From Euglena gracilis (lineage: Eukaryota), in the NCBI GenBank assembly GCA_039621445.1, contig CP154954.1, positions 24,564,954-24,628,953 of the forward strand: a stretch of 64,000 nucleotides of DNA. The letters are read 5' to 3'. The notes beneath the pieces are model-generated. The model had not been told where the DNA came from. It searched no databases and was given only the letters and a program-made list of their open reading frames with translations. Of this stretch, positions 1-64,000 are shown piece after piece. Position numbers and translations under genes: made by a program. The first letter of the stretch is position 1. The number at the start of each line of letters is the position of its first letter.

Positions 1-2419
1 CCCCCTTACGGCGCGAAGCGCCGGAGATGGTGAAAAGTTTCCCTGAAAAATTACCAAAAACCTCATGAGGGACATCACTGCCAACCGCTTTCCGTCGAAC
101 TTGATGGAGAAAGGCCGAGAATGCCCTGCGAGTTGAATGCCCGATTGATGTGTCGGTGGTTCTTTGCGCAAAGTCGAAACACTTTTTGCAACTCAGCTTC
201 CCATCGGTGAAGCCATTGCAACACGTTGGGGATCGTCGCAACCGTTGCGTTGTGCTGGCGGGCGGCCCCACAACGCACCCGTTCCAAACCGCTGGCACAT
301 GACTCATACAGGCGTGGGTGTCACTCTCCGCCTGACCAAAGGCCTCCCGCCCATTTCCACTCGCCCTTCGCCGACTGCCTCGGCTCGGAAGTTTCATCCT
401 TTACATTCACCTGGGACGTTTCCCAAGGGGGGTTGGCCTTTTTGTCCCCAGTTCACTCATCTTGGCTATCTGGGGTCAGCCTAATTTTTTTCCCAAGGTT
501 TGCACGTGGGCGGGTTGGTTCGAGTTTTGTTGGGGAGACCCGCCCAGGGGGGGGGGGGGAGTGATCCAGGTTTTAAAAACTTTGGGTGGGCTTTTGGTGG
601 AGTGGATGGGTGTGGGAAGGTGGCAGGTGGCCTGCCTTGTGGAACTGCCCCTTCCCCGCTGAGGGCATCACCCATATGAATCTCTGGTCCCCTCCGCGGC
701 TTTCGACCGGGAGGCCCTCCCTGGGTTGCCTCGCTGCCGTCAGCGCCGCGGAGGGTGGATCTCTCCCGCCACCTGTGACAGCCCGTCGCCTGCATCTGTA
801 CAAAATGTTGCTTGAAACTTTTTTCATTAATCTATTTGTTCATTTTCAAGGGGGGATTGGAGGTGTGTAATGGAGGTGATGAGATGATTCATTTCTATCT
901 CCCCCCATTTCGCAGGTTTTAGCTGTTTCCCAGGTTTGCCGGCTTCTGGTTTGCTTTGACTTTCTTTTTCTTCACATTTTCCTGGGATTTCAAGTATTTG
1001 ACATATTTAGCTATCCTGATTGCTGAATGGCTTGAGAGAGTTAACAAAATCATGCCACAATGGAGTCTGTTTCGATCCGCAAGGCAAGCTGTGTGGCTGG
1101 CCGTTCCACTTTCGCCCCCAATGCTACCGGTCTGCAGCACCAGGCGCACCGTCAGGCAGGCACGGTGGTGGCCTGGCCCAGGTCTTGCGACCCCGTCCAG
1201 GGGCACCCGCTACAGGCGACCCCTCCCCCCACGTCGTGACCTTGCCCTCCCCCCCCCCTGCGCTCCTCACCTGTGTCAGGTGGCAGGGCATACCGTGCGG
1301 TGGCTTCTTTGGGACGTTCATTCCCCGGATTTCTCTTTGGCCTCGCTGTCCGCGAACATTGAACCCCTGAGGGGCATTTGTGCCCCCCCCCCCGAGGATG
1401 AAATCTGTGCTCGTTTATGTTGAGGGGAATTTATCCTGTCTGGAAGCGACGTGGCTGCAGCAAAAGAACTGAAGAGTTGAATTCAAAACTGAAGAAAAGC
1501 TGCATTACGAATGAACTCACTGATCCAATTACCCCCCCTCCACCTTTCTCAGGGGTTGTCATTTGGGCTCGGAAGACCTCCACGTGATACACAATTTTCT
1601 GATTGTGAAGGGGAGAACACGTTCAAAATGAAGTATTTTTTGTTGATTTTTCTGCTGTTCTAGCTGTTTGTAGTGCTTTTGGTGGGTGGGACACGATTTT
1701 TTGTTTTTTTTTCCTGTTCTCCCAGTGGGACTCTTTGGCACAATGCCTAAGGTGTTTGATTTGTAGGTGTCTGAAGGATCTGGCAATATGCAGTTTGTTT
1801 TGTGGCCACATTTGCACCCACACCTGGCCCCCTTTTCAGAGATTTGGTATTCCTTCGAACTGAAATGATTGATTGGATTTTGATGGTTGACCCCTTTCCC
1901 TTTTTTACCTGTTTTGGGAAGGTAATAATTATTTTATGATATTATACATTGTATGCGTGATATAGTTTATGTGATGGATATCATGCAGATATATTCTTCT
2001 CTTAATGGAAGGGGGGTCGTATGGAGTGACCTGGGTCCGATTTTCCGGGAAAGCCGGGGTTATGGATTGGGATAGGGTTAGGGTTCCAACCGGAATCCCA
2101 GGGTTATACACTTTTTAGGAATTTAGACAGAAGTTAGGCCACATTCCATATCAAATTCAGCCGAATTTAGGTCGAATTCGAGCATGTTTTCAGTAAAAAG
2201 TGTTTTCGAAAATCTTCCCAGATTGGACTTAACTTCCGGCCTAATATGGTCCCTAAAATTGGCTTGTTTTCGGCGCGACGGTCCTAACCCCAACCCCATT
2301 CCTTTTTCCAGCCAGGAACCTTTTTCCAGCCTGGGACCCCACCACCATCGAGATTTATTTATTTCCAGCCACCCTTCGGGCGGCTAGAAATAGAAATGGA
2401 TTTTTCTCTTTTGGGGGTA

Positions 2420-2588
2420 CCCCCCCCCCCTGGGCGTTTGGCCGCCCTCCTCCTTACATGCAAACATGTCTCCCCTAAAGTTGGCCTTAGGCCGTTTGTA
2501 CATGAACGCCAAAATTCTTAACATGCAAATTTGTCCCCCATAAGGTTGGCCCCCTGGGCTTACCTTCAATCATGGCCCAGGGGGGGGG
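2420..2588. mobile_element. Short TA-flanked MITE of the 'CCTCCTCCTTACATGCAAAC' family
   Basis: TA-C-run ... G-run-TA ends. The internal sequence recurs at about 33553-34095, 35706-35770, 38330-38545 (reverse), 56376-56557 and 56630-56773. Confidence 0.6.
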
Positions 2589-3747
2589 TACAAAAATGGT
2601 CCAAAAATGGGCAAGAATGGGTCAAGAATGGTCGTAAGTGGGTCGGGATAAGAGCTGTCAAGGACATTTTTGGTGTCAAAGGGTTGTTTTTGCATAATTG
2701 GTAGTTTTTTGGACAGTTTTGCAACTTCAATTTTTTGGTACCCGGTTCGACTCCAGGTCGGGCCCAGCTCCAGCCCGGGACCCCTTAATGGGGAGGGGGT
2801 CAGCCAGCAGCCTTTTTCCAGCCAGCCCGAATTTTCTCGCCTCTGAGCTGGACCCCCCCCCCCCGGGAGGGGTCTTATGCACCGCCCTCCTCTGATCCGA
2901 AAAGTCAGAAATTCGGACCTGGGTCACTCCATTCAACCCCCCCCACTCCTGATCTCCCCCCCCGGGAGTCATTAAGAGTGAAGCTGCTATATATATGGGT
3001 ATGTTTATCTATATTAGGAGCACATATGTGTATATTAGGCAGATTTTAATTACTGCCCCCCTTTCCCCCAGGTGGGAGGGCCCAGTATTTAAACGAGAGG
3101 GGGTCCATTTTTTTTCAACGCAAGCTGATGGGTTTTGACGTCATTTTTCGGTTTTCGGGGGGTCCGAACCCCTCGTTTAGCTTCTGCCACCCCCCCCCAG
3201 TTAAAGCCTGCTGACAAAACATTATCTATTTGTCATTATGGCATCATCAAGTTTTTTTTGTTGTCTTGTTGGATGTATTCTGTTGCGTTTTTTCGATATT
3301 TGTTCGTTCTTTTCTCTCGATATGCATTTGCCAATTTCAGGGGGACCATGTTTGTATGTGGGCAGGATGGCTATACGTATATGTACGTGTAAAGGTAGAC
3401 ATATTCTTCTGCAACTGCTTCTTTAGCCTTTCATTGGAACAAAGACCATGGCAGCATGGCTAAACATGTGGTCCAATTGCAGGGATTGTGAATATGACTG
3501 CAAATCTGACCGAAGCAAACAGAATTGGGCATTTCTATCTATGAAACCATTCATCATACCAAACAACCAACGGTTCTCCCGAAGTGTGAGGGCACCTCCT
3601 GATGAAGAGCCATCAAATAAGACGGCTCCTCTGGGCTTTCCACCAGATGGTTATGGTTATGGTTGTGGTCAACCACGGTGGCAATGACAGCGATTTGCCT
3701 GGACCCCCTCCCTCACCCCTCACCCCCCACCCCCAGGGCCGTCCGCC

Positions 3748-5624
3748 ATGGGCTGCGCCTCCTCCTGCGCCACCGTCGTGCCCCGCGCGGAGGCCCCGCA
3801 GTCCCGCACCACCGCCGCCGCCGCCACCGCCGCCACCCTGATGGTCGAGTCCAGCCGGCCCTCTGCCAACCCAAACGTCTGGTTGGAGCAAGTCGGGCGG
3901 TGGGTGGGGCCGGCTGGCCACCGGTTGCGGGGGCACCATATGGTGGCGTTTCCCACAACTGGGGTTCGATGTAGCCCCCCCTCCCGGACCGGACAACCTG
4001 CCCTGACACCGACCCCCGCCCATGACCGGCAGGGGGGTGGGTCCAAGACCAGGCAGCCAATGGCGAAGCCCCACAACGCCGCGACCGCCTCGTTCGACCC
4101 ACTGGAGCAGGCGGAGGAGCACTCCCCCGGCCAGGTTGCAGGGGCTGAGTAGTCAACAGGGTCAGGCCCATTTCCTTAATTTGGCACATTTTTGCAAAAA
4201 AAAATAGGAGGCACACAACGAAAATTTGGCATAAAAACCGTCTTTGGTCACAATTGAAGGCTGCCGAAGGTCACAGAGGTACCCGAAAAGTTTGATTCCC
4301 CCCCCCCCAAATGTAAAGCCGGGGGGGGCTTTATATTTGGGGGGATTTACTGAGGAAGCCTGAGCAGCTTGAGGATGGCGCAGTGCACGAACACAACGAA
4401 CACTCCCAGACCCATGCACGCACACAAACATCCACACACACAAACAATTACACACAGACACATGATACCCACAACCCCACGCCACGGCACACCACGCGAC
4501 ATCACAACGCCACAATGCGCCATGACGCTGGAGGCAAAAAAGCCAGACACAAAATACATCTGTTTCACAAATGGAGCATTTCTGGCGAAAAAAAAATGTT
4601 GCATCCACCCAAAATTTTTCTACTTTTTCCTGAATGACACCAGCGTCTGGCTCCACGTCAGGGGGGGCTTTATATTTGGGGGGTCAAAACCCCCCCAAAT
4701 AGTATTGCACTGCCGCATTATTGGACACTATAGTGCAGCACTATTTGGACCCGCCGTATTATTGGCCCCGCAGCATTATTAGGGGGGGGGGGTACGTGGC
4801 CCTCTGGTTGCCCGGTTAAGTTCTGAGCCCCCGGGTCTGCCCCGTCAGTTTCCGCACGCTGTCTGACGACGAGGACCTGACGGGCCCTACGGCGGCCTGT
4901 GCCAGCCCCCTGCCGCGGCCGCGCCCAAACGCCCTCCTCACGTTCCGCGTTCGGGGGCCCCCACGGACCCCCCGGGGCGAGAAAGTGCTCACGTCCCAAC
5001 CACCGTTTGCTTATAGGGCTGCCTTCGTGGCCTCTGCTGCATTTTGCACAGGTTTGTGTGGATGGGTGTGGGCGGGGGGTGGGCTGCTGGGCGCGGCAGC
5101 AGTTTAGCGGCACCCAGACAAAACCGCCTCTGATATCGGATGCCCAAACCACCAACATCCCCTGCCGCAACTTGCTGCATTTCAGTGAAGGCAACGCAAA
5201 TGCGATGCAAAATGAGACACCAGATTGCTTTACAGATCACAGATGAAATCAAACCACATTCGCATCAAACGGAGGGTTCGTAAAGGTATGGTCCGAAAAT
5301 GTGACAATAAATTTTGGCAGGGTTTTGAAAATCTGGAACATTTATCTCGTCGTGTGCTCACAAGCCCAACGTGCCCCGGAGGAAGTAGTGTAAGGCTTCA
5401 GGAATTGGGCACATTTTGCTATTCTGGCCCATCGGCTTGCCTGGCGGGCAGCAGAGCCCATTCCCCAATGTGGCCCTCCTGCCCATCGTGGCCCCCTCCC
5501 CCAAGCCCTGGGCCGCGGCACCCCGGCCTCGGCCCCGCACCCACCGGGTCTCCCCCCTCCTCCCCCCGCGGCCCGCCCCGCCCCCCAGGGGCCTGCCCGC
5601 CGGCCGAAAGCTGCCGCAGCTGCA
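3748..5624 (+). CDS. Multi-exon host gene, paralog 1; Pro/Ser-rich protein with N-terminal MGC acylation-type motif, function unknown
   Basis: C-rich tract plus AG (3735-3736) precedes ATG 3748 (MGCASSC). GC3-rich exons at about 3748-3903, 4033-4128 (..EQAEEHSP), 4844-~5051 (VSFRTLSD..LLTFRVRGPPRTP) and ~5464-5624 (VALLP..RTHRVSPLLPPRP..RKLPQL). The peptides align with the gene at 43223-49680. The 3' end and some junctions are uncertain. Confidence 0.7.
4129..4843 (+). other. Putative euglenid-type nonconventional intron
   Basis: C|GGCCAGGTT..GGGGCT at the 5' end pairs with AGCCCC..GGTCTG-CCCC|G at the 3' end (G-U pairs allowed). CAG lies at +4. Removal gives in-frame SP|VSFRTLS, the same position as the intron in paralog 2. 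Confidence 0.65.
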
Positions 5625-6761
5625 GTACGGGATCTGGCTTGGGGGGGGCACAGACTGCGCCGCTCACCTCCCCAACCGTTCAAAGATGTCTTTGACAATT
5701 TGCAAAGACGCCATCCCCCCTCCCCCCGAAAAAAAAAATTACTCCCCTCCTCCTAGGGGGGGGGGGCAGTCACCTGGGTTGGCGGGAGGCTGGTTGACCC
5801 CTTTACCGGGAAAGGGTGCATAACAAAGCAGTTCTTTCCGGGGAGGGGCTTCTTTTGACCGAAGATTTCACCCAAGGGAATGGGTAATCTGGCAGGCGGG
5901 GGGGGGGGCAGGAGGGCATTTTCGGCCCCCGTAAGTTTTGGAGTGGGTAGTGCCACAGAACACCCAGCGGTGCCGAAGGTGCCAGGAACCTGAAAATGGC
6001 CTTTTTCAAGGAATATTGGCTTGGTTTCCTGGGGTCGTGACCCAACACGGACCCCCCCAGGGGAAGTTGTTTCTGGTGTTAACAAGAAGCCTGGACATGA
6101 CCTGCGGGCTCCCCCACAACCTCACGCAGCATTGGCCTTTCCGTTTGAGACCTTTTTTTTAGGTCTTCAGTGCCAGTGGCCCTCACAGGCACCATCACCC
6201 CGAATTGACAATCAATCTTCGGGGACGGATAATGCACGAGGCTCGCCTCTGTTAGGAGCAGCTATTGCGATGTGCCGACAAATGCAAGTGGTGCAAGGTC
6301 TGCATCAGCATCCCTTTTGCTCGGGCCGGGCCCACAGAATCGTGGAAAATGGGCCTCCCTTGAACTGAGTCCTGAGAAGCGATGAATGGTTTGGCCTACA
6401 TGAACAGAACCCGCCAGCAGTTTGCACTGCCCAAGTCTGAGGGGCCGGGGCCTACTGCCCCCCCCCCCACCCCGGCAGATCAGACCCCCTCCGCCTCCCC
6501 GCCACGGTGCAAGCCTCTCCTTTGGGGTGAGGCATCCAGTCCAACTTTTGACATTCTGGTGTGCATTGAAGTTTAATACCCCCAAATCACCCTGTCGTTT
6601 TTTTTAAAAATAAAGGGCATCACTGCCCCCCCGGGGGGGGCTTGGTAGTCAAACAGGAGAGTCTTTCTAAAACTTAAGCTGATGAGATGTCGACGGCATT
6701 TTGGAGGGTTTTTCCTGTCATTTTCAGGAGTGGGATCAGGACAACTTCTAGTAAGACGGGA

Positions 6762-8167
6762 GTCGCTGAGTTCTTACCCCTTTATGGGAAAGAGCGAAGC
6801 TTACCCCTGGGCAAAAGGGGGGGTTTGACCCCCCCCCCGGGTAGACTGTGAAAACCGCGGATTATCACCACTTACCCCGGCCCGGCTCCCGTAATTTTTT
6901 TTTCAGGCGCGAGCGACTGGATTTCTAGTTTCCAAATCACCTCCGTTTGACCCCCAACTGCCCGCCAGGCCCAAATTATTCACCTGCCATTTTGCCAGGG
7001 TCCAAAAATCGGTCAAAAAATTGTTCTTTCGAAAATATCTCGAGAAAACGTTTATTTCTGGAAGTGTCGGTCTGACGAAATGCACCCCCTATCGCCCTCT
7101 ATCGCCCCCCGTTCACCGTTTTGGCCGCCGCCGGCACGCTTTTATGGCCCAAAACGGCCATTTTGGGGTGTTTTGGGGGGGCTTTTTTTGGGTCAAAAGA
7201 TCGATTTTTCCAAAATATCTCGACAATGAAGCAAAATCAAAAAAAAATGTCCGGAGAGCAAAAATAAAGTCTTTGGAATTTACTTTTCCCCCAACCCTTC
7301 GTGCAGCCCGAGATACGGCCATTATTCGGCCAATTTCGCCCCAATTTTGGGGCCATGTTGGGCTGTTTTCAGGGTCAAAATATCTACATAATAAAATAAG
7401 TATAATAAAAAAGAGTATTCAAAATATCTCGGAAATGAAGCCAAATCAAAGGAAATGTCCGGAGACCTAATTTGAAGCCCTTGGAACGCCCTATCTACCG
7501 GTATTTTGATTGGTCCATTCATGGCCTAAAACACCGCAGCGCGGCAGGCTTGCGACTTGGCCGTTTTCGGCTGCCTTTGGGGTCAAAAAATCAATTTTTC
7601 TAAAATTGCTCGAAAATGGTGGGGAATTAAAGGAAATGTCCCGAGACCCAAATTGGAGTCCTTAAAATTCCCTATCTAACAGTATTTTCATTTCTCCGCA
7701 ACTCCCCGCCTGGCCCCAGTTACGACCATTTTTCGGCCACGTTTTGTACAGTTTTGGCTTGTTTTGATTTGGCCATTTTCGAGCATTTTTGGTAAAAAAA
7801 AGTCTAAAGAATCGGAAAATTTTTTTTGCTCGAAAACGTGTTTTTTGGCCTCCGGGACCCGGAAAAACCGTTTTCGAGCCAGAAATGAGTTTTTTGGTTT
7901 TCGACCCGCCAGCGCCCAATTTGGCCTGAAACCCATCGAATTTGGATTAAAACGGGTCAAAAAGTCGAAAAAAATCGAAAAATATTTTTGCTTGAAACGA
8001 TCTTCTTTGGCCTCGCGGACGCGGAAAAAACTGCTTTTGAGCCGAAAATGAGCGCCAAAACGTATCAAAAATTGCTTCCCATAACCCCCCCTCTGCCTCG
8101 CGTCCCAGCCACGTTTTCAGTGAAAAACCACGCAAGGCAAAGAGCTCAGCACTATTCAAAACCTGGT
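6762..8167 (+). mobile_element. Non-coding element with asymmetric inverted ends (Helitron2/Helentron-like), copy 1
   Basis: Starts GTCGCTGAGTTCTT with a local hairpin and ends AAGAGCTCAGC-ACTATTCAAAACCTGGT. Collinear with the copies starting at about 10598 and 15740. Confidence 0.6.
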
Positions 8168-8800
8168 TGGGGTTAGGGTTAGATCGAACTTAAGGAATTG
8201 GCTGTATTCGTGCCCAAATTCAGGCTAAAATTAAGCTTGGTCTTAAACTTGGGCCTGATTTTTTTTATTAGCCCTGACCCCATACCTGACAATTAACGGA
8301 ACCCTGATCCTATACTGAGAGCTGGCATAACGTATTGCGCATTTCTGTGGGACATCTCCAGCAAGGATATTGAAGATGCAGGCAATTGGCTTCAGGTCTA
8401 TTTCTCAAATGGGGGGCCCAACTACCCCCCCCCCCCAGTTTAACTACTGCCCCCTGGGGAGCATGGGGGGGTAGTAGTTAAAAACTGCCAACCAAGCAAA
8501 ATAGGCAGACAAGGTAAGTTAAAAAAAATCCCCACGGGCAGATTCCGAAGTCAGGGCTGCAGAATTTTTTAATTTAATTTGAGTAATAAAATTTAAATAT
8601 TCTTTGTGACACAGTTAACTTCTGTTTCTGAAGTGACAAATTCCTTTCCTTGGCCGCTGCCGCAAGAATTGATCTTACGGCCAATATTTTTGAAACGATT
8701 TTTCACCGATTTCATCGATTGAACCCTCCCAAGGTAAGGCCGCTTTGAAAATTGCAGGAGGAATCCCCGAGGAATCGCTTTGGTTTCTTCCTTTTCTAGT

Positions 8801-9356
<556 letters not shown>

Positions 9357-9803
9357 GCAGCCTGCTCTGAGCCGTACGGGCAGCTTGGCAGTCGCTGTGA
9401 ACCCTTTAGAAAACAGCCCGCCCCAGCCCCGGGGGGTTCTGCGGCGGGTGGCTGTCTTTGGAAACGGTATCGCACCCCCCCCCCCAGGTTTTCCTGCACC
9501 AATTTCAAGGGAAGTTACGAAGCCCCCGTGCACTTTACGGTGCCGCTGCAGCGGAGAGGGGACTTGCGCCGCCGCCACCACCGCCAGCCACCTCCTGCCA
9601 CGACGACCCAACCCCTTTCCACTCGCTCCTACAGGACAGGGCGGCTGCCCAGCTGCCCTACCAGTGCTAGCAAAGGCCCGGCAAGGACGTCTCAGGAGAG
9701 TTGGATGACCAGGCCCAGATGCAGCTGTGAGGTAAAAGGACCGAAAACAAGAATGCTGGGGGGGGAGGAAGCTGTATGCAAGTGCCATATATGGCACGAA
9801 CCC

Positions 9804-10075
9804 GGGTGAGGGTAGGGGGGGGGGGGGGGGGGGGGGGGGTAGGGGGGGGGGGGGGGTAGGGGGGGGTAGGGGGGTAGGGGGGTAGGGGGTAGGGGGGGGG
9901 GTAGGGGGGGGGGGGGTAGGGGGGGGTAGGGGGGGCAAGGGGGGGGGTAGGGGGGGGTAGGTAGGGGGTAGGGGGGGGCAAGGGGGGGGTTAGGGGGGGT
10001 GGGGGGGGAAGGGTTGGGGGGGGGGGGGGGGGGGGTAGGGGGGTAGGGTAGGGGGTAGGGGGGGGTAGGGGGGGG
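9804..10075. repeat. G-run tract punctuated by TA (G-quadruplex-prone)
   Basis: Directly visible. A similar tract lies at about 26450-26636. Confidence 0.9.
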
Positions 10076-10925
10076 CCGTCAAAAAATTTTTGTCCAAATC
10101 ACCTCAACACCAGTCAAAACCCACCCTAATGGCTCCAGAACCCCCCAATCGGGGGTGAATACGCAAAAACATGAGGGGAAAATGTCCATTTTGGGCCACT
10201 TTTGGCAAAAAAGTTGACCTAGGGCGCCGAAGGCGCCCTGCAGAAGAATTTGCTGATGGCGTTTTCCTGTGCCCAAAAAGAATTTATGAGGTTATGGAGT
10301 AGGGTTAGGGTTACGATTCTTATCCAAACAGCAGAACATTTCCCGCTCAACGTTGTTAGATTGGTCTCTACACATGGGGGGACCCTCGCTCGGCGCCTTC
10401 GGCGCCTCGCTCGGGTCCCCCCATGTTTTTAACCCTAGTTGGGCGGCTCTTTGGGGTAGCTGGTACCTTGTAGGGGCCAATTTATCACGTTTCTGAACAG
10501 CCGGCTGTAGTCCTCAAAAGCCGGGGCTTAAAAGTTCACAAAGGGGGGATTGCGGGAAAATGGTGGTCGGCCCGACCGTGGTAAGGGGTAGGGGGGGGTC
10601 GCTGAGCTCTTATCCCTTTATGGGTAAGAGCGAAGCTTACCACTGGGGGAAAAACCACCCCGAACCCCCCCCCCCCCCTTGGGGCCACCTAGGGAACCGG
10701 CGGATTATCACCATGATCCCGGCCCCGTTCCCGAAAATTTTTTTTTCAGTCACGAGCGACTGGATTCCTACCTCCCCCCCCCCTTGTCGTTGACACGGCG
10801 TGTCGTTGACACACCCCCCGTGTCAACGACACTTTTTTGGGACATTTTTTTTTTTGCGTTGGCCGCAGTTTCTGACAAATTTCAGCCAGAACATTTCAAA
10901 AATGTGTCGAATCTTCTTTCCAGAC

Positions 10926-13650
10926 ATGGCTTCGCATGTTTTCCCCTATGAATTTGGAGATTTGGTTCGATATGAGAGGTCCAATGGTGTAATTGTGGAC
11001 GCCATGGTTATTGGACCGTCAAACCGTGGAGAGAAGTACGTTGCTATCCGTTATGAACGCGGTGGGAAATTTGTTTATCATGAAGCAGCAGAATTGAAGG
11101 ATATTTCAAAGTGCCCTCGGCCCATCAGTCCTCCAGTTGAAAACCCAGGTTTGCACGATGATATGGATTTTTTTTACATTTTATATGTTCTCCAGCTTCA
11201 AAGCGGCCAAAGCCAACGGGAGTCAAGTTGCCAGGAAAGCCGTCTCCCAACAGTTTGGAAAAATTCTGGACTCGCAATTCAGTGGTGTGTGTGCATGAAT
11301 TGCAAAAATCATCTTTGTCTGAAACCATTTGCAGGGCGCAGAGGCCCCACGCACCCATCTTGGGAGCGAATTGGCAATGAGCTGGCATTAACTGTATGAG
11401 CAACCCCTGGTGCTTTTTGTTTCTTGTTGGTTTTACAGGGTTGCTGGCAAGCTCATCAAGCAACAATGCCAGCTGCGCCGCCAGTGGATATGGATTGTCT
11501 GAGATATGGTGCAAAGAGGATAACTCGCGTAGGGCGCTTTGCCGATCCAAGGAGAACGTTTCGTTCTGCGGCGGAAAAGGTCATCATCATGGATGCTGCA
11601 TTACGATGGGTGGACGTCCTGCCGCAGCCATATTTCGGGTGGCAGAAACCAACGCATGGTTTCAAAGTGCTCGCAAAACGAGAGAAGCGAATCAGAGCGC
11701 TAGCAAAAAAGCACGGTATGCCAATGTGCGGTGTCTGTTCACTGCATTCATCTGTTCAGGAGAGAGGCGCTGCACGTTCCATGGTGGAAAGAAATCCGCG
11801 TATCATGACGTTGAAGGTGATTTACGCAAATGGGTGTTGGAAAAAAGACAGAAGCGAGTGCTCGTTACCAAACGGATGGTTATTGCCAAGGTTTGTGTTT
11901 TTTTTAAAAAAAACTTGCTGCACACGTCATTCACTGTAGGTTTGCCAATGGAGTGCTGATCTGGCAGCGCTCCAAGACAAAAGACCTGATTTGCTGAACG
12001 AGTGGTGGATTGGTTTTCGCAAGCGGCGACGGATGACAACGCGGCGTGTAACATCATTCAGAAAGGTTGAAGACGATCTTGTACTTCCGCTCGTGCAACG
12101 ATATCGGTGTGCCATGGATATGAGATACGGGCGGACTTTTTTTTCCATCCACAGAGCGAATTTGCATCGCGCAATCCGCAACAAGCAGGTGCTGGTGCTT
12201 GGCAATGCAGATGAAACAACCAGGGTTCACCGGCAAGGCTGCCGGGCTGTTCACCAATTGCAATTTTTGGATTCCCTGCTATTTTGGGGGGAGGTTCAGG
12301 GTCAGGATATGGATTCGGATTCCCCAAAAGAGGGTTTTCTGTGCTGTTGATGTTCTGTTTGGCGGGGACCCTGACTTTGGCACTCAGCCTTGAGCCAGTC
12401 GCAAAGACCACAATCGAGGACAAAGGTCAACGGTCATGCAGTTGCTTATTCCTGCGAGATTGAGCGGTGTTTTCAGCAATTGCATGGCCATGACGAGTTG
12501 CGGTTCGGGTTCGCGGGAAGCATCGGGAGCATGTGACCGCTTACCTTTCGTTCCTGATCGAAATCAACCATGGCACCGACAGGGATGGTGACAGTTGTAT
12601 CGTTTTGGGTAAGGTGCATCGTCCAAAGCCTGCCATTGTGTGGAAGGGCAAGGACGGTGGCAGGGTGCACAAGCAGGTGCAGAGTTTTGCCAAGAAGGGT
12701 TTTGGCCATCCAGTGGTGAACACCGTTGCACCGAGAGGAAAGACAACAGAAAAATCAATGGTGGTGATTTTGAGGGAGACGCTGACCCCATTCAATTTTC
12801 CAAAAGGAAAATGTTTGTATGTTGTCGACGGTGCGCCGTCGCACATTCATGCCCAAATTTGTCACACGTTACGAAATTTGGGTTGGGGGATGTATATATC
12901 CCCCCCTAACAGTACCCCCTATGCTCAGGCATGTGATAAAACACAGATAAACGGAAAATTCAAAAAAGAGGTGGAAGAAAAATATGCCGAATGGCTCCTT
13001 GCAACTGTGGAGGGGATGGATACAAAGAAGGCCATACCGTCCCCAGATCGGCATGTCATTGCCAAATGGGTGGGTGAAGCATTCGCAAAAGTTTCTGATG
13101 ACGACATCCGAGAGGCTTGTCGGCATGCTTATTTTCCTCGTGGGCTGAAGCTGAAAAACCTGGAGGACCTGGGATTCTTCGATGTGCCAATGGAAAAGCA
13201 AGATTCGGATTCTGACCTTGATTCTGGGACTGATGACACCTCAGACTCTGATTCCGATCTGACCTCTGTCACTTCCTCCAGCTCCGATGTTTCTGATTGC
13301 TCTTCAATTTCTCAGCAGGCTGTTTTTTTTCTCTCTGATAAAAATGGCCTGTGTGTGATTCTGCTCCAGGTTCGCATCCTAACCAGCCTAACCAGGGCGA
13401 GGAAGAGGTCGTGTGGGCGAAGGCAGACAGGGGTGTGTGGGGCTTAACCCATGTATTTGATGAAAAGCTCTACATGACAAGAGATCTTGTAGACGGGTCA
13501 GCGCTCCCAGAAAATTTCAAACCCATGCCTGAGCAAGGGGATCAACCAAAGGGGCCGAAGAAAAAACAAAGAGCTGAGGGGGTTGTCCATGTACAACAGT
13601 TCAAGATGAAGTACCAGAAAGGGAAGGGATGGTGTTCTGTTCCGTGTTGA
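10926..13650 (+). CDS. Spliced pogo-family DD35D transposase with CENP-B-type HTH
   Basis: HTH segments YHDVEGDLRKWVLEKRQ and WWIGFRKRRRMTTRRVT. Catalytic motifs GNADET, YVVDGAPSH and PPNSTPYAQACD (35 residues between the 2nd and 3rd Asp). GT-AG introns at 11149-11195, 11716-11759, 11891-11939 and 12107-12154, plus two nonconventional introns. The 5' and 3' exon joins are less certain. Confidence 0.88.
12218..12378 (+). other. Nonconventional intron inside the transposase
   Basis: C|AACCAGGGTTC ... GGACCCTG-ACTTT|G. CAG at +4..+6 pairs with CTG at -8..-6, with Y|R at both junctions. Removal gives NADET-ALSLEPVAKTTIEDKG in frame. Confidence 0.8.
12429..12494 (+). other. Second nonconventional intron inside the transposase
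   Basis: A 14-bp stem GGTCATGCAGTTGC / GCAATTGCATGGCC (two G-U pairs) runs from +4 to -6, with Y|R junctions. It removes an in-frame TGA and gives KG-RVAVRVRGKHREHVTAYL. Confidence 0.7.
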
Positions 13651-14449
13651 TCTCTGACCTCTGCATTTGTGTATTCCCCATCCCCATCCGCACCGGCCAC
13701 AGTGTGGCGAACATGCTCAGGGGGTCATGCATTGTTGCTGGCGCGGTCGGTTTTTTTTTTATGGCACTGTGTCGTTGACACGGCGTGTCGTTGACACACC
13801 CCTCGTGTCAACGACACTTTCCTGGAACATTGGCGTGTCAACGACAAGGGGGGGGGGAGGTAGTTTCCGAATCACCTGGGTTTGACCCCCAACTCCCCGC
13901 CAGGCCCGAGTTATTCACGCGCGAAGGGGTCCAAACTGGGTAGGATTCGCCAACCCCCCCTGGATAAGCCCCCCCCCCTATGGACGGCCAAAAAATGTCA
14001 ATTTTCAAAATATCTCCAAAATGAAGCAAAATCAAAGGAAATGTCCAGACCTAAATTGAAGCCCTTGGAACGCTCTATCTACTGTGATTTTGGTTTCATC
14101 GCAGCTCACCGCCTAGCCCGAGATACGGCCGTTTTTCGGCCAATTTTGTCCATTTTGTACACTTTTCCCTCTGTTCGACTTTTTCCATTTTCGGCCAAAA
14201 AAGTCAAAAAAAGTCGAAAAAAAATTTATTTTGCACGAACCAGACGCGACGCGGACGAAACGATGTGTTTTTTTTGCCCTCACCGGACCAGAACAGAAAA
14301 GGAAAGGGAAAAGAGCCGACAAAAAACGATGTTTTTTTTTTGTATTTTTCTTTTTATTTTCTTTTTTTTTTTCTCTCCCCAGGACCGATCCCCACCTTGT
14401 TTTTATTTTATTTTTATTTATTTTTTTTGATAGGTGTCGTTTTGTTTGT

Positions 14450-15670
14450 TTTTGAGCCGAAACGAGCGGCGTTTTTCGACCCGCCAGCGCGCCCCGTTTT
14501 TGGGGCCGCCGACCCATTGACTTTGGGTCAAAACCGGGTCGAAAAAGTCGAAAAATCGAAAAGTTTTTTGGCCAATTGGGTCCGTTTTAGGCCATTTTGA
14601 AAAAAATCGAAAAATTTTTTTTGCCCGAAACGATGTTTTTTGGCCTCCCGGACCCGGAAAAACTGTTTTTGAGCCGAAAACGAGCGTTTTTCGACCCGCC
14701 AGCGCCCCGTTTTGGGCCGCCGACCCATTGACTTTGGGTCAAAACCGGGTCGAAAAAGTCGAAAAAAATCGAAAAAAATTTTTTTTTCCGCGAAAAGATG
14801 TTTTTTGGCCTCACGTAACCGGAAAAAACGTTTTTGAGCAAAAAACGAGCGTTTTTCTAACTGACATCGCCCCGTTTTGGGCCGCTGACACATTTACTTT
14901 GGGTCAAAACCGGGTCGAAAAAGTCGAAAAAAATTTTTTTTTTTTTTGCCCGAAACGATGTTTTTTGGCCTCCCGGACCCAGAAAAACTGTTTTTGAGCC
15001 GAAAACGAGCGTTTTTCGACCCGCCAGCGCCCCGTTTTGGGCCGCCGACCCATTGACTTTGGGTCAAAACCGGGTCGAAAAAGTCGAAAAAAATCGAAAA
15101 AATTTTTTTTCCCCAAACGATGTTTTTTGGCCTCCCGGACCCGGAAAAACTGTTTTTGAGCCGAAAACGAGCGTTTTTCGACCCGCCAGCGCCCCGTTTT
15201 GGGCCGCCGACCCATTGACTTTGGGTCAAAACCGGGTCGAAAAAGTCGAAAAAAATCGAAAAAGTTTTTTTTTTGCCCGAAACGATGTTTTTTGGCCTCC
15301 CGGACCCGGAAAAACTGTTTTTGAGCCGAAAACGAGCGTTTTTCGACCCGCCAGCGCCCCGTTTTGGGCCGCCGACCCATTGACTTTGGGTCAAAACCGG
15401 GTCGAAAAAGTCGAAAAAAATCGAAAAAATTTTTTTGCCCCAAACGATGTTTTTTGGCCTCCCGGACCCGGAAAAACTGTTTTTGAGCCGAAAACGAGCG
15501 TTTTTCGACCCGCCAGCGCCCCGTTTTGGGCCGCCGACCCATTGACTTTGGGTCAAAACCGGGTCGAAAAAGTCGAAAAAAATCGAAAAAACAATGTTTT
15601 TGGGCCTCCCGGACCCGGAAAAACTGTTTTTTGAGCCGAAAACGAGCGTTTTTCGACCCACCGGCGCCCT
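14450..15670. repeat. Tandem array, unit about 162-165 bp, about 7 copies
   Basis: The marker GAAAACGAGCG recurs at 14676, ~14840, 15001, 15163, 15328, 15490 and 15638. Confidence 0.95.
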
Positions 15671-16469
15671 GTTTCTGGCACAAAACCCATGGATTTCAGG
15701 CAAAAGAGCTCCATGGAGTGGGCCGGTATGTATGGAGGGGTCGCTGAGCTCTTATCCCTTTATGGGTAAGAGCGAAGCTTACCACTGGGGGAAACCCCCC
15801 CCCCCCCCCCCCCCCTCCCCCCCCCCCTCGGGGCCACCTCGGGAACCGGCGGATTATCACCATGATCCCGGCCCCGTTCCCGAAAAATTTTTTTTCAGTC
15901 ACGAGCGACTGGATTCCTAGTTTCCGAATCACCTGGGTTTGACCCCCAACTCCCCGCCAGGCCCGAGTTATTCACGCGCGAAGGGGTCCAAACTGGGTAG
16001 GATTCGCCAACCCCCCCTGGATAAGCCCCCCCCCCCTTTGGACGGCCAAAAAATGTCAATTTTCAAAATATCTCCAAAATGAAGCAAAATCAAAGGAAAT
16101 GTCCGGAGACCTAATTTGAAGCCCTTGGAACGCCCCATCTACCGGTATTTTGATTTCCCCGCAACGCCCCGTCTAGCCCGAGATACGGCCGTTTTCGGCG
16201 CAGCTGGCCGTTTTGTACACTTTTCCCTCTGTTCGACTTAGCCGTTTTGGGGGGTGGGGGGTCAAAAAATCGATGTTTTCAAAATTTCTCGAAAATGATG
16301 CAAAATCAAAGGAAATGTCCAGAGACCTAAATTGAAGCCCTTGGAACGTCTACTGTGATTTTGGTTTCATCGCAGCTCACCGCCTAGCCCGAGATACGGC
16401 CGTTTTTCGGCCAATTTTGGCCATTTTGTACACGTTTTCCACTGTTCGACTTAGCCATTTTCGGCCAAA

Positions 16470-17280
16470 AAAATCGAAAAAAATCGAAAAATTTTTTTTG
16501 CCCAAAACGATGTTTTTTAGCCTCCCGGACCTGGAAAAACTGTTTTTGAGCCGAAAATGAGCGTTTTTCGACCCGCCAGCACCCCGTTCTGGGCCGCCAA
16601 CCCATTGACTTCGGGCCAAAACCGGGTCAAAAAAGTCGAAAAAAATCGAAAAAAATTTTTTGCCCAAAACGATGTTTTTTAGCCTCCCGGACCTGGAAAA
16701 ACTGTTTTTGAGCCGAAAATGAGCGTTTTTCGACCCGCCAGCACCCCGTTCTGGGCCGCCAACCCATTGACTTCGGGCCAAAACCGGGTCAAAAAAGTCG
16801 AAAAAAATCGAAAAAAATTTTTTTGCCCAAAACGATGTTTTTTGGCCTCCCGGACCCGGAAAAACTGTTTTTGAGCCGAAAATGAGCGTTTTTCGACCCG
16901 CCAGCGCCCCGTTCTGGGCCGCCAACCCATTGACTTCGGGCCAAAACCGGGTCAAAAAAGTCGAAAAAAATCGAAAAAAATTTTTTTGCCCGAAAAAAGA
17001 AAAAAAAAAGAAAAATAAATAAAAAAAAAAAAAAATATTTTTTGCCCAAAACGATGTTTTTTGGCCTCCCGGACCCGGAAAAACTGTTTTTGAGCCGAAA
17101 ATGAGCGTTTTTCGACCCGCCAGCGCCCCGTTTTGGGCCGCCAACCCATTGACTTCGGGCCAAAACCGGGTCAAAAAAGTCGAAAAAAATCGAAAAAAAT
17201 TTTTTTGCCCGAAACGATGTTTTTTGGCCTCCTGGACCCGGAAAAGGGGTTTTCGAGCCGAAAATGGGCGTTTTTCGACC
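16470..17280. repeat. Second array of the ~162-bp unit (about 4-5 copies, resumes at 18690-18905)
   Basis: Same unit with array-specific variants (AATGAGCG, ACTTCGGGCC). Confidence 0.93.
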
Positions 17281-17282
17281 AT

Positions 17283-18686
17283 AATGGCCATCATGGCCCG
17301 TGATGGCCATGATGCGCATCATGACCGGTGATGCCAATGATGCCAATCATGGGTCATAATGTGCATGATGACCCATGATGACCATCATGGGCAATGATGG
17401 CCATCATGACCAATGATGGCCATCATGACCAATGATGGCCATCATGACCAATGATGGCCATCATGATGGCCATCATGACCCAATGATGGCCATCATGACA
17501 CATGATGGCCATCATGACCAATGATGGCCATCATGACCAATGATGGCCATCATGACCAATGATGGCCCTCACATCAAATGATGGCCTTCATGACCAATGA
17601 TGAAAATAATGACCAATGATGGCCATCATGACCAATGATGGCCATCATGACCAATGATGGCCATCATGACCAATGATGGCTATCATGTGTCATGATGGAC
17701 ATGATGACAAATGATGGCCATCATGACCAATGATGGCTATCATGACCAACGATGGCCATCATGACCCATGATGTCCATCAGGACCAATGATGGCCATCAG
17801 GACCAATGATGGCCATCATGACCAATGATGGCCATCATGACCCATGATGGCCATCATGACCAATGATGGCCATCATGACCAATGATGGCCATCATGACCA
17901 ATGATGGCCATCATGACCAATGATGGCCATCATGACACATGATGGCCATCAGGACCAATGATGGCCATCAGGACCAATGATGGCCATCAGGACCAATGAT
18001 GGCCATCAGGACCAATGATGGCCATCGGGACCAATGATGGCCATCGGGACCAATGATGGCCATCAGGACCAATGATGGCCATCAGGACCAATGATGGCCA
18101 TCAGGACCAATGATGGCCATCAGGACCAATGATGGCCATCATGACCAATGATGGCCATCATGACCAATGATGGCCATCAGGACCCCTGAGGCCCATCAGG
18201 ACCAATGATGGCCATCAGGACCAATGATGGCCATCAGGACCAATGATGGCCATCATGACCAATGATGGCCATCATGACCAATGATGGCCATCATAACCCC
18301 TGATGCCCATCAGGACCAATGATGGCCATCAGGACCAATGATGGCCATCAGGACCAATGATGGCCATCAGGACCAATGATGGCCATCAGGACCCATGATG
18401 GCCATCAGGACCCATGATGGCCATCAGGACCCATGATGCCCATCATGACCAATGATGGCCATCACCACCAATGATGGCCATCACGACCCATGATGGCCAT
18501 CATGACCCATGATGGCCATCATGACCCATGATGCCCATCATGACCAATGATGGCCATCACGGCCAATGATGGCCATCATGGCCCATGATGGCCATCATGG
18601 GCCATGACGGCCATCATTGGTCATGATGGCCATCATGGGTCAACCAATGATAGCCATCATGGCCCATGATGGCCATCATGACCAAT
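17283..18686. repeat. 19-bp minisatellite ATGATGGCCATCATGACCA
   Basis: Period 19 is directly visible; each unit contains the 14-bp palindrome ATGATGGCCATCAT. Confidence 0.97.
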
Positions 18687-18917
18687 GTCAACCGGGTCAA
18701 AAAAGTCGAAAAAAATGGAAAAAATTTTTTTGCCCGAAACGATGTTTTTTGGCCTCCCGGACCCGGAAAAACTGTTTTTGAGCCGAAAATGAGCGTTTTT
18801 CGACCCGCCAGCGCCCCGTTTTGGGCCGCCGACCCATTGACTTTGGGTCAAACCCGGGTCAAAAAAGTCGAAAAAAATCGAAAAAAATTTTTGGGCCCGA
18901 AACGATTCGCTGGGACG

Positions 18918-19134
18918 CCGGGCCGCCGGCCGGCCCGCCGGGCCGCCGGCCTGCCGCTGGCCGGGCCGGGCCGGGCCGCCGGGCCGCCGGCCGGTCCGGG
19001 CCGGGCCGCCGGGCCGCCGGCCCGGTCCGGGCCGGGCCGCCGGGCCGCCGCCGGGCCGCCGGGCCGCCGGCCGCCGGCCGCCGGCCGGGCCGCTGGCCGG
19101 GCCGCTGGGCCTGCCGGCCGGGCCGCCGGGCCGG
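18918..19134. repeat. GC-only GGGCC/GGCCGCC low-complexity repeat
   Basis: Directly visible. Confidence 0.9.
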
Positions 19135-19304
19135 TGTCAAAGAAGGGGTGGGGGGGCGCGCTTATCAAGAGCTCAGCACTATTCAAAACCTGGTAGGGGG
19201 GGGGGGGGTGGGGGGGTGTTGTGGTGTGTGGTTTGTGTGAAGTGTGTGTGTGTGTGTTATTGATTTGTGTGTGGGTGGTGGTGTGTGATTTGTGTGGCGT
19301 GATG

Positions 19305-19338
<34 letters not shown>

Positions 19339-19509
19339 GGTAGGGTGTGGGACGGTGGGTAGTGAGTGTGTGTGTGGGCGTGTGAGGGTGCGTGGAGTGT
19401 GCCCGGGTCGTTCCATGTCTCGCAAGTTGCGCATACAAACCCACCGCAGTGTGCAGATGTGCGTGTATGTGTTGCTGTATGTGCGTGTGATGTACGCATG
19501 CATGTGTGG

Positions 19510-19528
19510 ATGTATGTATGTATGTATG

Positions 19529-19562
<34 letters not shown>

Positions 19563-19564
19563 TG

Positions 19565-19595
<31 letters not shown>

Positions 19596-19813
19596 TGTAT
19601 GTATGTATGTATGTATGTATGTATGTATGTATGTATGTAGGTATGTATGTATGTATGTATGTATGTATGTATGTATGTATGTATGTATGTATGTATGTAT
19701 GTATGTATGCATGTCTGTATGCATGCATGCATGCATGCATGCGTGTATGTAGGCATGCATGTATGTATGTATGTCTGTATGTATGTATGCATGCATGTAT
19801 GTATGTATGTATG
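19510..19813. repeat. (TATG)n microsatellite
   Basis: Directly visible; preceded by a degenerate TG tract at about 19215-19400. Confidence 0.97.
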
Positions 19814-20020
19814 CATGTGTGCGGTGCTTGAATGAGTGTGTTTTTTTCTGGTAACTGGGCTACTGTTTGCACACTGCCCGTACCCCATCCTCCCCTGAGG
19901 TGCATTGCCTCATCCCAGGCCTATATTGCTGGATGGAGTCAAGCCAGCGTCGCAGGCACACTTGTCATGCCAAACAAGGTTTGATTTATACATTTTGTGA
20001 AAAGCAATGTAACTCTGGAC

Positions 20021-21648
20021 CAAGCACCTCTGATGATGCTGGGCGATGCTGGGCGATGCAGGGCGATGCTGGGCGATGCTGGCATTTTTTTTGTATATTT
20101 TGGAGATTTGAACCATTTTGGGGATAATATTCCCACAAAGCTCCAGTTTTACACCCATTTTGGCCATTATGGGTCAATTTTTGCTAATTTGGGGGCTATT
20201 TATCATTGATTTAGCAAACATTGGGCTAATTGGGGCCTTTTGAGCAGATTTTATGGCATTTTGGCCATTTTGCGCCTTTTTGGTGATTTTGGGTCATTTT
20301 TCACAATCTTTTGTGGGCATTGTAGGCGTTTTTGAGCAATTTTTGGTTATTTTGGTTGCTTTTGGGGGTTTTTTGGGGGGTCAATTTTGGGCTTTTTGTG
20401 GCCATTTTTTGGGCTTTTGTGGTTATTTTGGTTTGGTCAGGAGCCAACGGATGTATTCTGGACAGATACTGGACAAGATGCAGATGCTAGACAAGATGAA
20501 TTTGATGCAGGCACTGGACAAGGTGCCGATGCTGGACAAGATGCCAATGCTGGACAAGATGAACTGGATGCAGACACTGGACAACATGCACATGGTGGAC
20601 AAGATGCAGTTGCTGGGCAAGAAGCAGATGCTGCTCAAGATGCAGATGCTGGACAAGATGCAGATACAGGACACGATGCTGATGCTGGACAAGATGAACT
20701 AGATGCAGACACTGGACAACATGCAGATGGTGGACAAGATGCAGTTGCTGGACAAGAACAAGATGCAGATGCTAGACAAGATGCAGATACTGGACAAGAT
20801 GCAGATGGACAAGATGCAGATGCTGGACAAGATGCACATACTGCACAAGATGCAGATGCTGGACAAGAAGCAGATGGTGGACAAGATGCAGATGCTGGAC
20901 AAGATGCAATGAGACAAGACGCAGTGGATGGATAAGGCAGTGGATGCAGGATGCAACGGATGCCGATGGACAACACAATCGACTGGTCGGATACGGCCAC
21001 ATTTTGCCGTGTTTTTCTTTGGTTGTTGCTGGTTTAACCTTTAAACACTTACATTCGCCACAGATCCAGCCTGCTCTGGGCGGGGTCTTGGGTCGACACC
21101 CCGTTGCTGTTGAAGGGGTGCCACCCTCCACCCTCCAGCTCAACAACTGTTTTGGACTTTGTTTGTCTGACCGGTAAGAAGCTTGCAACTTGCACTCGAT
21201 GTTGCCATCTCACAGGCCTGCACCACATCCTGTGCCCAAAAAGCAGCAACAATGGCCAAAAGTGGGCAAAAAGTTGCAAACGTGGGTAAAAGTGGTCGAA
21301 AGGCAACAAAAGTTGTCAGAAGTGGTCAAAAAGCAGGCAAAAGGGGCCAAAAGTGGGCAAAAAGCAGCAAAAGTGGCCAAAAAGTGGTCAAAAAGTAGGC
21401 AAACGTGGGGTAAAAGTGGTCAGAAAGCAGCAAAAGTGGTAAAAAAAAAAAAGTGGGCAAAAGTGGGCAAAAGTGGTCAAAAAGCGGTCAAAGTGGGCAA
21501 AAATCAAAGATGGCCAAAAGTAGCCAAAAGTGGGCTAGAGCGGCAAAAGCAGCAAGCATTGTAGATACACCTTCAAGGGCTCCAAAGGCGATGCTGGGCG
21601 ATGCTGGGCGATGCTGGGCCCAAGGGCATGGCTGACCAGAGGTGCTTG
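20021..21648. mobile_element. Non-autonomous hAT-like element
   Basis: 12-bp TIR CAAGCACCTCTG / CAGAGGTGCTTG with perfect 8-bp TSD CTCTGGAC (20013-20020, 21649-21656). Subterminal GGCGATGCTG repeats and an internal degenerate 18-bp repeat at about 20460-20930. Partial ends of the family lie at about 42761-42844 and 43888-43940. Confidence 0.88.
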
Positions 21649-22295
21649 CTCTGGACCGAGTTTGTGCTACTGATGGACCATCCGAAATGCCAAAGATTGC
21701 GTGCACATTGCAGAAGGAGCACAAATTATGGGACCTTGGCTAGCCTGTCCAACAAAAATCATTCAAACACCCGTTTTCTGTCATTATTTTGTGGGTTTCG
21801 CAGTTCTTCTATTCCGTGTATTGTTCCCAGCCAGGCGTCAGTCATTGGAACGTTCCACTTTTTAAAGGGTAAAGGGTTGTTCCAGGGTGGTCCCCTGCCA
21901 ACCCTCCCCTTGACCGTAGGGGGTTCAGGACCACCCCATCTGATTTTATGTACAATTTATGCCCTTACCTTGGTGTCCCCTTTGACGTCATGTCAAACCC
22001 TGCTCCCAGGCCACAATTCCTCACTGTCTGTGGCTGAGGGGGCGTGTCCCTGCATCTGCCTGTCAACCCAGAGGTGATGTGCCTGTCCCTCAACCCCTGT
22101 TATTGCCCTGGTGCCATGCTATGCCCCCGCGTGCCCCAGGCTCGGTTCCATCAAAGCTCATTCATATGTGGCCACCGACTTGTGGAACACTTTCCTCGCA
22201 ACTGCTACACGTAATTTATAAGTGCTGGCTGGACACACAAGTCCACCAACAATTATTTGTCTCGAATTCATGTCAATTTTCTGCTTTTTAATTTC

Positions 22296-23115
22296 AAAAA
22301 TTGCAAATATGGCCATGGTGAATTTCAGGTCAGAAATTTTGGTGCACAAGGAATTCTGCTTTGTGTGGTGCTGTGGTGGGTTGCGGGTCGAACCCAGGCT
22401 TCGATATAAGGTGGACAGGGTACAGGTATGGAGGTGCCCCCCCCTACTGGACCGGAGGGGGGTTCCTAATTTTAAAGGTTTGAGAAGATAAAAATGAAGA
22501 GCAGCGAACGAATCGACGAAGGAAAAGGTGTATCCACTCGGGGCCTGGGCCAGATTGAAGGTGAGGCAAGCCCTGGGGAGGGGGTTTTTGATAAGGGGTT
22601 TGCTAATGTTAAGAAGTACGGCAGACCAAGCGCTGACCCAAACGAAACAAACAAATAACAACAATTTACATTTTGGTGCAAAAGGAATATTAGCGAGGGG
22701 GGTAGGTGCTTAGTTGCGTGTTTAAAAGGAGACAAAAATTGCAAATATGGCCAAATGGAATTTCCGGTCGAAATTTTTGGTGCCACAAGGAATCCTGCTT
22801 TGTGGGTGCTGTGGTGGGTTGCGGGTCGAACCCAGGCTTCGAAATAAGGTGGTAGAGGGTACGGTAGGAAGGTGCCCCCCCCCTACGGACCGGAGGGGGG
22901 TTCCTAATTTTAAAGGTTTAGAGAACAATTTGCTTAAAATATACGTTCCTGGACTGGACCCCCAAAGCAGGCCAGGAATAAAAAATGAAGAGCAGCGAAA
23001 TGACGAAGGAAAATGTTATCCCCTCGGGCCTGGGCCAGAATTGCAGGTGAGGCCAGCCTTGGGGAGGGGTTTGATAAGGGGTTTGCTAATGTTAAGAAGT
23101 ACGGCAGACCAAGCG
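22296..23115. repeat. Diverged direct duplication (about 22296-22633 and 22735-23115)
   Basis: Shared blocks such as GGGTTGCGGGTCGAACCCAGGCTTCGA and GGGGTTTGCTAATGTTAAGAAGTACGGCAGACCAAGCGC. Confidence 0.9.
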
Positions 23116-23193
23116 CAAAATAGGTCTGAACCCTAAAAATGGACCCTGGGGCCAAGGGTACATTTTTATGTAAGGAGGCGGGGGGCCAGGCGG

Positions 23194-24425
23194 CACATAC
23201 ATACATACATACATACATACATACATACATACATACATACATACATACATACATACATACATACATACATACATACATACATACATACAGAACAGACATA
23301 CATACACCATACAGAACGGACAGTACATACAGACAAGACATAGACATACCATACATACATACATACATACATACATACATACATACATACATACATACAT
23401 ACATACATACATACATACATACATACATACATACATACATACATACATACATACATACATACATACATGCATATACATACATACATACATACATACATAC
23501 ATACATACATACATACATACATACATACATACATACATACATACATACATACATACATACATACATACATGCATACATACATGCATGCATACATGCAGAC
23601 ATGCATACATACATACATACATACATACATACATACATACATACATACATACATACATACATACATACATACATACATACATACATACATACATACATAC
23701 ATACATACATACATACATACATACATACATACATACATACATACATACATACATACATACATACATACATACATACATACATACATACATACATACATAC
23801 ATGCATACATACATACATACATACATACATACATGCACACATACATGCATGCATACATGCAGACATGCATACATACATACATACATACATACATACATAC
23901 ATACATACATACATACATACATACATACATACATACATACATACATACATACATACATACATACATACATACATACATACATACATACATACATACATAC
24001 ATACATACATACATACATACATACATACATACATACATACATACATACATACATACATACATACATACATACATACATACATACATACATACATACATAC
24101 ATACATACATACATACATACATACATACATACATACACACATACATACATGCATACATACATACATACATACATACATGCATGCATAGATGCATGCATGC
24201 ATGCAGACATGCATACATACATACATACATACATACATACATACATACATACATGCATGCATGCATGCATGCATGCATACATACATACATACATACATAC
24301 ATACATAAATACATACATACATACATACATACATACATACATACATACATACATACATACATACATACATACATACATACATACATACATACATACGTAC
24401 GTACATACATACATACATACATACA

Positions 24426-24459
<34 letters not shown>

Positions 24460-24470
24460 CATACACACAT
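23194..24470. repeat. (CATA)n microsatellite, about 1.3 kb
   Basis: Directly visible; source of the MYVC/HTYI pseudo-ORFs. Confidence 0.98.
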
Positions 24471-25071
24471 TCCTGCATATATTGATTTTTTTTCGCAATT
24501 CTAGCATCTATCGCCTGCTCAATTTCGGACCCAGGAAGCACATTGTTTCTAAATAAAACCTCCCTTGGATGGTGGCTCCTCTAAATGTTTTGGAAAGGTT
24601 TGGTGGGGGAAAGTGAATGGGACGGCAGTTTTTGAGTCGTTTCGTCTCATTTTTGTTTCTTGCAATTTTGTCAAGGTTGTGCTTGCTATATGGGTTGGTA
24701 TTGATTCCTATTGCTGTAAATACAGTTTTGATGGGGACAGATCTCAAAGAGGCTCGTTTGTCGACAGTGTGGATTCATTTCCTGGCCAGATTGGCACGTG
24801 CGTCCCAATTTGCACTGTTAATGTCCTGCAGCAATGCAACCTTCCCCCTCGCGCATCGAGTTCATGGGTGTGGCCCCTCTTTCCCTAATCCCCCAGGTTT
24901 TGGGAGTCACTACCCCCCCAAAGGTTTCCACCTGGGTGAAATGCACCTGTTTTTCAGGCGATTTTTTTCTCGGTGGCTCACTGTCCCCTTAATTGGGCTG
25001 TTGTAGCCAACATGGCGTCCTAAAGCGTCCCCAAAGGCTGTTGGATTGCCCGGACCAATGAAATGGGTGGG

Positions 25072-25472
25072 CAGGAGATTTCTTAAGCTGGAGGGGACCC
25101 CATCCCCGGGGGGTTGAGTGAAATAAAGTTGGGTCCAGCCCGGCCGGAGGCCGGGCCAGCTGGCCGATGGCCCGGACCAGCCAACTGGGCTGCCAGCTCA
25201 CCTATCCCTGCATTTTTTTCCCTCATCACAGATTCCTCCATCACAGCCCCCCAACCTTGATTTAGCTCCATCCATCAAATTTTCGAGAAGGCAAAAATGT
25301 TTTTAGAAAATTTTGTTTTTCATCGACCCAGCCCAGCCCACCCCTCCAGCCCCAGACCCCCCCCCCTATCCCCCGGGGGAGTCCAGCCAGCAGCTCGTAG
25401 CCAGCCAGCAGCCTTTTTGTCAGCCCGAGGCTGGACCCCCCGGGGGGGGGGGAGTCCTTAAGAAAGCCCCTA
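25072..25472. mobile_element. Older copy of the hAT-like MITE at 57537-58048
   Basis: Collinear internal similarity and TTTCTTAAG / CTTAAGAAA subterminal IR; no clear TSD. Confidence 0.7.
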
Positions 25473-28400
25473 TCTGCGGGGGTATAAAAATTTCGGGGGG
25501 GGGAATCGACAATTGCAGTTTTCCCACAATTTTCCACATTTTTCTGCATCCTCGATGCTCGGTTTTTTCTCTTTCCGAAACTTTTTTCGCATCAACCTGA
25601 GATGGCAGACGAGATGAGTTCCAGTCGTTCCTTGAACATTTCACAATAGAATTCAGGTTATTTTTGCCACTCTCTCGCAAGATCTGCCAAAATTCTCGGC
25701 GGGCAATTTCTTGGCATCTATTAGGTATTTTCCTGATTTCTGCTGGGAAATAATTTCTATTTAAAATTTTTTTCGCATCCTGGACCAGATTTTCATCTGG
25801 GGTCAAATTTTTCGTCAATTTTTTTGCCGTTTCCGTTTTTTTTTTACCAGCAAATTCCATCTTTTTAAAGTCAGTGTGTCCCCAAAAATAACAAAAATTG
25901 TGTTTTTAATATTTTTATGTTAAAGGCCATCAATTTTAGTCCCCCCCCCTTGTTCTGCAGTGCACTAGAAACCCCCCCTCCTTGGGGGTATGACTGAGTT
26001 GCTTCATGGGCTGCGAGTCAGGGGCCTCCCCCCTGCCCGAGAGTGTTGGCAGCCAGGGGGAAATTGTCATTTTTCAAACTCCAGGGGGGTGTTGGCGGTG
26101 GTGCTGTTGCAGAAACCCTGGCATCAAGGCCGCCAGGGTCTGGTCATTGTAAGTTTTTTTCCCCCTGCATCAGGCCCAATGCCGGCCTTTGGGAGGTGTG
26201 TGCTACCTACCCACGCCTTTGTCTTATTGCCCCCCCGCTCGTTGCCCCTCCCCCCTCCCCCCGCCCCGGTTGTTGTGGTGAGCGTGACCCCCAGCCAGGC
26301 CTTGCTGAAATGACCCAAAATGGCCTGAAATTATTTTTGACCCTCTCCCTACCTCCCTACGCTACGTAGGGGGGGGTCCTTAATAATGACTTTGAATGGC
26401 CTGAAATTCCTAAAATGGTCCAGAATGGGAGACATTCTGCTGCAGCCGTGGAGTGGGGTGGAAGGGTGAGGGGGGGGGCGGGGGGGGGCGAGGCGGGGGG
26501 AGGGGGGGGGGTAGAGAGGGGGGGTAGGGGGGGGGGAGGGGGGGGAGGGGGGGGGGGTGTGGGGGGGGGGGGGGGTGGGGGGGTGGGGGGTGTGAGGGGG
26601 GGGGAGGGTGCTCGCGAAGGGGGGGGGGGGGGGGGGTTCGGTGCCTTTTATGGATGTGGGCAGCAAACGGCGGAGTTGGCAGACGATGGCGGAGGAGCAA
26701 GCACAGTCCCACAGGGCCCATTTCTGATCCCAAATAACAATTACGTCCCCAAATCCACAATCCCCAGCCATCTCAGCCGCCACCTCCCAGCCCACAAACC
26801 AGCCCCTCTGACAAATGAACAATACACATTCAACGCCCACTTGTGTGAGCAGGCTTGTGCTCATTCGGGTGCCTACCCCACGGGGGGGGGGTGCTAGGGG
26901 CAGGCACCCCATAGCACCCCATCCGACCCCCCCCCCGGGGGTAGGGTTTTGGGGGGGGTGCCTGCCCATAGCAGGCACCCCCCCCCTCCGACCCCGGTGC
27001 CAAAGGCGCCGGGGGCCCGGAAAAGGCCATTTTCAATGAAAAGTTTTCTTGGACCAAACCCCTAAGTAATACCCCTGGGCGGGGTTCGGGCATAAACCCC
27101 AAGGGCGGTTTTTTTTTTTTTTTTTACTTTTTTTGTCTTTTATTTTGGGAACAGCATAAGCTTTTACTACCCACCCCCCTTGCCCCCTCCCCCCCCCCTC
27201 CTCCTTATGCCCCTTTTTCCTTCTTCCCACCCGCCCATGTGCTTTGACAATCCCCTACCCAAAAATTTCCTTATCTTCCACTGCCCCCCTCAAAATTAAA
27301 CCCCCCCCTGTCCATGGCCTCCTCTTTAATCGCCCCTTGCTCTGAAGTTTTCTGCGCTTCACCGTCAGGAGTCCAATTTCGGGAGTTTCCCATTCGCCTT
27401 TCTGTCCTAACCCACACATCTAGCGCCACCACACCCCCCCCGCCCCCCCCCCCAAGCCAGGCTTTCTACCCCACGCATCCACTCCCACCCCATCCCCCCC
27501 CCATCCGACCCCCCCAACAGCACCTCCCCCCAGTAATTCCCCCACCCCATCTCCCCCCCACCCCTTAAAAATCACCCCAAACCCCCAAACCCCCCCACTA
27601 CCCACAATACCCCGTACAAGTTTTTGATCACATGATGCAAAGTTGCAGTCGTCTGCAAATTTTGACTGCAATCTTGACAATCATTCCAGAAATGTAACAT
27701 ACAACTGATATTAACCCTGGGAATATTGTTCTGAGATCCGTAAAAAAATCATGCAAATCACATGCAATCAGATGACACGAAAAATCACAAACAATCCTGC
27801 GAACAGGAAAAAAGAGAAACAATTATGGGACACAATCGAAACCTCCTGTTATAACGTGCAGCGCTTTGACTGTGCACATTGTTTAAACAGACTTGCTTTT
27901 CGAGCTGGCCAAAAAGTTTTCCCAGGCGGAAACTGTCCTCATGGATATGTCCCAATTCCACCCAGGTTCCAATTTTAATACAATGCATTTTTTCTGATCA
28001 GAAACAATGCAACCAGGCAAAAAGGTCTAATATGGCCTAACATGGATTAAAATGGCTTAAAATGGCCCAAAGTGTCCTAAAGTGAGATAATTTTTGTGGC
28101 TTGAAATGTTTTCATGATGAGTCAAACGTTATTGATATGTTTACAACTTCAAACACCTGAAACAATTTTTTGACCCCCCTAACAAAAGCGCCGGCCCGCT
28201 TCAAGCCCAGGGTCCAAATAAAAGCGCACCCCCCCCCCCCGCCAACGGCGGCGGTGCACTACAAGCGCATCCCCCATTTTGATGGGATTTCTGAAGGAAA
28301 TCAACAAGAATCGTGCAGGTAGGGTCCAAATAGAAGCACACCCCCCCACCCCACGGCTGCCGGAGGCGGTGGTCCGCTGTAAGCGCACCCGTGCTTCTAT

Positions 28401-30281
28401 TGGGGGAGGGGTTGGCCGAAGCTAGGGAGTTAGGCCGAAATAAGGCCTAAATTCTGGCCAACATTTGGCCTAATTTGAACCTAAATTCAGGCCAAAGGCC
28501 TAAGTCCTGACCCTAACCCTATTCCCAAGCCCAAACCCTAATCCGATCCCTTTTCAATTAACCCAAAACCCTACTGAAGATGTTAACCAGTGTCAAACAG
28601 CTTGAATGGCGCAAATGGCAGATTGCAAGGTTGCGTTTTTTGGTATGGTGGGGATCTCATGTTCTTTGGCAGTAAACTTCTCCAGCAAGAACCTAAAACC
28701 GATGCACCTGGAACTACATTTGTACAATTCAGATTTTTTTTCAAGGGAATTATTTCCTTCCCATATATTTTTTTTCAAAATCAACATTTTCCCATGATTA
28801 TCCCGTAATATTTCTCCCATAATTTTCCCGTAATTTTCGTCCCCGTAATTTTAGTCCGCACTGTAAGTGATGATTTGCACACGATGATGCATTTTTTTGG
28901 GGACAAAAACGACCCAGAATTATGATTTCAGAACCTCCACGTATGGGTTAAAATGCCCTGAGATGGCTTTAAGTAGCCTGGGGTGGGCCATTTACGGACA
29001 TTTTAGGCCATTTTAACCTATCGGGCCTAAATGGGCCTAAATCGGGGCAAATATTGGGGCAAAATGTTGGGCCTGACTATAGGCTTGCCCTCGGCCTGTT
29101 GGGGACAACACGCGGTGCAGTGCGCAATTTTTTTTTGAAGAAATGGTCAAAGTCCATTAATTTCGGTCTTTTGGTCCGAATAGCTTGAGAAACCGATACC
29201 CCCAGGGGGGCGGAAGTCAGAAGACCCTTGGGGGGTGGGTGGATCCGGGGCCGGACCCCCCCCCCCCGGGGGAGTCACACGCTGGGGGCCCAGGTATGGG
29301 TTTCGGCCAAATTTTTTTTTGAGAAATGCCCTCAGACGGCCCGCTTTTTGCCCCCCCCCCCCCGGACGGTCCCGCTCCGGGCTGGAGGGAGCTGTGGCGG
29401 GACCCGGGGAGTCCGCTGTTAATCTCCATTTTCGAGAAATCAATCAAAAAACCAAAACAGAAAACCAGTCATTTCTGGTCGCCTGCCCCGCCCCGGCTTC
29501 TTTTTAAGACCCTTCATCTTTTTTTTTTTGCCTTTTGGAAGAAGGGCCATACACTGAGCCGGTCCCCTCGCCAGGCACACGGCGTGCCTCGCTTCCTGTC
29601 CGGGTGTATGTCTCCCCTGCCTACCCCACGTGGAGCTTTATGGCTGTGGCGCTGTTCCGTCCCTGCTGGGCTGGGCCGCACTGACACCAGCGACCGCCAG
29701 ACATCCGCAGGCTCCGAAGGCTCCCCTCTCGCCCAACTGAAACCTATGGGGGAGGGGCAGTGTGGCCCAGCCCCAGCCGACACGGTGCCCGTCCCCCTCT
29801 CCCGTTCTTTGCAATGGCCCAGCCGGTCTGGCTATTTATATATGAGAGAAAAGAAGGGAGATTGCTCGTCTGCACCGACCGTTTTTTTTCCCGTTGAAGG
29901 ACACGTGCTCATGCCGACCATCCCACTGCCTTCTTGAAATAAAAAAAAGAAAAAGAAACTACAGATGTTCGCAAGACAATGACGATATGATGTGATGATG
30001 ATGACGACGACCACGACGACGATGATGATGATGGTCGTGATGATGGTGAGGTTGATGATGGTGATGACGGTGATCGCAGTGGTCGTGGTGATGCAATGAC
30101 CTTCTGAACTGCATTTGCGTAGCTGTTTTTGCAGGTATTGCAAAAAATGGGCGCCTCCCACTAGACTTGGTGGGAGGGGGGATGTGGGTGTGTGGGGGAG
30201 GGGTGGGGGTGGTAAACCCGGAAAAAAAATTCCTGTTCGTTTTTGCATTTTCAGGATCACTATGAAATGTACTTTTTATAT

Positions 30282-30951
30282 TGGGGATGCTTCCGCACCG
30301 CATGCACCGCGTGCACCACGTGCCGCACCGCGTGAGAAGAATCATTTCCAAATGTGCAATTTTCACAGATTTCCCCATTACCCCATTGGTACCCCAGTAC
30401 CAGTACCCCAGTACCCCAGTACCAGTACCCCATTGGTAATTGATTTCCATTCTTTTTTTTTGTCTGGTTTTTTGCAAATCAGCAACTTTTGGTCGTTTTT
30501 GGTTATTTTGGACCACTTTTGGCCACCTTTATCCGCTTTGGGCTGCATTTGGCAATTTACCACGTTTGGTTGTTGCTATGAATTTTTGGCTCATTTGTAC
30601 CATGTTTTTGCTGCTTCTGGCCATTTTTGTGCATTTGTGGCTGCTTTATGCTACTTCTCAGTGCTTTAGCCACTTTTTGCCCATTTTTGACCACTTTTGG
30701 CCATTTTGTGGCCACTTGCACAGATTCAGTGGCCATTGGTCCATACTTAGTGAGATCTGATGGCAAAACCAGGTGATTAGGACCAAAAACAGCTAAAAAT
30801 TAACAAACTCACCCAAAATGCTATTTTATTGCAAGTTTATGATCGATGGGTGGTTTTGCGTGTGTTTTTCTCTCATTCGGTCATTTGAGGTTGTACCTGA
30901 TCCTTGTCACGCGGTGCACCCGGTGCCACACGCGGTGCGTAAGCACCCTCA
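30282..30951. mobile_element. TIR element with GCACCGCGT subterminal repeats
   Basis: GGGGATGCTTCCGCACCGC at the left pairs imperfectly with GCGGTGCGTAAGCACCCTC at the right. A related mini-element lies at about 63742-63823. TSD not resolved. Confidence 0.55.
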
Positions 30952-31984
30952 TTGGGGTCATTTGTGGAGTCGAAAGTAAAGGCAGAAAAATTCTTTTCAC
31001 GAGCAATGTCCGAAAATGGTTTTTTGACTGTTTTTGGGGGGAAGAAAGGGGCTGGGTTGGCAGCCCCCCCATCCCCCCCCCCTGAGCCAAATTTTTTGCA
31101 CCCCCCCCCTCAAGCCCAATGAACGCCCTTGCCCGATGAACAGGGGCTGTTCGGACCGTCTAGATTGTCACCATATATTTTATCTAACCCCCCACAAAAT
31201 AGGACCCCCCAAAAAATAAGCCCCCCCCTGGGCCGATCGAGCAAAAATCCAAATTAAGACCCCAAAAAAATAAGACCCCCCCGCTGACGGTACGAAGCGC
31301 CGGGGACAGTAAAATTTTTCCCTGAAAAATTACTAAAAACCTCAATTTCACACACAACAATGATGAAATTTCAAAAAAAAATTCTGATTTTTAGGGTGCA
31401 AAAAAAAACGTGCTAAATGTCCACTCACTCCAATTTACATATGGTGCAAAGTGCCAAAGGAAAATCCTTGATGCTTTTGGGAACCTGAAAAGGGGTCTTT
31501 TTTTCAGGCTCAGGTTGGTCAAGAAAAAATCCAAATAAGACCCCCTTGGAGGTTTCCAGCAACCGACCCAAAAATAAGAGCCGGGCCTTATTTTGGGGGG
31601 GTTTTCACCGAAAGTGTACCCCACCTGCCTGATGAACGCCCCCCCCCCTCCGTTTGGACCGTCTACATTGCCACCTTGGTGTTGATTGGGCTTGGGGGGG
31701 ACCATTTTTCAGGGGGAAACCATCGAAAAATGAAATGTCCTCAAAAACTGGGAAGGGGGTGAGGGGAGGGGCTCTGGGGGGTGCAGTCTCCCCCTGGGGA
31801 CAGCCAAACATTTTCACCCATTGTTGCCATCTCCCAACGGTGAAATGGCACCCTTACGAGCATCAGTGGGGGGGTGCAGGGGTGTAGTCATTTGATGTTC
31901 ATTTGGTGTGCATCAAGAAATTTGTGTATTATGAGTATCATCAAAAATAATTAATGATCTGATTTGTGTATCACCTCTGTATTA

Positions 31985-32862
31985 AACCCCCCCATTTAAA
32001 CCGACCCGTCGGTTTACGACTTTTGGGTTGACGGAAATCCTGGGGGTCGGTTTAGACGGGGGGGTCGGTTCCAGGGGGAGCACACGGCTGGCGGACGGCG
32101 TGACGGAAGCGGGTTGATGTTAGCAAGGCAATTTCAATTGGCAAATGCCTAATTTGGTTGGCCAATTCCTAACTTTGAGCGACAAACGCCTAATTCGGGG
32201 TGTAAATTCTTAATTTTAGTGGCAGATGCTGAATTTTTGGGTGTAATATCCAATTTTTGGTGGCAAATTGTCTAATTTTGGGTGCAAACTTCTAATTTTA
32301 GGTGGTAAATGCCTAATTATATATTTTGGGTGCCAACTCCAAATTTTAGGAGGAAAATGCCCAGTTTGAGGCGCAAACTCCAATTTTGGGTCATCAATAC
32401 TAATTATTCAATGAGCATGGACGCTCTTTCTGTTGATGGCTTCCATTATATTGTGCATGTTAGTCATCCAACTTGCCATGGGTCGGTTTATTTCTTTTTT
32501 TGGTTGAAATTCTGCAATGGGTCCAGGGTTTTTTTTTAGTCTTGGACCCCCTCCCCCGGGGGGGAAGGGGGGGTAGGTCTCTTAGACCCCCTCCCCCCCG
32601 GCGTGGGTGTGGGTGGGTATATCTTTTTCAGCGCCAAAGGCGCCGAAATTTTTGAAAAAAGGTTTTATTTTTAGCATTTTCGGGCAAAAGTGGGTGGGTC
32701 CCCCGGGACCCCCCCCCCTCCCCCGGGGGGCCCCTCCCCTGGGGGTGGGTGGGTGGGTGCCGACCCTCCCCCCCTCCCCCCGGTCTTAAAAAAAAACCCT
32801 GAATGGGTCGGTTTGGAAGGGTAGGTCGGTTTGGAAGGGGGGTCGGTTTAAATGGGGGAGTT
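31985..32862. mobile_element. TA-flanked MITE
   Basis: TIR AACCCCCCCATTTAAACCGACCC / GGGTCGGTTTAAATGGGGGAGTT, with TA on both sides. Confidence 0.75.
32524..32801. mobile_element. hAT-like MITE nested in the previous element
   Basis: TIR CAGGGTTTTTTTTT / AAAAAAAAACCCTG with perfect 8-bp TSD AATGGGTC (32516-32523, 32802-32809). Confidence 0.88.
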
Positions 32863-33663
32863 TACCAAAAAAAATGTTTTGTGTGCCACATGTGCATCAC
32901 ATTTTTTTTGTGAATTATCCGTGTATTCCCAAAAAATGCCCAGATAATTCGATTTTTTGGTCAGTTTTTTTTTAGTCAAAAATCCATTTCTCTTTTCGTT
33001 TTCTTTTGTTATGCTTTCGATCAAGGGTTTATTGAAACAGAGGGGACACCTGCCCCCAGGGGGATCCAGCCAGAAGCACCTTTTTTCAGGCCATCAGCTC
33101 CCAGCCGGGCTACAAACCCTCCCCCCCCCCCCCCACGACCAGGATCCGCTGATGAACTGATGACAGCCAGCCCAACCGTGTTGAACAGGTAAAGCTTGTG
33201 ACAAAAATTTTGAGATCACCTGTGTGTCACCAAAAGAATTTGTGTTTAATTCAAGGAACCAAAACCAGAAAAAATTTTGTGTATCATATGTGTACCACCC
33301 AAAAAATTTTGTGTATCACCGCGAAGTTGTTATACATTTTTTAATGAATGTCTGCGAACGGGGGGAGAATTTGCTGGTGGGCACCAATTTTCACAATTCC
33401 TCTGGTTTAAGTGTTTGGCTCATCGCTTTCATCGATGGGTTAGGGTTATTCATCGATGGGTTGAAAAACAACGTGGTAGGCATTATTGGCGGGGGGGTCG
33501 GATTAGGTGCCTTGGAGCGCGTGTCAGTAGGTACCCTGGAGTGCCTGTGCACCCCCCCCTGGTGCTTGCCCCCCCAGGCGCTTGCCCCCCTCCTCCTTAC
33601 ATGCAAACTTGGCCCCCCTAAAGTTGGCCTTCAGCCTTCAGCACATGGCCACCAAAATTTTTG

Positions 33664-34015
33664 CCCGCCCCCCCCCCCTTGTCGTACGACCACCCCTCAT
33701 TAACGACCACCCCACACGTTCCATAGATGATGCCGTTGAATCCAAGTGTCGTGCTTTTCATGCAGGTAATATCTATGTTCCCCTACCGGTGCCGTTGTTT
33801 GGGCAACCTCCATTTTAAGTATTTCTGCTTTTCGCTGTGCTTTGCCGCTGGAGATGTGCCACCCACGAGGTGGTGAACACCACCTTCCCTACGACCGCCC
33901 CCTCATTTACGACCACCCCCCGGTCGCAGGTTGCAGGTTATGGGGGTGTTACGACCCCCCCCCCCTGGTCGCAGGTTGCAGGAACCCGGTCGTACGACAA
34001 GGGGGGGGGGGCGGG
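33664..34015. mobile_element. MITE with C-run-TTGTCGTACGACC TIR
   Basis: Inverted ends. It splits a 'CTTACATGCAAAC'-family MITE at the TA seen intact at 2519-2520. A sister copy lies at about 34150-34621. Confidence 0.8.
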
Positions 34016-35203
34016 TAACATGCAAACTTGGCCCCCCTAAGTTTGGCCCCCCTTGGCCTTACCTTCAATCCTGGCCCAGGCCAAGCACCCAGGGTGGAGG
34101 AACCACCTCCACCCTGGAGGGAGTGTCCACCAGGAGAGGGATCAATCCTCCTCCCCCCTTGTCGTACGACCACCCCACTATGACGACCACCCCCCGGTCG
34201 CAGGTTGCAGGTTATGGGGGTGTTACGACCCCCCCCCCCCGGTCGCAGGTTGCAACCAGGTTGCAGGTCGCAGGTTGCAGGTCAGAACCAAAAAGAGGCT
34301 GGTTTTTTGGTGGTTTTTTTGAGGTTGTATGAAGATGCATATATGTATGCCTCTTTTTCCAGGTATTTTCTATGTTCCCCACCGGCGCTTATGTTTTCTA
34401 AACCTGCAGGTCTTTCACACTGCTTGCTTCGATGTGTGCCGCACCCATGACGACAGTTCGGGTCCCCATTGACATCGGCCAGTGAACAACTCATGAACAA
34501 CGACCACCCCACTATAACGACCACCCCCTGATCCAGGTTTCAGGTTAGGGGGGGGTCTAACGACCCCCCCCCCCCCGGTCACAGGTTGCAGGTACCCGGT
34601 TGTATGACAAAGGGGGGGAGGTACCTCCCACCCTCCCCCTCCCCGGGGGTTCCTGGTTATGGGAAGAAATTTGCCAAGAATTGCCCTTTTTCCGTGACCC
34701 TTTTTGTTTTGTTGTGTTTTCGAACCTTTTGGCAACCATTTGGGAGGGCAACAGTTTTTCTTGTGTGCTAGGAAACAAACTTGGCTCAAAAGTTTCACTT
34801 TTTGGCATTTTCTCTCTCTATGATTTATCAAGGATCTTCGTCATTTTTACCAGCCATTTTTTGCCCTTCTGAAATTTTTGGGTGAGCAAATTGTCCAAAC
34901 AGGGTGATGACAAGATTTTAAGGGCCATCCACTCTATGATTTTGTTTTTTATCAAATGATTCCTCTCCATTAGGGTTGGTGCCCAGAGGGTTTCATGAGG
35001 AGAGGTTGATCGGTCGCACAGAAAACAATTTTTTCTTTTGGCGCTTTGCGCCAGAATTTTGTCACAAGAATGTACAAAGAATCGGCATAGATTGGACCAA
35101 TTTGCCCAAAGAAAAATCAGTTCGCTCAATCAGTTTTCTCTCCTGCTTTATGTATGTATTCTTATTCATTTATTTATGGATCTTTTTTTTCTTTTATCTA
35201 CTT

Positions 35204-35258
35204 ATTCATTCATTCATTCATTCATTCATTCATTCATTCATTCATTCATTCATTCATT
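35204..35258. repeat. (TTCA)n microsatellite
   Basis: Directly visible. Confidence 0.9.
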
Positions 35259-38200
35259 TTATATATTTATTTATCTCTTTATTTTATTTATTTGTGTTTG
35301 TTTCAGTGAAGGAGGATTATTGAGCAACTTGTTTCAAATTTGGACCCAGCATTGCGCGTTGTGTGGGTGTGTGATCACTCCCCCCCCCCCCCGGGTGTTG
35401 GTGGTGGTGCTGGTGGTAGTGGCTGCGGAGTCTTGTTGCTGTTGTTGTCGTTGTTACGCCGTTGTTCTTGTTGCACCATGAATCCATATATTGTCAGGTC
35501 TTTTTTTTTTAAGGAACAGGGGGATCGGTTGTCCACCCACCCCCCGGGGGAGGGGGGTCTGGGGACCCTAACCAACCCACCCACTCTCGAAAATCCACCC
35601 CCACCACCACCACCATTGGTAACAATCACAGTTTTGATCAACGTTGTCTTTATCAAAGAATCCTGTTTTCTACACAGGATTCTTTTGACCATTGGTACGA
35701 CAGGGCGCTTGCCCCCCCCCTAGGGCGCTTGGCTCCCCTCCTCCTCACATACAAACTTGGCCCCCTAAGGTTGGGAAGCAGGTGTTGCCATCATCTTAAC
35801 GTAATTGAATTTGAGAATTTTTTCGCCGAGGGAACTCTCTTTTCCAAACCTCACATTGTTTTGATATGTCCACATCCAAGTTTTCTTTTCTCCCTCATAT
35901 TAACCCGTTTTTTTTATGTTTTTTGGTTTTCTTGCAACCTATATGAAAACAAATGAGCATTGCAGGCTGATCCTGCACTGAGCAAAGGAAGGAGTTGAGC
36001 TTTGGGGGGGGGTATATATCTCCTCCCTTCGCAGGCAGGGGCACGCCGTTATGTTTGTGGCAAAAAAAAATCGTGCAAATGTTTTCTTGCACGGGTAGCT
36101 CCACGGTCTGCCCTTATCTGCCGCTCCTCTGCATTTCTCCGCTGCCAAACATTTCCTCAATGGCAGTTATTTGAATCACAGGTGGAAGTTTCACCAAGTC
36201 CACCGTCTGCCAAGGGGAGGTATAGCACTGTTTTTTTTTTGCATTTGGCAGTGTGCTAGTGACAGCTGCAGCGTTGGTACGGAGGAAGGTCTTTTTTTTG
36301 GACACATGTTGGAACCAATTGTCCAATGTAACTGACCCAGGATCCACAGTCCAAAATCAAAATTTTCTGGATATTTTTGTATTCTCCTGTGCATTTCACA
36401 TGTTAGGGTTCGCCCGACCTTTGCCAACACAGGGATTTCTGAACCCTGAAATCAGATTGCCACCCTTGCCCCAAGGGCACCCTTTTTTGTGGCATATGCA
36501 GCAGCAACAAGGACTGTCTGCCCGGTGCCCATTGCACTGGACGCTGCCAGCCCGCCTTCCCCACCCACTGTGTGGATGGCTCACACCCATGGATTCATTA
36601 CAAACCTGCGTGACCCCCCCTGGGGGTTTTTCAAGAGTGGGTGGGTGGGTGGGTTAGGGTCGCTGGACTCTCCCCCCCCAGGAGTGGGTAGGGCAGTTGT
36701 TCAGATTTTTGCCGACCGAATGCCGGATGGAAAATTTCGGCCGATTTTGGCTGGGTTTTGAGTGGGTGGTTGACCCGCCTGGGGGGGGGGGGTCGTGGGT
36801 GGGTGGGTTTCAAAAAGCTGATGGGTGGGTTGCGAGAGTCCCAGAGACCCCGGGGTAAACTGAGTGAATCTGTGCTCACACCTGTGTGGCTCCGTGCCGT
36901 TTTGGACAGCAAACCTGCAACCGGAAGTATTCAATTTGGCTTCCCCAATTTCTCCCAGAAGCAGCATCCTAACGCCTTAGAAAGCTGCGAGGTGGGGTTT
37001 CCTTATTTGTCACGTTAGGAAGAGAGGTCGGCTTCCTACACCCAGCCAGGGTGAAGGAAGGTGAGCCCCCACCAGAAAGTTGTCTTCTGAATAATGCAAC
37101 CAGAAAACATGCGTGGGTCCAAGGGCGGAGTGTAACCCACCTTCGGACTCTCCTCCCAATCTCCATAGCTTCCTCTGGGATTTGATTTTTTGGTGTTTTT
37201 ATGTTTCGCCCGGCAGGGTGCAAATGCATATTTTTGCAGGAATCTTCTCTTTTTTTTCCGTGCGAGGTAACGTGCCCCAATCGCAGGTGCAAGGTCATAA
37301 TGTGGACTGCCACGTTATGACCGCACACTGAGAGTTGGTGAGAGGAGGCTGGTTGTGTGCGAGGTTTGATGCCACCGACGCTTTCACTCAAACGAGTCGC
37401 AACGTCGCAAGGTGTGCAGGTTCGCTGGGCTGGTTTCTCTCTCTATATGCCCGATCTACCCCATCTTCATCCAGATCCACGCGTTGTGAATGGCCGCTGT
37501 AGATGAACGGGGGTTGGTGTGCTCTTTAAAGGGCCTCTGGGAATACGGGGGGTGGGGGCAGGCAAATGGACTGACAGGAAACAGAGGTTGGCTTCTGCTC
37601 CGTTGCCCAGCTCAGCCTGCCTGGTTATTCATTTTCTTTTTTTTTTGTGCAAGAACCAGGCCAGGGTTCGATATAAGCGTTTAGCGGAGGGTGTCCCCCC
37701 CTGGACCGGAGGGGTGGTCCGGACAGACCCTGGGGGGGCACCTGTAACCCCCCAAAAGGTCAAAATTTTACCTGGCACTTTGCGCCAATTTTTTTTTGCA
37801 TTTTTGACAATTTTTTGCCAAAGGGTGCCCCAAGTGGCATTTATGGCCAGTTTGGGGGATCAAATTTTTTCGGCCCGGCGCTTCGGCCAAAAATCGGTCG
37901 CTAGACCGGCCACTGTTTAGGTGGGGCCCCAGGCATTATTAATTACTTGACAATTGACGATTTGTTCTTTTCGTGGCACGCCTTTTTTGAATGCCTAGTT
38001 CTTCTTGTGTCACAAAGGGTGCTGAGATCTGCGTGAGATGTGTCGCCCTCGAACAAATGTGCTGTCAGAAAGTGATGTTCTTTAAGATGGGGGGGCAGGC
38101 TTTGTCCGGGACGGGGGGATATTGTTGCTTCCCGGGAAAAGCCTGCCAAAAGCTGAAATAATCGGGGATGCAAACTACCTCTCTTCCCCCTGCCCAGGAC

Positions 38201-38773
38201 ACACCATGTCGTTGACAACTCCCCTTTTCCAGAACACTACTTGAGGCTTTTCATTGAATGACAGTGGCGTTGAGATGCCATGTCGTTGGCACACACACCC
38301 CGTGTCAACAGCACATAGGATGCCCCCATCTCCCCCCCTCCCCCGGGCGCTTGGCCCGGGCCATGATTGAAGGTAAGGTAAGGTAAGGCCAGTTGGCCAA
38401 CCTGTTGGGGGTCCAAATTTGCGTGTTAAGAATTTTGGTGGCCATGTGCAAAAGGCCGAAGTTAATTTTAGGCGGCCAAGTTTGCATGTAAGGAGGAGGG
38501 GGGCCAAGCACCCAGAGGGGGGGGGCAAGCGTCCAGGGGGGGGAGGCAATTTTGGACAAACCTCCTGCAAGGAATTTTTTTTTGGAAAAACTGCATCGTC
38601 CAAATTAGAGCCCCCTTGGGATTATTCAGCAACGGGCCAAAAAGGTGGACCGGTCCCCTGTTTTGCAGGGTTAAGGCGGGGGAGGTTCGGGGGACTCCAC
38701 GGGGGGGGGCGGGTCAATTGAGTGCTACTTCTAAAATTCCCACCGCTTCGTGCCAGGAACAGAGGCAAACCAT

Positions 38774-39041
<268 letters not shown>

Positions 39042-40490
39042 GACAAACCTCCTGCCAGGCGTTTTTTTTGGAAAAATGGGCATCGTCCAATTAAGGCCCC
39101 CCTGGGGATTATTTCCAGCAACGGGCCAAAACTGGTGGACCGGTCCCACTGTTTGCAGGGTTAAGGCGGGGGAGGTTCGGGGGACTCACACGGGGGGGGG
39201 GGTCAATTGAGGGCTAAAACTTCCCCCGCTTCGTGCCAGGAACAGAGCAAACCATCCCTTTCAGGGGGTATTCACTTGGCCTGACCCCCCCAACTTTTTG
39301 GAGGAAAAAACACCTATTCTGGGAGATGTTCATAGTATTTTCACAGTCTTATGTGATTGAGGGGAGTTTGAGGGGTCCAGCTTTTGGACTTTTGCTGACA
39401 ATCAGTCTTTATTCGGGGGGGGGGGCTTATTTCGAGAGGAGGATGGCCGGGTGGGTACTAAATTCCACACCACGCTTTTCTTCTTTAACTTTGGTGATTG
39501 GCCCTGCACTTGGTCAAATGGCGCCAAGATCGCACAGAGAGAGAGGGCGTTGTTTTTGCCACCCTCCCAATGGCAATAGTGGGTTCTCAAAGCATTGCTA
39601 AGCCTTGGCCGGGGGAGGACAGTTTTCTTCAAGACCTTCTGTTTGAACACAATGGTGCATGTCACGGTGGACAGTTGTCGCCCACACGTGGCCAGCTGGC
39701 GTCATTTTGGGACGGGTGTGCCATAAGCAGTTTCCATGTGTCCAGGGAAAAATGTGCAGCAAAATGTTCCATTTCTTTTCTCAGATGTATGATTTTTTTT
39801 TTGCTTTTTTCTCTCTGATTTCGCGCGTGTTTCGCACAATTTTTTTTTACTGAAAATGCACATTGTCTGCATTAAATGTGCATTTTTTATGCCTCTTTTC
39901 CTGCGTTTTCCGAGCCCCCCCCCCCCCGCTGCCCCTCCACTCCTCCTCACCCCGTGCAGCAACCACTCCAGCCACCGCACCCCCATGCCCAGCCCACCAG
40001 GCGGTGGGGAACGCTGCACTGCCCGGCCTCCTCCTCCTCTCCGCCTGCCGGGTGTCGTGGGTGTGTCGGGGGTGTGGCCTGCCCCTCCGCGGCTTTGGAC
40101 CGGGAGGTCTTCCTCGCCGCGGTCATCGCTGCGGAGGGGCCGCCCCCACTCCCTCTGCCATTCCTCTGCCGTGGACGACCTGCTGGCCCCCGAGGGAGTC
40201 TGAAAGGTCAGTGGCAATGGCCGGTCTGGGCCCCAATTCTCTTCTGGGTGGGGGTATGTTGTGGGGCCAACCCTCACCCACCCCAACGCCCTGTCCCAAG
40301 TTAGCTAAACCACCCAATCTCCACCTGCTTCAACTGCTGCCCAGTTGCTCAAAAAAAACTGGATTGTTCACTCAACTTCAGGCTTCCACCGTTGTTGTTT
40401 TTTACGTTGGGGCTCCAGTTCCTTCCCTCATCCTTCCCATCTTTTTTTAGGGCCGTACAAAGGGCTTTCGTTGGCACTTTTGATTACTAC

Positions 40491-40498
40491 TTATTTGT

Positions 40499-40545
<47 letters not shown>

Positions 40546-40550
40546 TTAAT

Positions 40551-40593
<43 letters not shown>

Positions 40594-40595
40594 TT

Positions 40596-40626
<31 letters not shown>

Positions 40627-40650
40627 TTTTATTTATCTATTTATTTATTT
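40491..40650. repeat. (TTTA)n microsatellite
   Basis: Directly visible. Confidence 0.95.
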
Positions 40651-41836
40651 AGAGGCTGGTTTTTACGAATACTGGGAGGACGTTGGGGGCCGCGCCACGT
40701 GCTGGTTGATAAAATCTGACTGAAAAACGTCCTGGCTCAGAGAGCGATTCCTGGAGAGACTAATTACCGTAGACGAAACGCCCCACACCCGGGGCCGATG
40801 GGGTAGAGGCAGGGCTGCCACAACCCTGGTGGTGGGCAAAGGGGACCCCCGTGGTTTGTAGTGGCCAACCCAGCGTCGACGGACTGTCTGGTGGGCGTGC
40901 AGGGACGCTGCGGTCGCAGTCTGCGGACCCCAGCGCTCCGTGATGCGGTGGCTTCGGTCTACGCCCAAATTCTTTCCCATCTGCCAACCGTTTCGACTAT
41001 TCTCACGCATCGTTCTCGTTGGTCTTTCTTGCACAGCATTCGATGATGGCAGATGGCTCAGCAAAATGCCCGGCAAGAGGGAAGATCCCAATGCAGATGA
41101 AAAGCTGTTCAGATGAGTGTTTCTTCCCCTCCAGAGGTCGCCTGACCTTTCCGAAACAGCAAGTTATTTGACCTTTGAATGAACAATAGCAACACAGCAA
41201 ATGATATTGTTATTGCCTTTCCCCAGCCTGATAATTTTTTTTGTTCGCAAAAGAAATGACTCATTTGCCTTCACAAGGCTGGCCACCCTTCATCCAGACG
41301 TTGCCACCATACCGGATTTTTTGGTCACGAAAATAGTCACGGAATTTTTTCCTTAAATTAAAAATTGAAAATTAAAAATTATCTTTGGATTCCTTTTTTT
41401 TTGCCGCTGTCCAATTTTGTTTCTTCATTTTTCAGCGTATGTACAGCTCCCGCAGGGAGGTAGCCAGCCCAAGTTTCGGGCCCTGCAACCCCCCCCCGTG
41501 GTCCTGAAAGAGATGATTGGTTGATATGCCAGTGCACAGGCATAAAAGTTTGACCATGGCTCAGGTGCTTTCACTTTCAATTAATTGATGTCAATTCATT
41601 AAACACAACCGGACAAGCCTCGAGACAATTGACTGCGAAATGAAAGCAACCACATGAATGTTTAGGAGAGATTTTTGGAAGACGTTTGAGAAATTGAAAT
41701 CAAATTGCCTAGGTTGACGACAGGAGAAATATGCCTGCACCGAGGGGTTGGACATATTTCACCGTCCTAGTAAAAAAAAAAGACGGTAAATGGTCTTAAA
41801 AGGGCCAAAGCAGTCAAAGTGGCCAGAAAACAATTA

Positions 41837-42521
41837 CCCCCCCCCCTTGTCGTACGACCAACCCTCATTTACGACCACCCCCCCCCGGTCACAGGTTGCA
41901 GGTCATGGGGATGTTATGCAGGGGTGGGGGGAATGCAACTTGCTTAATTTGCATTTTTTTGCATAATCAGGTTTTCCCAAAATTTGCATTTTTTTGCAAT
42001 TTTTTGCATTTTTTGCATAAAATATTTTGCCCTGGAAAAAAATTTTGTAGTTGGTTGCCGTATGTTTGGATTTTTTTGCATTTTTTTTGCATTTTTTACA
42101 TAAAATATTTTGTCCTTGAGAAAAATTTTGTAGTTGGTTGGCATATGTTTTGATTTTTTTTGCATTTTGCGTTTTTTTTTGCATAAAAAATTTTGCCCTG
42201 GAAAATTTTTTTTATTTTAGGCAGCAAAGCTCTGTCATATTCCAGCTTTTTCTCAAGGTTTTCATGCAAGTTGCATTTTTTTGCATTTTTTTGCATTTTT
42301 TTGACTTGCATAATTTGAAGGGCCAAGTTGCATTTCCCCCCCCCTGTGTTATGACCACCCCCCCCCGGTCACAGGTTGCCGGTTGCGAACAATTTAACAC
42401 CACCTTACCTACGGCCGCCTCATTTACGACCACCCTCCAGTCACAGGTTGCAGGTCATGGGGGTGTTAAGACCCCCCCCGGTCACAGGTTGCAAGAACCC
42501 GGTCGTACGACAAGGGGGGCG
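41837..42521. mobile_element. TA-flanked MITE, TTGTCGTACGACC TIR family
   Basis: TA at 41835-41836 and 42522-42523, with inverted ends. Confidence 0.8.
41919..42346. mobile_element. Nested CAG...CTG MITE with 7-bp TSD
   Basis: CAGGGG..AATGCAACTTG / CAAGTTGCATT..CCCCTG, with TGTTATG on both sides. Sister host MITEs show the empty site. Confidence 0.75.
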
Positions 42522-43222
42522 TAGAAGCAATCAAAAGCATACCTAGTAGTAGCCGCAAGCCAAAAGCGGCCAAAGGTGGGTGAAATTGGGCAAAGGGGCC
42601 AAAAGTGGCCAAGAGCGCCAAAAATTGTTCAAGTGGGCAAATGACCAAAAGTGGACAAAAGTGGATGAAGTAAGTGAATGCAGATGCTGCAGTGGATGCT
42701 GTGGATGCATATTTCTGAGTGGATGCAGATACCGGAGGTACCATCACCAAAAGCTTCAACGGCGATGCTGGGCGATGCTGGACGAAGCTGGACTGAGCGC
42801 TGGGCGATGCTGGGCCCAAGGGCATGGCTGACCAGAGGAGCTTGCTGGTAACCCAAAGGTCAAACTTGCACTCCCCCTGCGGTTCTGAGTCACCAGACGG
42901 CATCCTGTATGGGTGTCATTTACTGGCATTTTTTCAAAAGAGTACCAAAATAATAATTTTAGTATTATTTTAATTTATTTTATTATTTTGTTTTCAATGG
43001 AACTGGAAACCAGCCTCCGAGGAGCCTCCACAGAGCTTTCGCGGCGGCTGCTCCAGGTAACCAAAGCCCAGGTGGCCCTTTTTGTTGTGTTTTGTTTGTT
43101 GTGTTGTGTTTTTAGATTGAGTCGAAAGGCACCCCCCCCCACGGGGTCGGTCCGAACGCCACTCCCCCCCCCCCCCCGCTGCAGACCTCACGTGCCCTCC
43201 GCCCCCCTCCCCCAGGCTGAGG

Positions 43223-43512
43223 ATGGGCTGCGCTGCCTCGCACGTCACGGCCGCCACCCGGTCAGGCCCCCTCGTGGCCTCCCCGGCGGAGCCCTCACCA
43301 GCAGGCTCTAGCCTGCCCCCCAATCGATGTGCCGAACTTTTCGCACAACTGTCCTCGTCAACGTTGAATGGTATAATGACCCAAAATAATGTTTAATGTA
43401 TCATTCATACCTCCCCCAGGCATGAGCAGACGCATGCGGGCGCGCATGACAGCACACAAACACAGTTTAACCCAAGCCGTAACCCCAAAAAGCCCTAACC
43501 CTGCACAAACAC

Positions 43513-43565
<53 letters not shown>

Positions 43566-46500
43566 CACACACACACACCATACAACCATTTAGTCACTGG
43601 CCGGCCCTCACCTGGGGGTGGGTGACTGGTTGTTTTTTTTTGATTGGTTTTTGGATCGTACCTTGGGGGGGCAATAAACCATTGAATTTATCTAGCGTCT
43701 TTGGTGCTGAAAAAAAATTGGTCATATTTTTTCCACCTTTGTGGTCAGTTTTCCATTGGATTCCAGAGGTCCACCCCGACCAGGCACCTATGGCCGACCA
43801 GGGCCGACCAGGACCGACCAGGGCCGACTTGTGGTTGGCCGACCGAAGGGGAATGGATGAAGGAATTCGGCAGCTTTCCCTCTGGACCAAGCACCTCTGA
43901 TGATGCTGGGCGGTGCAGGGCGATGCAGGGCGATGCTGGCCCGGCAGCATCGACCACGGGTTACCGCGGGTTTCAGGATTGTCATAGGTGGGTTGCCGAC
44001 CGCAGCCGACCGCAGCCGACCGCGCAACTTTTTTCCAATTGATGTCATATTTTCAGTGAGAATGAGGAATAAGGCTCATTTTTTATCCCAGATTTTGAGA
44101 TTTTTTCTGGCTCATCTGGCTCATGTTGTCACTTTTGGCTACTTTTGGCCGCTTTTGGCCATTTTAGGTCTCTTTTGTCCCTTTTGGCCCATTTGTCACC
44201 ATAATTCACCAATTTTAACCTATTTTGACCATTCTTGGCCACTTTTTGCGCATTTCTTGTAATTTTGGGCCATTTTGTCCTGCTCTTTGGCCATTTTTGA
44301 CCATTTAAAGCCATTTTCGACCTTTTTTTTTGTTATATTGCCCATTTTTTTGGTCTCTTTTTGGTCCAGTTTGACCATTTTCGAGCATTTTGTGCCAGGT
44401 GCAGCTGTTGGATTTGCAAAAACAGTGGCCAAAACAGCTTTTCTTTGGCCTTTGCTCACTTTTGGCCATTTTAACTATTTTCAGCCGACCACAGTCACTG
44501 ATTTGGCAAATATTGGGCTAATTTGGGTCAACATGAACATATTTTATGGCATTTTGGCCATTTTGCTCCCTTTTGGTAATTTTGGGTCATTTTTCACAAT
44601 CTTTTTTTCTGTGACGGATACCCCCACCTATGGCCGACTATTTGCCGACCAGGGCCGACCAGGGCTGACCAGGGCCGACCAGGGCCGACCAGAGCACCAA
44701 AATGGGAAGTGACCATAGGTGCCTGACCCCTACTCCAAAGGCTCTTGTGTCTGACTGGTTTTTGGACTGGAAGTGACCCCCAGGATCGGTGAAATAACTG
44801 TATGTATACAACAACACACAAAACACACAACGCACACAACACGCGCAACACGCGCAATGCAAACAACGCACAACCCAAAACTGACAACGCACACACACAC
44901 ACACACACACACAAGGTAGAAAGAGCCGATGCCAGGATTTTGCTACTAATGAACCCTCATCCAGGACCTCGACAGGGTGGCAGGCCCTTCCTCTGCAGCA
45001 GACCTCCCAATCGGGCTGACGATCATCCTGGAGACCAACAAGGAGGGCTTCGTGCAGGACGAGGGGGAGGAGGAGGAGGAGGAGGAGGAGGAGAAATCCC
45101 CCAGCCAGGCCATCCTAAACAGCAGAAACCAGTAGTTGATTTTTAACTACAAATTTCACGATCCAAACTTAATCCAGCCCTCGAATCAAACATCCACGTG
45201 TCGTTTCTTTTTTGCCGGGGGGGGGGGGTTCGTCCGAACACACACACTCTGGGACGCACTCTGCCACCCAAGGATGGATATTGACATTGCGTTTGGGGGG
45301 GGGGGGCGATAAAACCCGTTATATTAACCCCCCCCTATATCCTCGATGGATCCGAGAAAACCGACACGGAGGACAAACTGAGGGCCATTCTGGGGCCGTT
45401 TTGGGTCATTTCCGACCAGCTTTGGCCCATTTTGACCCGTTCCAGGTTCCTCCTTGTGGCCACCGCCCCCCGAGAGTGGTGACGGTTGCCGCCGTCAGCC
45501 GGCCGGCGGGCCTGCGCCCATCAGCCTCCGCACGCTGTCCGAGGCCACGGGGCTGAGCGCCTCCCCCTCCTCCGCGTCCCTCAAGCCGCCCCTGCGGCGG
45601 GCCACGCTGCTGCGGTTCCGGGTCCGGGCCACCCCGGGGACCCCGGCCCAGGGAGGTGCGGGGCGGGGGCACGCGGCGGCCAAAAGTGGTTGGCGAGGGG
45701 GATCGGCCGCCGGGCTGCCGATGGGCATTTCAATTTGCATTGGGCGGCAATGAGTTTGATAAGCACCATCTGCGGTGTTGTCCCCGATGGATGGGGGACC
45801 CGTTCAGCACCCTTTTTCTCTCCTCTCTGAAATTCCATTCCAATGCAGTGCCCCAACGCAGCATATCATGAGGATGACAACCATCACATCGCATGTCTTT
45901 CCCGGTCAGACCCTAACCCCCCCCCCGGAGGGGTCCAGTTTGGGCCAGCCTGGCGAAAGTTGGACTGGACCGATGGAAAGTCGGCACAACGCGCCAAATT
46001 TTTCCAAAAAGGGGGTCAAATGGCCAAAATGGCATTTTTGGTGGTTTTTGGGGTCTGCACCTCCCAATTTTGGCTGAAAGTGCAAACCCGAGTGGTTTGG
46101 GCGTTTTGGGGCATTTTTTTGGGTCCCACCAGGTACAGCCAGCACCTTTTTTTTCCCAGCCGGCCCGCGAGACACCCCCCCACGGGTCTTTGAGAAAACC
46201 GCTGATCCGGGTTTCAGAGCCCCCGAAACATGCAATTGCAGTTTACTTCATTTGCAGTGGTTGGTTTTGGGGTGAGAAAATGGATGCCTCCCGAAGCCGA
46301 AATCTGTGTTCTGTTGTGCGTCTTGTGAATGCGCATTGTGGTGATGCGTTGTGGTGTTGCACGTCTGAGTGATATTTCCTTGCCGGCCTGCTTTGCACAA
46401 ATTGTTGTGCTACCTGCACCCCCCTGTCTGCAGGGCAGACAGCAAACCACCGACTCCCCAGCCGTTCACTTACAAAATCTCTGCCATGGGCCCGGCACGT

Positions 46501-49500
46501 GCGTTTGGTTGCATCCATGTGACTGTGATGGCGCCCACAAAGTGCCAAGACTCGGGTTGCAACACATGTTCAGGTATGTGTGTGTGGTGGCCAGACCATT
46601 GGTTAACACCTGTCCCACCCCACCCCCCCGGGGGGGGGGGGTGACTGACTGGGCTTTTCAGAGTGACTGACTGGTTTTTTGGCCGTGACCAAGCACCAAT
46701 AGCTAAAATGGCCTAAAATGGCCTAAAATGGCCTAAAATGACTTTTTGACCCCCTATAGGTGGGGGTCCCTAAAATGGCCTAAAATGGCCTAAAATGGCC
46801 TAAAGTGGCCTAAAATGGGAAAAATTTTGTTGCACAACAATTTTTTTTGTGAACAGCTGTAGCCATTCAGGTACTGACTTTTGATGTCTTTTGTCAATCT
46901 GGACGGCGAACAGTGGATTTGGTGGAGGAGCACAGCCCGCAAGGCCCTTTTTTTTTATCCCAACTAATAATAGTATCAGTCCCCAAATCCACAGTCCCCA
47001 AGCTTCTTTTGGTAGCTGAATTTTAAAGGTTTGGACAGCATATTTTTCTTACTCCCATCCTTTTTTGGTGTGCAACGATGTCTGTTTCGCAAATAATGAA
47101 ACAGTGCAAAATTGGAATGAGGCGTGGGGAAAAAGACAGAAAAAAAGATGAAAGATGTTAGAAAAACTCAATTGAAAGAGGTGTATCATTAGGTACTGGG
47201 AATTTCTTCAAATCATGAACCAGCACAATTTTGGGGATTTTCCAAAACCACAAATAATCACGCCGAATGATCAAATGACCTAAACAACTACAAACAATTA
47301 TGAATGAGATTCTCTCTTATTTATGAACATGTTCAGAGGGTTTTCTTTTAGTATTAAGTTTTTCTCCAAGGGGGAAACCAAACACGGAGAAGAGGAATTG
47401 TTTTCAGCTTTGCCCTTTGATCTCTGCAATCGCCCAAAAAGCCCCAAATGGCTTTTTTGAGAGTTGTTTCACTTCCCAAGTGCCCACAGATAAGTCCCTT
47501 TCATTTAATGATGGGTTATGTGGCTGCAACCCGATTTAACGTAAAACCTGGGGGTCCCCTTCTGATTTCACTAAACCCCCCCTTCAAAACCATAAGTGCT
47601 GATACCCCAGATTTTGGCTCCCCTCCTCCTTCCATTCACACTTGGTGCCTTAATTTGTGTATCTTGGCCCCAATTTTTTTTCCAAAAATTTTGCCTTTTT
47701 TTTGTACAAAGTCTGCTGAAAGTTTGACACTCGTGCAAACTTGCTCTCCCATCATCACGTCATAGTGATCCAGTGTTCATGAATTTTGCATGCTTTTTTG
47801 GATGTACATTTCTCATTACTGAATAAGAGAAGGTTCGCACACGTTATTATGCAGTTTTCGGGACAAAAATGACGCAAAATTATGATTTTCAGAACCCCCA
47901 CCTATACCTTAAAATGACCTAAAATGGCCTTAAATGGCCTAAAATGGCCTAAAATGGCCTAAAATGGGGAATTTTTTGGGCTTGATTATAGGTGCTTGGC
48001 CGTGACCACCCTCCGCCCGTGGGGTGGGGTTGGCCCGAAATCACCCAAAAGTGGCTGAGTGGCCAACTGGAAAATTTTTGGCCAAAAAATGGCCTTGAAA
48101 GTCCAAAAAGTGACTGGTTTCCCCGAGTGGCCGACCCCCCCCCCCCCCCCCCCCCCCCCCTTGCCCCCCCCCCTCCAGCCACCGCAGCCCCCCCCCCCCC
48201 CCAGGATATGCTGTGGTCCCGCCCGGGGGGGTCAAGTGACTGACTGGCTTGGCCGAAAAAAAGTGACTGACTGGTTTTTTCGGAGTGGAAAGTGACCCCC
48301 CTTCCCCCCCCCCCCGGGGGTCGCTAAGCAATGGTGTGTGTTGTGGCCCCTCGCTCTGTCCGCCGGGCTGGGGCTCGCTCCGCCGCGGCACGCCCTCCAC
48401 CCCACGGGGAACCAACCCCTGGGGGTCCAACCGGCCACCACCTTCATTCGTGCCAGCAGCTCTCAGCCGAGCTGCACTGCGGGCGCTGAAATGATGGGTG
48501 GGCCAGCGTGGCACAGCCGCGCTGAGCCGAAATGATTGGCAAAGAACTGTTGCGCAAGCTACTGGTAGTTTTTTTTGAAGAGTGTCAAAGGCCTGGAGGG
48601 GAGGGTCCGGTCCGACCCCCCCCCACCTCCATGTATCGAACCCTGCCTTGTCTTGCCCCCCCCCCCAAAACCACCCTCCCCTCCAGCAGCAGGCATCTCC
48701 CGAGGCTGCTGGGTATGGGCTGGCCGTGGGGGCCGGCGGGGCCCGTGCTGTAGCGTGGCCCACCTCCCCGAGGCCTGCCCCAAGGCCACGCACCTCGCCC
48801 ATCGCCCCGCCCAGGCTGGGGTACGGTAACTCGTTTGTGGACCGCTGGGGGCCATCCCCGAACCCCCCCCACCCCGCTTGATGGGCATCATGTGATTGGT
48901 GGTGGGTTTGTTGTGGTGGGTTGGTTCATTTCAATGTATCGAGTGTTGGTGTCTTCCATTGGATAAGAAACAACATCAATCACCACCCCAAACCGCATGA
49001 TATGACTCCTTTTTGCTTAATAGGTCGCATCCCTAGTAACTCCCTCATCAATCTTCCTTCAAGTTCATGGTCATCGGTGGTGGGCTCTACATTTAGCCTT
49101 TCTTGGGTAAGTTTTTTTTTCCTGGTTGTGCCAATTTTGGGATTGCTCAGCCAATTTCAACCGTTTTGGCCCATTTTTGGGGAATTATATGGTCACCTTG
49201 AAGTATTTTTCACAAAAAATTGGTCGAAAATACCAAAATGCACCACTGCTGCCCCGTGCGCTACAAGGCTGCTGAACGTGGACCTCAAAACGGGCCACAA
49301 TGGTTGAAAATGGATCAGTTTTTGTGTGCAATAATTTTCACCTCCCGGGGGGGGATGGGTACTGGCCGAGCCCCTGCCGGAATTTTTTTGATTTTTTTGA
49401 ATTTTTGAATTTTGACCCCAAATTTCACCCCCAATTTTGGGTCCCCCCAGCCCCCCCCCCCCAGGGGTGGGTCCGGACCCCCCTCCCCCGGGTCCTAAAA

Positions 49501-49680
49501 TTACACCTCTGAATCCTTTAGACTTTTTTGAGACAAACCTTCAGACAGTTCTCAAGTCGGAGTATCCTCCCGCCGCCTGCCCGCACCCGCATCGCCCCCC
49601 TGGTCTCCCCCCGGCCCGGCTGCCCCGCCAAGGCCTACGCCACAAGCCGGCGGCTGTCCAAACTGGAACTCACCGCCTGA
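43223..49680 (+). CDS. Multi-exon host gene, paralog 2
   Basis: Pyrimidine tract plus AG (43214-43215), then ATG 43223 (MGCAASH). Exons at about 44965-45102 (..LETNKEGFVQDEGEEEEEEEEKSP), 45520-45655 (ISLRTLSE..LLRFRVRATPGTP), ~48755-48808 (VAHLP) and ~49557-49680 (RTRIAPLVSPRP..RRLSKLELTA-stop). Matches paralog 1 block by block. Confidence 0.7.
45103..45519 (+). other. Nonconventional intron in paralog 2
   Basis: C|AGCCAGGCC ... GGCCTG-CGCCC|A. CAG at +4, CTG at -8, Y|R junctions, and in-frame SP|ISLRTLS. Confidence 0.75.
46592..48338. mobile_element. Composite TIR element (GTGACTGACTGG and AAAATGGCCT repeats) in an intron of paralog 2
   Basis: Ends CAGACCATTG / CAATGGTGTG; flanks TGTGGTGGC / TGTTGTGGC match at 8 of 9. 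Related sequence lies at about 61965-62800. Confidence 0.5.
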
Positions 49681-51418
49681 CCGCCGCGCCTTCCGCTCGC
49701 CCTTCTCCCGGTGCCCTGGACCGCCCCTCCGCCTCTCTCGGGCATGCCCCGTCCTTCCCCCGTTGGTCCGCACTTAGGCGGCCGGATTCGCATTTAAGCT
49801 TTTTTATGTTGATTTGCGCATTTGTGCAAATGTGCGAATTTTTTGATTTCGGCTGTGAAGGTCAGGGGGGTTTGAAAACACGGCGACCAGAGAGTGCGAA
49901 AAATGAGCAAAATTCTGTCATTGACGGCACGACCCCTGGGAGAAAAATGGTGGTTTTGGGTGGTCCGAAAACGGGCTTTGCACGTCGAAACCCCTGGACC
50001 TCCCCCCCCCCCCCGGAAGCGAAAACAATGCAAAAAAGCGACACAGGAACGGGACCTTTGCTGCCCTTGTTGCTCTTTTCGGCTGTCTCCCCGGGTATCC
50101 CCAAGCTGCCGGCAGTGTGCGTCCTGGGTGTTTGCCGGACTACTTTGCTTGCGGCGCCTTGGTGTGGTGTTTTTGGTGTGTTTGTTGTTGTGTTGGTGCG
50201 TGCATTTGCGCAAATAAACACAATTTTGCCCTTCAAGGATTGGGCTTTGGCGCCCATGAATTGACGCTGTCGATAAACGGCGTGGCATAGGGGCCGTGAC
50301 AGCACGGACCAGAGGGTCGTCCAGAAACATGGTCGGTTTGCCACACTGTTTGTCGACGGGACAAGTAAATGCGCGAATAAACAAAAATATGTTTATGCGC
50401 GCATTTGCGCCCATCAACACAATTTGTGTTGGTGGGCGCAAATGGGTGCATAGACACAAAGAAGAAGGGCGTGACAGACACACAACCGTCAAACTCCGGC
50501 AGCAGATTTGGTTCATTTTCGCATTTGCGCACATCGCATTTTTTTGTGGTGCAAATGCGCAAATGAACCGCATGAATAATTTTGTGCAAATTGCATCTGG
50601 TTCATTTGCGCATTTTAACCCACAAAGAAAGTGACGCGCGCAAATGCTCAAATGAACCATCAATGGAGGAGTAAAAAGCGGCTCCATTTGGCCCTCCAAC
50701 AGCTACCCTTAGTGGCTTCTGAATGGGTTCAACCCAAACAACCGCACCGTCTTCTTCAACGTCAGGTATTAGGGGGTTAATTCTACTCTGGTGACAGGAA
50801 AGTTAGAGATAGAGGATCTCCTGAAGGTGGGTGCGCAGCTACCCAATAACGGCGCACGTCTGCCGGCACCGGTTTTAGGATCCCAAGGGCCCTGCCGCTA
50901 ACCAGCGGCCTGGGCTCCGCTGCTGCAGCCACATCAGCTGCCGGGCACCCACCAGACCGGAATCAACCTCCCCGGTGCAACAACACCCAGCTTTAGCGAC
51001 CACGTTATTCCCCGCAACCGGGGCGTGAGACTGGTCTGACAACGTGGTGTTAGTGCGTGGCAACCGGCAGCCGGAGAAAGGTAGCCCTGAAGCACCCCAT
51101 TACTTTGGGCGAAGTGGTGAACCTTTACCAATGGCTTGGTTGCATGAAAGCGGTTGGACTCGCTCCCCACAAGTTATGCACAAATTGGTGTGTTTTACAT
51201 TTGTCAAGGGGAAAATGATGGAGAAAAACCAGAAAACGGACCCCGGCCCGAAACATCCTGGGTATTTCAGGTGCCAAATTTTGTCTTCTTGTGACGCAGC
51301 ACTGTTGCAGGAAAGGTGTCGAACAGTCACAGGTCGTTGCACGTCATCAATTCATTACATTTAACTTCCAAGCGAATGAGGCCAAAACAGCCGGCCTTGT
51401 GGGCGGGGAACAGCAGTA

Positions 51419-51854
51419 CCCCCCCCCCTATGTCCAACGACCCCCCTATGTCCAATGACCCCCCCCCCCCCCCCCGGTCAGAGGACACCTTTTCGGAGGT
51501 TTGACCAAATTTTTGGTCCCGGTGTGAAGCGCCGGGACGAAAAATTTTGCCCAAAAATTGGCCAAAAATTTGGCCAAAGTGCCATTTTTGACACTTTTTT
51601 GACAAAAATTTGTCAAAATTGCCCAAAATTTTCAGCGCGAAGCGCCGGAAGGGAAAATTTGGGCATTTTTGGGTGGGTTGGGTACTCATGGGGAAATTGG
51701 TGGGTACCCGGGTACCCACCAATTTTCTTTTGACCCCATGTCCAACGACCGCCCCCCCCCCCCCGGTCAGAGGACACCTTTTTGGTCACTACCCTATGTC
51801 CAACGACCCCCACCCGGTCAGAGGTTACCGGTCATTGGACATAGGGGGGGGGGG
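51419..51854. mobile_element. TA-flanked MITE nested in the cargo element
   Basis: TIR C-run-TATGTCCAACGACC / GGTCATTGGACATA-G-run, with TA at 51417-51418 and 51855-51856. Confidence 0.85.
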
Positions 51855-51881
51855 TACAAATGTACACACGTAAATGCGCAC

Positions 51882-52528
51882 TGGCGAGAGCGGAACACAG
51901 CATTTACAAGGTACGCTGTGTCTGAACAAGCAAGCAAGGTTGACAGAGATGAAGAAGATACATCAGAGTATTCACTGGGAGAGTACGAAGTCGATCAGCA
52001 AGTCGATTGCGTACTGTACGAAAGAGGAAACCAGACACGGTAATCGACATGGCTGAAGAGCTTGACTTGACTGCGCCCTACGGCTGGCAGTTGGCGGTGA
52101 TGAACATCATCGCCAGGCCTGTATGCAAGAGAAGCATATACTGGTTTTGGGAACCCGACGGCAACGTTGACAAATCGGAGCTTTGCAGTTGGCTGGTGGC
52201 TAAGCATAATGCACTCATGCTTTCGGGGAGACCAACTGATATGTATCATATGATATCCAAATTTCCGAAAAAAAGGAAGCTCATGACTATCGATCTCCCA
52301 AGATCCGCACGAGAGTGTGTGAATTATGAAGCTATCGAACATATCAAGAACGGCCTAGTATTTAGTTGTCAGGTACAGTTTAACAGACCTCACGTGATAG
52401 GCTTTTCAAACGCAAAACCATTTACACACCAGATGAGCACAGATAGATGGTACGTCATCGATATCAGAGAACTCATGAAGAACCCGAAGTCGCACGACGA
52501 AATAATTCAACGTAGTAAGTTAGCTTAA
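51882..52528 (+). pseudogene. rep: Endogenous CRESS-DNA virus Rep (HUH endonuclease plus SF3 helicase), 5'-truncated and frameshifted
   Basis: RCR motif II (GTQHLQG) and motif III (YCTKEET), then a frameshift near 52040. Walker A WEPDGNVDKS (G to D), Walker B TIDLPRS, YEAIEHIKNG, motif C HVIGFSN and Arg finger STDRW. Motif I is absent. Confidence 0.9.
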
Positions 52529-53113
52529 TAGTTAGATCAAAAGAACTGTTGGTAGTATCAGCAGTAGCTACATAGGGTATAATATAACACATATGCGCTG
52601 GACTCTCATCGTATCGTGATGCAAACTTATCAGATGTCTTCACCGTCATAGGTTTCTCACCGGTAAGCTTTGACACAGACAGATAACCAGTCAAACGCAG
52701 ATTGCTCTTATTTCCTAAGGAGTTACTTCCTCGAACCCATCGGTGATTTTTCTTCTCCGTGGCTAGCTCAAGCTGAGTATCAGGATCATTTACATGACTC
52801 AAACGAACACCGAGCCAGAAGGCTCTCTGTGATTGACAGCTGGTGCACGAAATATCGTACTTGATTCCAAACACTCTGTATCCCAGATAGAACTGAGGCA
52901 TCCATTGATCAAACAGGTAGGCTTGATGACCATTGCCATCAGTGCGTGGCATGTAAATGGACGTCTGGTACTGTAAGCCCGAGTTGATTATACTGGAATT
53001 CGCAACGTAGTGTTGGATGTCGACATAGTTGAGTTTAGTGAAAATCCTATCAGGCAGGCCGCGAGTAATATATGAGGTAGATGGACGTGCCGTAACCTTA
53101 CGCCCGAAAGTGC
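52473..53113 (-). pseudogene. cap: CRESS-DNA virus capsid-like ORF, 5'-truncated, otherwise open
   Basis: About 210 open codons convergent with and overlapping rep. GLPDRIFTKLNY, YRVFGIKY and FDLTIKLTYYVELF resemble CRESS jelly-roll capsid motifs. No ATG and no basic N-terminal arm. Confidence 0.75.
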
Positions 53114-56100
53114 AAATGCGCACACAAACACACCTATCACGTTCAAAAGCCTCGTAGGTCCGTGGTAATAATCAGTGTGTTTTAAGACAGATATGTTGTT
53201 CGTTGCACGCCATTGCACAAACCATCCACATACCAGTTTCCCCAAGACGTTGGTGCGCACAAATGCGCCCATAAACAAATTATGTTTGTGCGCTCATTTG
53301 CGCCCACAAACATGTATTTTTACCTTCAACGTTTTGCATTTTATTTGTGCAAGTGCGCAAATAAACATATTGTGTTTATTTGCGCAAATACGCGCATAAA
53401 CACACATCAGTTGCATGACGGCTGACGTAGTCTGTAGCATCTGATCTAATAAGGCTCCGTGTGTTCCTACGGGCGGCTGCAGTATCCAAGCCAGTTCAGG
53501 CACCGTGACAGCACCAGTGCCAATAGTCGTAACAGTGGGTGTGTGCTTCCAACCTGTTTGATGCACGAGAGCACCAATCTCTCCCTCCACCCCCTTCACG
53601 TCATTTGGTAAGCGGCATTTGCACCAAACCTCCTGGAGTTGATCCCCTTCAACACAGGGTTGCCACAGTTCATAAATTGTTTTCCGTCTGTCAGGGTACA
53701 GGGTCCCAGAAATTTCGTAAAAATTGTAAATTTGCGCAAATGCGCCCATTTCAAAGAAAAAACCCTTGCGAATCCTGCCGCCTAAGCCGCACCCACCCCG
53801 CCCCCTCCCTTTCGCCTCCTGGGCCGCCCGCTCCTCCAATCGCATGCACAGCCGTCTCAGCCGCACCTCCGCATCCGCCATCCAGTGGAATCCGGTGGAC
53901 GTGCAAGTCAGCCCTCAGCCTCAGCCCATCGCCGGGCAATGTCGTTCCAGGGGGGGGGGGGTTGCCATTGTCTGGGCCCAGAGACTGTTGGAGAGTTGTG
54001 TCTGGCTGGACCCCCCACCCGTCGGGTTCCCTACTACACGTTGTTCCCTACTACACGTTGTTCCCTACACGTCGGGTTCCCTCCTCCCTCCCTCACCCCC
54101 CTCCCATTTTTTGAGACCACAAAATTACCCCCCCCCCCCCGGTCTTCGCCGAGCCCCCCACCCACCGGCAAAACCCGGGCTGGACCGAGAAATTTTTGGA
54201 GCAAGGCGCCGAAATTTTTTGGAAATGGGGTCCAAAATTGCTTCAAAAAACGGCATTTTTGGGTCGTTTTCGGATTTCAAATTTTGGATAAAAAAATGCC
54301 AACTGGCTGGGTTTGGGCTCTGGGGGGTATTGTTTGGGTACCAGCCAGGTCCAGCTCCCAGCCGGCCGGACCCCCCCCCCCGGACCCTCCACCCCTGGGG
54401 GGGGGTCCAGCCAGCACCTTTTCCAGCCGGTCCGCGGGACCCCACCCCCCGGGGTGCTTAAGAAAACCCCCAGTGGTGGCTGGCTGGCCGACCGGGTGGG
54501 TGCCAAATCGGACCCCCTAGGTCGTGAGAAAGCTTGGCTCCTCACGCCCGTCGGGTTGGCTTCCCAACCCAAGTCACCCCATTCCTCCTGGGAAGGAATG
54601 GAGGGGGCGGCCCCCGGATCTTTTCGACGCCCCTCCCCCCTTTGGGCCGCGCCTCTGCCATGTGTGCCTCTTGCCTGTCGGGGTCCCGCCGCTTGCCCCC
54701 GCCCCCCTCTCCCGGCTTGCCCGGTTTGGTCTGTATGCTCGCTCTGACGCTCTGAAGCGGCTGCAACGATCGGCGGTCGGAGGCGGGGGAAGGTTCTGGG
54801 TGGGGCCGGGGCTGGAAGGAATCCCTGGACCCTATGGTGGTGGGCGGGAGCACACAATCACTTGGTCGTTGGCCAACCCCCCTGAGGGGTGGGTGACTGA
54901 TTTTTTTTCCAGATTGGACTGACGTTTTCTTTTTTTTTTGGCCCGGTCGACCCCTTCCCCTGAGGGGGGAGGGGTCGACAGAAATCACTTAAGTGGACAG
55001 GCATCGAAGGCGTGGAAAAATTCCTCACCCACAAAAATTTTTGTGTCCAAAATGAACTGCATTACTGTACCACAATTTCTGCCCTAGGTGGGGGTTCATA
55101 GAATCATAATCTGGGTTTTTCTTTTGTCCCAAATCCGCATCAATTGAAACAGTTGCATGGTGAGGGTGGACCCCTGTCCAGGTCGGTGGGGCGCGGTCCA
55201 ACCCCCGCTTCCCATTTTTCCGAGCCGCCGGTTCTTAGGTCAAATCTTTCCTCGTGAACCGCCATACGGTGGGTTGGGCCGGGTTTCCTGTGCAGACAGC
55301 GGTGGGTGGGGCAAACGCCTGTGCGCACGTCGCCCAAGGCCGACGCCCCCATCCTCCTGGGTGGCCGTCCGTGCGTCTGTGTGGCCGCCGTGCCCCCCGC
55401 TCTGTCGGGCGGCGCGGCTTCCCCACAGCCAAGGCCCTCCTGCTCCCCATCCGGCCGCTTGTCCTTCTGACTGTTCTGTTGGGGGATTGGGGCATTGTCT
55501 GTGATTGATTCCCTGTTGTCTGACACCCTTTTTTTAAAAGAAATAATCTTTGGTGATCTTTGCGAGCGGCCGAGCTCAGGTAACGGCCGGGGGCGGTCCC
55601 GACCTAAATTTCAAACTGCCACATTACGCCTCCAACGGCTGAGGCATTCGTTTCGTAAGGGCGTCTTTTTTGATGCCAAAGGCTCCATGAAGCGAAGGCC
55701 GCACAAACGCCTTATCCCAACCAGAATGATGGTCCACAAAACACTCAATGACTTTCGTCACATTCCCAATTGCAGGGCAGTGTTGGCGGCGCCAAACCTC
55801 GGTTGCTTGTCCTCCCTCCGCCACCACCCCCCTCCCTCGCCTCGCCTCGGACTGCCTGGCCTCCCCGCGGCCGGGGTCTGGGGTCGGCCTGCCACACTCT
55901 GTCCCACCCCTCGGCCAGGCTTCCAGATCAGATTTTTACCCAAGGCCAATTTGCATCATATTTGAACGTTTTCCCTTTTTTTTGCCAACAAATTCCATAC
56001 ATTTGGCATCAGTATGTACAAAAATCACAAAAAACCTTGGTTTGAGACTTTTTTTGAAAAAAGGAAAATGTGAATGCCAGTTCAAGACAAGCACCCATTT

Positions 56101-56375
56101 AATTTGCATATTGGGAAAGACCATCTCCTGGAAAAAATCCTCTCCTCTCCACAGCTGCCTCCGCAAGTTTCTCCGCAAGCAATCCCTCCCGAAAGGCAAA
56201 GTCTTTGGCCACAGTCGTTGTTCACCCTCCACCCTTAACCCTGATGCCGTCCGTGCTGGAAGAAGTGCCTGGTTGAGTCAGCAAATGGATGGTTATTTTT
56301 CTGGTTCTGTTGAGTTACGTCCTCTTTTCCTCTTCTGCCTACACAACGTTGGATGTGTTTCTGAGTTTATATGTA

Positions 56376-56557
56376 CCTCCCCCGGGCGCTTGGCCCCCCT
56401 CCTCCTTACATGCAAACTTGGCCCCCCTAAAGTTGGCCTTTGGCCTTTTGCACATGGCCGCCAAATTTATTAACATGCAAATTTGGCCCTAAGGTTGGCC
56501 CCCCAGCCTTACCTTCAATCATGGCCCGGGCCAAGCGCCCGGGGGGGGGGGGGGAGG
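56376..56557. mobile_element. TA-flanked MITE, CCCGGGCGCTTGGCC TIR
   Basis: TA at 56374-56375 and 56558-56559; CCTCC.../...GGAGG termini like those of the pogo element. Confidence 0.85.
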
Positions 56558-56565
56558 TACGATAT

Positions 56566-56616
56566 CAGCCTCCAACTAAAGGGACCCCCCCGGGGGGTCC
56601 CTTTAGTTGGAGGCTG
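56566..56616. repeat. Perfect hairpin with 25-bp arms
   Basis: CAGCCTCCAACTAAAGGGACCCCCC-C-GGGGGGTCCCTTTAGTTGGAGGCTG. Confidence 0.95.
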
Positions 56617-56785
56617 CCATTTACGCATGCCTCCGCCCAGGCGCTTGGCCCCCCTCCTCCTTACATGCAAATCTCGCCCCCCTAAAGTTGGCCTTTGGCA
56701 TTTTGCAAACGGCTGCCAAAATTCTTGACATGCAAACTTGGCCCCCCTGAGGTTGGCCCCCCTGGTGGGAGAGGTATATGTACAC

Positions 56786-56818
<33 letters not shown>

Positions 56819-57536
56819 TGTATATTTAATATTTTGCAATAATTATTTTGTATTAACCCCCCCTCAATTAGAAGCGCCTCAGGGCTATTATTCGGTCAGT
56901 TTGTGTCAAACCCGGGGGTTGCTTCTTATTGGGTCGAAGCGCCGAAAACCTTCGGCGCTTCCCGCCGGGTGTAAAAAATCAGGCTTTTTGGACAAGCGTC
57001 CTGTGTCCCAACCCTCCCTCACCGAGAAACCAAAGGATTTCTACACCTTATGACCAACTTTTTTGCATTTCACCCCAGATATGTTTCCATTTGACGCCAA
57101 TTTGTTTGCACTTAACCACAAAAAAAGTGCGTGTTTCACCCCAATTTGTTTGCATTTCATCACAAAAATGTCTGCACACTATCCCAAAATGTTTGCACGT
57201 TTTCAGAAAATTCTTGTACTTGGATCTGGTTTTTTGCACAATTTCCACCAGTCGGAATGCATTTTTTTACATTGATAACATGTGGGCTTTTTTTTTCATT
57301 GTGCAAAAAAAATACGACGCAGTGCACAAAACTTTTTGCAGTTGTGACCAAAAAACAATGCGGTTGAAGGTCATGGGCAAAAATTCTGACACGCTTTGGC
57401 AAATATTTTTGCCAGGCGTGGGCAAAAAAATTTGGTTGCAAGGTGTAGGATTGTGGCCAAAGACCCGATCCATCTTGCATTTGTGTGTTTGCAGTTTGCC
57501 AGTGCTTGAATATGTGTGTCTGCCCTGGGGGGGAAA

Positions 57537-58048
57537 CAGGGAATTTCTTAAGCCGGAGGGTACCCTACCCCCCGGGGGGGGGTCCAGCCAGCCAGCAGCT
57601 CAAATCCAGCCAGCAGCCCAAATTCGGGCTGGGAGCCCCCCCCCCCCCGGGGGGCGAGTGAAATAAAGTCGGGTCCAGCCCGGCCGGAGGCCGGGCCAGC
57701 CGGCCGAAGGCCGGCCCAGCCGGCCGCAAGCTGGCCAGCCAACTGGGCTGTCCAGGTCATTTATCCCTGCATTTTCCCCCCTCATCACAGCCCCTCCATC
57801 ACAGCCCCCCAGCGTTGATCTAGCTCCACCCATCAAAATGTCGAAAATGGCAAAAATGTGTTAGAAAATTTTGTTTTTCCTCGACCCAGCCCAGCCCAGC
57901 CCGCTCCAGCCCCGGACCCCCCCCCCTCCCCCCCCCACCCACCCCGGGGGGGGGGGTCCAGCCAGCAGCTCAAATCTAGCCAGCAGCCTTTTTGCCAGCC
58001 GGAGGCTGGACCCCCCCCCCCCCCGGGGGGTCCTTAAGAAATTCCCTG
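57537..58048. mobile_element. hAT-like MITE
   Basis: 16-bp perfect TIR CAGGGAATTTCTTAAG / CTTAAGAAATTCCCTG with 8-bp TSD GGGGGAAA. Confidence 0.88.
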
Positions 58049-60661
58049 GGGGGAAATCCGAGGGGGGAGGGGCTTCATTTGGGGAAGGGCTTCTTTGGGG
58101 GGGAGCGTTACCTCATGAAGTTTGAATTTCACAAGGACAGCCGCAAAAAGATGATTGGGAATGGCAATTTTAGGAAAAAAGGATGGCTGGGTCCGTGGCG
58201 GAAATTGGTAGTTTTGACAACAACAACAGAAAACAAATCAGGGGGGCCAGACTGAAAGCTGAATGGCAGCCTGCCGGGAAACTGGAACTGTCCCCTCCGC
58301 TCTTTTGCCGCCTCTGCGCTTCTCGTCCGTCCGCCACCTATGGACCAGGGGGGAAACCCAACGCTGTCAACGTCTTGGCTTCTTGAGACACTCTGCGCCT
58401 GGCTGACTGACCTGAGCCCCTGCCCCTGCCGTGAATGGACCTGCGCCGAATCCCCGGATTTGTTGCTCAAGAAAAGTGGTTTCCTTCTTAGCCCCTCCCC
58501 CGCTGTCAGCGCGGCTTTGAGTCAGCAACCACTTGGCGCCGGGCAGAGGTCTGCTGGGGAGAGGGACTAACTTGCGTGGGAGGCACCAACTTTCGAATTT
58601 TGGATTTGAGGAAACCTGAGATTTAATGCGAATCAATTTTTTATGGATTTCCCTCGTAAATGGATTCCCGGGATCCTTTCTTTTTAGTGAAGGCAGCAGG
58701 GGGTAAAAATTGTCTTGAGGGAAGCCGGTGCTTCTTTTTTTTTGGACTCCCGGATTTCTCAGGAGTTGAAAAAAAAACCAAATAATGCCCCCACTTGGAC
58801 CAGGGCTTTGGGCAAAAATATTACACCGGGGGGTTTTGCCACGTGGTTCACGCGGTGTTGCACACGATACAAAGCACGAGGTTCATGTGGGACTTTCAAA
58901 AAAGAAGCAACAAAACTAAAAATTAAAATAAAACAAAAACGCCCACAAAAAGGATTCAGCAGAATAAATAACTGTCGTTTGAATTCCCTATTAGGGCTTA
59001 TATTCTCTTGTATTTGTTCGTCATATTTTATTTTTCAGTTTTTTTTTTCAATCAAATTTTTACAATTTTTCTTCATGTGCTTTTTGGAGGAAAAATGTAA
59101 GGGATTGTCCACAGCATACACTTCGTCGCATGAAATAACGTTGCACGATGGAAATGAAAATTTAAAGGGAATGAAAAGTTTTGAAGTCCTCTCCGGCAAG
59201 TCTGGGGTTTGGACAAAAAATTCCCCCAGTGGGATTTCTTTAAAGATTTTTAAGGCATTTTGTGGTCTTTTAAGCAAGGAGGGGAAATTGAGTCCCTGGT
59301 CCAAGTAAACGAGTGGGGCGGGGGCTCGGACCCCCTGTCCATTCAACAAGAGGGGCCAAAGCCAGAATTGCCTGTGTTTCAGCTTGGCCAGCAGACAAAT
59401 GTGTAGTGTGATGGGTCCACTCCACGGAAAGGGTGAGGGTGAGTGTGATTGATTCGGAATAGGGTTAGGGATTGGGTTTGGTGTAGGGTCAGGGGGGTTG
59501 GTGTGTGCATTTGGAGAAGGGTTAGGTTTAGGGCTGATTTCATTTTAATTTTCTGTTTTAGTTTTTGGCCATATTTCTCCTAACTTATTCGTTTGGGCTA
59601 CCCTAACTCTAATCCTATTCTTTTCTTCACAACAATTGTAATTATAAATTTATCTCAAAAAAAGATCTCAGGAAAATAAATGGTGGCGAAACCCCAATAA
59701 GGGTACATTTAGAAAATTAAACCTCCCCTCTCGTTCACTCACTGGAACTGGGGGCCCAGTGGTTTTGGGCTGTCATCGAAATCTCCAGAATGAAGTTTTT
59801 GGGGCGTTTTCGTGACACTGAACTGCATTTTATGGGTTGTGCTCTGGGGGGTCCGATGTTCGGGGTGACTATGGAGGGGTTAGAAGGTGCCCTCTCCCCT
59901 GTTGGGAGGGGGTAGTCACCCACCCCTCCTCAAAAGAAAGTCAAAAACCCAAAAAAAATTCCAGCGCTTAAGATAAATTTTTCTCACGTATTTCCATATA
60001 TTCTCATTTTTTGCATGTTCATTGGAATTTTGGTTTTGTGAATTTTCGATGTTTTCCTTTTTCTTTCTTTTTCTACATTACTGATTGGTTTTAGTTTTTA
60101 ACGAAGGTTGTGCTTGAAGTTTGTTTTGAAGTTTTTCTTGAGATCCCAAAGTGCTTTTTTTTCCCTCTTAACAAAGCTCGGGGTGAAGAATTTTTTTCAA
60201 GACGTTGATTATCTTTCATCATGGTAAAAAAAAAAGATATTTAAAGTTTTTTTCCAAATAAAAATGGAAATTTTAAAAAACAATAATGCATTCTTCTTTC
60301 CATCTCATCACTTTTTCCCAAAAGGGCTTTTTAAAAAAGAATTCCTGGATTTATTCCCATTTTTCAAAATATTTGGCAAACCTGTGATAAATACAGAATC
60401 ATGTGTACAAAAAAGGCACATGGCATGTTATCCAATTGCAAACTGTATTTATTTGTCCACAAATGAACAGAAATTTTTGCAAGGCACATCAACAAGCTGG
60501 TAAAAAGCAGAAGTTTTTGACGTTATTTTCTTCCCCAAGGAACTCAATAATTTGCTGGTTAAGGCACAAAAACCCTCAGGAATAAAACACAAAAAAAAAA
60601 CTCTCAAAAAGGGGGGAGACGTGGATATATTCATTGGTGCATTTTTTCGTGTATCTCTTAG

Positions 60662-61144
60662 GTGGCTGAGAGGTCCATTGATGCCGGACACCGCACGCTT
60701 TTGTATTTTAATTGCGCGCTGACCCAGATCCTCTCCCTGCACAGCGGGGTGCCCCCGCCCGGCATGCCGCACCCCGTTCACGCGACACTCAGTCCACGGG
60801 CGGGGTTCGAAGCGTCTTGCCCTGGACGCCCGGAAAGTGTGCGTCCAGAACTGTGTCTCGCTGAAATCCGCCCCCCCGCAGGGGGCTGCTCTCCGCCGGG
60901 GTCGGCTTCCCCGCTGGCGCCTCACGACGCGTCCCACTTCGGCACTTCCCCAACGCCTCCTCCCCCCCTCCCCCGCGGCCCCTCTCCCCCGCTCATCCGT
61001 GTGGGCCTGGCCCGCTGCCGCCCAAAGGCGCTTGCATTTCCTGCTGCCCATTTCAGGCGGCTGGGAGCAGCCTTTCCCACCACCGGGGGGCGGTCCGAGC
61101 GGTGGCACGTCCAAGCGCTTTTCGGCGCGGTGGGGCTGTCGAAG
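60662..61144 (+). CDS. Possible exon of an unidentified host gene
   Basis: GC-rich open frame bounded by TTAG| and |GTAAAAG; no recognisable domain. Confidence 0.25.
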
Positions 61145-61490
61145 GTAAAAGTTAGCTCCAAATTTGCACTGTGAAATTTTTCTTGCAGCGAAATGGTGTC
61201 GTTTAAAAAAAAAAGAAGAAGAAAAGAACGCTGATGGCCATTTGCAGTATGCTGCACAGGACGCTGGCTGTCGGAGAACGTCACCAATTAAAGTGAGCTG
61301 GCACTGAAAACAACTTTGAGCGTTAAGATGGTTTCCGGAAAGCCTCTTGAAAACTTGGAGAGGACCGTGGACGGCACAGAGTCGGTTCAGCAGGACAGCT
61401 GGGCAACAGCATCTGTTCAAAGGTCGTTATGGTTATCGGCGGGGTGGTTTTAAGAAAGGCCCACAACTCCAACGACAGGGACGAACCGCC

Positions 61491-61671
61491 CGGATTGTCA
61501 CATTGTCACATTGTCGGATTGTCACATTGTCACATTGTCGGATTGTCACATTGTCACATTGTCGGATTGTCACATATTGTCACATTGTCGGATTGTCACA
61601 TTGTCACATTGTCGGATTGTCACACTGTCACATTGTCGGATTGTCACATTGTCACATTGTCGGATTGTCAC
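61491..61671. repeat. 24-bp tandem repeat CGGATTGTCACATTGTCACATTGT
   Basis: Directly visible; built from 8-bp subunits. Confidence 0.95.
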
Positions 61672-64000
61672 AACGGACGGAATTACGACCGGACTCGCGT
61701 TTTTGTGGGAGGGGCCCAGCAACAGAGCATTGGCTGAAGCCCATCCACCACAGTGCCCACCGGTCAAGCAACCCGCCTTGGCTCGAAGGACCGACCCCCA
61801 TGCCGCCCCGGCCCTAAACCGCCTTCCCCCACCGCTGCCCCATCTCTTTCTCAGCGATTTCAACGCCCGGGGAGGGTCCCGAGGCCGTCCGCCCAATCCC
61901 AGGTGCCCTGAGAGCATTTCCGGGAGCATTTGCTTCCCCCTCCATTTCAGGCTTCTTTTTAAGTCAAGCAATTGCTTAAGCACTGACCGACCCCCCCCCC
62001 CGGGGTGACTGGTTTTTTCAGAGTGACTGACTGGTTTTTAACCCGGACCCCCTCCCCCCCCGGGGGGGGGGGGGGTCGGCCAGGAGTAGGCAAAAGCGGC
62101 TTGAGTGACCCCGGCGCCAAAGGCGCCGGAAATTTTTTTTTGGCCTAAAATGGCCTAAAGTGACTGGAAAGTGGCCGTTTTTCTGAGTGGCCGACCCCCC
62201 CCCCCAGGGGTTAGTGACTGGTTTTTTTGAAAATGAGTGACTGACTGGTTTTTTTTAAAAAAAAAGTGGAGTGACCCCCCTCCTCCCCCCCGGGGGTCGG
62301 TAAAAAATTGTATGGTCAGAAGACCCCACCCCGGGGGGGGGGGGGTCTGGGGCCGGACCCCGAGGGGGTCCCAGGCCGGAGGCCCAGGTATGGGTTTCGG
62401 AGCAAAGCGCCGAAAATTTTTTGTGAAATTGTCAAGGCAGGCTGGGTCGGTGGGGGCCCCCCCCCGGAGTCTTAAAGAGAAGCCCGCCCCACTTGGCTTG
62501 CCCACTGGAACAAGTGAGAGGGTGTTTAATTTCCATTTATTTTCAATTGGATTTTGGCTTTAAACTACTGCCCCCGGGGGGAGGGTGAACGACCCGGAAA
62601 TTTGTCTTTCTGTCCAAAAAGGCCATACATCAAAGCATGTTGGTCAACGTCCAAAAAAGGTTCTTCTGTGCCTTCGGTGCCGAGTAGCCGGGTGGGGCGG
62701 CATCCTGGTCTACTCCGCCCCCCCCCCCTGGGCCAAAAACCAGTCAGTCACTCCGAAAAAACCAGTCAGTCACCTCCCCCCGCACACACCTTAAGCAATG
62801 GGCCCCCCCATGGAGGGATGAAGTGGTGAATGGATTTTGAAAAGCAATTGATTGGCTTTTTGAGAGAAGACAGTGACAGACCCCGGGGGGAGAGGGAGGG
62901 AGAGACACGGTTGTGTTCACTGGTGAGGTGGAGATTCGTGACAAGCTTCCCCGGCAGGCCTGAACCCAAGGCACCAGAAACTTTTTTTCCGGTTTAATGC
63001 AATTCTCTGCGTTTTCCCCCCCATAGCTAGCATATGCGATTTTCCAAATTTCTCCGAAGGTGTGCCAAAGAAAAAAAGTTTCAATGTCTTGAGGAAATTG
63101 GGTAATTTGTGTGTGGTGGCTCTTTTTTCATGGATGGTTATATAGGAAGAAGGATTCTGCTTGCCCCCCCCCTCGGCCCTTGGACCTCCGGCGCTTGGCG
63201 CTTGGCTTGGCCTCCTTTCACGCAAACCTGTCCAAAATTTCGCCCTAAATTTTTTCTATCTTTGGCCCCATGTTGAATCGAAAACATTTGAATGGGACAA
63301 ATTGGCACCCAGCATTGAAAAAATTCTGGCCGTTGGTCCCAGAATCTTTGTTTGCTTTTCAAAGGTTTGACAGTTTTTCTGACTTTGCATGGATGCCAAC
63401 AACATCAACAACGTCCATTTTTTTGCATTTTTGGGGGGGGCATTCCACTCTGCATTTTTTGTGTATATTCGAAGCCCCTTCTCCGCCCTCCCAGGTCCTA
63501 AGAATTACTCTGCCTCCCCCCACTCACCCTCTCATTTTTGACCACAGTGGACATCACTTCCCAACCCACCCAACCCCACCCCCCTGCTGGTCCCTCCCCA
63601 GCAGCCATCGGCGCGTGCCGCCCCGTTTCTTTCTCAACTCGAGCCCAACGCTGTGCCCCCCCCCCACAGTGACTCCCGAAGCGGCTGGTCTTTGGACTGT
63701 GGTCGCTATGGGCAATGTCAGATTGCGGAACCAGTACCGCATAGGGGATGCTGACGCACGGTGTGCGGCACGGTGTGCACGGTGTGCCACACGGTGTGCC
63801 GCATACCGTGCGTCGGCATCCCCATGGCAGTGATGAGTACGACAGTGGCGGCAGCCCTGCCGCCGTTTTGTTCTACGTTTGTGTGAGTTTCTAATTTGGG
63901 TTTTCCAGTTTTGGTACCTGCACGCCGACGTGCCCCTGACCATCCATGTGGCTTCCACTCTACAGGGCGGGGGTAAACCAGTTTGGTTATCTATGGGCAG

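What the first reader, a model, noticed from the sequence alone, without database searches (positions are those of the whole stretch)
12218..12494. Transposase that needs nonconventional splicing at its catalytic motif
Seen: two stem-loop introns with stems at +4/-6 and Y|R junctions immediately follow the first catalytic Asp. Removing both yields the continuous pogo-like stretch NADETALSLEPVAKTTIEDKGRVAVRVRGKHREHVT, alongside several 44-49 nt GT-AG introns. The second intron lacks CAG/CTG, which suggests geometry matters more than sequence. Inference: the element is long adapted to euglenid splicing, which would limit horizontal transfer and give the host a control point.
Basis: partly seen in the sequence, partly recalled or inferred. 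Interest (0 to 1): 0.7.

Follow-up and report, generated by a model that had tools for sequence, protein, structure and literature searches.

The report
Pogo transposase gene with euglenid introns
A cut-and-paste jumping gene in a Euglena-type alga carries three of the host's unusual hairpin-ended introns, two of them just after its first catalytic residue; that is ordinary for a gene in such a genome, and any regulatory role is unproven.

Summary
A 3,090-bp TA-flanked DNA transposon (10771-13860, 27-bp perfect inverted ends, empty sites nearby) encodes a pogo-type DD35D transposase in ten exons. Two hairpin-ended nonconventional introns follow the first catalytic Asp. Relatives run uninterrupted across both sites, so both must be removed for an active enzyme. 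Intron A (12218-12378) stands. A and B were seen only unspliced, at low depth; their splicing is inferred, not shown. Such introns are 72% of E. agilis introns, and 'pairing over sequence' was published in 2016 and contested in 2025. Host control and a block on horizontal transfer are untested. This scan noted other transposases with such introns elsewhere in this genome. Verdict: new member of a known kind, low-to-moderate interest; the open lead is P-element-like retention of off-code intron B.

The parts
10769..10770 (+). left TA target-site duplication
   Evidence: Empty sites with a single TA at about 6925 and 15917; joint 10768->13861 in 16 raw reads of X21 and 8 contigs of X20
10771..10797 (+). 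left terminal inverted repeat, 27 bp, followed by subterminal TGTCGTTGACAC-type repeats to about 10846
   Evidence: 100% complementary to the right end
10926..11148 (+). exon 1, probable start ATG; small N-terminal domain
   Evidence: Weak match to the N-terminus of relative P0134 (E 0.002, pairwise); open frame in the 10-exon model; start is inferred
11149..11195 (+). GT-AG intron 1, 47 nt (predicted)
   Evidence: not seen spliced: an otherwise spliced X1 contig begins inside it at 11164
11285..11334 (+). GT-AG intron 2, 50 nt
   Evidence: X1 record 1 holds 86 letters where 186 would be unspliced; removing this and intron 3 predicts exactly 86; the split between the two is inferred
11394..11438 (+). 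GT-AG intron 3, 45 nt
   Evidence: same arithmetic
11439..11715 (+). exon 4, first HTH region; frame broken in the window by several small indels (11368-11681)
   Evidence: X20 and X1 contigs differ from the window here (9 other letters and 14 gaps in X20 record 9); with those differences the frame is open: probably assembly error
11716..11759 (+). GT-AG intron 4, 44 nt, spliced
   Evidence: X1 record 1 skips it
11760..11890 (+). exon 5, start of the Tc5-type HTH
   Evidence: HTH_Tnp_Tc5 E 0.036 on the ORF containing it (below cut-off); E 1.7e-4 on relative P0001
11891..11939 (+). GT-AG intron 5, 49 nt
   Evidence: X1 record 1 leaves the DNA at 11888 and shows 11941 four letters from a piece end; frame and homology
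12107..12154 (+). GT-AG intron 6, 48 nt (predicted)
   Evidence: Of two donors tried, only 12107 gives an open frame; no RNA coverage; relative P0030 loses homology at this exon start
12155..12217 (+). exon 7, carries catalytic Asp 1 (codon 12210-12212)
   Evidence: aligns with the first Asp of DDE_1-bearing proteins
12218..12378 (+). nonconventional intron A, 161 nt, CAG/CTG at +4/-8, stem +4/-6
   Evidence: the 8 best homology candidates of 914 are all 161 nt; not seen spliced
12379..12431 (+). exon 8, 53 nt with the revised border
12432..12491 (+). nonconventional intron B, revised, 60 nt; CAT/ATG at +4..+6/-8..-6; hairpin z -5.0
   Evidence: seen only unspliced in X1 (depth 3.7) and X4 (5.1)
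12492..13312 (+). exon 9, rest of the DDE domain: Asp 2 (12827-12829), Asp 3 (12935-12937), DD35D, then an acidic linker
13313..13356 (+). nonconventional intron C, 44 nt, CAG/CTG, hairpin z -4.7, spliced
   Evidence: X1 record 5 skips 44 nt here, depth 8.7; GT-AG alternatives miss the C-terminal frame
13357..13650 (+). exon 10, family-specific C-terminal domain and stop
   Evidence: matches the C-termini of P0001, P0013, P0017; no Pfam hit
13834..13860 (+). right terminal inverted repeat, 27 bp, with subterminal repeats from 13770
13861..13862 (+). right TA target-site duplication

Best explanation
This is a full-length pogo-type (IS630-Tc1-mariner group) cut-and-paste transposon resident in a euglenid nuclear genome. 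It inserted at a TA in a very high-copy dispersed repeat (shown). Its 722-residue DD35D transposase gene has six short GT-AG introns and three nonconventional hairpin introns, like other genes of the host. The spliceosome removes the GT-AG introns (shown for four), and the host's second splicing system removes A, B and C (shown for C, inferred for A and B). A and B were probably gained in this lineage and kept because they are cut out without a scar (inferred). Their place beside Asp 1 is probably chance: an unspliced intron anywhere upstream of the triad would stop the enzyme. The unspliced contigs are pre-mRNA or DNA, as expected when nonconventional introns leave after conventional ones.
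For: TIRs, TA duplication and empty sites. Triad aligned with DDE_1 proteins, spacing 35 in 9 of the 10 relatives that show both Asp. Model of the last exon matches Mos1, Metnase and Sleeping Beauty catalytic domains (Z 8.4-8.9, rmsd 4.7-5.4, 152-156 aligned); Atlas DDE_1 at 0.95. Ten-exon model is stop-free once the contig differences are applied, and 42% identical to P0129 over 349 columns. Relatives continuous at A and B. Intron C and four GT-AG introns spliced in X1. Nonconventional introns are 71.8% of E. agilis introns; 62,894 of 72,771 non-slidable E. gracilis introns are nonconventional, and only 19,403 of these have CAG-CTG (Dataset S6). Conventional introns are removed first (PMC6221363, passages). 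Nonconventional positions are lineage-specific (PMC4770533).
Against: No spliced join was seen for A or B. In X1 the only contig over B is unspliced and unbroken (12308-12689), and bin depths leave no room for a spliced one; 119 joints were not shown. Raw RNA run X21 has no reads over 10959-13105 (5% of the run read). B departs from the published N3CDG/CH'G code at +6/-8. As assembled, the window's frame is broken (22 stops). The spliced C contig has one letter (13391) that the window and X20 lack, so it may come from another copy or allele. The last-exon ORF itself has no Pfam DDE_1 hit. The host species was not identified here.
Confidence: 0.7

Rival explanations
1. Regulated or rate-limiting retention, like P-element intron 3. 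Off-code intron B (and perhaps A) is spliced poorly, so most transcripts are degraded or give a truncated protein with both HTH regions and only Asp 1, which could bind the ends and repress transposition.
For: In X1, upstream GT-AG introns (depth 13.7) and code-matching C (8.7) are spliced while B and the end of A appear only unspliced (3.7). Retention truncates after Asp 1. An uncompensated CAG-to-CAT change was among the tested variants, and all motif variants blocked splicing. P-element precedent (PMC7776569, passages).
Against: One low-depth contig, possibly DNA: X4 retains even GT-AG introns (record 16). A is a perfect code match and is also unspliced. Most E. gracilis nonconventional introns lack CAG-CTG. 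No condition-dependence was examined, and retention alone is not regulation.
Confidence: 0.15
2. A and/or B are not spliced: they are insertions that killed this copy, and the intact-looking join is only the ancestral reading.
For: No spliced join seen; the middle of the gene has the lowest RNA depth; an internally deleted form (11905->12367, depth 81 against 28) is the deeper one in the DNA run.
Against: Removal restores homolog length with no scar. Neither has a duplication remnant (1-4 of 8) or high copy number, so they look old, while the ends are perfect and the exons stop-free with an intact triad; a dead gene would have decayed. A obeys the tested code fully.
Confidence: 0.1
3. The reader's border for B (12429-12494) is right, and an intron with GGT/GCC at the motif positions is spliced on geometry alone, giving a protein two residues shorter than its relatives.
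For: Stem starts exactly at +4 with unpaired 3- and 5-nt ends; Y|R junctions; open frame.
Against: Rank 33 of 426, 11 bits below the best; needs an extra gap against 7 of 11 spanning relatives; loses the C+4/G-6 pair that the 60-nt version keeps.
Confidence: 0.12

Closest known systems
pogo superfamily DD35D transposons (Passer, Fot/Fot-like; Gao et al. 2020, PMC7386202, passages; Dupeyron et al. 2020, PMC7325037, passages)
   Same: TA duplication, TIR under 40 bp, 1.2-5.2 kb, 300-977 aa, Tc5-type HTH, DD35D triad
   Different: Nine introns (the word 'intron' does not occur in either main text); extra N- and C-terminal domains; too diverged for a direct DDE_1 hit; family not placed
Euglenid nonconventional introns (Milanowski 2014 PMC3935182 and 2016 PMC4770533; Guminska 2018 PMC6221363; Nomura 2025 PMC12501133)
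   Same: Paired +4..+6/-8..-6, 3- and 5-nt spacers, purine at the next exon start; A and C match N3CDG/CH'GN5|R; mixed with 44-50 nt GT-AG introns
   Different: B has CAT/ATG, outside the tested code; the host gene here is a transposase
Drosophila P element intron 3 (PMC7776569, passages)
   Same: A transposase whose active form needs an intron removed; retention would truncate it after the DNA-binding part
   Different: P-element control is shown, tissue-specific and spliceosomal; here retention is one low-depth contig and no regulation is shown
Intron-bearing CACTA transposases (PMC4158355, search listing and abstract start only)
   Same: DNA transposase genes that carry several host-type introns
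   Different: Different superfamily; conventional introns

Membership tests
pogo superfamily | TA (or TAA/TAAA) target-site duplication | tested here: met
pogo superfamily | Terminal inverted repeats; length 1.2-5.2 kb | tested here: met
   27-bp TIR, 3,090 bp; ranges
pogo superfamily | DDD triad with DD29-59D spacing | tested here: met
   DD35D
pogo superfamily | DDE_1 catalytic domain and HTH_Tnp_Tc5 | tested here: inconclusive
   No direct DDE_1 hit and HTH E 0.036; relatives carry both; Atlas 0.95 DDE_1; fold nearest Tc1/mariner domains
pogo superfamily | Phylogenetic placement in pogo and in a named family (Passer, Fot-like) | not testable with these tools
   No family-labelled reference transposases were available
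Euglenid nonconventional intron (A) | N3CDG / CH'GN5-6|R code with paired ends | tested here: met
Euglenid nonconventional intron (A) | Removed from RNA at these borders | tested here: inconclusive
   No contig or read covers exon 7; only unspliced 3' part seen
Euglenid nonconventional intron (B) | Paired +4..+6/-8..-6, Y|R junctions | tested here: met
   8 of 8 pairs, C|G and T|G
Euglenid nonconventional intron (B) | N3CDG / CH'G sequence code of Nomura 2025 | tested here: not met
Euglenid nonconventional intron (B) | Removed from RNA | tested here: inconclusive
   Only unspliced contigs at depth 3.7 and 5.1
Euglenid nonconventional intron (C) | Code, hairpin and removal from RNA | tested here: met
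MITE-derived intron with split 8-bp duplication (lead from earlier scan notes) | 8-bp duplication remnant and high copy number | tested here: not met
   1, 3 (or 4) and 4 of 8 matches for A, B, C; no depth excess over A or B in X20
P-element-type splicing control | Regulated retention giving a repressor | not testable with these tools
   Needs condition-resolved RNA and protein assays

The most novel reading that the evidence does not exclude
Intron B, a compensated CAT/ATG variant outside the tested splice code, is a poorly spliced bottleneck. It lets the still unknown nonconventional splicing machinery set transposase dose, and its retention yields a DNA-binding, catalytically dead repressor: a P-element-like control run through a non-spliceosomal pathway, which would also confine the element to euglenids.
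Probability: 0.12. Interest if true: 0.65.

Novelty: new member of a known kind. Interest (0 to 1): 0.3.

Why it matters
It is a carefully resolved, possibly intact euglenid DNA transposon. I found no paper describing nonconventional introns in a euglenid transposase gene (searches; open-licence library only). It shows that a mobile element can depend on a host-specific, mechanistically unknown splicing pathway. In practice, intron B is a natural test of the 2016 (pairing) versus 2025 (sequence code) views: it pairs fully but breaks the code at one base pair, and the published knock-in assay can test it directly. A cDNA of the gene could also seed a native transposon tool for Euglena. Because most introns in this genus are nonconventional, their presence in a resident transposase is expected and not surprising in itself.

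Tried and rejected
No whole genome is held, so other copies could be judged only from run contigs. No listed holder was on record as RNA; X1 and X4 are guessed RNA, and only spliced joins show RNA content. X21 gave no reads over the catalytic exons, which is no evidence on expression. Signature scan alone was not significant. The 8-bp duplication test for a MITE origin was negative. GT-AG alternatives for the last intron (13322-13369, 13319-13369) miss the C-terminal frame; donor 12109 for intron 6 breaks the frame. Related DNA: metagenome scan gave 1 locus from 27 pattern matches, which lacks the A/B region. Its candidate 44-nt CAG/CTG linker intron (L001 599-642) is weak (z -1.7, next base T). 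The viral scan returned no locus; prokaryote genomes were not scanned. Hosts of the relatives are unnamed, so horizontal transfer could not be tested. PDB sequence search and Foldseek found nothing significant; Rfam found nothing in the window. The Atlas gave no useful name for exon 1. PMC11170887 (part 2 of 4) and PMC11282704 (passages) gave background only; PMC8101967 (passages) reports Merlin elements in E. gracilis and does not mention introns.

Full report
The element. The finding lies inside a 3,090-bp DNA transposon at 10771-13860. Its 27-bp ends are perfectly complementary and are flanked by TA on both sides. The same flanking repeat occurs twice more in the window with a single TA (about 6925 and 15917), and the empty join 10768->13861 appears in 16 raw reads of X21 and 8 contigs of X20. 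The host was not identified directly. It is inferred to be a euglenid from the intron types; earlier scan notes call the genome Euglena (unchecked).

The protein. The last long exon found 124 relatives at E<=0.001 and one longer protein; a later profile search added a 634-residue relative. A ten-exon model is out of frame as assembled (2,177 nt, 22 stops). Run contigs differ from the window at 11368-11681 (X20 record 9: 9 other letters, 14 gaps; X1 shares those from 11368 on that it lists). With those differences the model is 2,169 nt and stop-free, 722 residues, 42% identical to P0129 over 349 columns (one 1-nt gap was not listed, and 107 positions for it keep the frame open). Assembly error is the likeliest cause. 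The three Asp align with those of DDE_1-bearing proteins, with 35 residues between the last two. A model of the last exon (pLDDT 81) is closest to the Mos1, Metnase and Sleeping Beauty catalytic domains (Z 8.4-8.9). Against this, the window's own ORF has no Pfam DDE_1 hit, and Foldseek and PDB sequence searches were blank. TA, short TIR, size and DD35D fit the pogo superfamily as described in PMC7386202 (passages); the family could not be assigned.

Intron A. 12218-12378 starts 5 nt after the Asp 1 codon, pairs from +4 to -6 (overall z only -1.5), and has CAG/CTG at the consensus positions. Against a profile built from 9 close relatives without the window's sequence, the 8 best of 914 stop-free candidates are all 161 nt. 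The 9 were chosen from 30 proteins that aligned over the region; distant DDE_1 proteins, one misaligned, one partial hit and P0001 (which lacks the segment after B) were left out. Some relatives are near-duplicates, so they are not all independent.

It removes a gap against 7 of 11 spanning relatives and changes nothing for 4. Trimming three bases from each end keeps the same stem register, keeps Y|R at both junctions, puts C and A at +4 and +5 opposite G and T, and starts the next exon with R-A-C, the consensus in PMC4770533. It still breaks the N3CDG/CH'G code at +6/-8.

RNA evidence (four runs). One X1 contig (depth 13.7) skips intron 4, and by letter count introns 2 and 3, and continues past intron 5; it begins inside intron 1. 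So this family's transcripts do undergo nonconventional splicing. A and B were seen only unspliced: X1 12308-12689 (depth 3.7) and X4 12254-12526 (5.1), and bin depths match those contigs alone. No X1 or X4 contig covers 12089-12201, and X21 has no reads over 10959-13105. Contigs drop rare forms, a filter leaves records out, 119 joints were not shown, and X4 retains GT-AG introns too, so absence of a spliced form is not established. The pattern fits the known order, conventional first (PMC6221363, passages), and also fits poor splicing of A or B.

Age and spread. A, B and C show no 8-bp duplication remnant, and A and B have no depth excess in the DNA run, so they are not recent MITE insertions. 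P0030 (56% identical) loses homology exactly at the start of exon 7 but is continuous across A and B. That suggests a shared GT-AG position and lineage-specific gain of A and B, as reported for host genes; this is inferred from protein only. Hosts of the relatives are unnamed, so horizontal transfer could not be tested. The DNA run also shows an internally deleted form (11905->12367) and short end-to-end derivatives.

Comparison and novelty. Nonconventional introns are 71.8% of E. agilis introns, and 62,894 of 72,771 non-slidable introns in the E. gracilis set, of which 19,403 have CAG-CTG (Dataset S6). Three of nine here is below that share, and an intron without CAG/CTG is common. Pairing over sequence was argued in 2016 and qualified in 2025. 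In the supplements of the latter I saw Datasets S6 and S8 and a word search that found an uncompensated CAG-to-CAT construct but no 'CAT-ATG'; figures were not visible. Searches found no paper on such introns in a euglenid transposase. Earlier scan notes report hAT and Tc1-like transposases with such introns in this genome (not checked).

Verdict. A real, probably intact pogo-type transposon that depends on host nonconventional splicing, with one border corrected and one intron added. The dependence follows from homology; splicing of A and B, host control and a transfer barrier are not shown. Interest 0.3; the retention-control reading has about 12% probability and would deserve about 0.65.

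Noticed in passing
window 11905-12367: DNA run X20 shows a joint skipping 461 nt (depth 81, against 28 for the full form), which would remove part of the second HTH, Asp 1 and most of intron A: non-autonomous deleted copies (letters between not known).
   Followed up: no
window 10939->13679 and 10999->13731: Short end-to-end derivatives; the element's ends are far deeper than its interior in X20 and X4, suggesting an abundant MITE family.
   Followed up: no
window 13250: Five X21 reads join unrelated sequence onto the element here, and reads lie on both strands over 13219-13670: a chimeric or antisense transcript using the element's 3' part.
   Followed up: no
window 11368-11681: A cluster of indels and substitutions relative to run contigs: probable local assembly error that breaks the frame.
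   Followed up: partly
window 38175-38340: Decayed end of the same or a related family: TA plus TIR-like bases and subterminal repeats (82% over 45 nt).
   Followed up: partly
window 51953-52525 (+): 191-residue ORF with motifs resembling the Walker A, Walker B and motif C of a superfamily-3 helicase or Rep of small ssDNA viruses (motifs recalled; no Pfam hit); possibly an endogenous remnant.
   Followed up: partly
window 14447-15674, 16463-17280, 17277-18687: Tandem arrays (about 162-bp and about 57-bp units); the transposon sits in a very high-copy dispersed repeat next to them.
   Followed up: no
window 10926-11148 and 13357-13650: Small N-terminal and C-terminal domains shared with relatives and without Pfam names; relative P0134 also has a WW domain.
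   Followed up: partly
L001 599-642: Candidate 44-nt CAG/CTG hairpin intron in the acidic linker of an environmental relative, near where intron C lies; weak (z -1.7). P0012 also diverges from its near-twin P0001 in this linker.
   Followed up: partly
window 11149-11195: Predicted intron 1 is retained in an otherwise spliced X1 contig that begins at 11164; another possible point of incomplete splicing or a different 5' end.
   Followed up: no

Follow-up and report, generated by a model that had tools for sequence, protein, structure and literature searches.

The 417-nt sequence at 45103–45519 of the window (the whole stretch of 64,000 nt analysed here) is an ordinary, truly spliced euglenid nonconventional intron, the second of its host gene. 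The 6/8 match between the octamers flanking its paired ends reflects the junction consensus of the intron class (C-rich, with a pyrimidine followed by a purine, and with C at octamer position 8) and not a demonstrable relic of a target site duplication (TSD). Spacers of 3 nt and 5 nt are experimentally required for nonconventional splicing (PMC12501133), and elements that end in CAGG...CCTG and are flanked by 8-bp TSDs occur in the same window; therefore, the birth of nonconventional introns from MITEs of this kind is mechanistically coherent, a route to which we give about an even chance. The combined reading, of an ordinary class member with consensus flanks and a coherent route of birth from MITEs, seems to us quite probably correct.

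Intron 2 and its host gene

The host is a six-exon gene encoding a 176-aa protein with no assigned function; the name of the matching transcript (eukprot:EG_transcript_16557, here P0001) points to Euglena gracilis. Exons were placed by tblastn. The frame joined from 43223–43309, 44989–45102, 45520–45645, 46432–46482, 48752–48808 and 49585–49680 is open, with no internal stop, and 175/176 of its residues are identical to those of P0001. The features of the gene, of intron 2 and of one intron further downstream are as follows.

43223–43307 (to 43309 in the other register), + strand: exon 1, from ATG (MGCAAS...); tblastn with P0001, RNA-only joint 43307->44987
43308–44986, + strand: nonconventional intron 1, 1679 nt; in register 43310–44988, CTG at +4..+6 and CAG at -8..-6; flanks 5/8
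44987–45102 (from 44989 in the other register), + strand: exon 2; RNA contigs, P0001
45103–45519, + strand: nonconventional intron 2, 417 nt; direct reading, spliced frame, RNA contigs
45106–45108, + strand: CAG at +4..+6 of intron 2, opening the 6-nt perfect end stem CAGGCC
45512–45514, + strand: CTG at -8..-6 of intron 2, closing the partner GGCCTG
45520–45645, + strand: exon 3; RNA contigs, P0001
45646–46431, + strand: nonconventional intron 3, CAGGGAGGTG...CACCCCCCTG; no slide, flanks 1/8
46432–46482, + strand: exon 4, RADSKPPTPQPFTYKIS; P0001-guided
46483–48751, + strand: nonconventional intron 4, pairing through ATG/CGT and not CAG/CTG; flanks 4/8
48752–48808, + strand: exon 5; P0001
48809–49584, + strand: nonconventional intron 5, CAGGCTGGGG...CCGCCGCCTG; flanks 5/8
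49585–49770, + strand: exon 6; coding stop TGA at 49678–49680, then 3′ UTR
55913–58278, + strand: nonconventional intron, GGC / CAGGCTTCCA...TGGCAGCCTG / CCGGG across its borders; RNA-contig exons 55787–55912 and 58279 onward

All five introns of the coding sequence and the downstream intron are of nonconventional type. The downstream one has no slide, its flanks match at 2/8, it holds the element 57537–58048, and its exons belong to a candidate common transcript. In two of these six verified introns the ends pair not through CAG/CTG but through CTG/CAG or ATG/CGT. An exon at 45835–45942 (and others), guessed from motifs as the missing 107–108 nt, proved wrong; P0001 shows two small exons.

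RNA evidence came from one raw RNA run and from two runs presumed to be RNA by index only. Three raw RNA reads show the joint 43307->44987, as do contigs from two RNA-type runs; the DNA run does not have it. The joint of intron 2 is absent among the 15 read-level joints listed of 795, so the evidence for its 5′ boundary is the match to the protein together with the frame: the junction falls between KSP and ISL of P0001, and a retained intron would bring in an in-frame TAG at 45133–45135. The exon-3 piece of the RNA-type contigs (runs X15, X17) begins at 45517, a position that agrees with the 3′ boundary once the slide over the shared CCC is counted. As CCC and A are common to both junctions, the boundary slides by 3 nt to the left and 1 nt to the right, with equivalent registers running from 45100–45516 to 45104–45520. 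The borders are AG...CC in register 45103–45519, GT-AG appears in 0/5 equivalent registers, and C is followed by A at the 5′ as well as at the 3′ junction, a pyrimidine before a purine at both.

The preliminary description had assigned CAG at +4..+6 and CTG at -8..-6 to this intron and had counted six identities of eight in the flanks at 45098–45522; direct reading confirms both. The octamers are CCCCCAGC (45098–45105, before CAG) and CGCCCATC (45515–45522, after CTG); as TIRs, the intron ends match at 8/12. The end duplex reaches -19.5 kcal/mol against -14.3 ± 3.2 kcal/mol for shuffles, a modest margin only, with 30/500 shuffles as low. In the minimum-energy fold of the whole intron the ends are paired (z = -0.76). 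No Rfam family was found in a scan of the whole 64-kb window, and a snoRNA or other known RNA within intron 2 was rejected accordingly.

Intron 2 resembles the euglenid nonconventional introns described before (PMC3935182, PMC4770533, PMC12501133): non-GT/AG borders, the CAG and CTG positions, the 3- and 5-nt spacers, the pyrimidine–purine junctions, the sliding direct repeats and the removal from mRNA. Nothing essential differs; intron 2 has a short end stem (six perfect pairs) of only modest stability. Such introns make up 71.8% of those in E. agilis, and 84.4% of E. agilis introns are slidable through direct repeats at their junctions (PMC12501133). CAG(G)/(C)CTG was found in 33/55 introns and G/C at +7/-9 in 31/55 (PMC4770533); positions +5,+6/-8,-7 are reported to be always paired, with compensatory changes. 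A purine is stated to be required at the start of the downstream exon, and a review describes the excised introns as circular, with no lariat form (PMC11282704).

Flanking octamers of the verified introns

In the six verified introns the two flanking octamers of the same intron match at 5, 6, 1, 4, 5 and 2 of 8 positions, 23/48 in total. Octamers paired across different introns match at 3.57/8 on average and at no fewer than six positions in 3/30 pairs; as many as 259 of 720 permutations reach a total of at least 23. The 6/8 of intron 2 has P ∼0.01 on plain base composition and P ∼0.09–0.10 against the flanks of other nonconventional introns of the same gene (3/30; binomial 0.085 at the cross-pair rate). 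Since flanks of different introns are almost as alike as those of one intron, there exists a consensus of the class. The flanks of intron 2 had been taken for a decayed TSD, with a comparison of the 8 nt before +4 and the 8 nt after -6 proposed as the check; run on the six introns, this comparison does not place own pairs above cross pairs, and flanks of unrelated introns match almost equally; the decayed-TSD reading is not supported here. Six shifted registers gave totals of 13–18, all below the in-register 23; given this difference, and with n = 6 introns, a weak true TSD signal may be present in the flanks.

Two caveats had been attached to that reading. The one on C-rich flanks agrees with the C-rich consensus. 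The other, that an intron at 12218 keeps no trace of a TSD, concerns a site that is doubtful as a nonconventional intron; alignment of a homologue fits a GT-AG intron at 12225–12613 better. Nine protein hits included no same-species protein across the site, and for the 12.5-kb ORF a search of proteins found no relative of greater length.

Elements with intron-like ends

Five elements or element copies bear on the question; no strand is assigned to any of them.

32524–32801: MITE, TIR CAGGGTTTTTTTTTA (15 nt, perfect), ends CAGGG...CCCTG; perfect TSD AATGGGTC (32516–32523, 32802–32809)
57537–58048: MITE, TIR CAGGGAATTTCTTAAG (16 nt); perfect 8-bp TSD GGGGGAAA (57529–57536, 58049–58056)
43781–44725: MITE-like element in intron 1, TIR CAGGCACCTATGG (13 nt); TSD ACCCCGAC/ACCCCTAC, 7/8; subterminal GGCCGACCAG repeats
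20021–21648: fourth element, CAA-ended, TIR CAAGCACCTCTG, subterminal GATGCTGGGC repeats; perfect 8-bp flanking repeat CTCTGGAC
25072–25472: older copy of the 57537–58048 family, 81% identity over 381 nt; right end decayed to CTA, flanks 5/8

The first two had been named in the preliminary description, and their perfect 8-bp TSDs are real; the element at 43781–44725, absent from that description, is a third CAG-ended MITE. An 8-bp TSD accompanies all three CAG-ended elements with long TIRs, perfect in two and 7/8 in one. Where CAG..CTG pairs are joined by a perfect stem of at least 10 (n = 9), flanks match at 6/8 or better in 3/9, against 0/9 in a shifted control; the flank duplications of the MITEs are beyond chance. 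A 19-bp satellite in the window swamps inverted-repeat searches; our own TIR/TSD finder, also swamped, found the element at 20021–21648. The first 20 nt of the element at 57537 gave a single metagenome match, a chance one inside a bacterial gene, and a second 30-mer from a loose end had no match within the 64-kb window.

The arithmetic that an intron of this class removes the CAG...CTG unit together with 3 + 5 = 8 bases, one TSD copy, works out on the three elements with perfect 8-bp repeats: with one cut 3 nt ahead of the element and the other 5 nt beyond it, exactly one copy is restored at 32524–32801, 57537–58048 and 20021–21648. Placed in the 3/5 register, MITE ends pair as strongly as those of real introns (-20.9, -27.0 and -33.6 kcal/mol). 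The stem starts with CAGG in 4/6 verified introns and in 3/3 MITEs.

A sequence link between the introns and these elements was not seen: no terminus of the six verified introns is related to any element in the 64-kb window or has a second copy there. Intron 2 and its 100-nt ends have no non-self match there, the window being small and the power of the search low; membership of intron 2 in the window's MITE families was rejected, as there is no similarity. Depth in the DNA run is 291.5 over 44871–45537, against ∼105–170 in contigs elsewhere that are presumed single-copy and 10^5–10^6 in MITE-bearing bins, and by this measure intron 2 is near single-copy. The suggestion that the MITEs are themselves introners finds no example here: no MITE in the window was seen as an intron, and 43781–44725 and 57537–58048 are nested within larger introns (intron 1 and 55913–58278, respectively), while 32524–32801 lies outside the stretch covered by read mapping.

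Attribution of the elements to hAT, also made in the preliminary description, is not supported by a transposase: 10 long ORFs from the window, scanned with Pfam, gave no family and hence no hAT transposase among them. Merlin elements, with 8-bp TSDs, are the DNA transposons that the one relevant paper found (PMC8101967) reports for E. gracilis. As hallmarks of hAT, PMC3014272 gives 8-bp TSDs, YARNG ends and TIRs such as CAGGGGTCC..., with TIRs beginning TAGGC also tabulated. Three elements of the window share with hAT MITEs (maize Ds1, PMC3260210; anole hAT-N, PMC3014272) the 8-bp TSDs, TIRs of 13–16 nt and, in two of the three, CAGGG (YARNG) ends, and 43781–44725 and 20021–21648 have subterminal short repeats in common. 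They differ in that no transposase partner was seen, that the terminal motif is CAGGG in 2/3 MITEs and CAGGC in one, and that their TSDs do not fit the hAT pattern of nTnnnnAn type.

Origin of nonconventional introns

According to the published cis-code, CAGGCC at +4..+9 of the pre-mRNA would pair with GGCCTG at -11..-6, and this pairing would bring the two junctions together; the RNA would then be cut twice, 3 nt ahead of the helix on the 5′ side and 5 nt past it on the 3′ side. By the same 3/5 rule, an exonic CAGG...CCTG element with an 8-bp duplication would be excised with no scar. One could speculate that nonconventional splicing is a precise excision at the RNA level, adapted to a single type of DNA transposon, that every exonic insertion starts out as a scarless intron, and that bursts of MITEs made most of the roughly 70% of Euglena introns that are nonconventional; we offer this tentatively, as a view rather less probable than its negation.

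A MITE origin of these introns has been proposed since 2013, in a paper which also stated that, at the time, no transposable element was known from a euglenid genome. We found in the literature no report of hAT in Euglena and no relevant annotation of Euglena transposable elements. The warning that a mobile-element origin had been suggested before was well placed, and the new part is narrower than had been supposed: the MITE origin, the TSD-like repeats and even a machinery mitigating (neutralising) insertions are already in print. The sum '3 + 5 = 8 = TSD length' and the hAT assignment we did not find there; they are a sharp and testable refinement, unproven here.

In E. agilis ACOI 323, the junctions of the recently gained, strain-specific intron 4 of gapC carry direct repeats of eight nucleotides (PMC4770533), as a fresh insertion with an 8-bp TSD predicts; species and gene are other than ours, and the likeness is one of repeat length. 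The idea that a transposon with TIRs and a TSD becomes an intron, the TSD helping to define splice sites, is shared with the introners of Micromonas and dinoflagellates and the MITE-derived noncanonical introns of Fritillaria. As reviewed in PMC11282704, the spliceosome removes such introns, which exist in many near-identical copies, whereas intron 2, near single-copy by depth and with no second copy within the window, follows a pathway of non-spliceosomal appearance; introners are described there as co-opting one dinucleotide, whereas in the proposal considered here the whole TSD length (3 + 5) would be consumed.

That nonconventional introns are hAT-type MITE insertions removed with exactly one 8-bp TSD, intron 2 showing a decayed one, is possible, at somewhat less than an even chance. 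The two experimentally fixed spacers adding up to 8, the presence in the window of MITEs bounded by CAGG...CCTG and flanked by 8-bp TSDs, the CAGG stem start common to 4/6 introns and all three MITEs, the repeats of the gapC intron, the slidable majority in E. agilis and the published hAT hallmarks all agree with it, as do the pyrimidine–purine steps at both junctions, expected from two copies of one target site. It is weakened by the octamer permutations, by the two introns with no slide and flanks of 1/8 and 2/8, by the pairing other than CAG/CTG in 2/6 introns and by intron termini unrelated to the window's MITEs; both MITEs on the read-covered stretch lie in introns and are not introns, the scanned ORFs show no hAT transposase, and the TSD pattern is not that of hAT. 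The 3/5 geometry and the similar octamers could, on the other hand, be dictated by what the splicing enzyme needs, with any resemblance to transposon ends a coincidence, which we regard as unlikely, if by no means far-fetched. Cuts at 3 and 5 nt on a notional extended CAG:CTG helix would be staggered by 2, with a 2-nt 3′ overhang, and a dimeric double-strand-RNA nuclease reading the same pyrimidine–purine context twice would fit. The near equality of cross-pair and own-pair flanks points in this direction; so do the conservation of pairing rather than sequence (CTG/CAG and ATG/CGT here, the always-paired positions and compensatory changes published) and the required downstream purine and the circular excised introns. 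Such an enzyme accounts for the difference (2) but not for the sum (8), and it leaves unexplained both the CAGG...CCTG ends with 8-bp TSDs of genuine transposons in the same genome and the eight-nucleotide repeats at the freshly gained gapC intron.

It is improbable, in our estimate, that the elements and any intron precursors were moved by a non-hAT superfamily with 8-bp duplications, such as Merlin. For E. gracilis, PMC8101967 describes two families of Merlin, both making 8-bp TSDs, and we found no paper reporting hAT in Euglena; however, the same paper gives Merlin TIRs a conserved terminal 5′-GG, against the CAGG and CAAG ends here, and the YARNG ends and subterminal repeats are hAT-like. 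Least probable of all, in fact very improbable, is that the direct repeats at junctions arose when double-strand-break repair inserted filler DNA, with no transposition. This was proposed by the authors of PMC4770533 for the gapC repeats, but it predicts neither a fixed repeat length nor conserved inverted ends, and the window has true transposons with duplications of exactly 8 bp and intron-like ends.

For a birth of nonconventional introns from MITEs, specific candidates are present in the window, namely elements whose CAGG...CCTG ends are of the intron type and which are flanked by 8-bp duplications, and the rule 3 + 5 = 8 makes the idea testable with a yes/no outcome in the published knock-in assay and by a genome-wide statistic. 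If it is true, RNA processing in the host and one family of transposons correspond base for base, and the consensus of pyrimidine, purine and C at both junctions would be the target preference of a transposon, read twice.

The gene at 43223-49680 and its introns

The window DNA is eukaryotic and rich in repeats. Translation of 45520-45645 (42 residues) yielded one protein, P0001 (176 aa), at 100% identity; the EG prefix of its source name, eukprot:EG_transcript_16557, is read as Euglena gracilis. Coding exons were placed by tblastn of P0001 on the window together with motif look-up.

Coding exons of the six-exon gene
43223-43307, +, coding exon 1
44987-45102, +, coding exon 2
45520-45645, +, coding exon 3
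46432-46482, +, coding exon 4
48752-48808, +, coding exon 5
49585-49680, +, coding exon 6

Joined by script, the exons read through in one open frame, and its translation agrees with P0001 at 175 of 176 residues. The sole mismatch, at residue 166 (49645 region; S in the window, G in P0001), points to allelic or strain variation, as do numerous A<->G and C<->T mismatches of the sequencing runs with the window. This + strand gene has five CDS introns, all nonconventional, with no GT-AG intron among them. The protein matching P0001 is of low complexity and starts with MGC, a possible N-terminal acylation motif; the protein search gave no Pfam domain for it.

Runs were mapped to 38201-58200: X21 (raw RNA), X15 and X17 (contigs, RNA by a guess from the run index) and X1 (DNA). 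Three raw reads of X21 carry the joint 43307->44987, as do contigs of X15 and X17; DNA run X1 does not show it. Contig pieces span 45517-45645, 49584-49770, 54617-54766 and 55787-55912. The joint of intron 2 (45103-45519) is absent among the 15 joints listed of 795; the exon 3 contig pieces begin at 45517, the position reached when 45520 slides across the CCC common to exon 2 and the intron end, and retention of this intron would bring in an in-frame TAG at 45133. A loose contig end after 55912 maps to 58279, hence there is a further intron, 55913-58278 (I7). The RNA contigs contain two segments with no assigned position, one of 33 nt between 49770 and 54617 and one of 77 nt beyond 54766; they would imply more 3'-UTR exons, with approximate boundaries, in 49771-54616 and 54767-55786. 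The intron ends adjoining these pieces have no CAG/CTG at canonical positions.

Intron 2 carries CAG at +4..+6 and CTG at -8..-6, and its flanking octamers, CCCCCAGC and CGCCCATC, agree at six of eight positions. On re-reading, everything the preliminary description said of the sequence (intron motifs, flanks, two MITEs) holds. Intron 2 itself is verified as a nonconventional intron of the ordinary kind.

Flank similarity

The 6/8 match had been taken as the relic of a TSD, one 8-bp copy of which would be removed together with a hAT-type MITE. Under plain composition P is ~0.01 for such a match; the empirical rate among ~46,000 CAG..CTG pairs is 0.0065-0.009, the same as in a shifted control. 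Plain composition is, nevertheless, the wrong null, because junctions of nonconventional introns have a common consensus. We anchored six verified introns on their own +4/-6 pairs and compared the flank octamers.

Flank matches of verified introns
I1, 43310-44988: 5/8
I2, 45103-45519: 6/8
I3, 45646-46431: 1/8, cannot slide
I4, 46483-48751: 4/8
I5, 48809-49584: 5/8
I7, 55913-58278: 2/8, cannot slide

The own-pair sum is 23/48, a value reached by 259 of 720 permutations. Cross-pairs, with the left flank of one intron and the right flank of another, have a mean of 3.57/8 and at least six matches in 3 of 30 cases; at the cross-pair rate the binomial P for at least six is 0.085. Once this null is used, the 6/8 match is no evidence for a relic at intron 2. 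Six shifted registers gave sums of only 13-18 versus 23 in register, thus the similarity is register-specific and class-wide rather than individual to one intron. With n=6, a weak true TSD signal may still be present in the flanks.

Transposon-like elements and the introns

The transposons of the window are real.

Transposon-like elements
32524-32801: MITE, ends CAGGG...CCCTG, perfect 15-nt TIR, perfect 8-bp TSD
57537-58048: MITE, ends CAGGG...CCCTG, perfect 16-nt TIR, perfect 8-bp TSD
43781-44725: added element, 13-nt TIR, TSD 7/8
20021-21648: added CAA-ended element, 1.6 kb, TIR CAAGCACCTCTG, perfect 8-bp flanking repeat CTCTGGAC, subterminal GATGCTGGGC repeats
25072-25472: older copy of the 57537-58048 family, 81% identical, right terminus decayed to CTA, flanks 5/8

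The older copy illustrates the pace at which ends and TSDs decay in the absence of selection. Since 20013-20072, including CTCTGGAC, recurs at 96.7% identity inside 43781-44725 (at 43880-43939), this 8-mer may belong to a larger repeat and not be a TSD. Perfect stems of at least 10 occur at nine CAG..CTG pairs, three of which have flanks matching at 6/8 or better (shifted control, 0/9). A 19-bp satellite, consensus ATGGCCATCATGACCAATG, occupies 17284-18687 (74 copies, 87% matches); because of a partial palindrome in the unit, it floods inverted-repeat searches.

With cuts placed 3 nt ahead of an element and 5 nt past it, exactly one TSD copy is rebuilt at both perfect-TSD MITEs and at the CAA-ended 20021-21648. 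In this 3/5 register the pairing of MITE ends is as strong as that of real intron ends (-20.9, -27.0 and -33.6 versus -19.5 to -36.3 kcal/mol), and the stem starts with CAGG in four of six introns and in all three CAG-ended elements. On the other hand, I1 pairs via CTG/CAG and I4 via ATG/CGT; thus pairing, not transposon end sequence, is conserved. As to the MITEs being introners, 43781-44725 and 57537-58048 sit inside I1 and I7 and are not themselves introns; 32524-32801 lies outside the stretch covered by read mapping (38201-58200). Compared with the window elements, intron ends showed no relation, microsatellite aside, and the introns and their 100-nt ends have no relatives elsewhere in the window with the same exception. 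DNA-run depth is 291.5 over 44871-45537, ~105-170 on contigs presumed single-copy and 10^5-10^6 in MITE-bearing bins.

A MITE origin of nonconventional introns, as the preliminary description had cautioned, is already published: it is proposed in PMC3935182 and restated in PMC6221363, PMC11170887, PMC12621601 and PMC11282704, the last terming junction repeats TSD-like. PMC12501133 gives a share of 71.8% for nonconventional introns and of 84.4% for introns able to slide, finds spacers of 3 and 5 nt to be required, and suggests that the machinery mitigates transposon insertions. PMC4770533 describes a new intron, confined to one strain, that has direct repeats of eight nucleotides; its authors attribute the repeats to break repair. 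They also give CAG(G)/(C)CTG as intron end motif and ask whether the sequence of origin left it as a 'fingerprint'. For hAT hallmarks we relied on PMC3014272 and PMC3260210; Merlin with 8-bp TSDs occurs in E. gracilis, according to PMC8101967. In the main texts of open-access papers, we found neither hAT nor the sum 3+5 = 8 tied to nonconventional introns. The broader hypothesis, an origin from insertions of 8-bp-TSD transposons, sharpens an idea already in print; three things lend it real but indirect support: the transposons seen here, the spacer lengths known from the literature and the 8-nt repeats reported for a young intron. We consider it a serious possibility, while leaning slightly against it; existing data sets and the published knock-in assay could decide it.

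Other loci

A 191-aa open frame at 51953-52525 (+) has a P-loop-like stretch, …WFWEPDGNVDKS…, and no Pfam match at E <= 0.01.

The multi-exon gene at 11801-13647 (+) has no Pfam match; its nine database relatives include proteins 43-54% identical on large contigs of other organisms. The proposed nonconventional intron at 12218-12378, cited earlier as a counter-example keeping no TSD trace, reads into a stop. The alignment of the homologue P0004 (~41-44% identity) breaks off at 12218 and starts again at 12623, with exactly five residues unaligned; a GT-AG intron at 12225-12613 gives exactly five residues (TR + VHR) and fits this alignment, so that the intron is probably conventional.

What the first reader, a model, noticed from the sequence alone, without database searches (positions are those of the whole stretch)
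49768..53791. Pack-type TIR element of unclear superfamily carrying a ssDNA-virus genome fragment
Seen: CTTAGG...CCTAAG termini, a 5-bp TSD, no transposase, and an interior that is a mosaic of non-repetitive segments lacking the host's homopolymer runs, including CRESS rep and cap. Known: Pack-MULEs and similar elements capture host gene fragments. These termini with a 5-bp TSD do not fit hAT (8 bp), MULE (about 9 bp), Tc1 (TA) or Transib (CAC ends). Inference: a possibly new family that captures and spreads viral DNA.
Basis: partly seen in the sequence, partly recalled or inferred. Interest (0 to 1): 0.85.

Follow-up and report, generated by a model that had tools for sequence, protein, structure and literature searches.

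The report
Virus fossil inside an abundant transposon
One old copy of a very abundant cut-and-paste transposon holds a decayed, single-copy fragment of a small circular DNA virus, so this is a viral fossil lodged in junk DNA and not a transposon that spreads viral genes.

Summary
The anatomy is real. The 20-nt inverted ends CTTAGG...CCTAAG match 19/20 and are flanked by a 5-bp duplication, CCGCA. There is no transposase. Inside lie a truncated CRESS-virus rep and an almost whole cap.

In three independent DNA runs of the same organism, the viral piece (about 51882-53113) has the depth of the single-copy flanks. Every other part of the element is 440 to 29,000 times deeper. About 60-94 contigs per run and end break off exactly at one of the two ends into different flanks. 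So the family has thousands of copies, and the viral cargo sits at one locus only.

The interior is not "non-repetitive". It consists of palindromic GCGCAAATGCGC-type subterminal repeats, a high-copy middle segment and a nested TA-flanked MITE.

The viral piece is bracketed by the only two AAATGCGCAC 10-mers in the window, which points to one insertion event into element sequence. The rep is decaying: motif I is missing, a Walker-A glycine is replaced, and there are strain-specific indels and a frameshift. No RNA reads were seen on it.

The best reading is an endogenous viral element (EVE) lodged in a resident non-autonomous transposon. The transposon's superfamily cannot be assigned, because no genome or autonomous partner was available.

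The parts
49768..49772 (.). Left copy of the 5-bp target-site duplication CCGCA
   Evidence: identical pentamer directly outside both ends.
49773..49792 (+). Left terminal inverted repeat CTTAGGCGGCCGGATTCGCA. The likeness to the right end runs on to about 49805 if a 4-nt gap is allowed.
   Evidence: (I19). In (X1; X14) contigs break off exactly before 49773 into unlike flanks (agreement 0.33).
49801..50660 (.). Left subterminal region: GCGCAAATGCGC-type repeats and two long palindromes (50390-50456 with 33-nt arms; 50509-50659 with 66-nt arms)
   Evidence: D1, D2, I1, I4; 8 motif matches, all inside the element, 0.27 expected. DNA hairpins with z -8.8 and -8.7. High-copy.
50661..51418 (.). 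High-copy interior segment with no coding signal
   Evidence: depth 3.3-4.0e5 in X1 against about 75 baseline; no Pfam family; no Rfam family near its threshold.
51419..51854 (.). Nested MITE with TA duplication (51417-18 and 51855-56) and ends C10-TATGTCCAAYGACC
   Evidence: (I10: 24 nt at 96%; I18: 20 nt at 100%). In one search it is the deepest part, up to 1.5e6 in X1.
51872..51881 (+). Left copy of the 10-mer AAATGCGCAC that abuts the viral fragment
   Evidence: this 10-mer occurs only twice in the window, here and at 53114-53123, on the same strand.
51882..53113 (.). Endogenous CRESS-virus fragment of 1,232 nt, single-copy
   Evidence: (depth equals that of the flanks in 3 DNA runs; contigs bridge both junctions).
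51874..52528 (+). Truncated, frameshifted rep. The HUH motifs II and III lie in 51874-52056. After a frame break near 52040-52050, the SF3 helicase lies in 52046-52525, with the stop at 52526-52528.
   Evidence: (PF02407, profile positions 32-82 of 82). It lacks about 65 N-terminal residues including motif I. An invariant Walker-A glycine is replaced. Five conserved residues are missing in this allele.
52473..53108 (-). cap (single jelly-roll capsid protein) lacking only the arginine-rich N-terminal arm. The frame is open in this window.
   Evidence: residues 30-227 align to residues 35-234 of the L010 ORF; 1 of 4 family members hits Circo_capsid, E 2.6e-5; pLDDT 72, pTM 0.71; circovirus capsids first, E 1e-5, TM 0.46-0.50.
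53114..53123 (+). Right copy of the 10-mer AAATGCGCAC
53124..53240 (.). Low-copy spacer of unknown origin between the viral piece and the high-copy right arm
   Evidence: X2 contig 53056-53236 with 0 differences and depth 168; no significant likeness to the rest of the element or to related viral contigs.
53241..53766 (.). Right subterminal region with the same repeat motif, high-copy
   Evidence: (D1, D2, I2-I9). In some searches the sister-copy fragments P0058-P0060 are 64-68% identical at protein level.
53767..53786 (-). Right terminal inverted repeat, with one private mismatch
   Evidence: In one search the loose ends of 68, 70 and 61 contigs (X1, X2, X14) give a consensus that is the perfect complement of the left end, followed by different flanks.
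53787..53791 (.). Right copy of the 5-bp target-site duplication CCGCA

Best explanation
A non-autonomous cut-and-paste DNA transposon inserted at CCGCA and duplicated those 5 bp. It belongs to a family with thousands of copies, marked by a 20-nt (about 33-nt with a gap) TIR starting CTTAGG and by palindromic GCGCAAATGCGC-type subterminal repeats that are presumably transposase-binding sites. The copy is old: it carries private substitutions and a nested TA-targeting MITE.

Separately, a linear fragment of a roughly 2-kb circular Rep-encoding ssDNA (CRESS) virus was joined into the interior of this element at one copy of the element's own motif, leaving AAATGCGCAC on both sides. The fragment was opened around the origin region and trimmed into the 5' ends of both genes. 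The most likely route is host double-strand-break repair (end joining or a microhomology-primed template switch). Transposase and viral Rep are not the likely agents.

The result is a single-locus endogenous viral element that is inherited vertically and decays neutrally. It has not been copied by the transposon family.

Shown: the ends, the duplication, the family's abundance, the single-copy state of the viral piece, the homology of rep and cap, and the lesions in rep. Inferred: the order of events and the repair mechanism.
For: Ends and duplication.

Family abundance and exact termini: element bins outside the viral piece are 3.9e4-1.5e6 deep in X1, 6.0e4-2.0e6 in X2 and 1.2e4-7.8e5 in X14. 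Baselines from flank contigs are 70-94, 125-145 and 22-30. Between 61 and 94 contigs per run and end break off at 49773 or run through the consensus right end into unlike flanks. P0059 reads through the TIR from a different flank.

Viral piece single-copy: the five bins 51972-53056 are 71-116 deep (X1), 134-261 (X2) and 34-49 (X14). There is one contig per run at the listed variable places between 51916 and 52759. Contigs bridge the MITE-virus junction (from 51827/51828/51848) and the virus-spacer junction (X2, 53056-53236). Only one other contig carries it in the protein collection (P0001 and P0002). The next Rep is 59% identical.

One insertion event: the 10-mer AAATGCGCAC occurs only at the two borders.

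Decay: rep lacks motif I and about 65 residues, and an invariant Walker-A glycine is replaced in both alleles seen. A frame break is present in the window but absent in P0002. A 15-nt indel and a 4-nt indel differ between runs. Of 7 listed SNPs, 4 change the protein and 3 do not.

Precedent: endogenous circular ssDNA virus sequences have been found inserted into transposons (PMC3198968, passages read).
Against: The order of events is not shown. No allele with the element but without the virus, and no empty site, was seen among the 15 joints printed of 698.

The cap frame is open in the window and in P0001, and rep is open for 223 aa in P0002, which could hint at retention.

About 115 nt right of the viral piece is also low-copy and unexplained.

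Contigs of X2 and X14 end at 53037, and depth at 53055 is 2-3.5 times baseline. A second locus or a structural allele sharing about 75 nt of the cap 5' end is therefore not excluded.

Summed contig depth is only a rough proxy for copy number, as the tool itself warns.
Confidence: 0.75

Rival explanations
1. Pack-type capture. The transposon took up the viral DNA itself, for example by template switching onto viral DNA during gap repair after an excision. It then transposed once, as a unit, to this site. On this reading the element is a transduplicating carrier of viral DNA that merely failed to amplify.
For: The viral piece lies between intact ends with an intact 5-bp duplication. It is bracketed by a 10-nt repeat of the element's own motif, as microhomology-primed switching would leave. 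A TIR transposon carrying a geminivirus-like Rep in 42 copies is on record in Tuber melanosporum (PMC3198968).
Against: The defining result of transduplication, the same cargo in several copies, is absent: depth is single-copy in 3 runs and there is one other contig in 5.8 billion proteins. Most of this genome is repeats, so a random viral integration would usually land in one. The 10-nt repeat is equally expected from ordinary break repair in a resident copy.
Confidence: 0.15
2. Domesticated viral genes: the cap, and in some strains the truncated rep, are kept by the host for a function such as antiviral interference.
For: The cap frame is open in the window (232 codons stop to stop) and in P0001. 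Rep is open for 223 aa in P0002. The locus is present in all three DNA runs laid.
Against: Differences between alleles are mostly amino-acid changing: 5 of 5 between P0001 and the window cap, and 4 of the 7 SNPs listed. Rep has lost motif I and a conserved Walker-A glycine, and is frameshifted in the window. There is no ATG at the cap's 5' end, since its arm is cut off at the junction. No promoter or transcript evidence was obtained.
Confidence: 0.05
3. Artefact: viral contamination or a chimeric join in the assembly.
For: CRESS viruses are common contaminants of sequencing libraries (recalled, not from any call here).
Against: Independent contigs from three runs of different studies bridge both junctions at the depth of the host's single-copy DNA. 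The genes are truncated and mutated.
Confidence: 0.02

Closest known systems
Endogenous circular ssDNA virus (CRESS) elements in eukaryote genomes (Liu et al. 2011, PMC3198968; passages read)
   Same: Truncated, degraded Rep-like sequence integrated in non-coding, repeat-rich host DNA. That paper notes that several such insertions lie inside transposons.
   Different: Here rep and nearly the whole cap are kept together as one contiguous 1.2-kb piece. The nearest Reps are uncultured aquatic-type CRESS viruses, including the Rep named 'Picobiliphyte sp. MS584-5 nanovirus' (46%) and 'CRESS virus sp. ctwD22' (51%), and not geminiviruses, circoviruses or nanoviruses proper.
Geminivirus-like TIR transposon of Tuber melanosporum (Liu et al. 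2011, PMC3198968)
   Same: A Rep-like viral gene between terminal inverted repeats.
   Different: The Tuber element has 42 copies more than 95% alike, transposase ORFs, 37-bp TIRs and no obvious duplication. Here the viral cargo is at one locus, there is no transposase, and a 5-bp duplication is present.
Pack-MULEs and other transduplicating DNA transposons (recalled: Jiang et al. 2004; not read here)
   Same: A non-autonomous TIR element with foreign DNA between its ends. The short repeat at the cargo borders is compatible with template switching.
   Different: Pack elements are recognised by cargo that is carried to several loci. This cargo is not. The cargo is viral, not a host gene fragment. 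The ends and the duplication are not MULE-like.
Transib (Kapitonov and Jurka 2005, PMC1131882; passages read)
   Same: A 5-bp target-site duplication at a GC-rich target.
   Different: Transib ends start with an invariant CAC within a 38-bp heptamer-spacer-nonamer TIR. This element starts CTT and has a 20-nt TIR followed by palindromic repeats. No RAG1-like transposase was found.

Membership tests
Transduplicating (Pack-type) DNA transposon | Non-autonomous element with TIRs and a target-site duplication, and no transposase | tested here: met
   and Pfam.
Transduplicating (Pack-type) DNA transposon | Captured cargo is mobilised: the same cargo appears in two or more copies with different flanks | tested here: not met
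   viral bins are at single-copy depth in 3 of 3 DNA runs, while the rest of the element is 440-29,000 times deeper; one other contig only.
Transduplicating (Pack-type) DNA transposon | Ends shared with an identified autonomous partner | not testable with these tools
   No genome is held. Exact TIR scans of the metagenome and viral collections gave 0 hits. A full HMMER search with the right-end ORF found no transposase.
Transib | 5-bp target-site duplication | tested here: met
   One copy only: CCGCA on both sides.
Transib | TIR begins with an invariant CAC (heptamer CACAATG, about 38-bp TIR) | tested here: not met
   The end is CTTAGGC. The criterion comes from PMC1131882.
hAT | 8-bp duplication, and the third base of the end always G | tested here: not met
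   The duplication is 5 bp and the third base is T. The criterion comes from PMC1131882, Figure S7 and Table S2 legends. hAT subgroups with 5-6-bp duplications are recalled from Repbase reports and were not checked.
Ginger2/TDD | TGTNR ends, and a 4-5-bp duplication | tested here: not met
   The ends are CTTAG. The criteria come from PMC2836005 and PMC10045372.
Tc1/mariner-type (Stowaway-like) MITE: the nested element 51419-51854 only | TA duplication, short TIRs and no ORF | tested here: met
   Assignment from the TA duplication rests on general knowledge.
CRESS-DNA virus (Cressdnaviricota) Rep | HUH endonuclease motifs I-III followed by an SF3 helicase | tested here: inconclusive
   Motifs II (HLQG) and III (YCTK) and the helicase are present. 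Motif I is absent and a Walker-A glycine is replaced. So it is a fragment of a member and not a working Rep.
CRESS-DNA virus capsid | Single jelly-roll capsid protein encoded antisense to rep | tested here: met
CRESS-DNA virus genome | Circular genome with an origin stem-loop and nonanucleotide between the 5' ends of rep and cap | tested here: not met
   The intergenic region and both 5' gene ends are missing. The one nonamer-like word, at 53173 on the minus strand, has no stem around it.
Endogenous viral element | Viral sequence contiguous with host DNA, at host single-copy depth, shared by independent samples | tested here: met
   3 of 3 DNA runs, with both junctions bridged.

The most novel reading that the evidence does not exclude
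The element belongs to a still undescribed cut-and-paste superfamily, with a 5-bp duplication, CTTAGG ends and palindromic GCGCAAATGCGC binding repeats. This copy caught viral DNA by switching template onto a replicating CRESS genome during gap repair, and the two AAATGCGCAC copies are the footprint of that switch. That would be a first direct snapshot of how a DNA transposon acquires viral genes, caught before any spread.
Probability: 0.1. Interest if true: 0.65.

Novelty: new member of a known kind. Interest (0 to 1): 0.33.

Why it matters
A rep-plus-cap fossil fixed in a host chromosome is direct evidence that a member of this uncultured CRESS clade once replicated in the nucleus of this organism or its ancestors. 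The clade has genomes of about 2 kb and includes the virus found with a single picobiliphyte cell. Host assignment is the main gap for such viruses. The strain-specific lesions could date the integration.

The transposon family itself has thousands of copies, a 5-bp duplication and ends that fit no checked superfamily. It deserves classification once the genome can be searched.

The more exciting idea, a transposon that ferries viral DNA around the genome, is not what the data show.

Tried and rejected
2. Exact TIR scans of metagenome contigs and viral contigs: 0 hits each.
3. Self-BLAST of the element against the window: no other copy in 64 kb.
4. Full HMMER search of 1.84 billion representatives with the right-end ORF 53297-53785(-): 5 hits. 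Three are short sister-copy fragments. Two are Myb proteins matched through many short repeated stretches and judged spurious. No transposase.
5. Protein search with the ORF that spans right arm, spacer and cap 5' end (52991-53293, minus strand): no hit.
6. Rfam: nothing at gathering score. With the E-value threshold, only far-sub-threshold miRNA-like matches on the palindromes.
7. The cap against the capsid-side ORF of the nearest Rep relative, L001: no likeness (E 37). The cap's relatives sit in other contigs of the clade.
8. Profile of 4 caps against PDB sequences: 0 hits.
9. Origin nonanucleotide: one ATTATTAC-like word at 53173(-) without a stem, taken as chance.
10. The spacer 53106-53245 against the rest of the element and against 47 viral contigs: nothing above shuffles, E 0.5 or worse.
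11. Rep tree: 54 of 54 hits, quick method only because the careful search did not finish. The EVE sits on a long unresolved basal branch, so no finer placement is possible.
12. Expression: no RNA holder was listed. In the one RNA run laid (X21, about 5% of it read), 443 reads fell on repeat parts, 419 of them only partly, and none on 51972-53056. This is not evidence of silence.
13. Earlier findings of this scan: nothing by place, sequence or words.
14. Literature search for the TIR, MITE end and motif strings: only cloning-primer coincidences. A search for picobiliphyte, nanovirus and CRESS together: 0 papers.


Full report
WHAT IS THERE

Ends and duplication. The stretch 49773-53786 (4,014 nt) begins CTTAGGCGGCCGGATTCGCA and ends with the reverse complement of that 20-mer, with one mismatch (pair I19, 95%). 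With up to three mismatches the 20-mer is found only at these two places in the 64-kb window, and none is expected in 100 shuffles. CCGCA stands directly outside both ends. No other duplication length from 1 to 8 fits.

Subterminal arms. Inside both ends lie arrays of a GCGCAAATGCGC-type motif. One search finds families D1 (10 copies) and D2 (8 copies). In one search all 8 near-matches to the 15-mer lie in the element, against 0.27 expected. The left arm also has two long palindromes that fold as strong DNA hairpins (z -8.8 and -8.7).

No transposase. About 245 stop-to-stop translations of the window were scanned against Pfam, including every ORF of 50 aa or more inside the element. The only meaningful family was Viral_Rep. 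The window holds no recognisable gene and is full of satellites and homopolymer tracts.

THE VIRAL PIECE

rep.
- 51874-52056 matches PF02407 at E 5e-9, but only profile positions 32-82 of 82.
- After a frame break, 52046-52525 gives the SF3 helicase.
- A search of 5.8 billion proteins returned 54 hits. One is near-identical: P0002, 223 aa, 89% overall, on a 1,376-nt contig. The rest are at most 59% identical.
- All hits are Reps of 180-316 aa from contigs of about 1-2.3 kb. The few named ones are 'CRESS virus sp. ctwD22', 'Cressdnaviricota sp.' and 'Picobiliphyte sp. MS584-5 nanovirus'.
- Aligned with them, the window's rep lacks about 65 N-terminal residues including motif I, and starts just before HLQG. 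A glycine of the Walker-A loop that is invariant in 9 of 9 relatives is replaced. Five conserved residues are missing.

cap.
- The antisense ORF 52476-53171 has no Pfam family and only one hit in the big collection, P0001 (97%, on a contig of the same length, 1,376 nt, as P0002's).
- I fetched 46 related CRESS contigs from IMG/VR with a Rep alignment, giving 47 loci with L002, and compared their 217 ORFs with the cap.
- Four ORFs match, all about 240-280 aa and all antisense to rep: E 2e-15, 8e-10, 3e-9 and 6e-4.
- The match runs from cap residue 30 to the C-terminus, so only the arginine-rich arm is missing.
- One of the four aligned proteins hits Circo_capsid.
- A model built on that 4-sequence alignment (pLDDT 72, pTM 0.71) is a beta sandwich. 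Its best PDB matches are circovirus capsids, at E about 1e-5 and TM 0.46-0.50.

So rep and cap are real, and they form one contiguous piece of about 1.23 kb. That is a roughly 2-kb circular genome minus the origin region and the 5' ends of both genes.

HOW MANY COPIES

No genome was available, so I laid public data on 48500-55000. These were Logan contigs of three DNA runs from three studies (X1, X2, X14) and raw reads of one RNA run (X21).

Depth.
- Contigs in the unique flanks have depth 70-94 (X1), 125-145 (X2) and 22-30 (X14).
- The five bins 51972-53056 have 71-116, 134-261 and 34-49. That is the same as the flanks. At the listed variable places between 51916 and 52759 each run has one contig.
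- Every other bin of the element has 3.9e4-1.5e6 (X1), 6.0e4-2.0e6 (X2) and 1.2e4-7.8e5 (X14).
- Summed contig depth is only a rough proxy, but a gap of three to four orders of magnitude is not in doubt.

Termini. In X1, 94 contigs break off exactly before 49773 into flanks that agree at only 0.33, and in X14, 85 do. At the right end 68, 70 and 61 contigs carry the consensus end followed by different letters. That consensus is the perfect complement of the left end, so the window's mismatch is private to this copy. The family therefore has on the order of thousands of copies, with exactly these termini.

Junctions. Contigs of all three runs bridge the left flank into the element (49471-49797/8). 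They also bridge the nested MITE into the viral piece (from 51827, 51828 or 51848). An X2 contig bridges the viral piece into the right side (53056-53236 with no difference). The insertion and its viral content are therefore real and shared among samples, but present at one locus.

THE REST OF THE INTERIOR

- 51419-51854 is a MITE with a TA duplication and C10-TATGTCCAAYGACC ends. It is the deepest part of all.
- 50661-51418 is another high-copy, non-coding segment.
- A full HMMER search with the right-arm ORF found three short sister-copy fragments. One of them (P0059) reads through the TIR from a different flank and has an internal deletion. No transposase turned up.

THE JUNCTIONS OF THE VIRAL PIECE

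The exact 10-mer AAATGCGCAC occurs only twice in the window, at 51872-51881 and 53114-53123. Both copies are on the same strand and sit exactly at the two borders. It is a variant of the element's own repeat motif: 9 of the window's 11 AAATGCGC words lie in the element.

This is what one insertion event into element sequence would leave, either as a short duplication at a staggered break or as microhomology used in a template switch. It could also be two neighbouring motif copies. Sister-copy DNA would settle this.

Three things remain unexplained:
- The 115 nt to the right of the second 10-mer are low-copy and resemble neither the element nor related viruses.
- Contigs of X2 and X14 stop at 53037, where depth rises 2-3.5 fold.

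DECAY AND AGE

- The Walker-A change is shared by the window and P0002.
- The window has a frame break near 52040-52050 that P0002 lacks.
- A 15-nt indel separates X2 and X14 from the window, X1 and P0002, and a 4-nt indel separates X1 and X14 from the window.
- Of the 7 SNPs listed in the viral part, 4 change the protein. All 5 differences between P0001 and the window's cap do so.
- This looks like neutral decay after one integration that predates the split of the sampled strains.
- No reads of the RNA run fell on the viral piece. Only about 5% of that run was read, so this says little.

WHAT IT IS

The best reading (0.75) is an endogenous CRESS-virus fragment lodged in a resident copy of an abundant non-autonomous TIR transposon, put there by host break repair.

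The Pack-type reading (0.15) survives only in a weak form: this one copy may have acquired the virus before it landed here. The step that would make it interesting, spread of the cargo, is contradicted.

Domestication (0.05) and artefact (0.02) are unlikely.

COMPARISON WITH KNOWN FAMILIES

- Endogenous circular ssDNA virus sequences, some of them inside transposons, and one TIR transposon that carries and amplifies a geminivirus-like Rep, were described in 2011 (PMC3198968, passages read).
- Among DNA transposons, a 5-bp duplication is the hallmark of Transib, whose ends begin with an invariant CAC (PMC1131882).
- Ginger2 makes 4-5-bp duplications but has TGT ends (PMC10045372 and PMC2836005).
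- hAT makes 8-bp duplications, with G as the third base of the end (PMC1131882).
- This element starts CTT, so it meets none of these tests.
- One duplication from one copy, with no transposase, cannot found a new superfamily. I file it as an unassigned non-autonomous TIR family.

VERDICT

The finding is a new member of known kinds: an EVE, and an unclassified MITE-like family. Its modest value is as a host link for an uncultured CRESS clade and as a pointer to a transposon family worth classifying.

Noticed in passing
window 51419-51854: Nested MITE with a TA duplication, ends C10-TATGTCCAAYGACC and an internal 53-nt direct repeat. Its summed depth reaches 1.5e6 against a baseline of about 75 in X1, so it may be one of the most abundant repeats of this genome.
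   Followed up: partly
window 53038-53111 and beyond: Contigs of X2 and X14 end at 53037, and depth at 53055 is 2-3.5 times baseline in two contigs. This may be a structural allele or a second locus sharing the 5' end of the cap.
   Followed up: no
window 53124-53240: About 115 nt of low-copy sequence of unknown origin lies between the viral piece and the high-copy right arm. It contains an ATTATTAC word on the minus strand (53173) with no stem around it.
   Followed up: partly
window 50390-50456 and 50509-50659: Two near-perfect palindromes (33-nt and 66-nt arms) are built from the element's own motif. They might be foldback units or small nested relatives. They give sub-threshold miRNA-like Rfam matches.
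   Followed up: partly
window 14599-17214: A 162-nt satellite in two arrays. One ORF through it gives a MobA_MobL hit just above Pfam's cut-off (28.6 against 26.7 bits) with no stretch passing on its own. This is most likely a composition artefact.
   Followed up: no
window 8802-10075, 17284-18687, 23195-24470, 26464-26636, 38777-39040: Very long simple repeats: (GT)n of 550 nt, G-rich tracts of about 260 and 170 nt, a 19-nt minisatellite of 1.4 kb, (ACAT)n of 1.3 kb and a T-rich tract of 264 nt. The whole window has no recognisable gene.
   Followed up: no
window 51916-52759 (viral locus) in runs X1, X2, X14: At the listed variable places between 51916 and 52759 each run shows a single contig, with strain-specific indels. 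This suggests haploid or homozygous samples and a locus that could serve as a strain marker.
   Followed up: no
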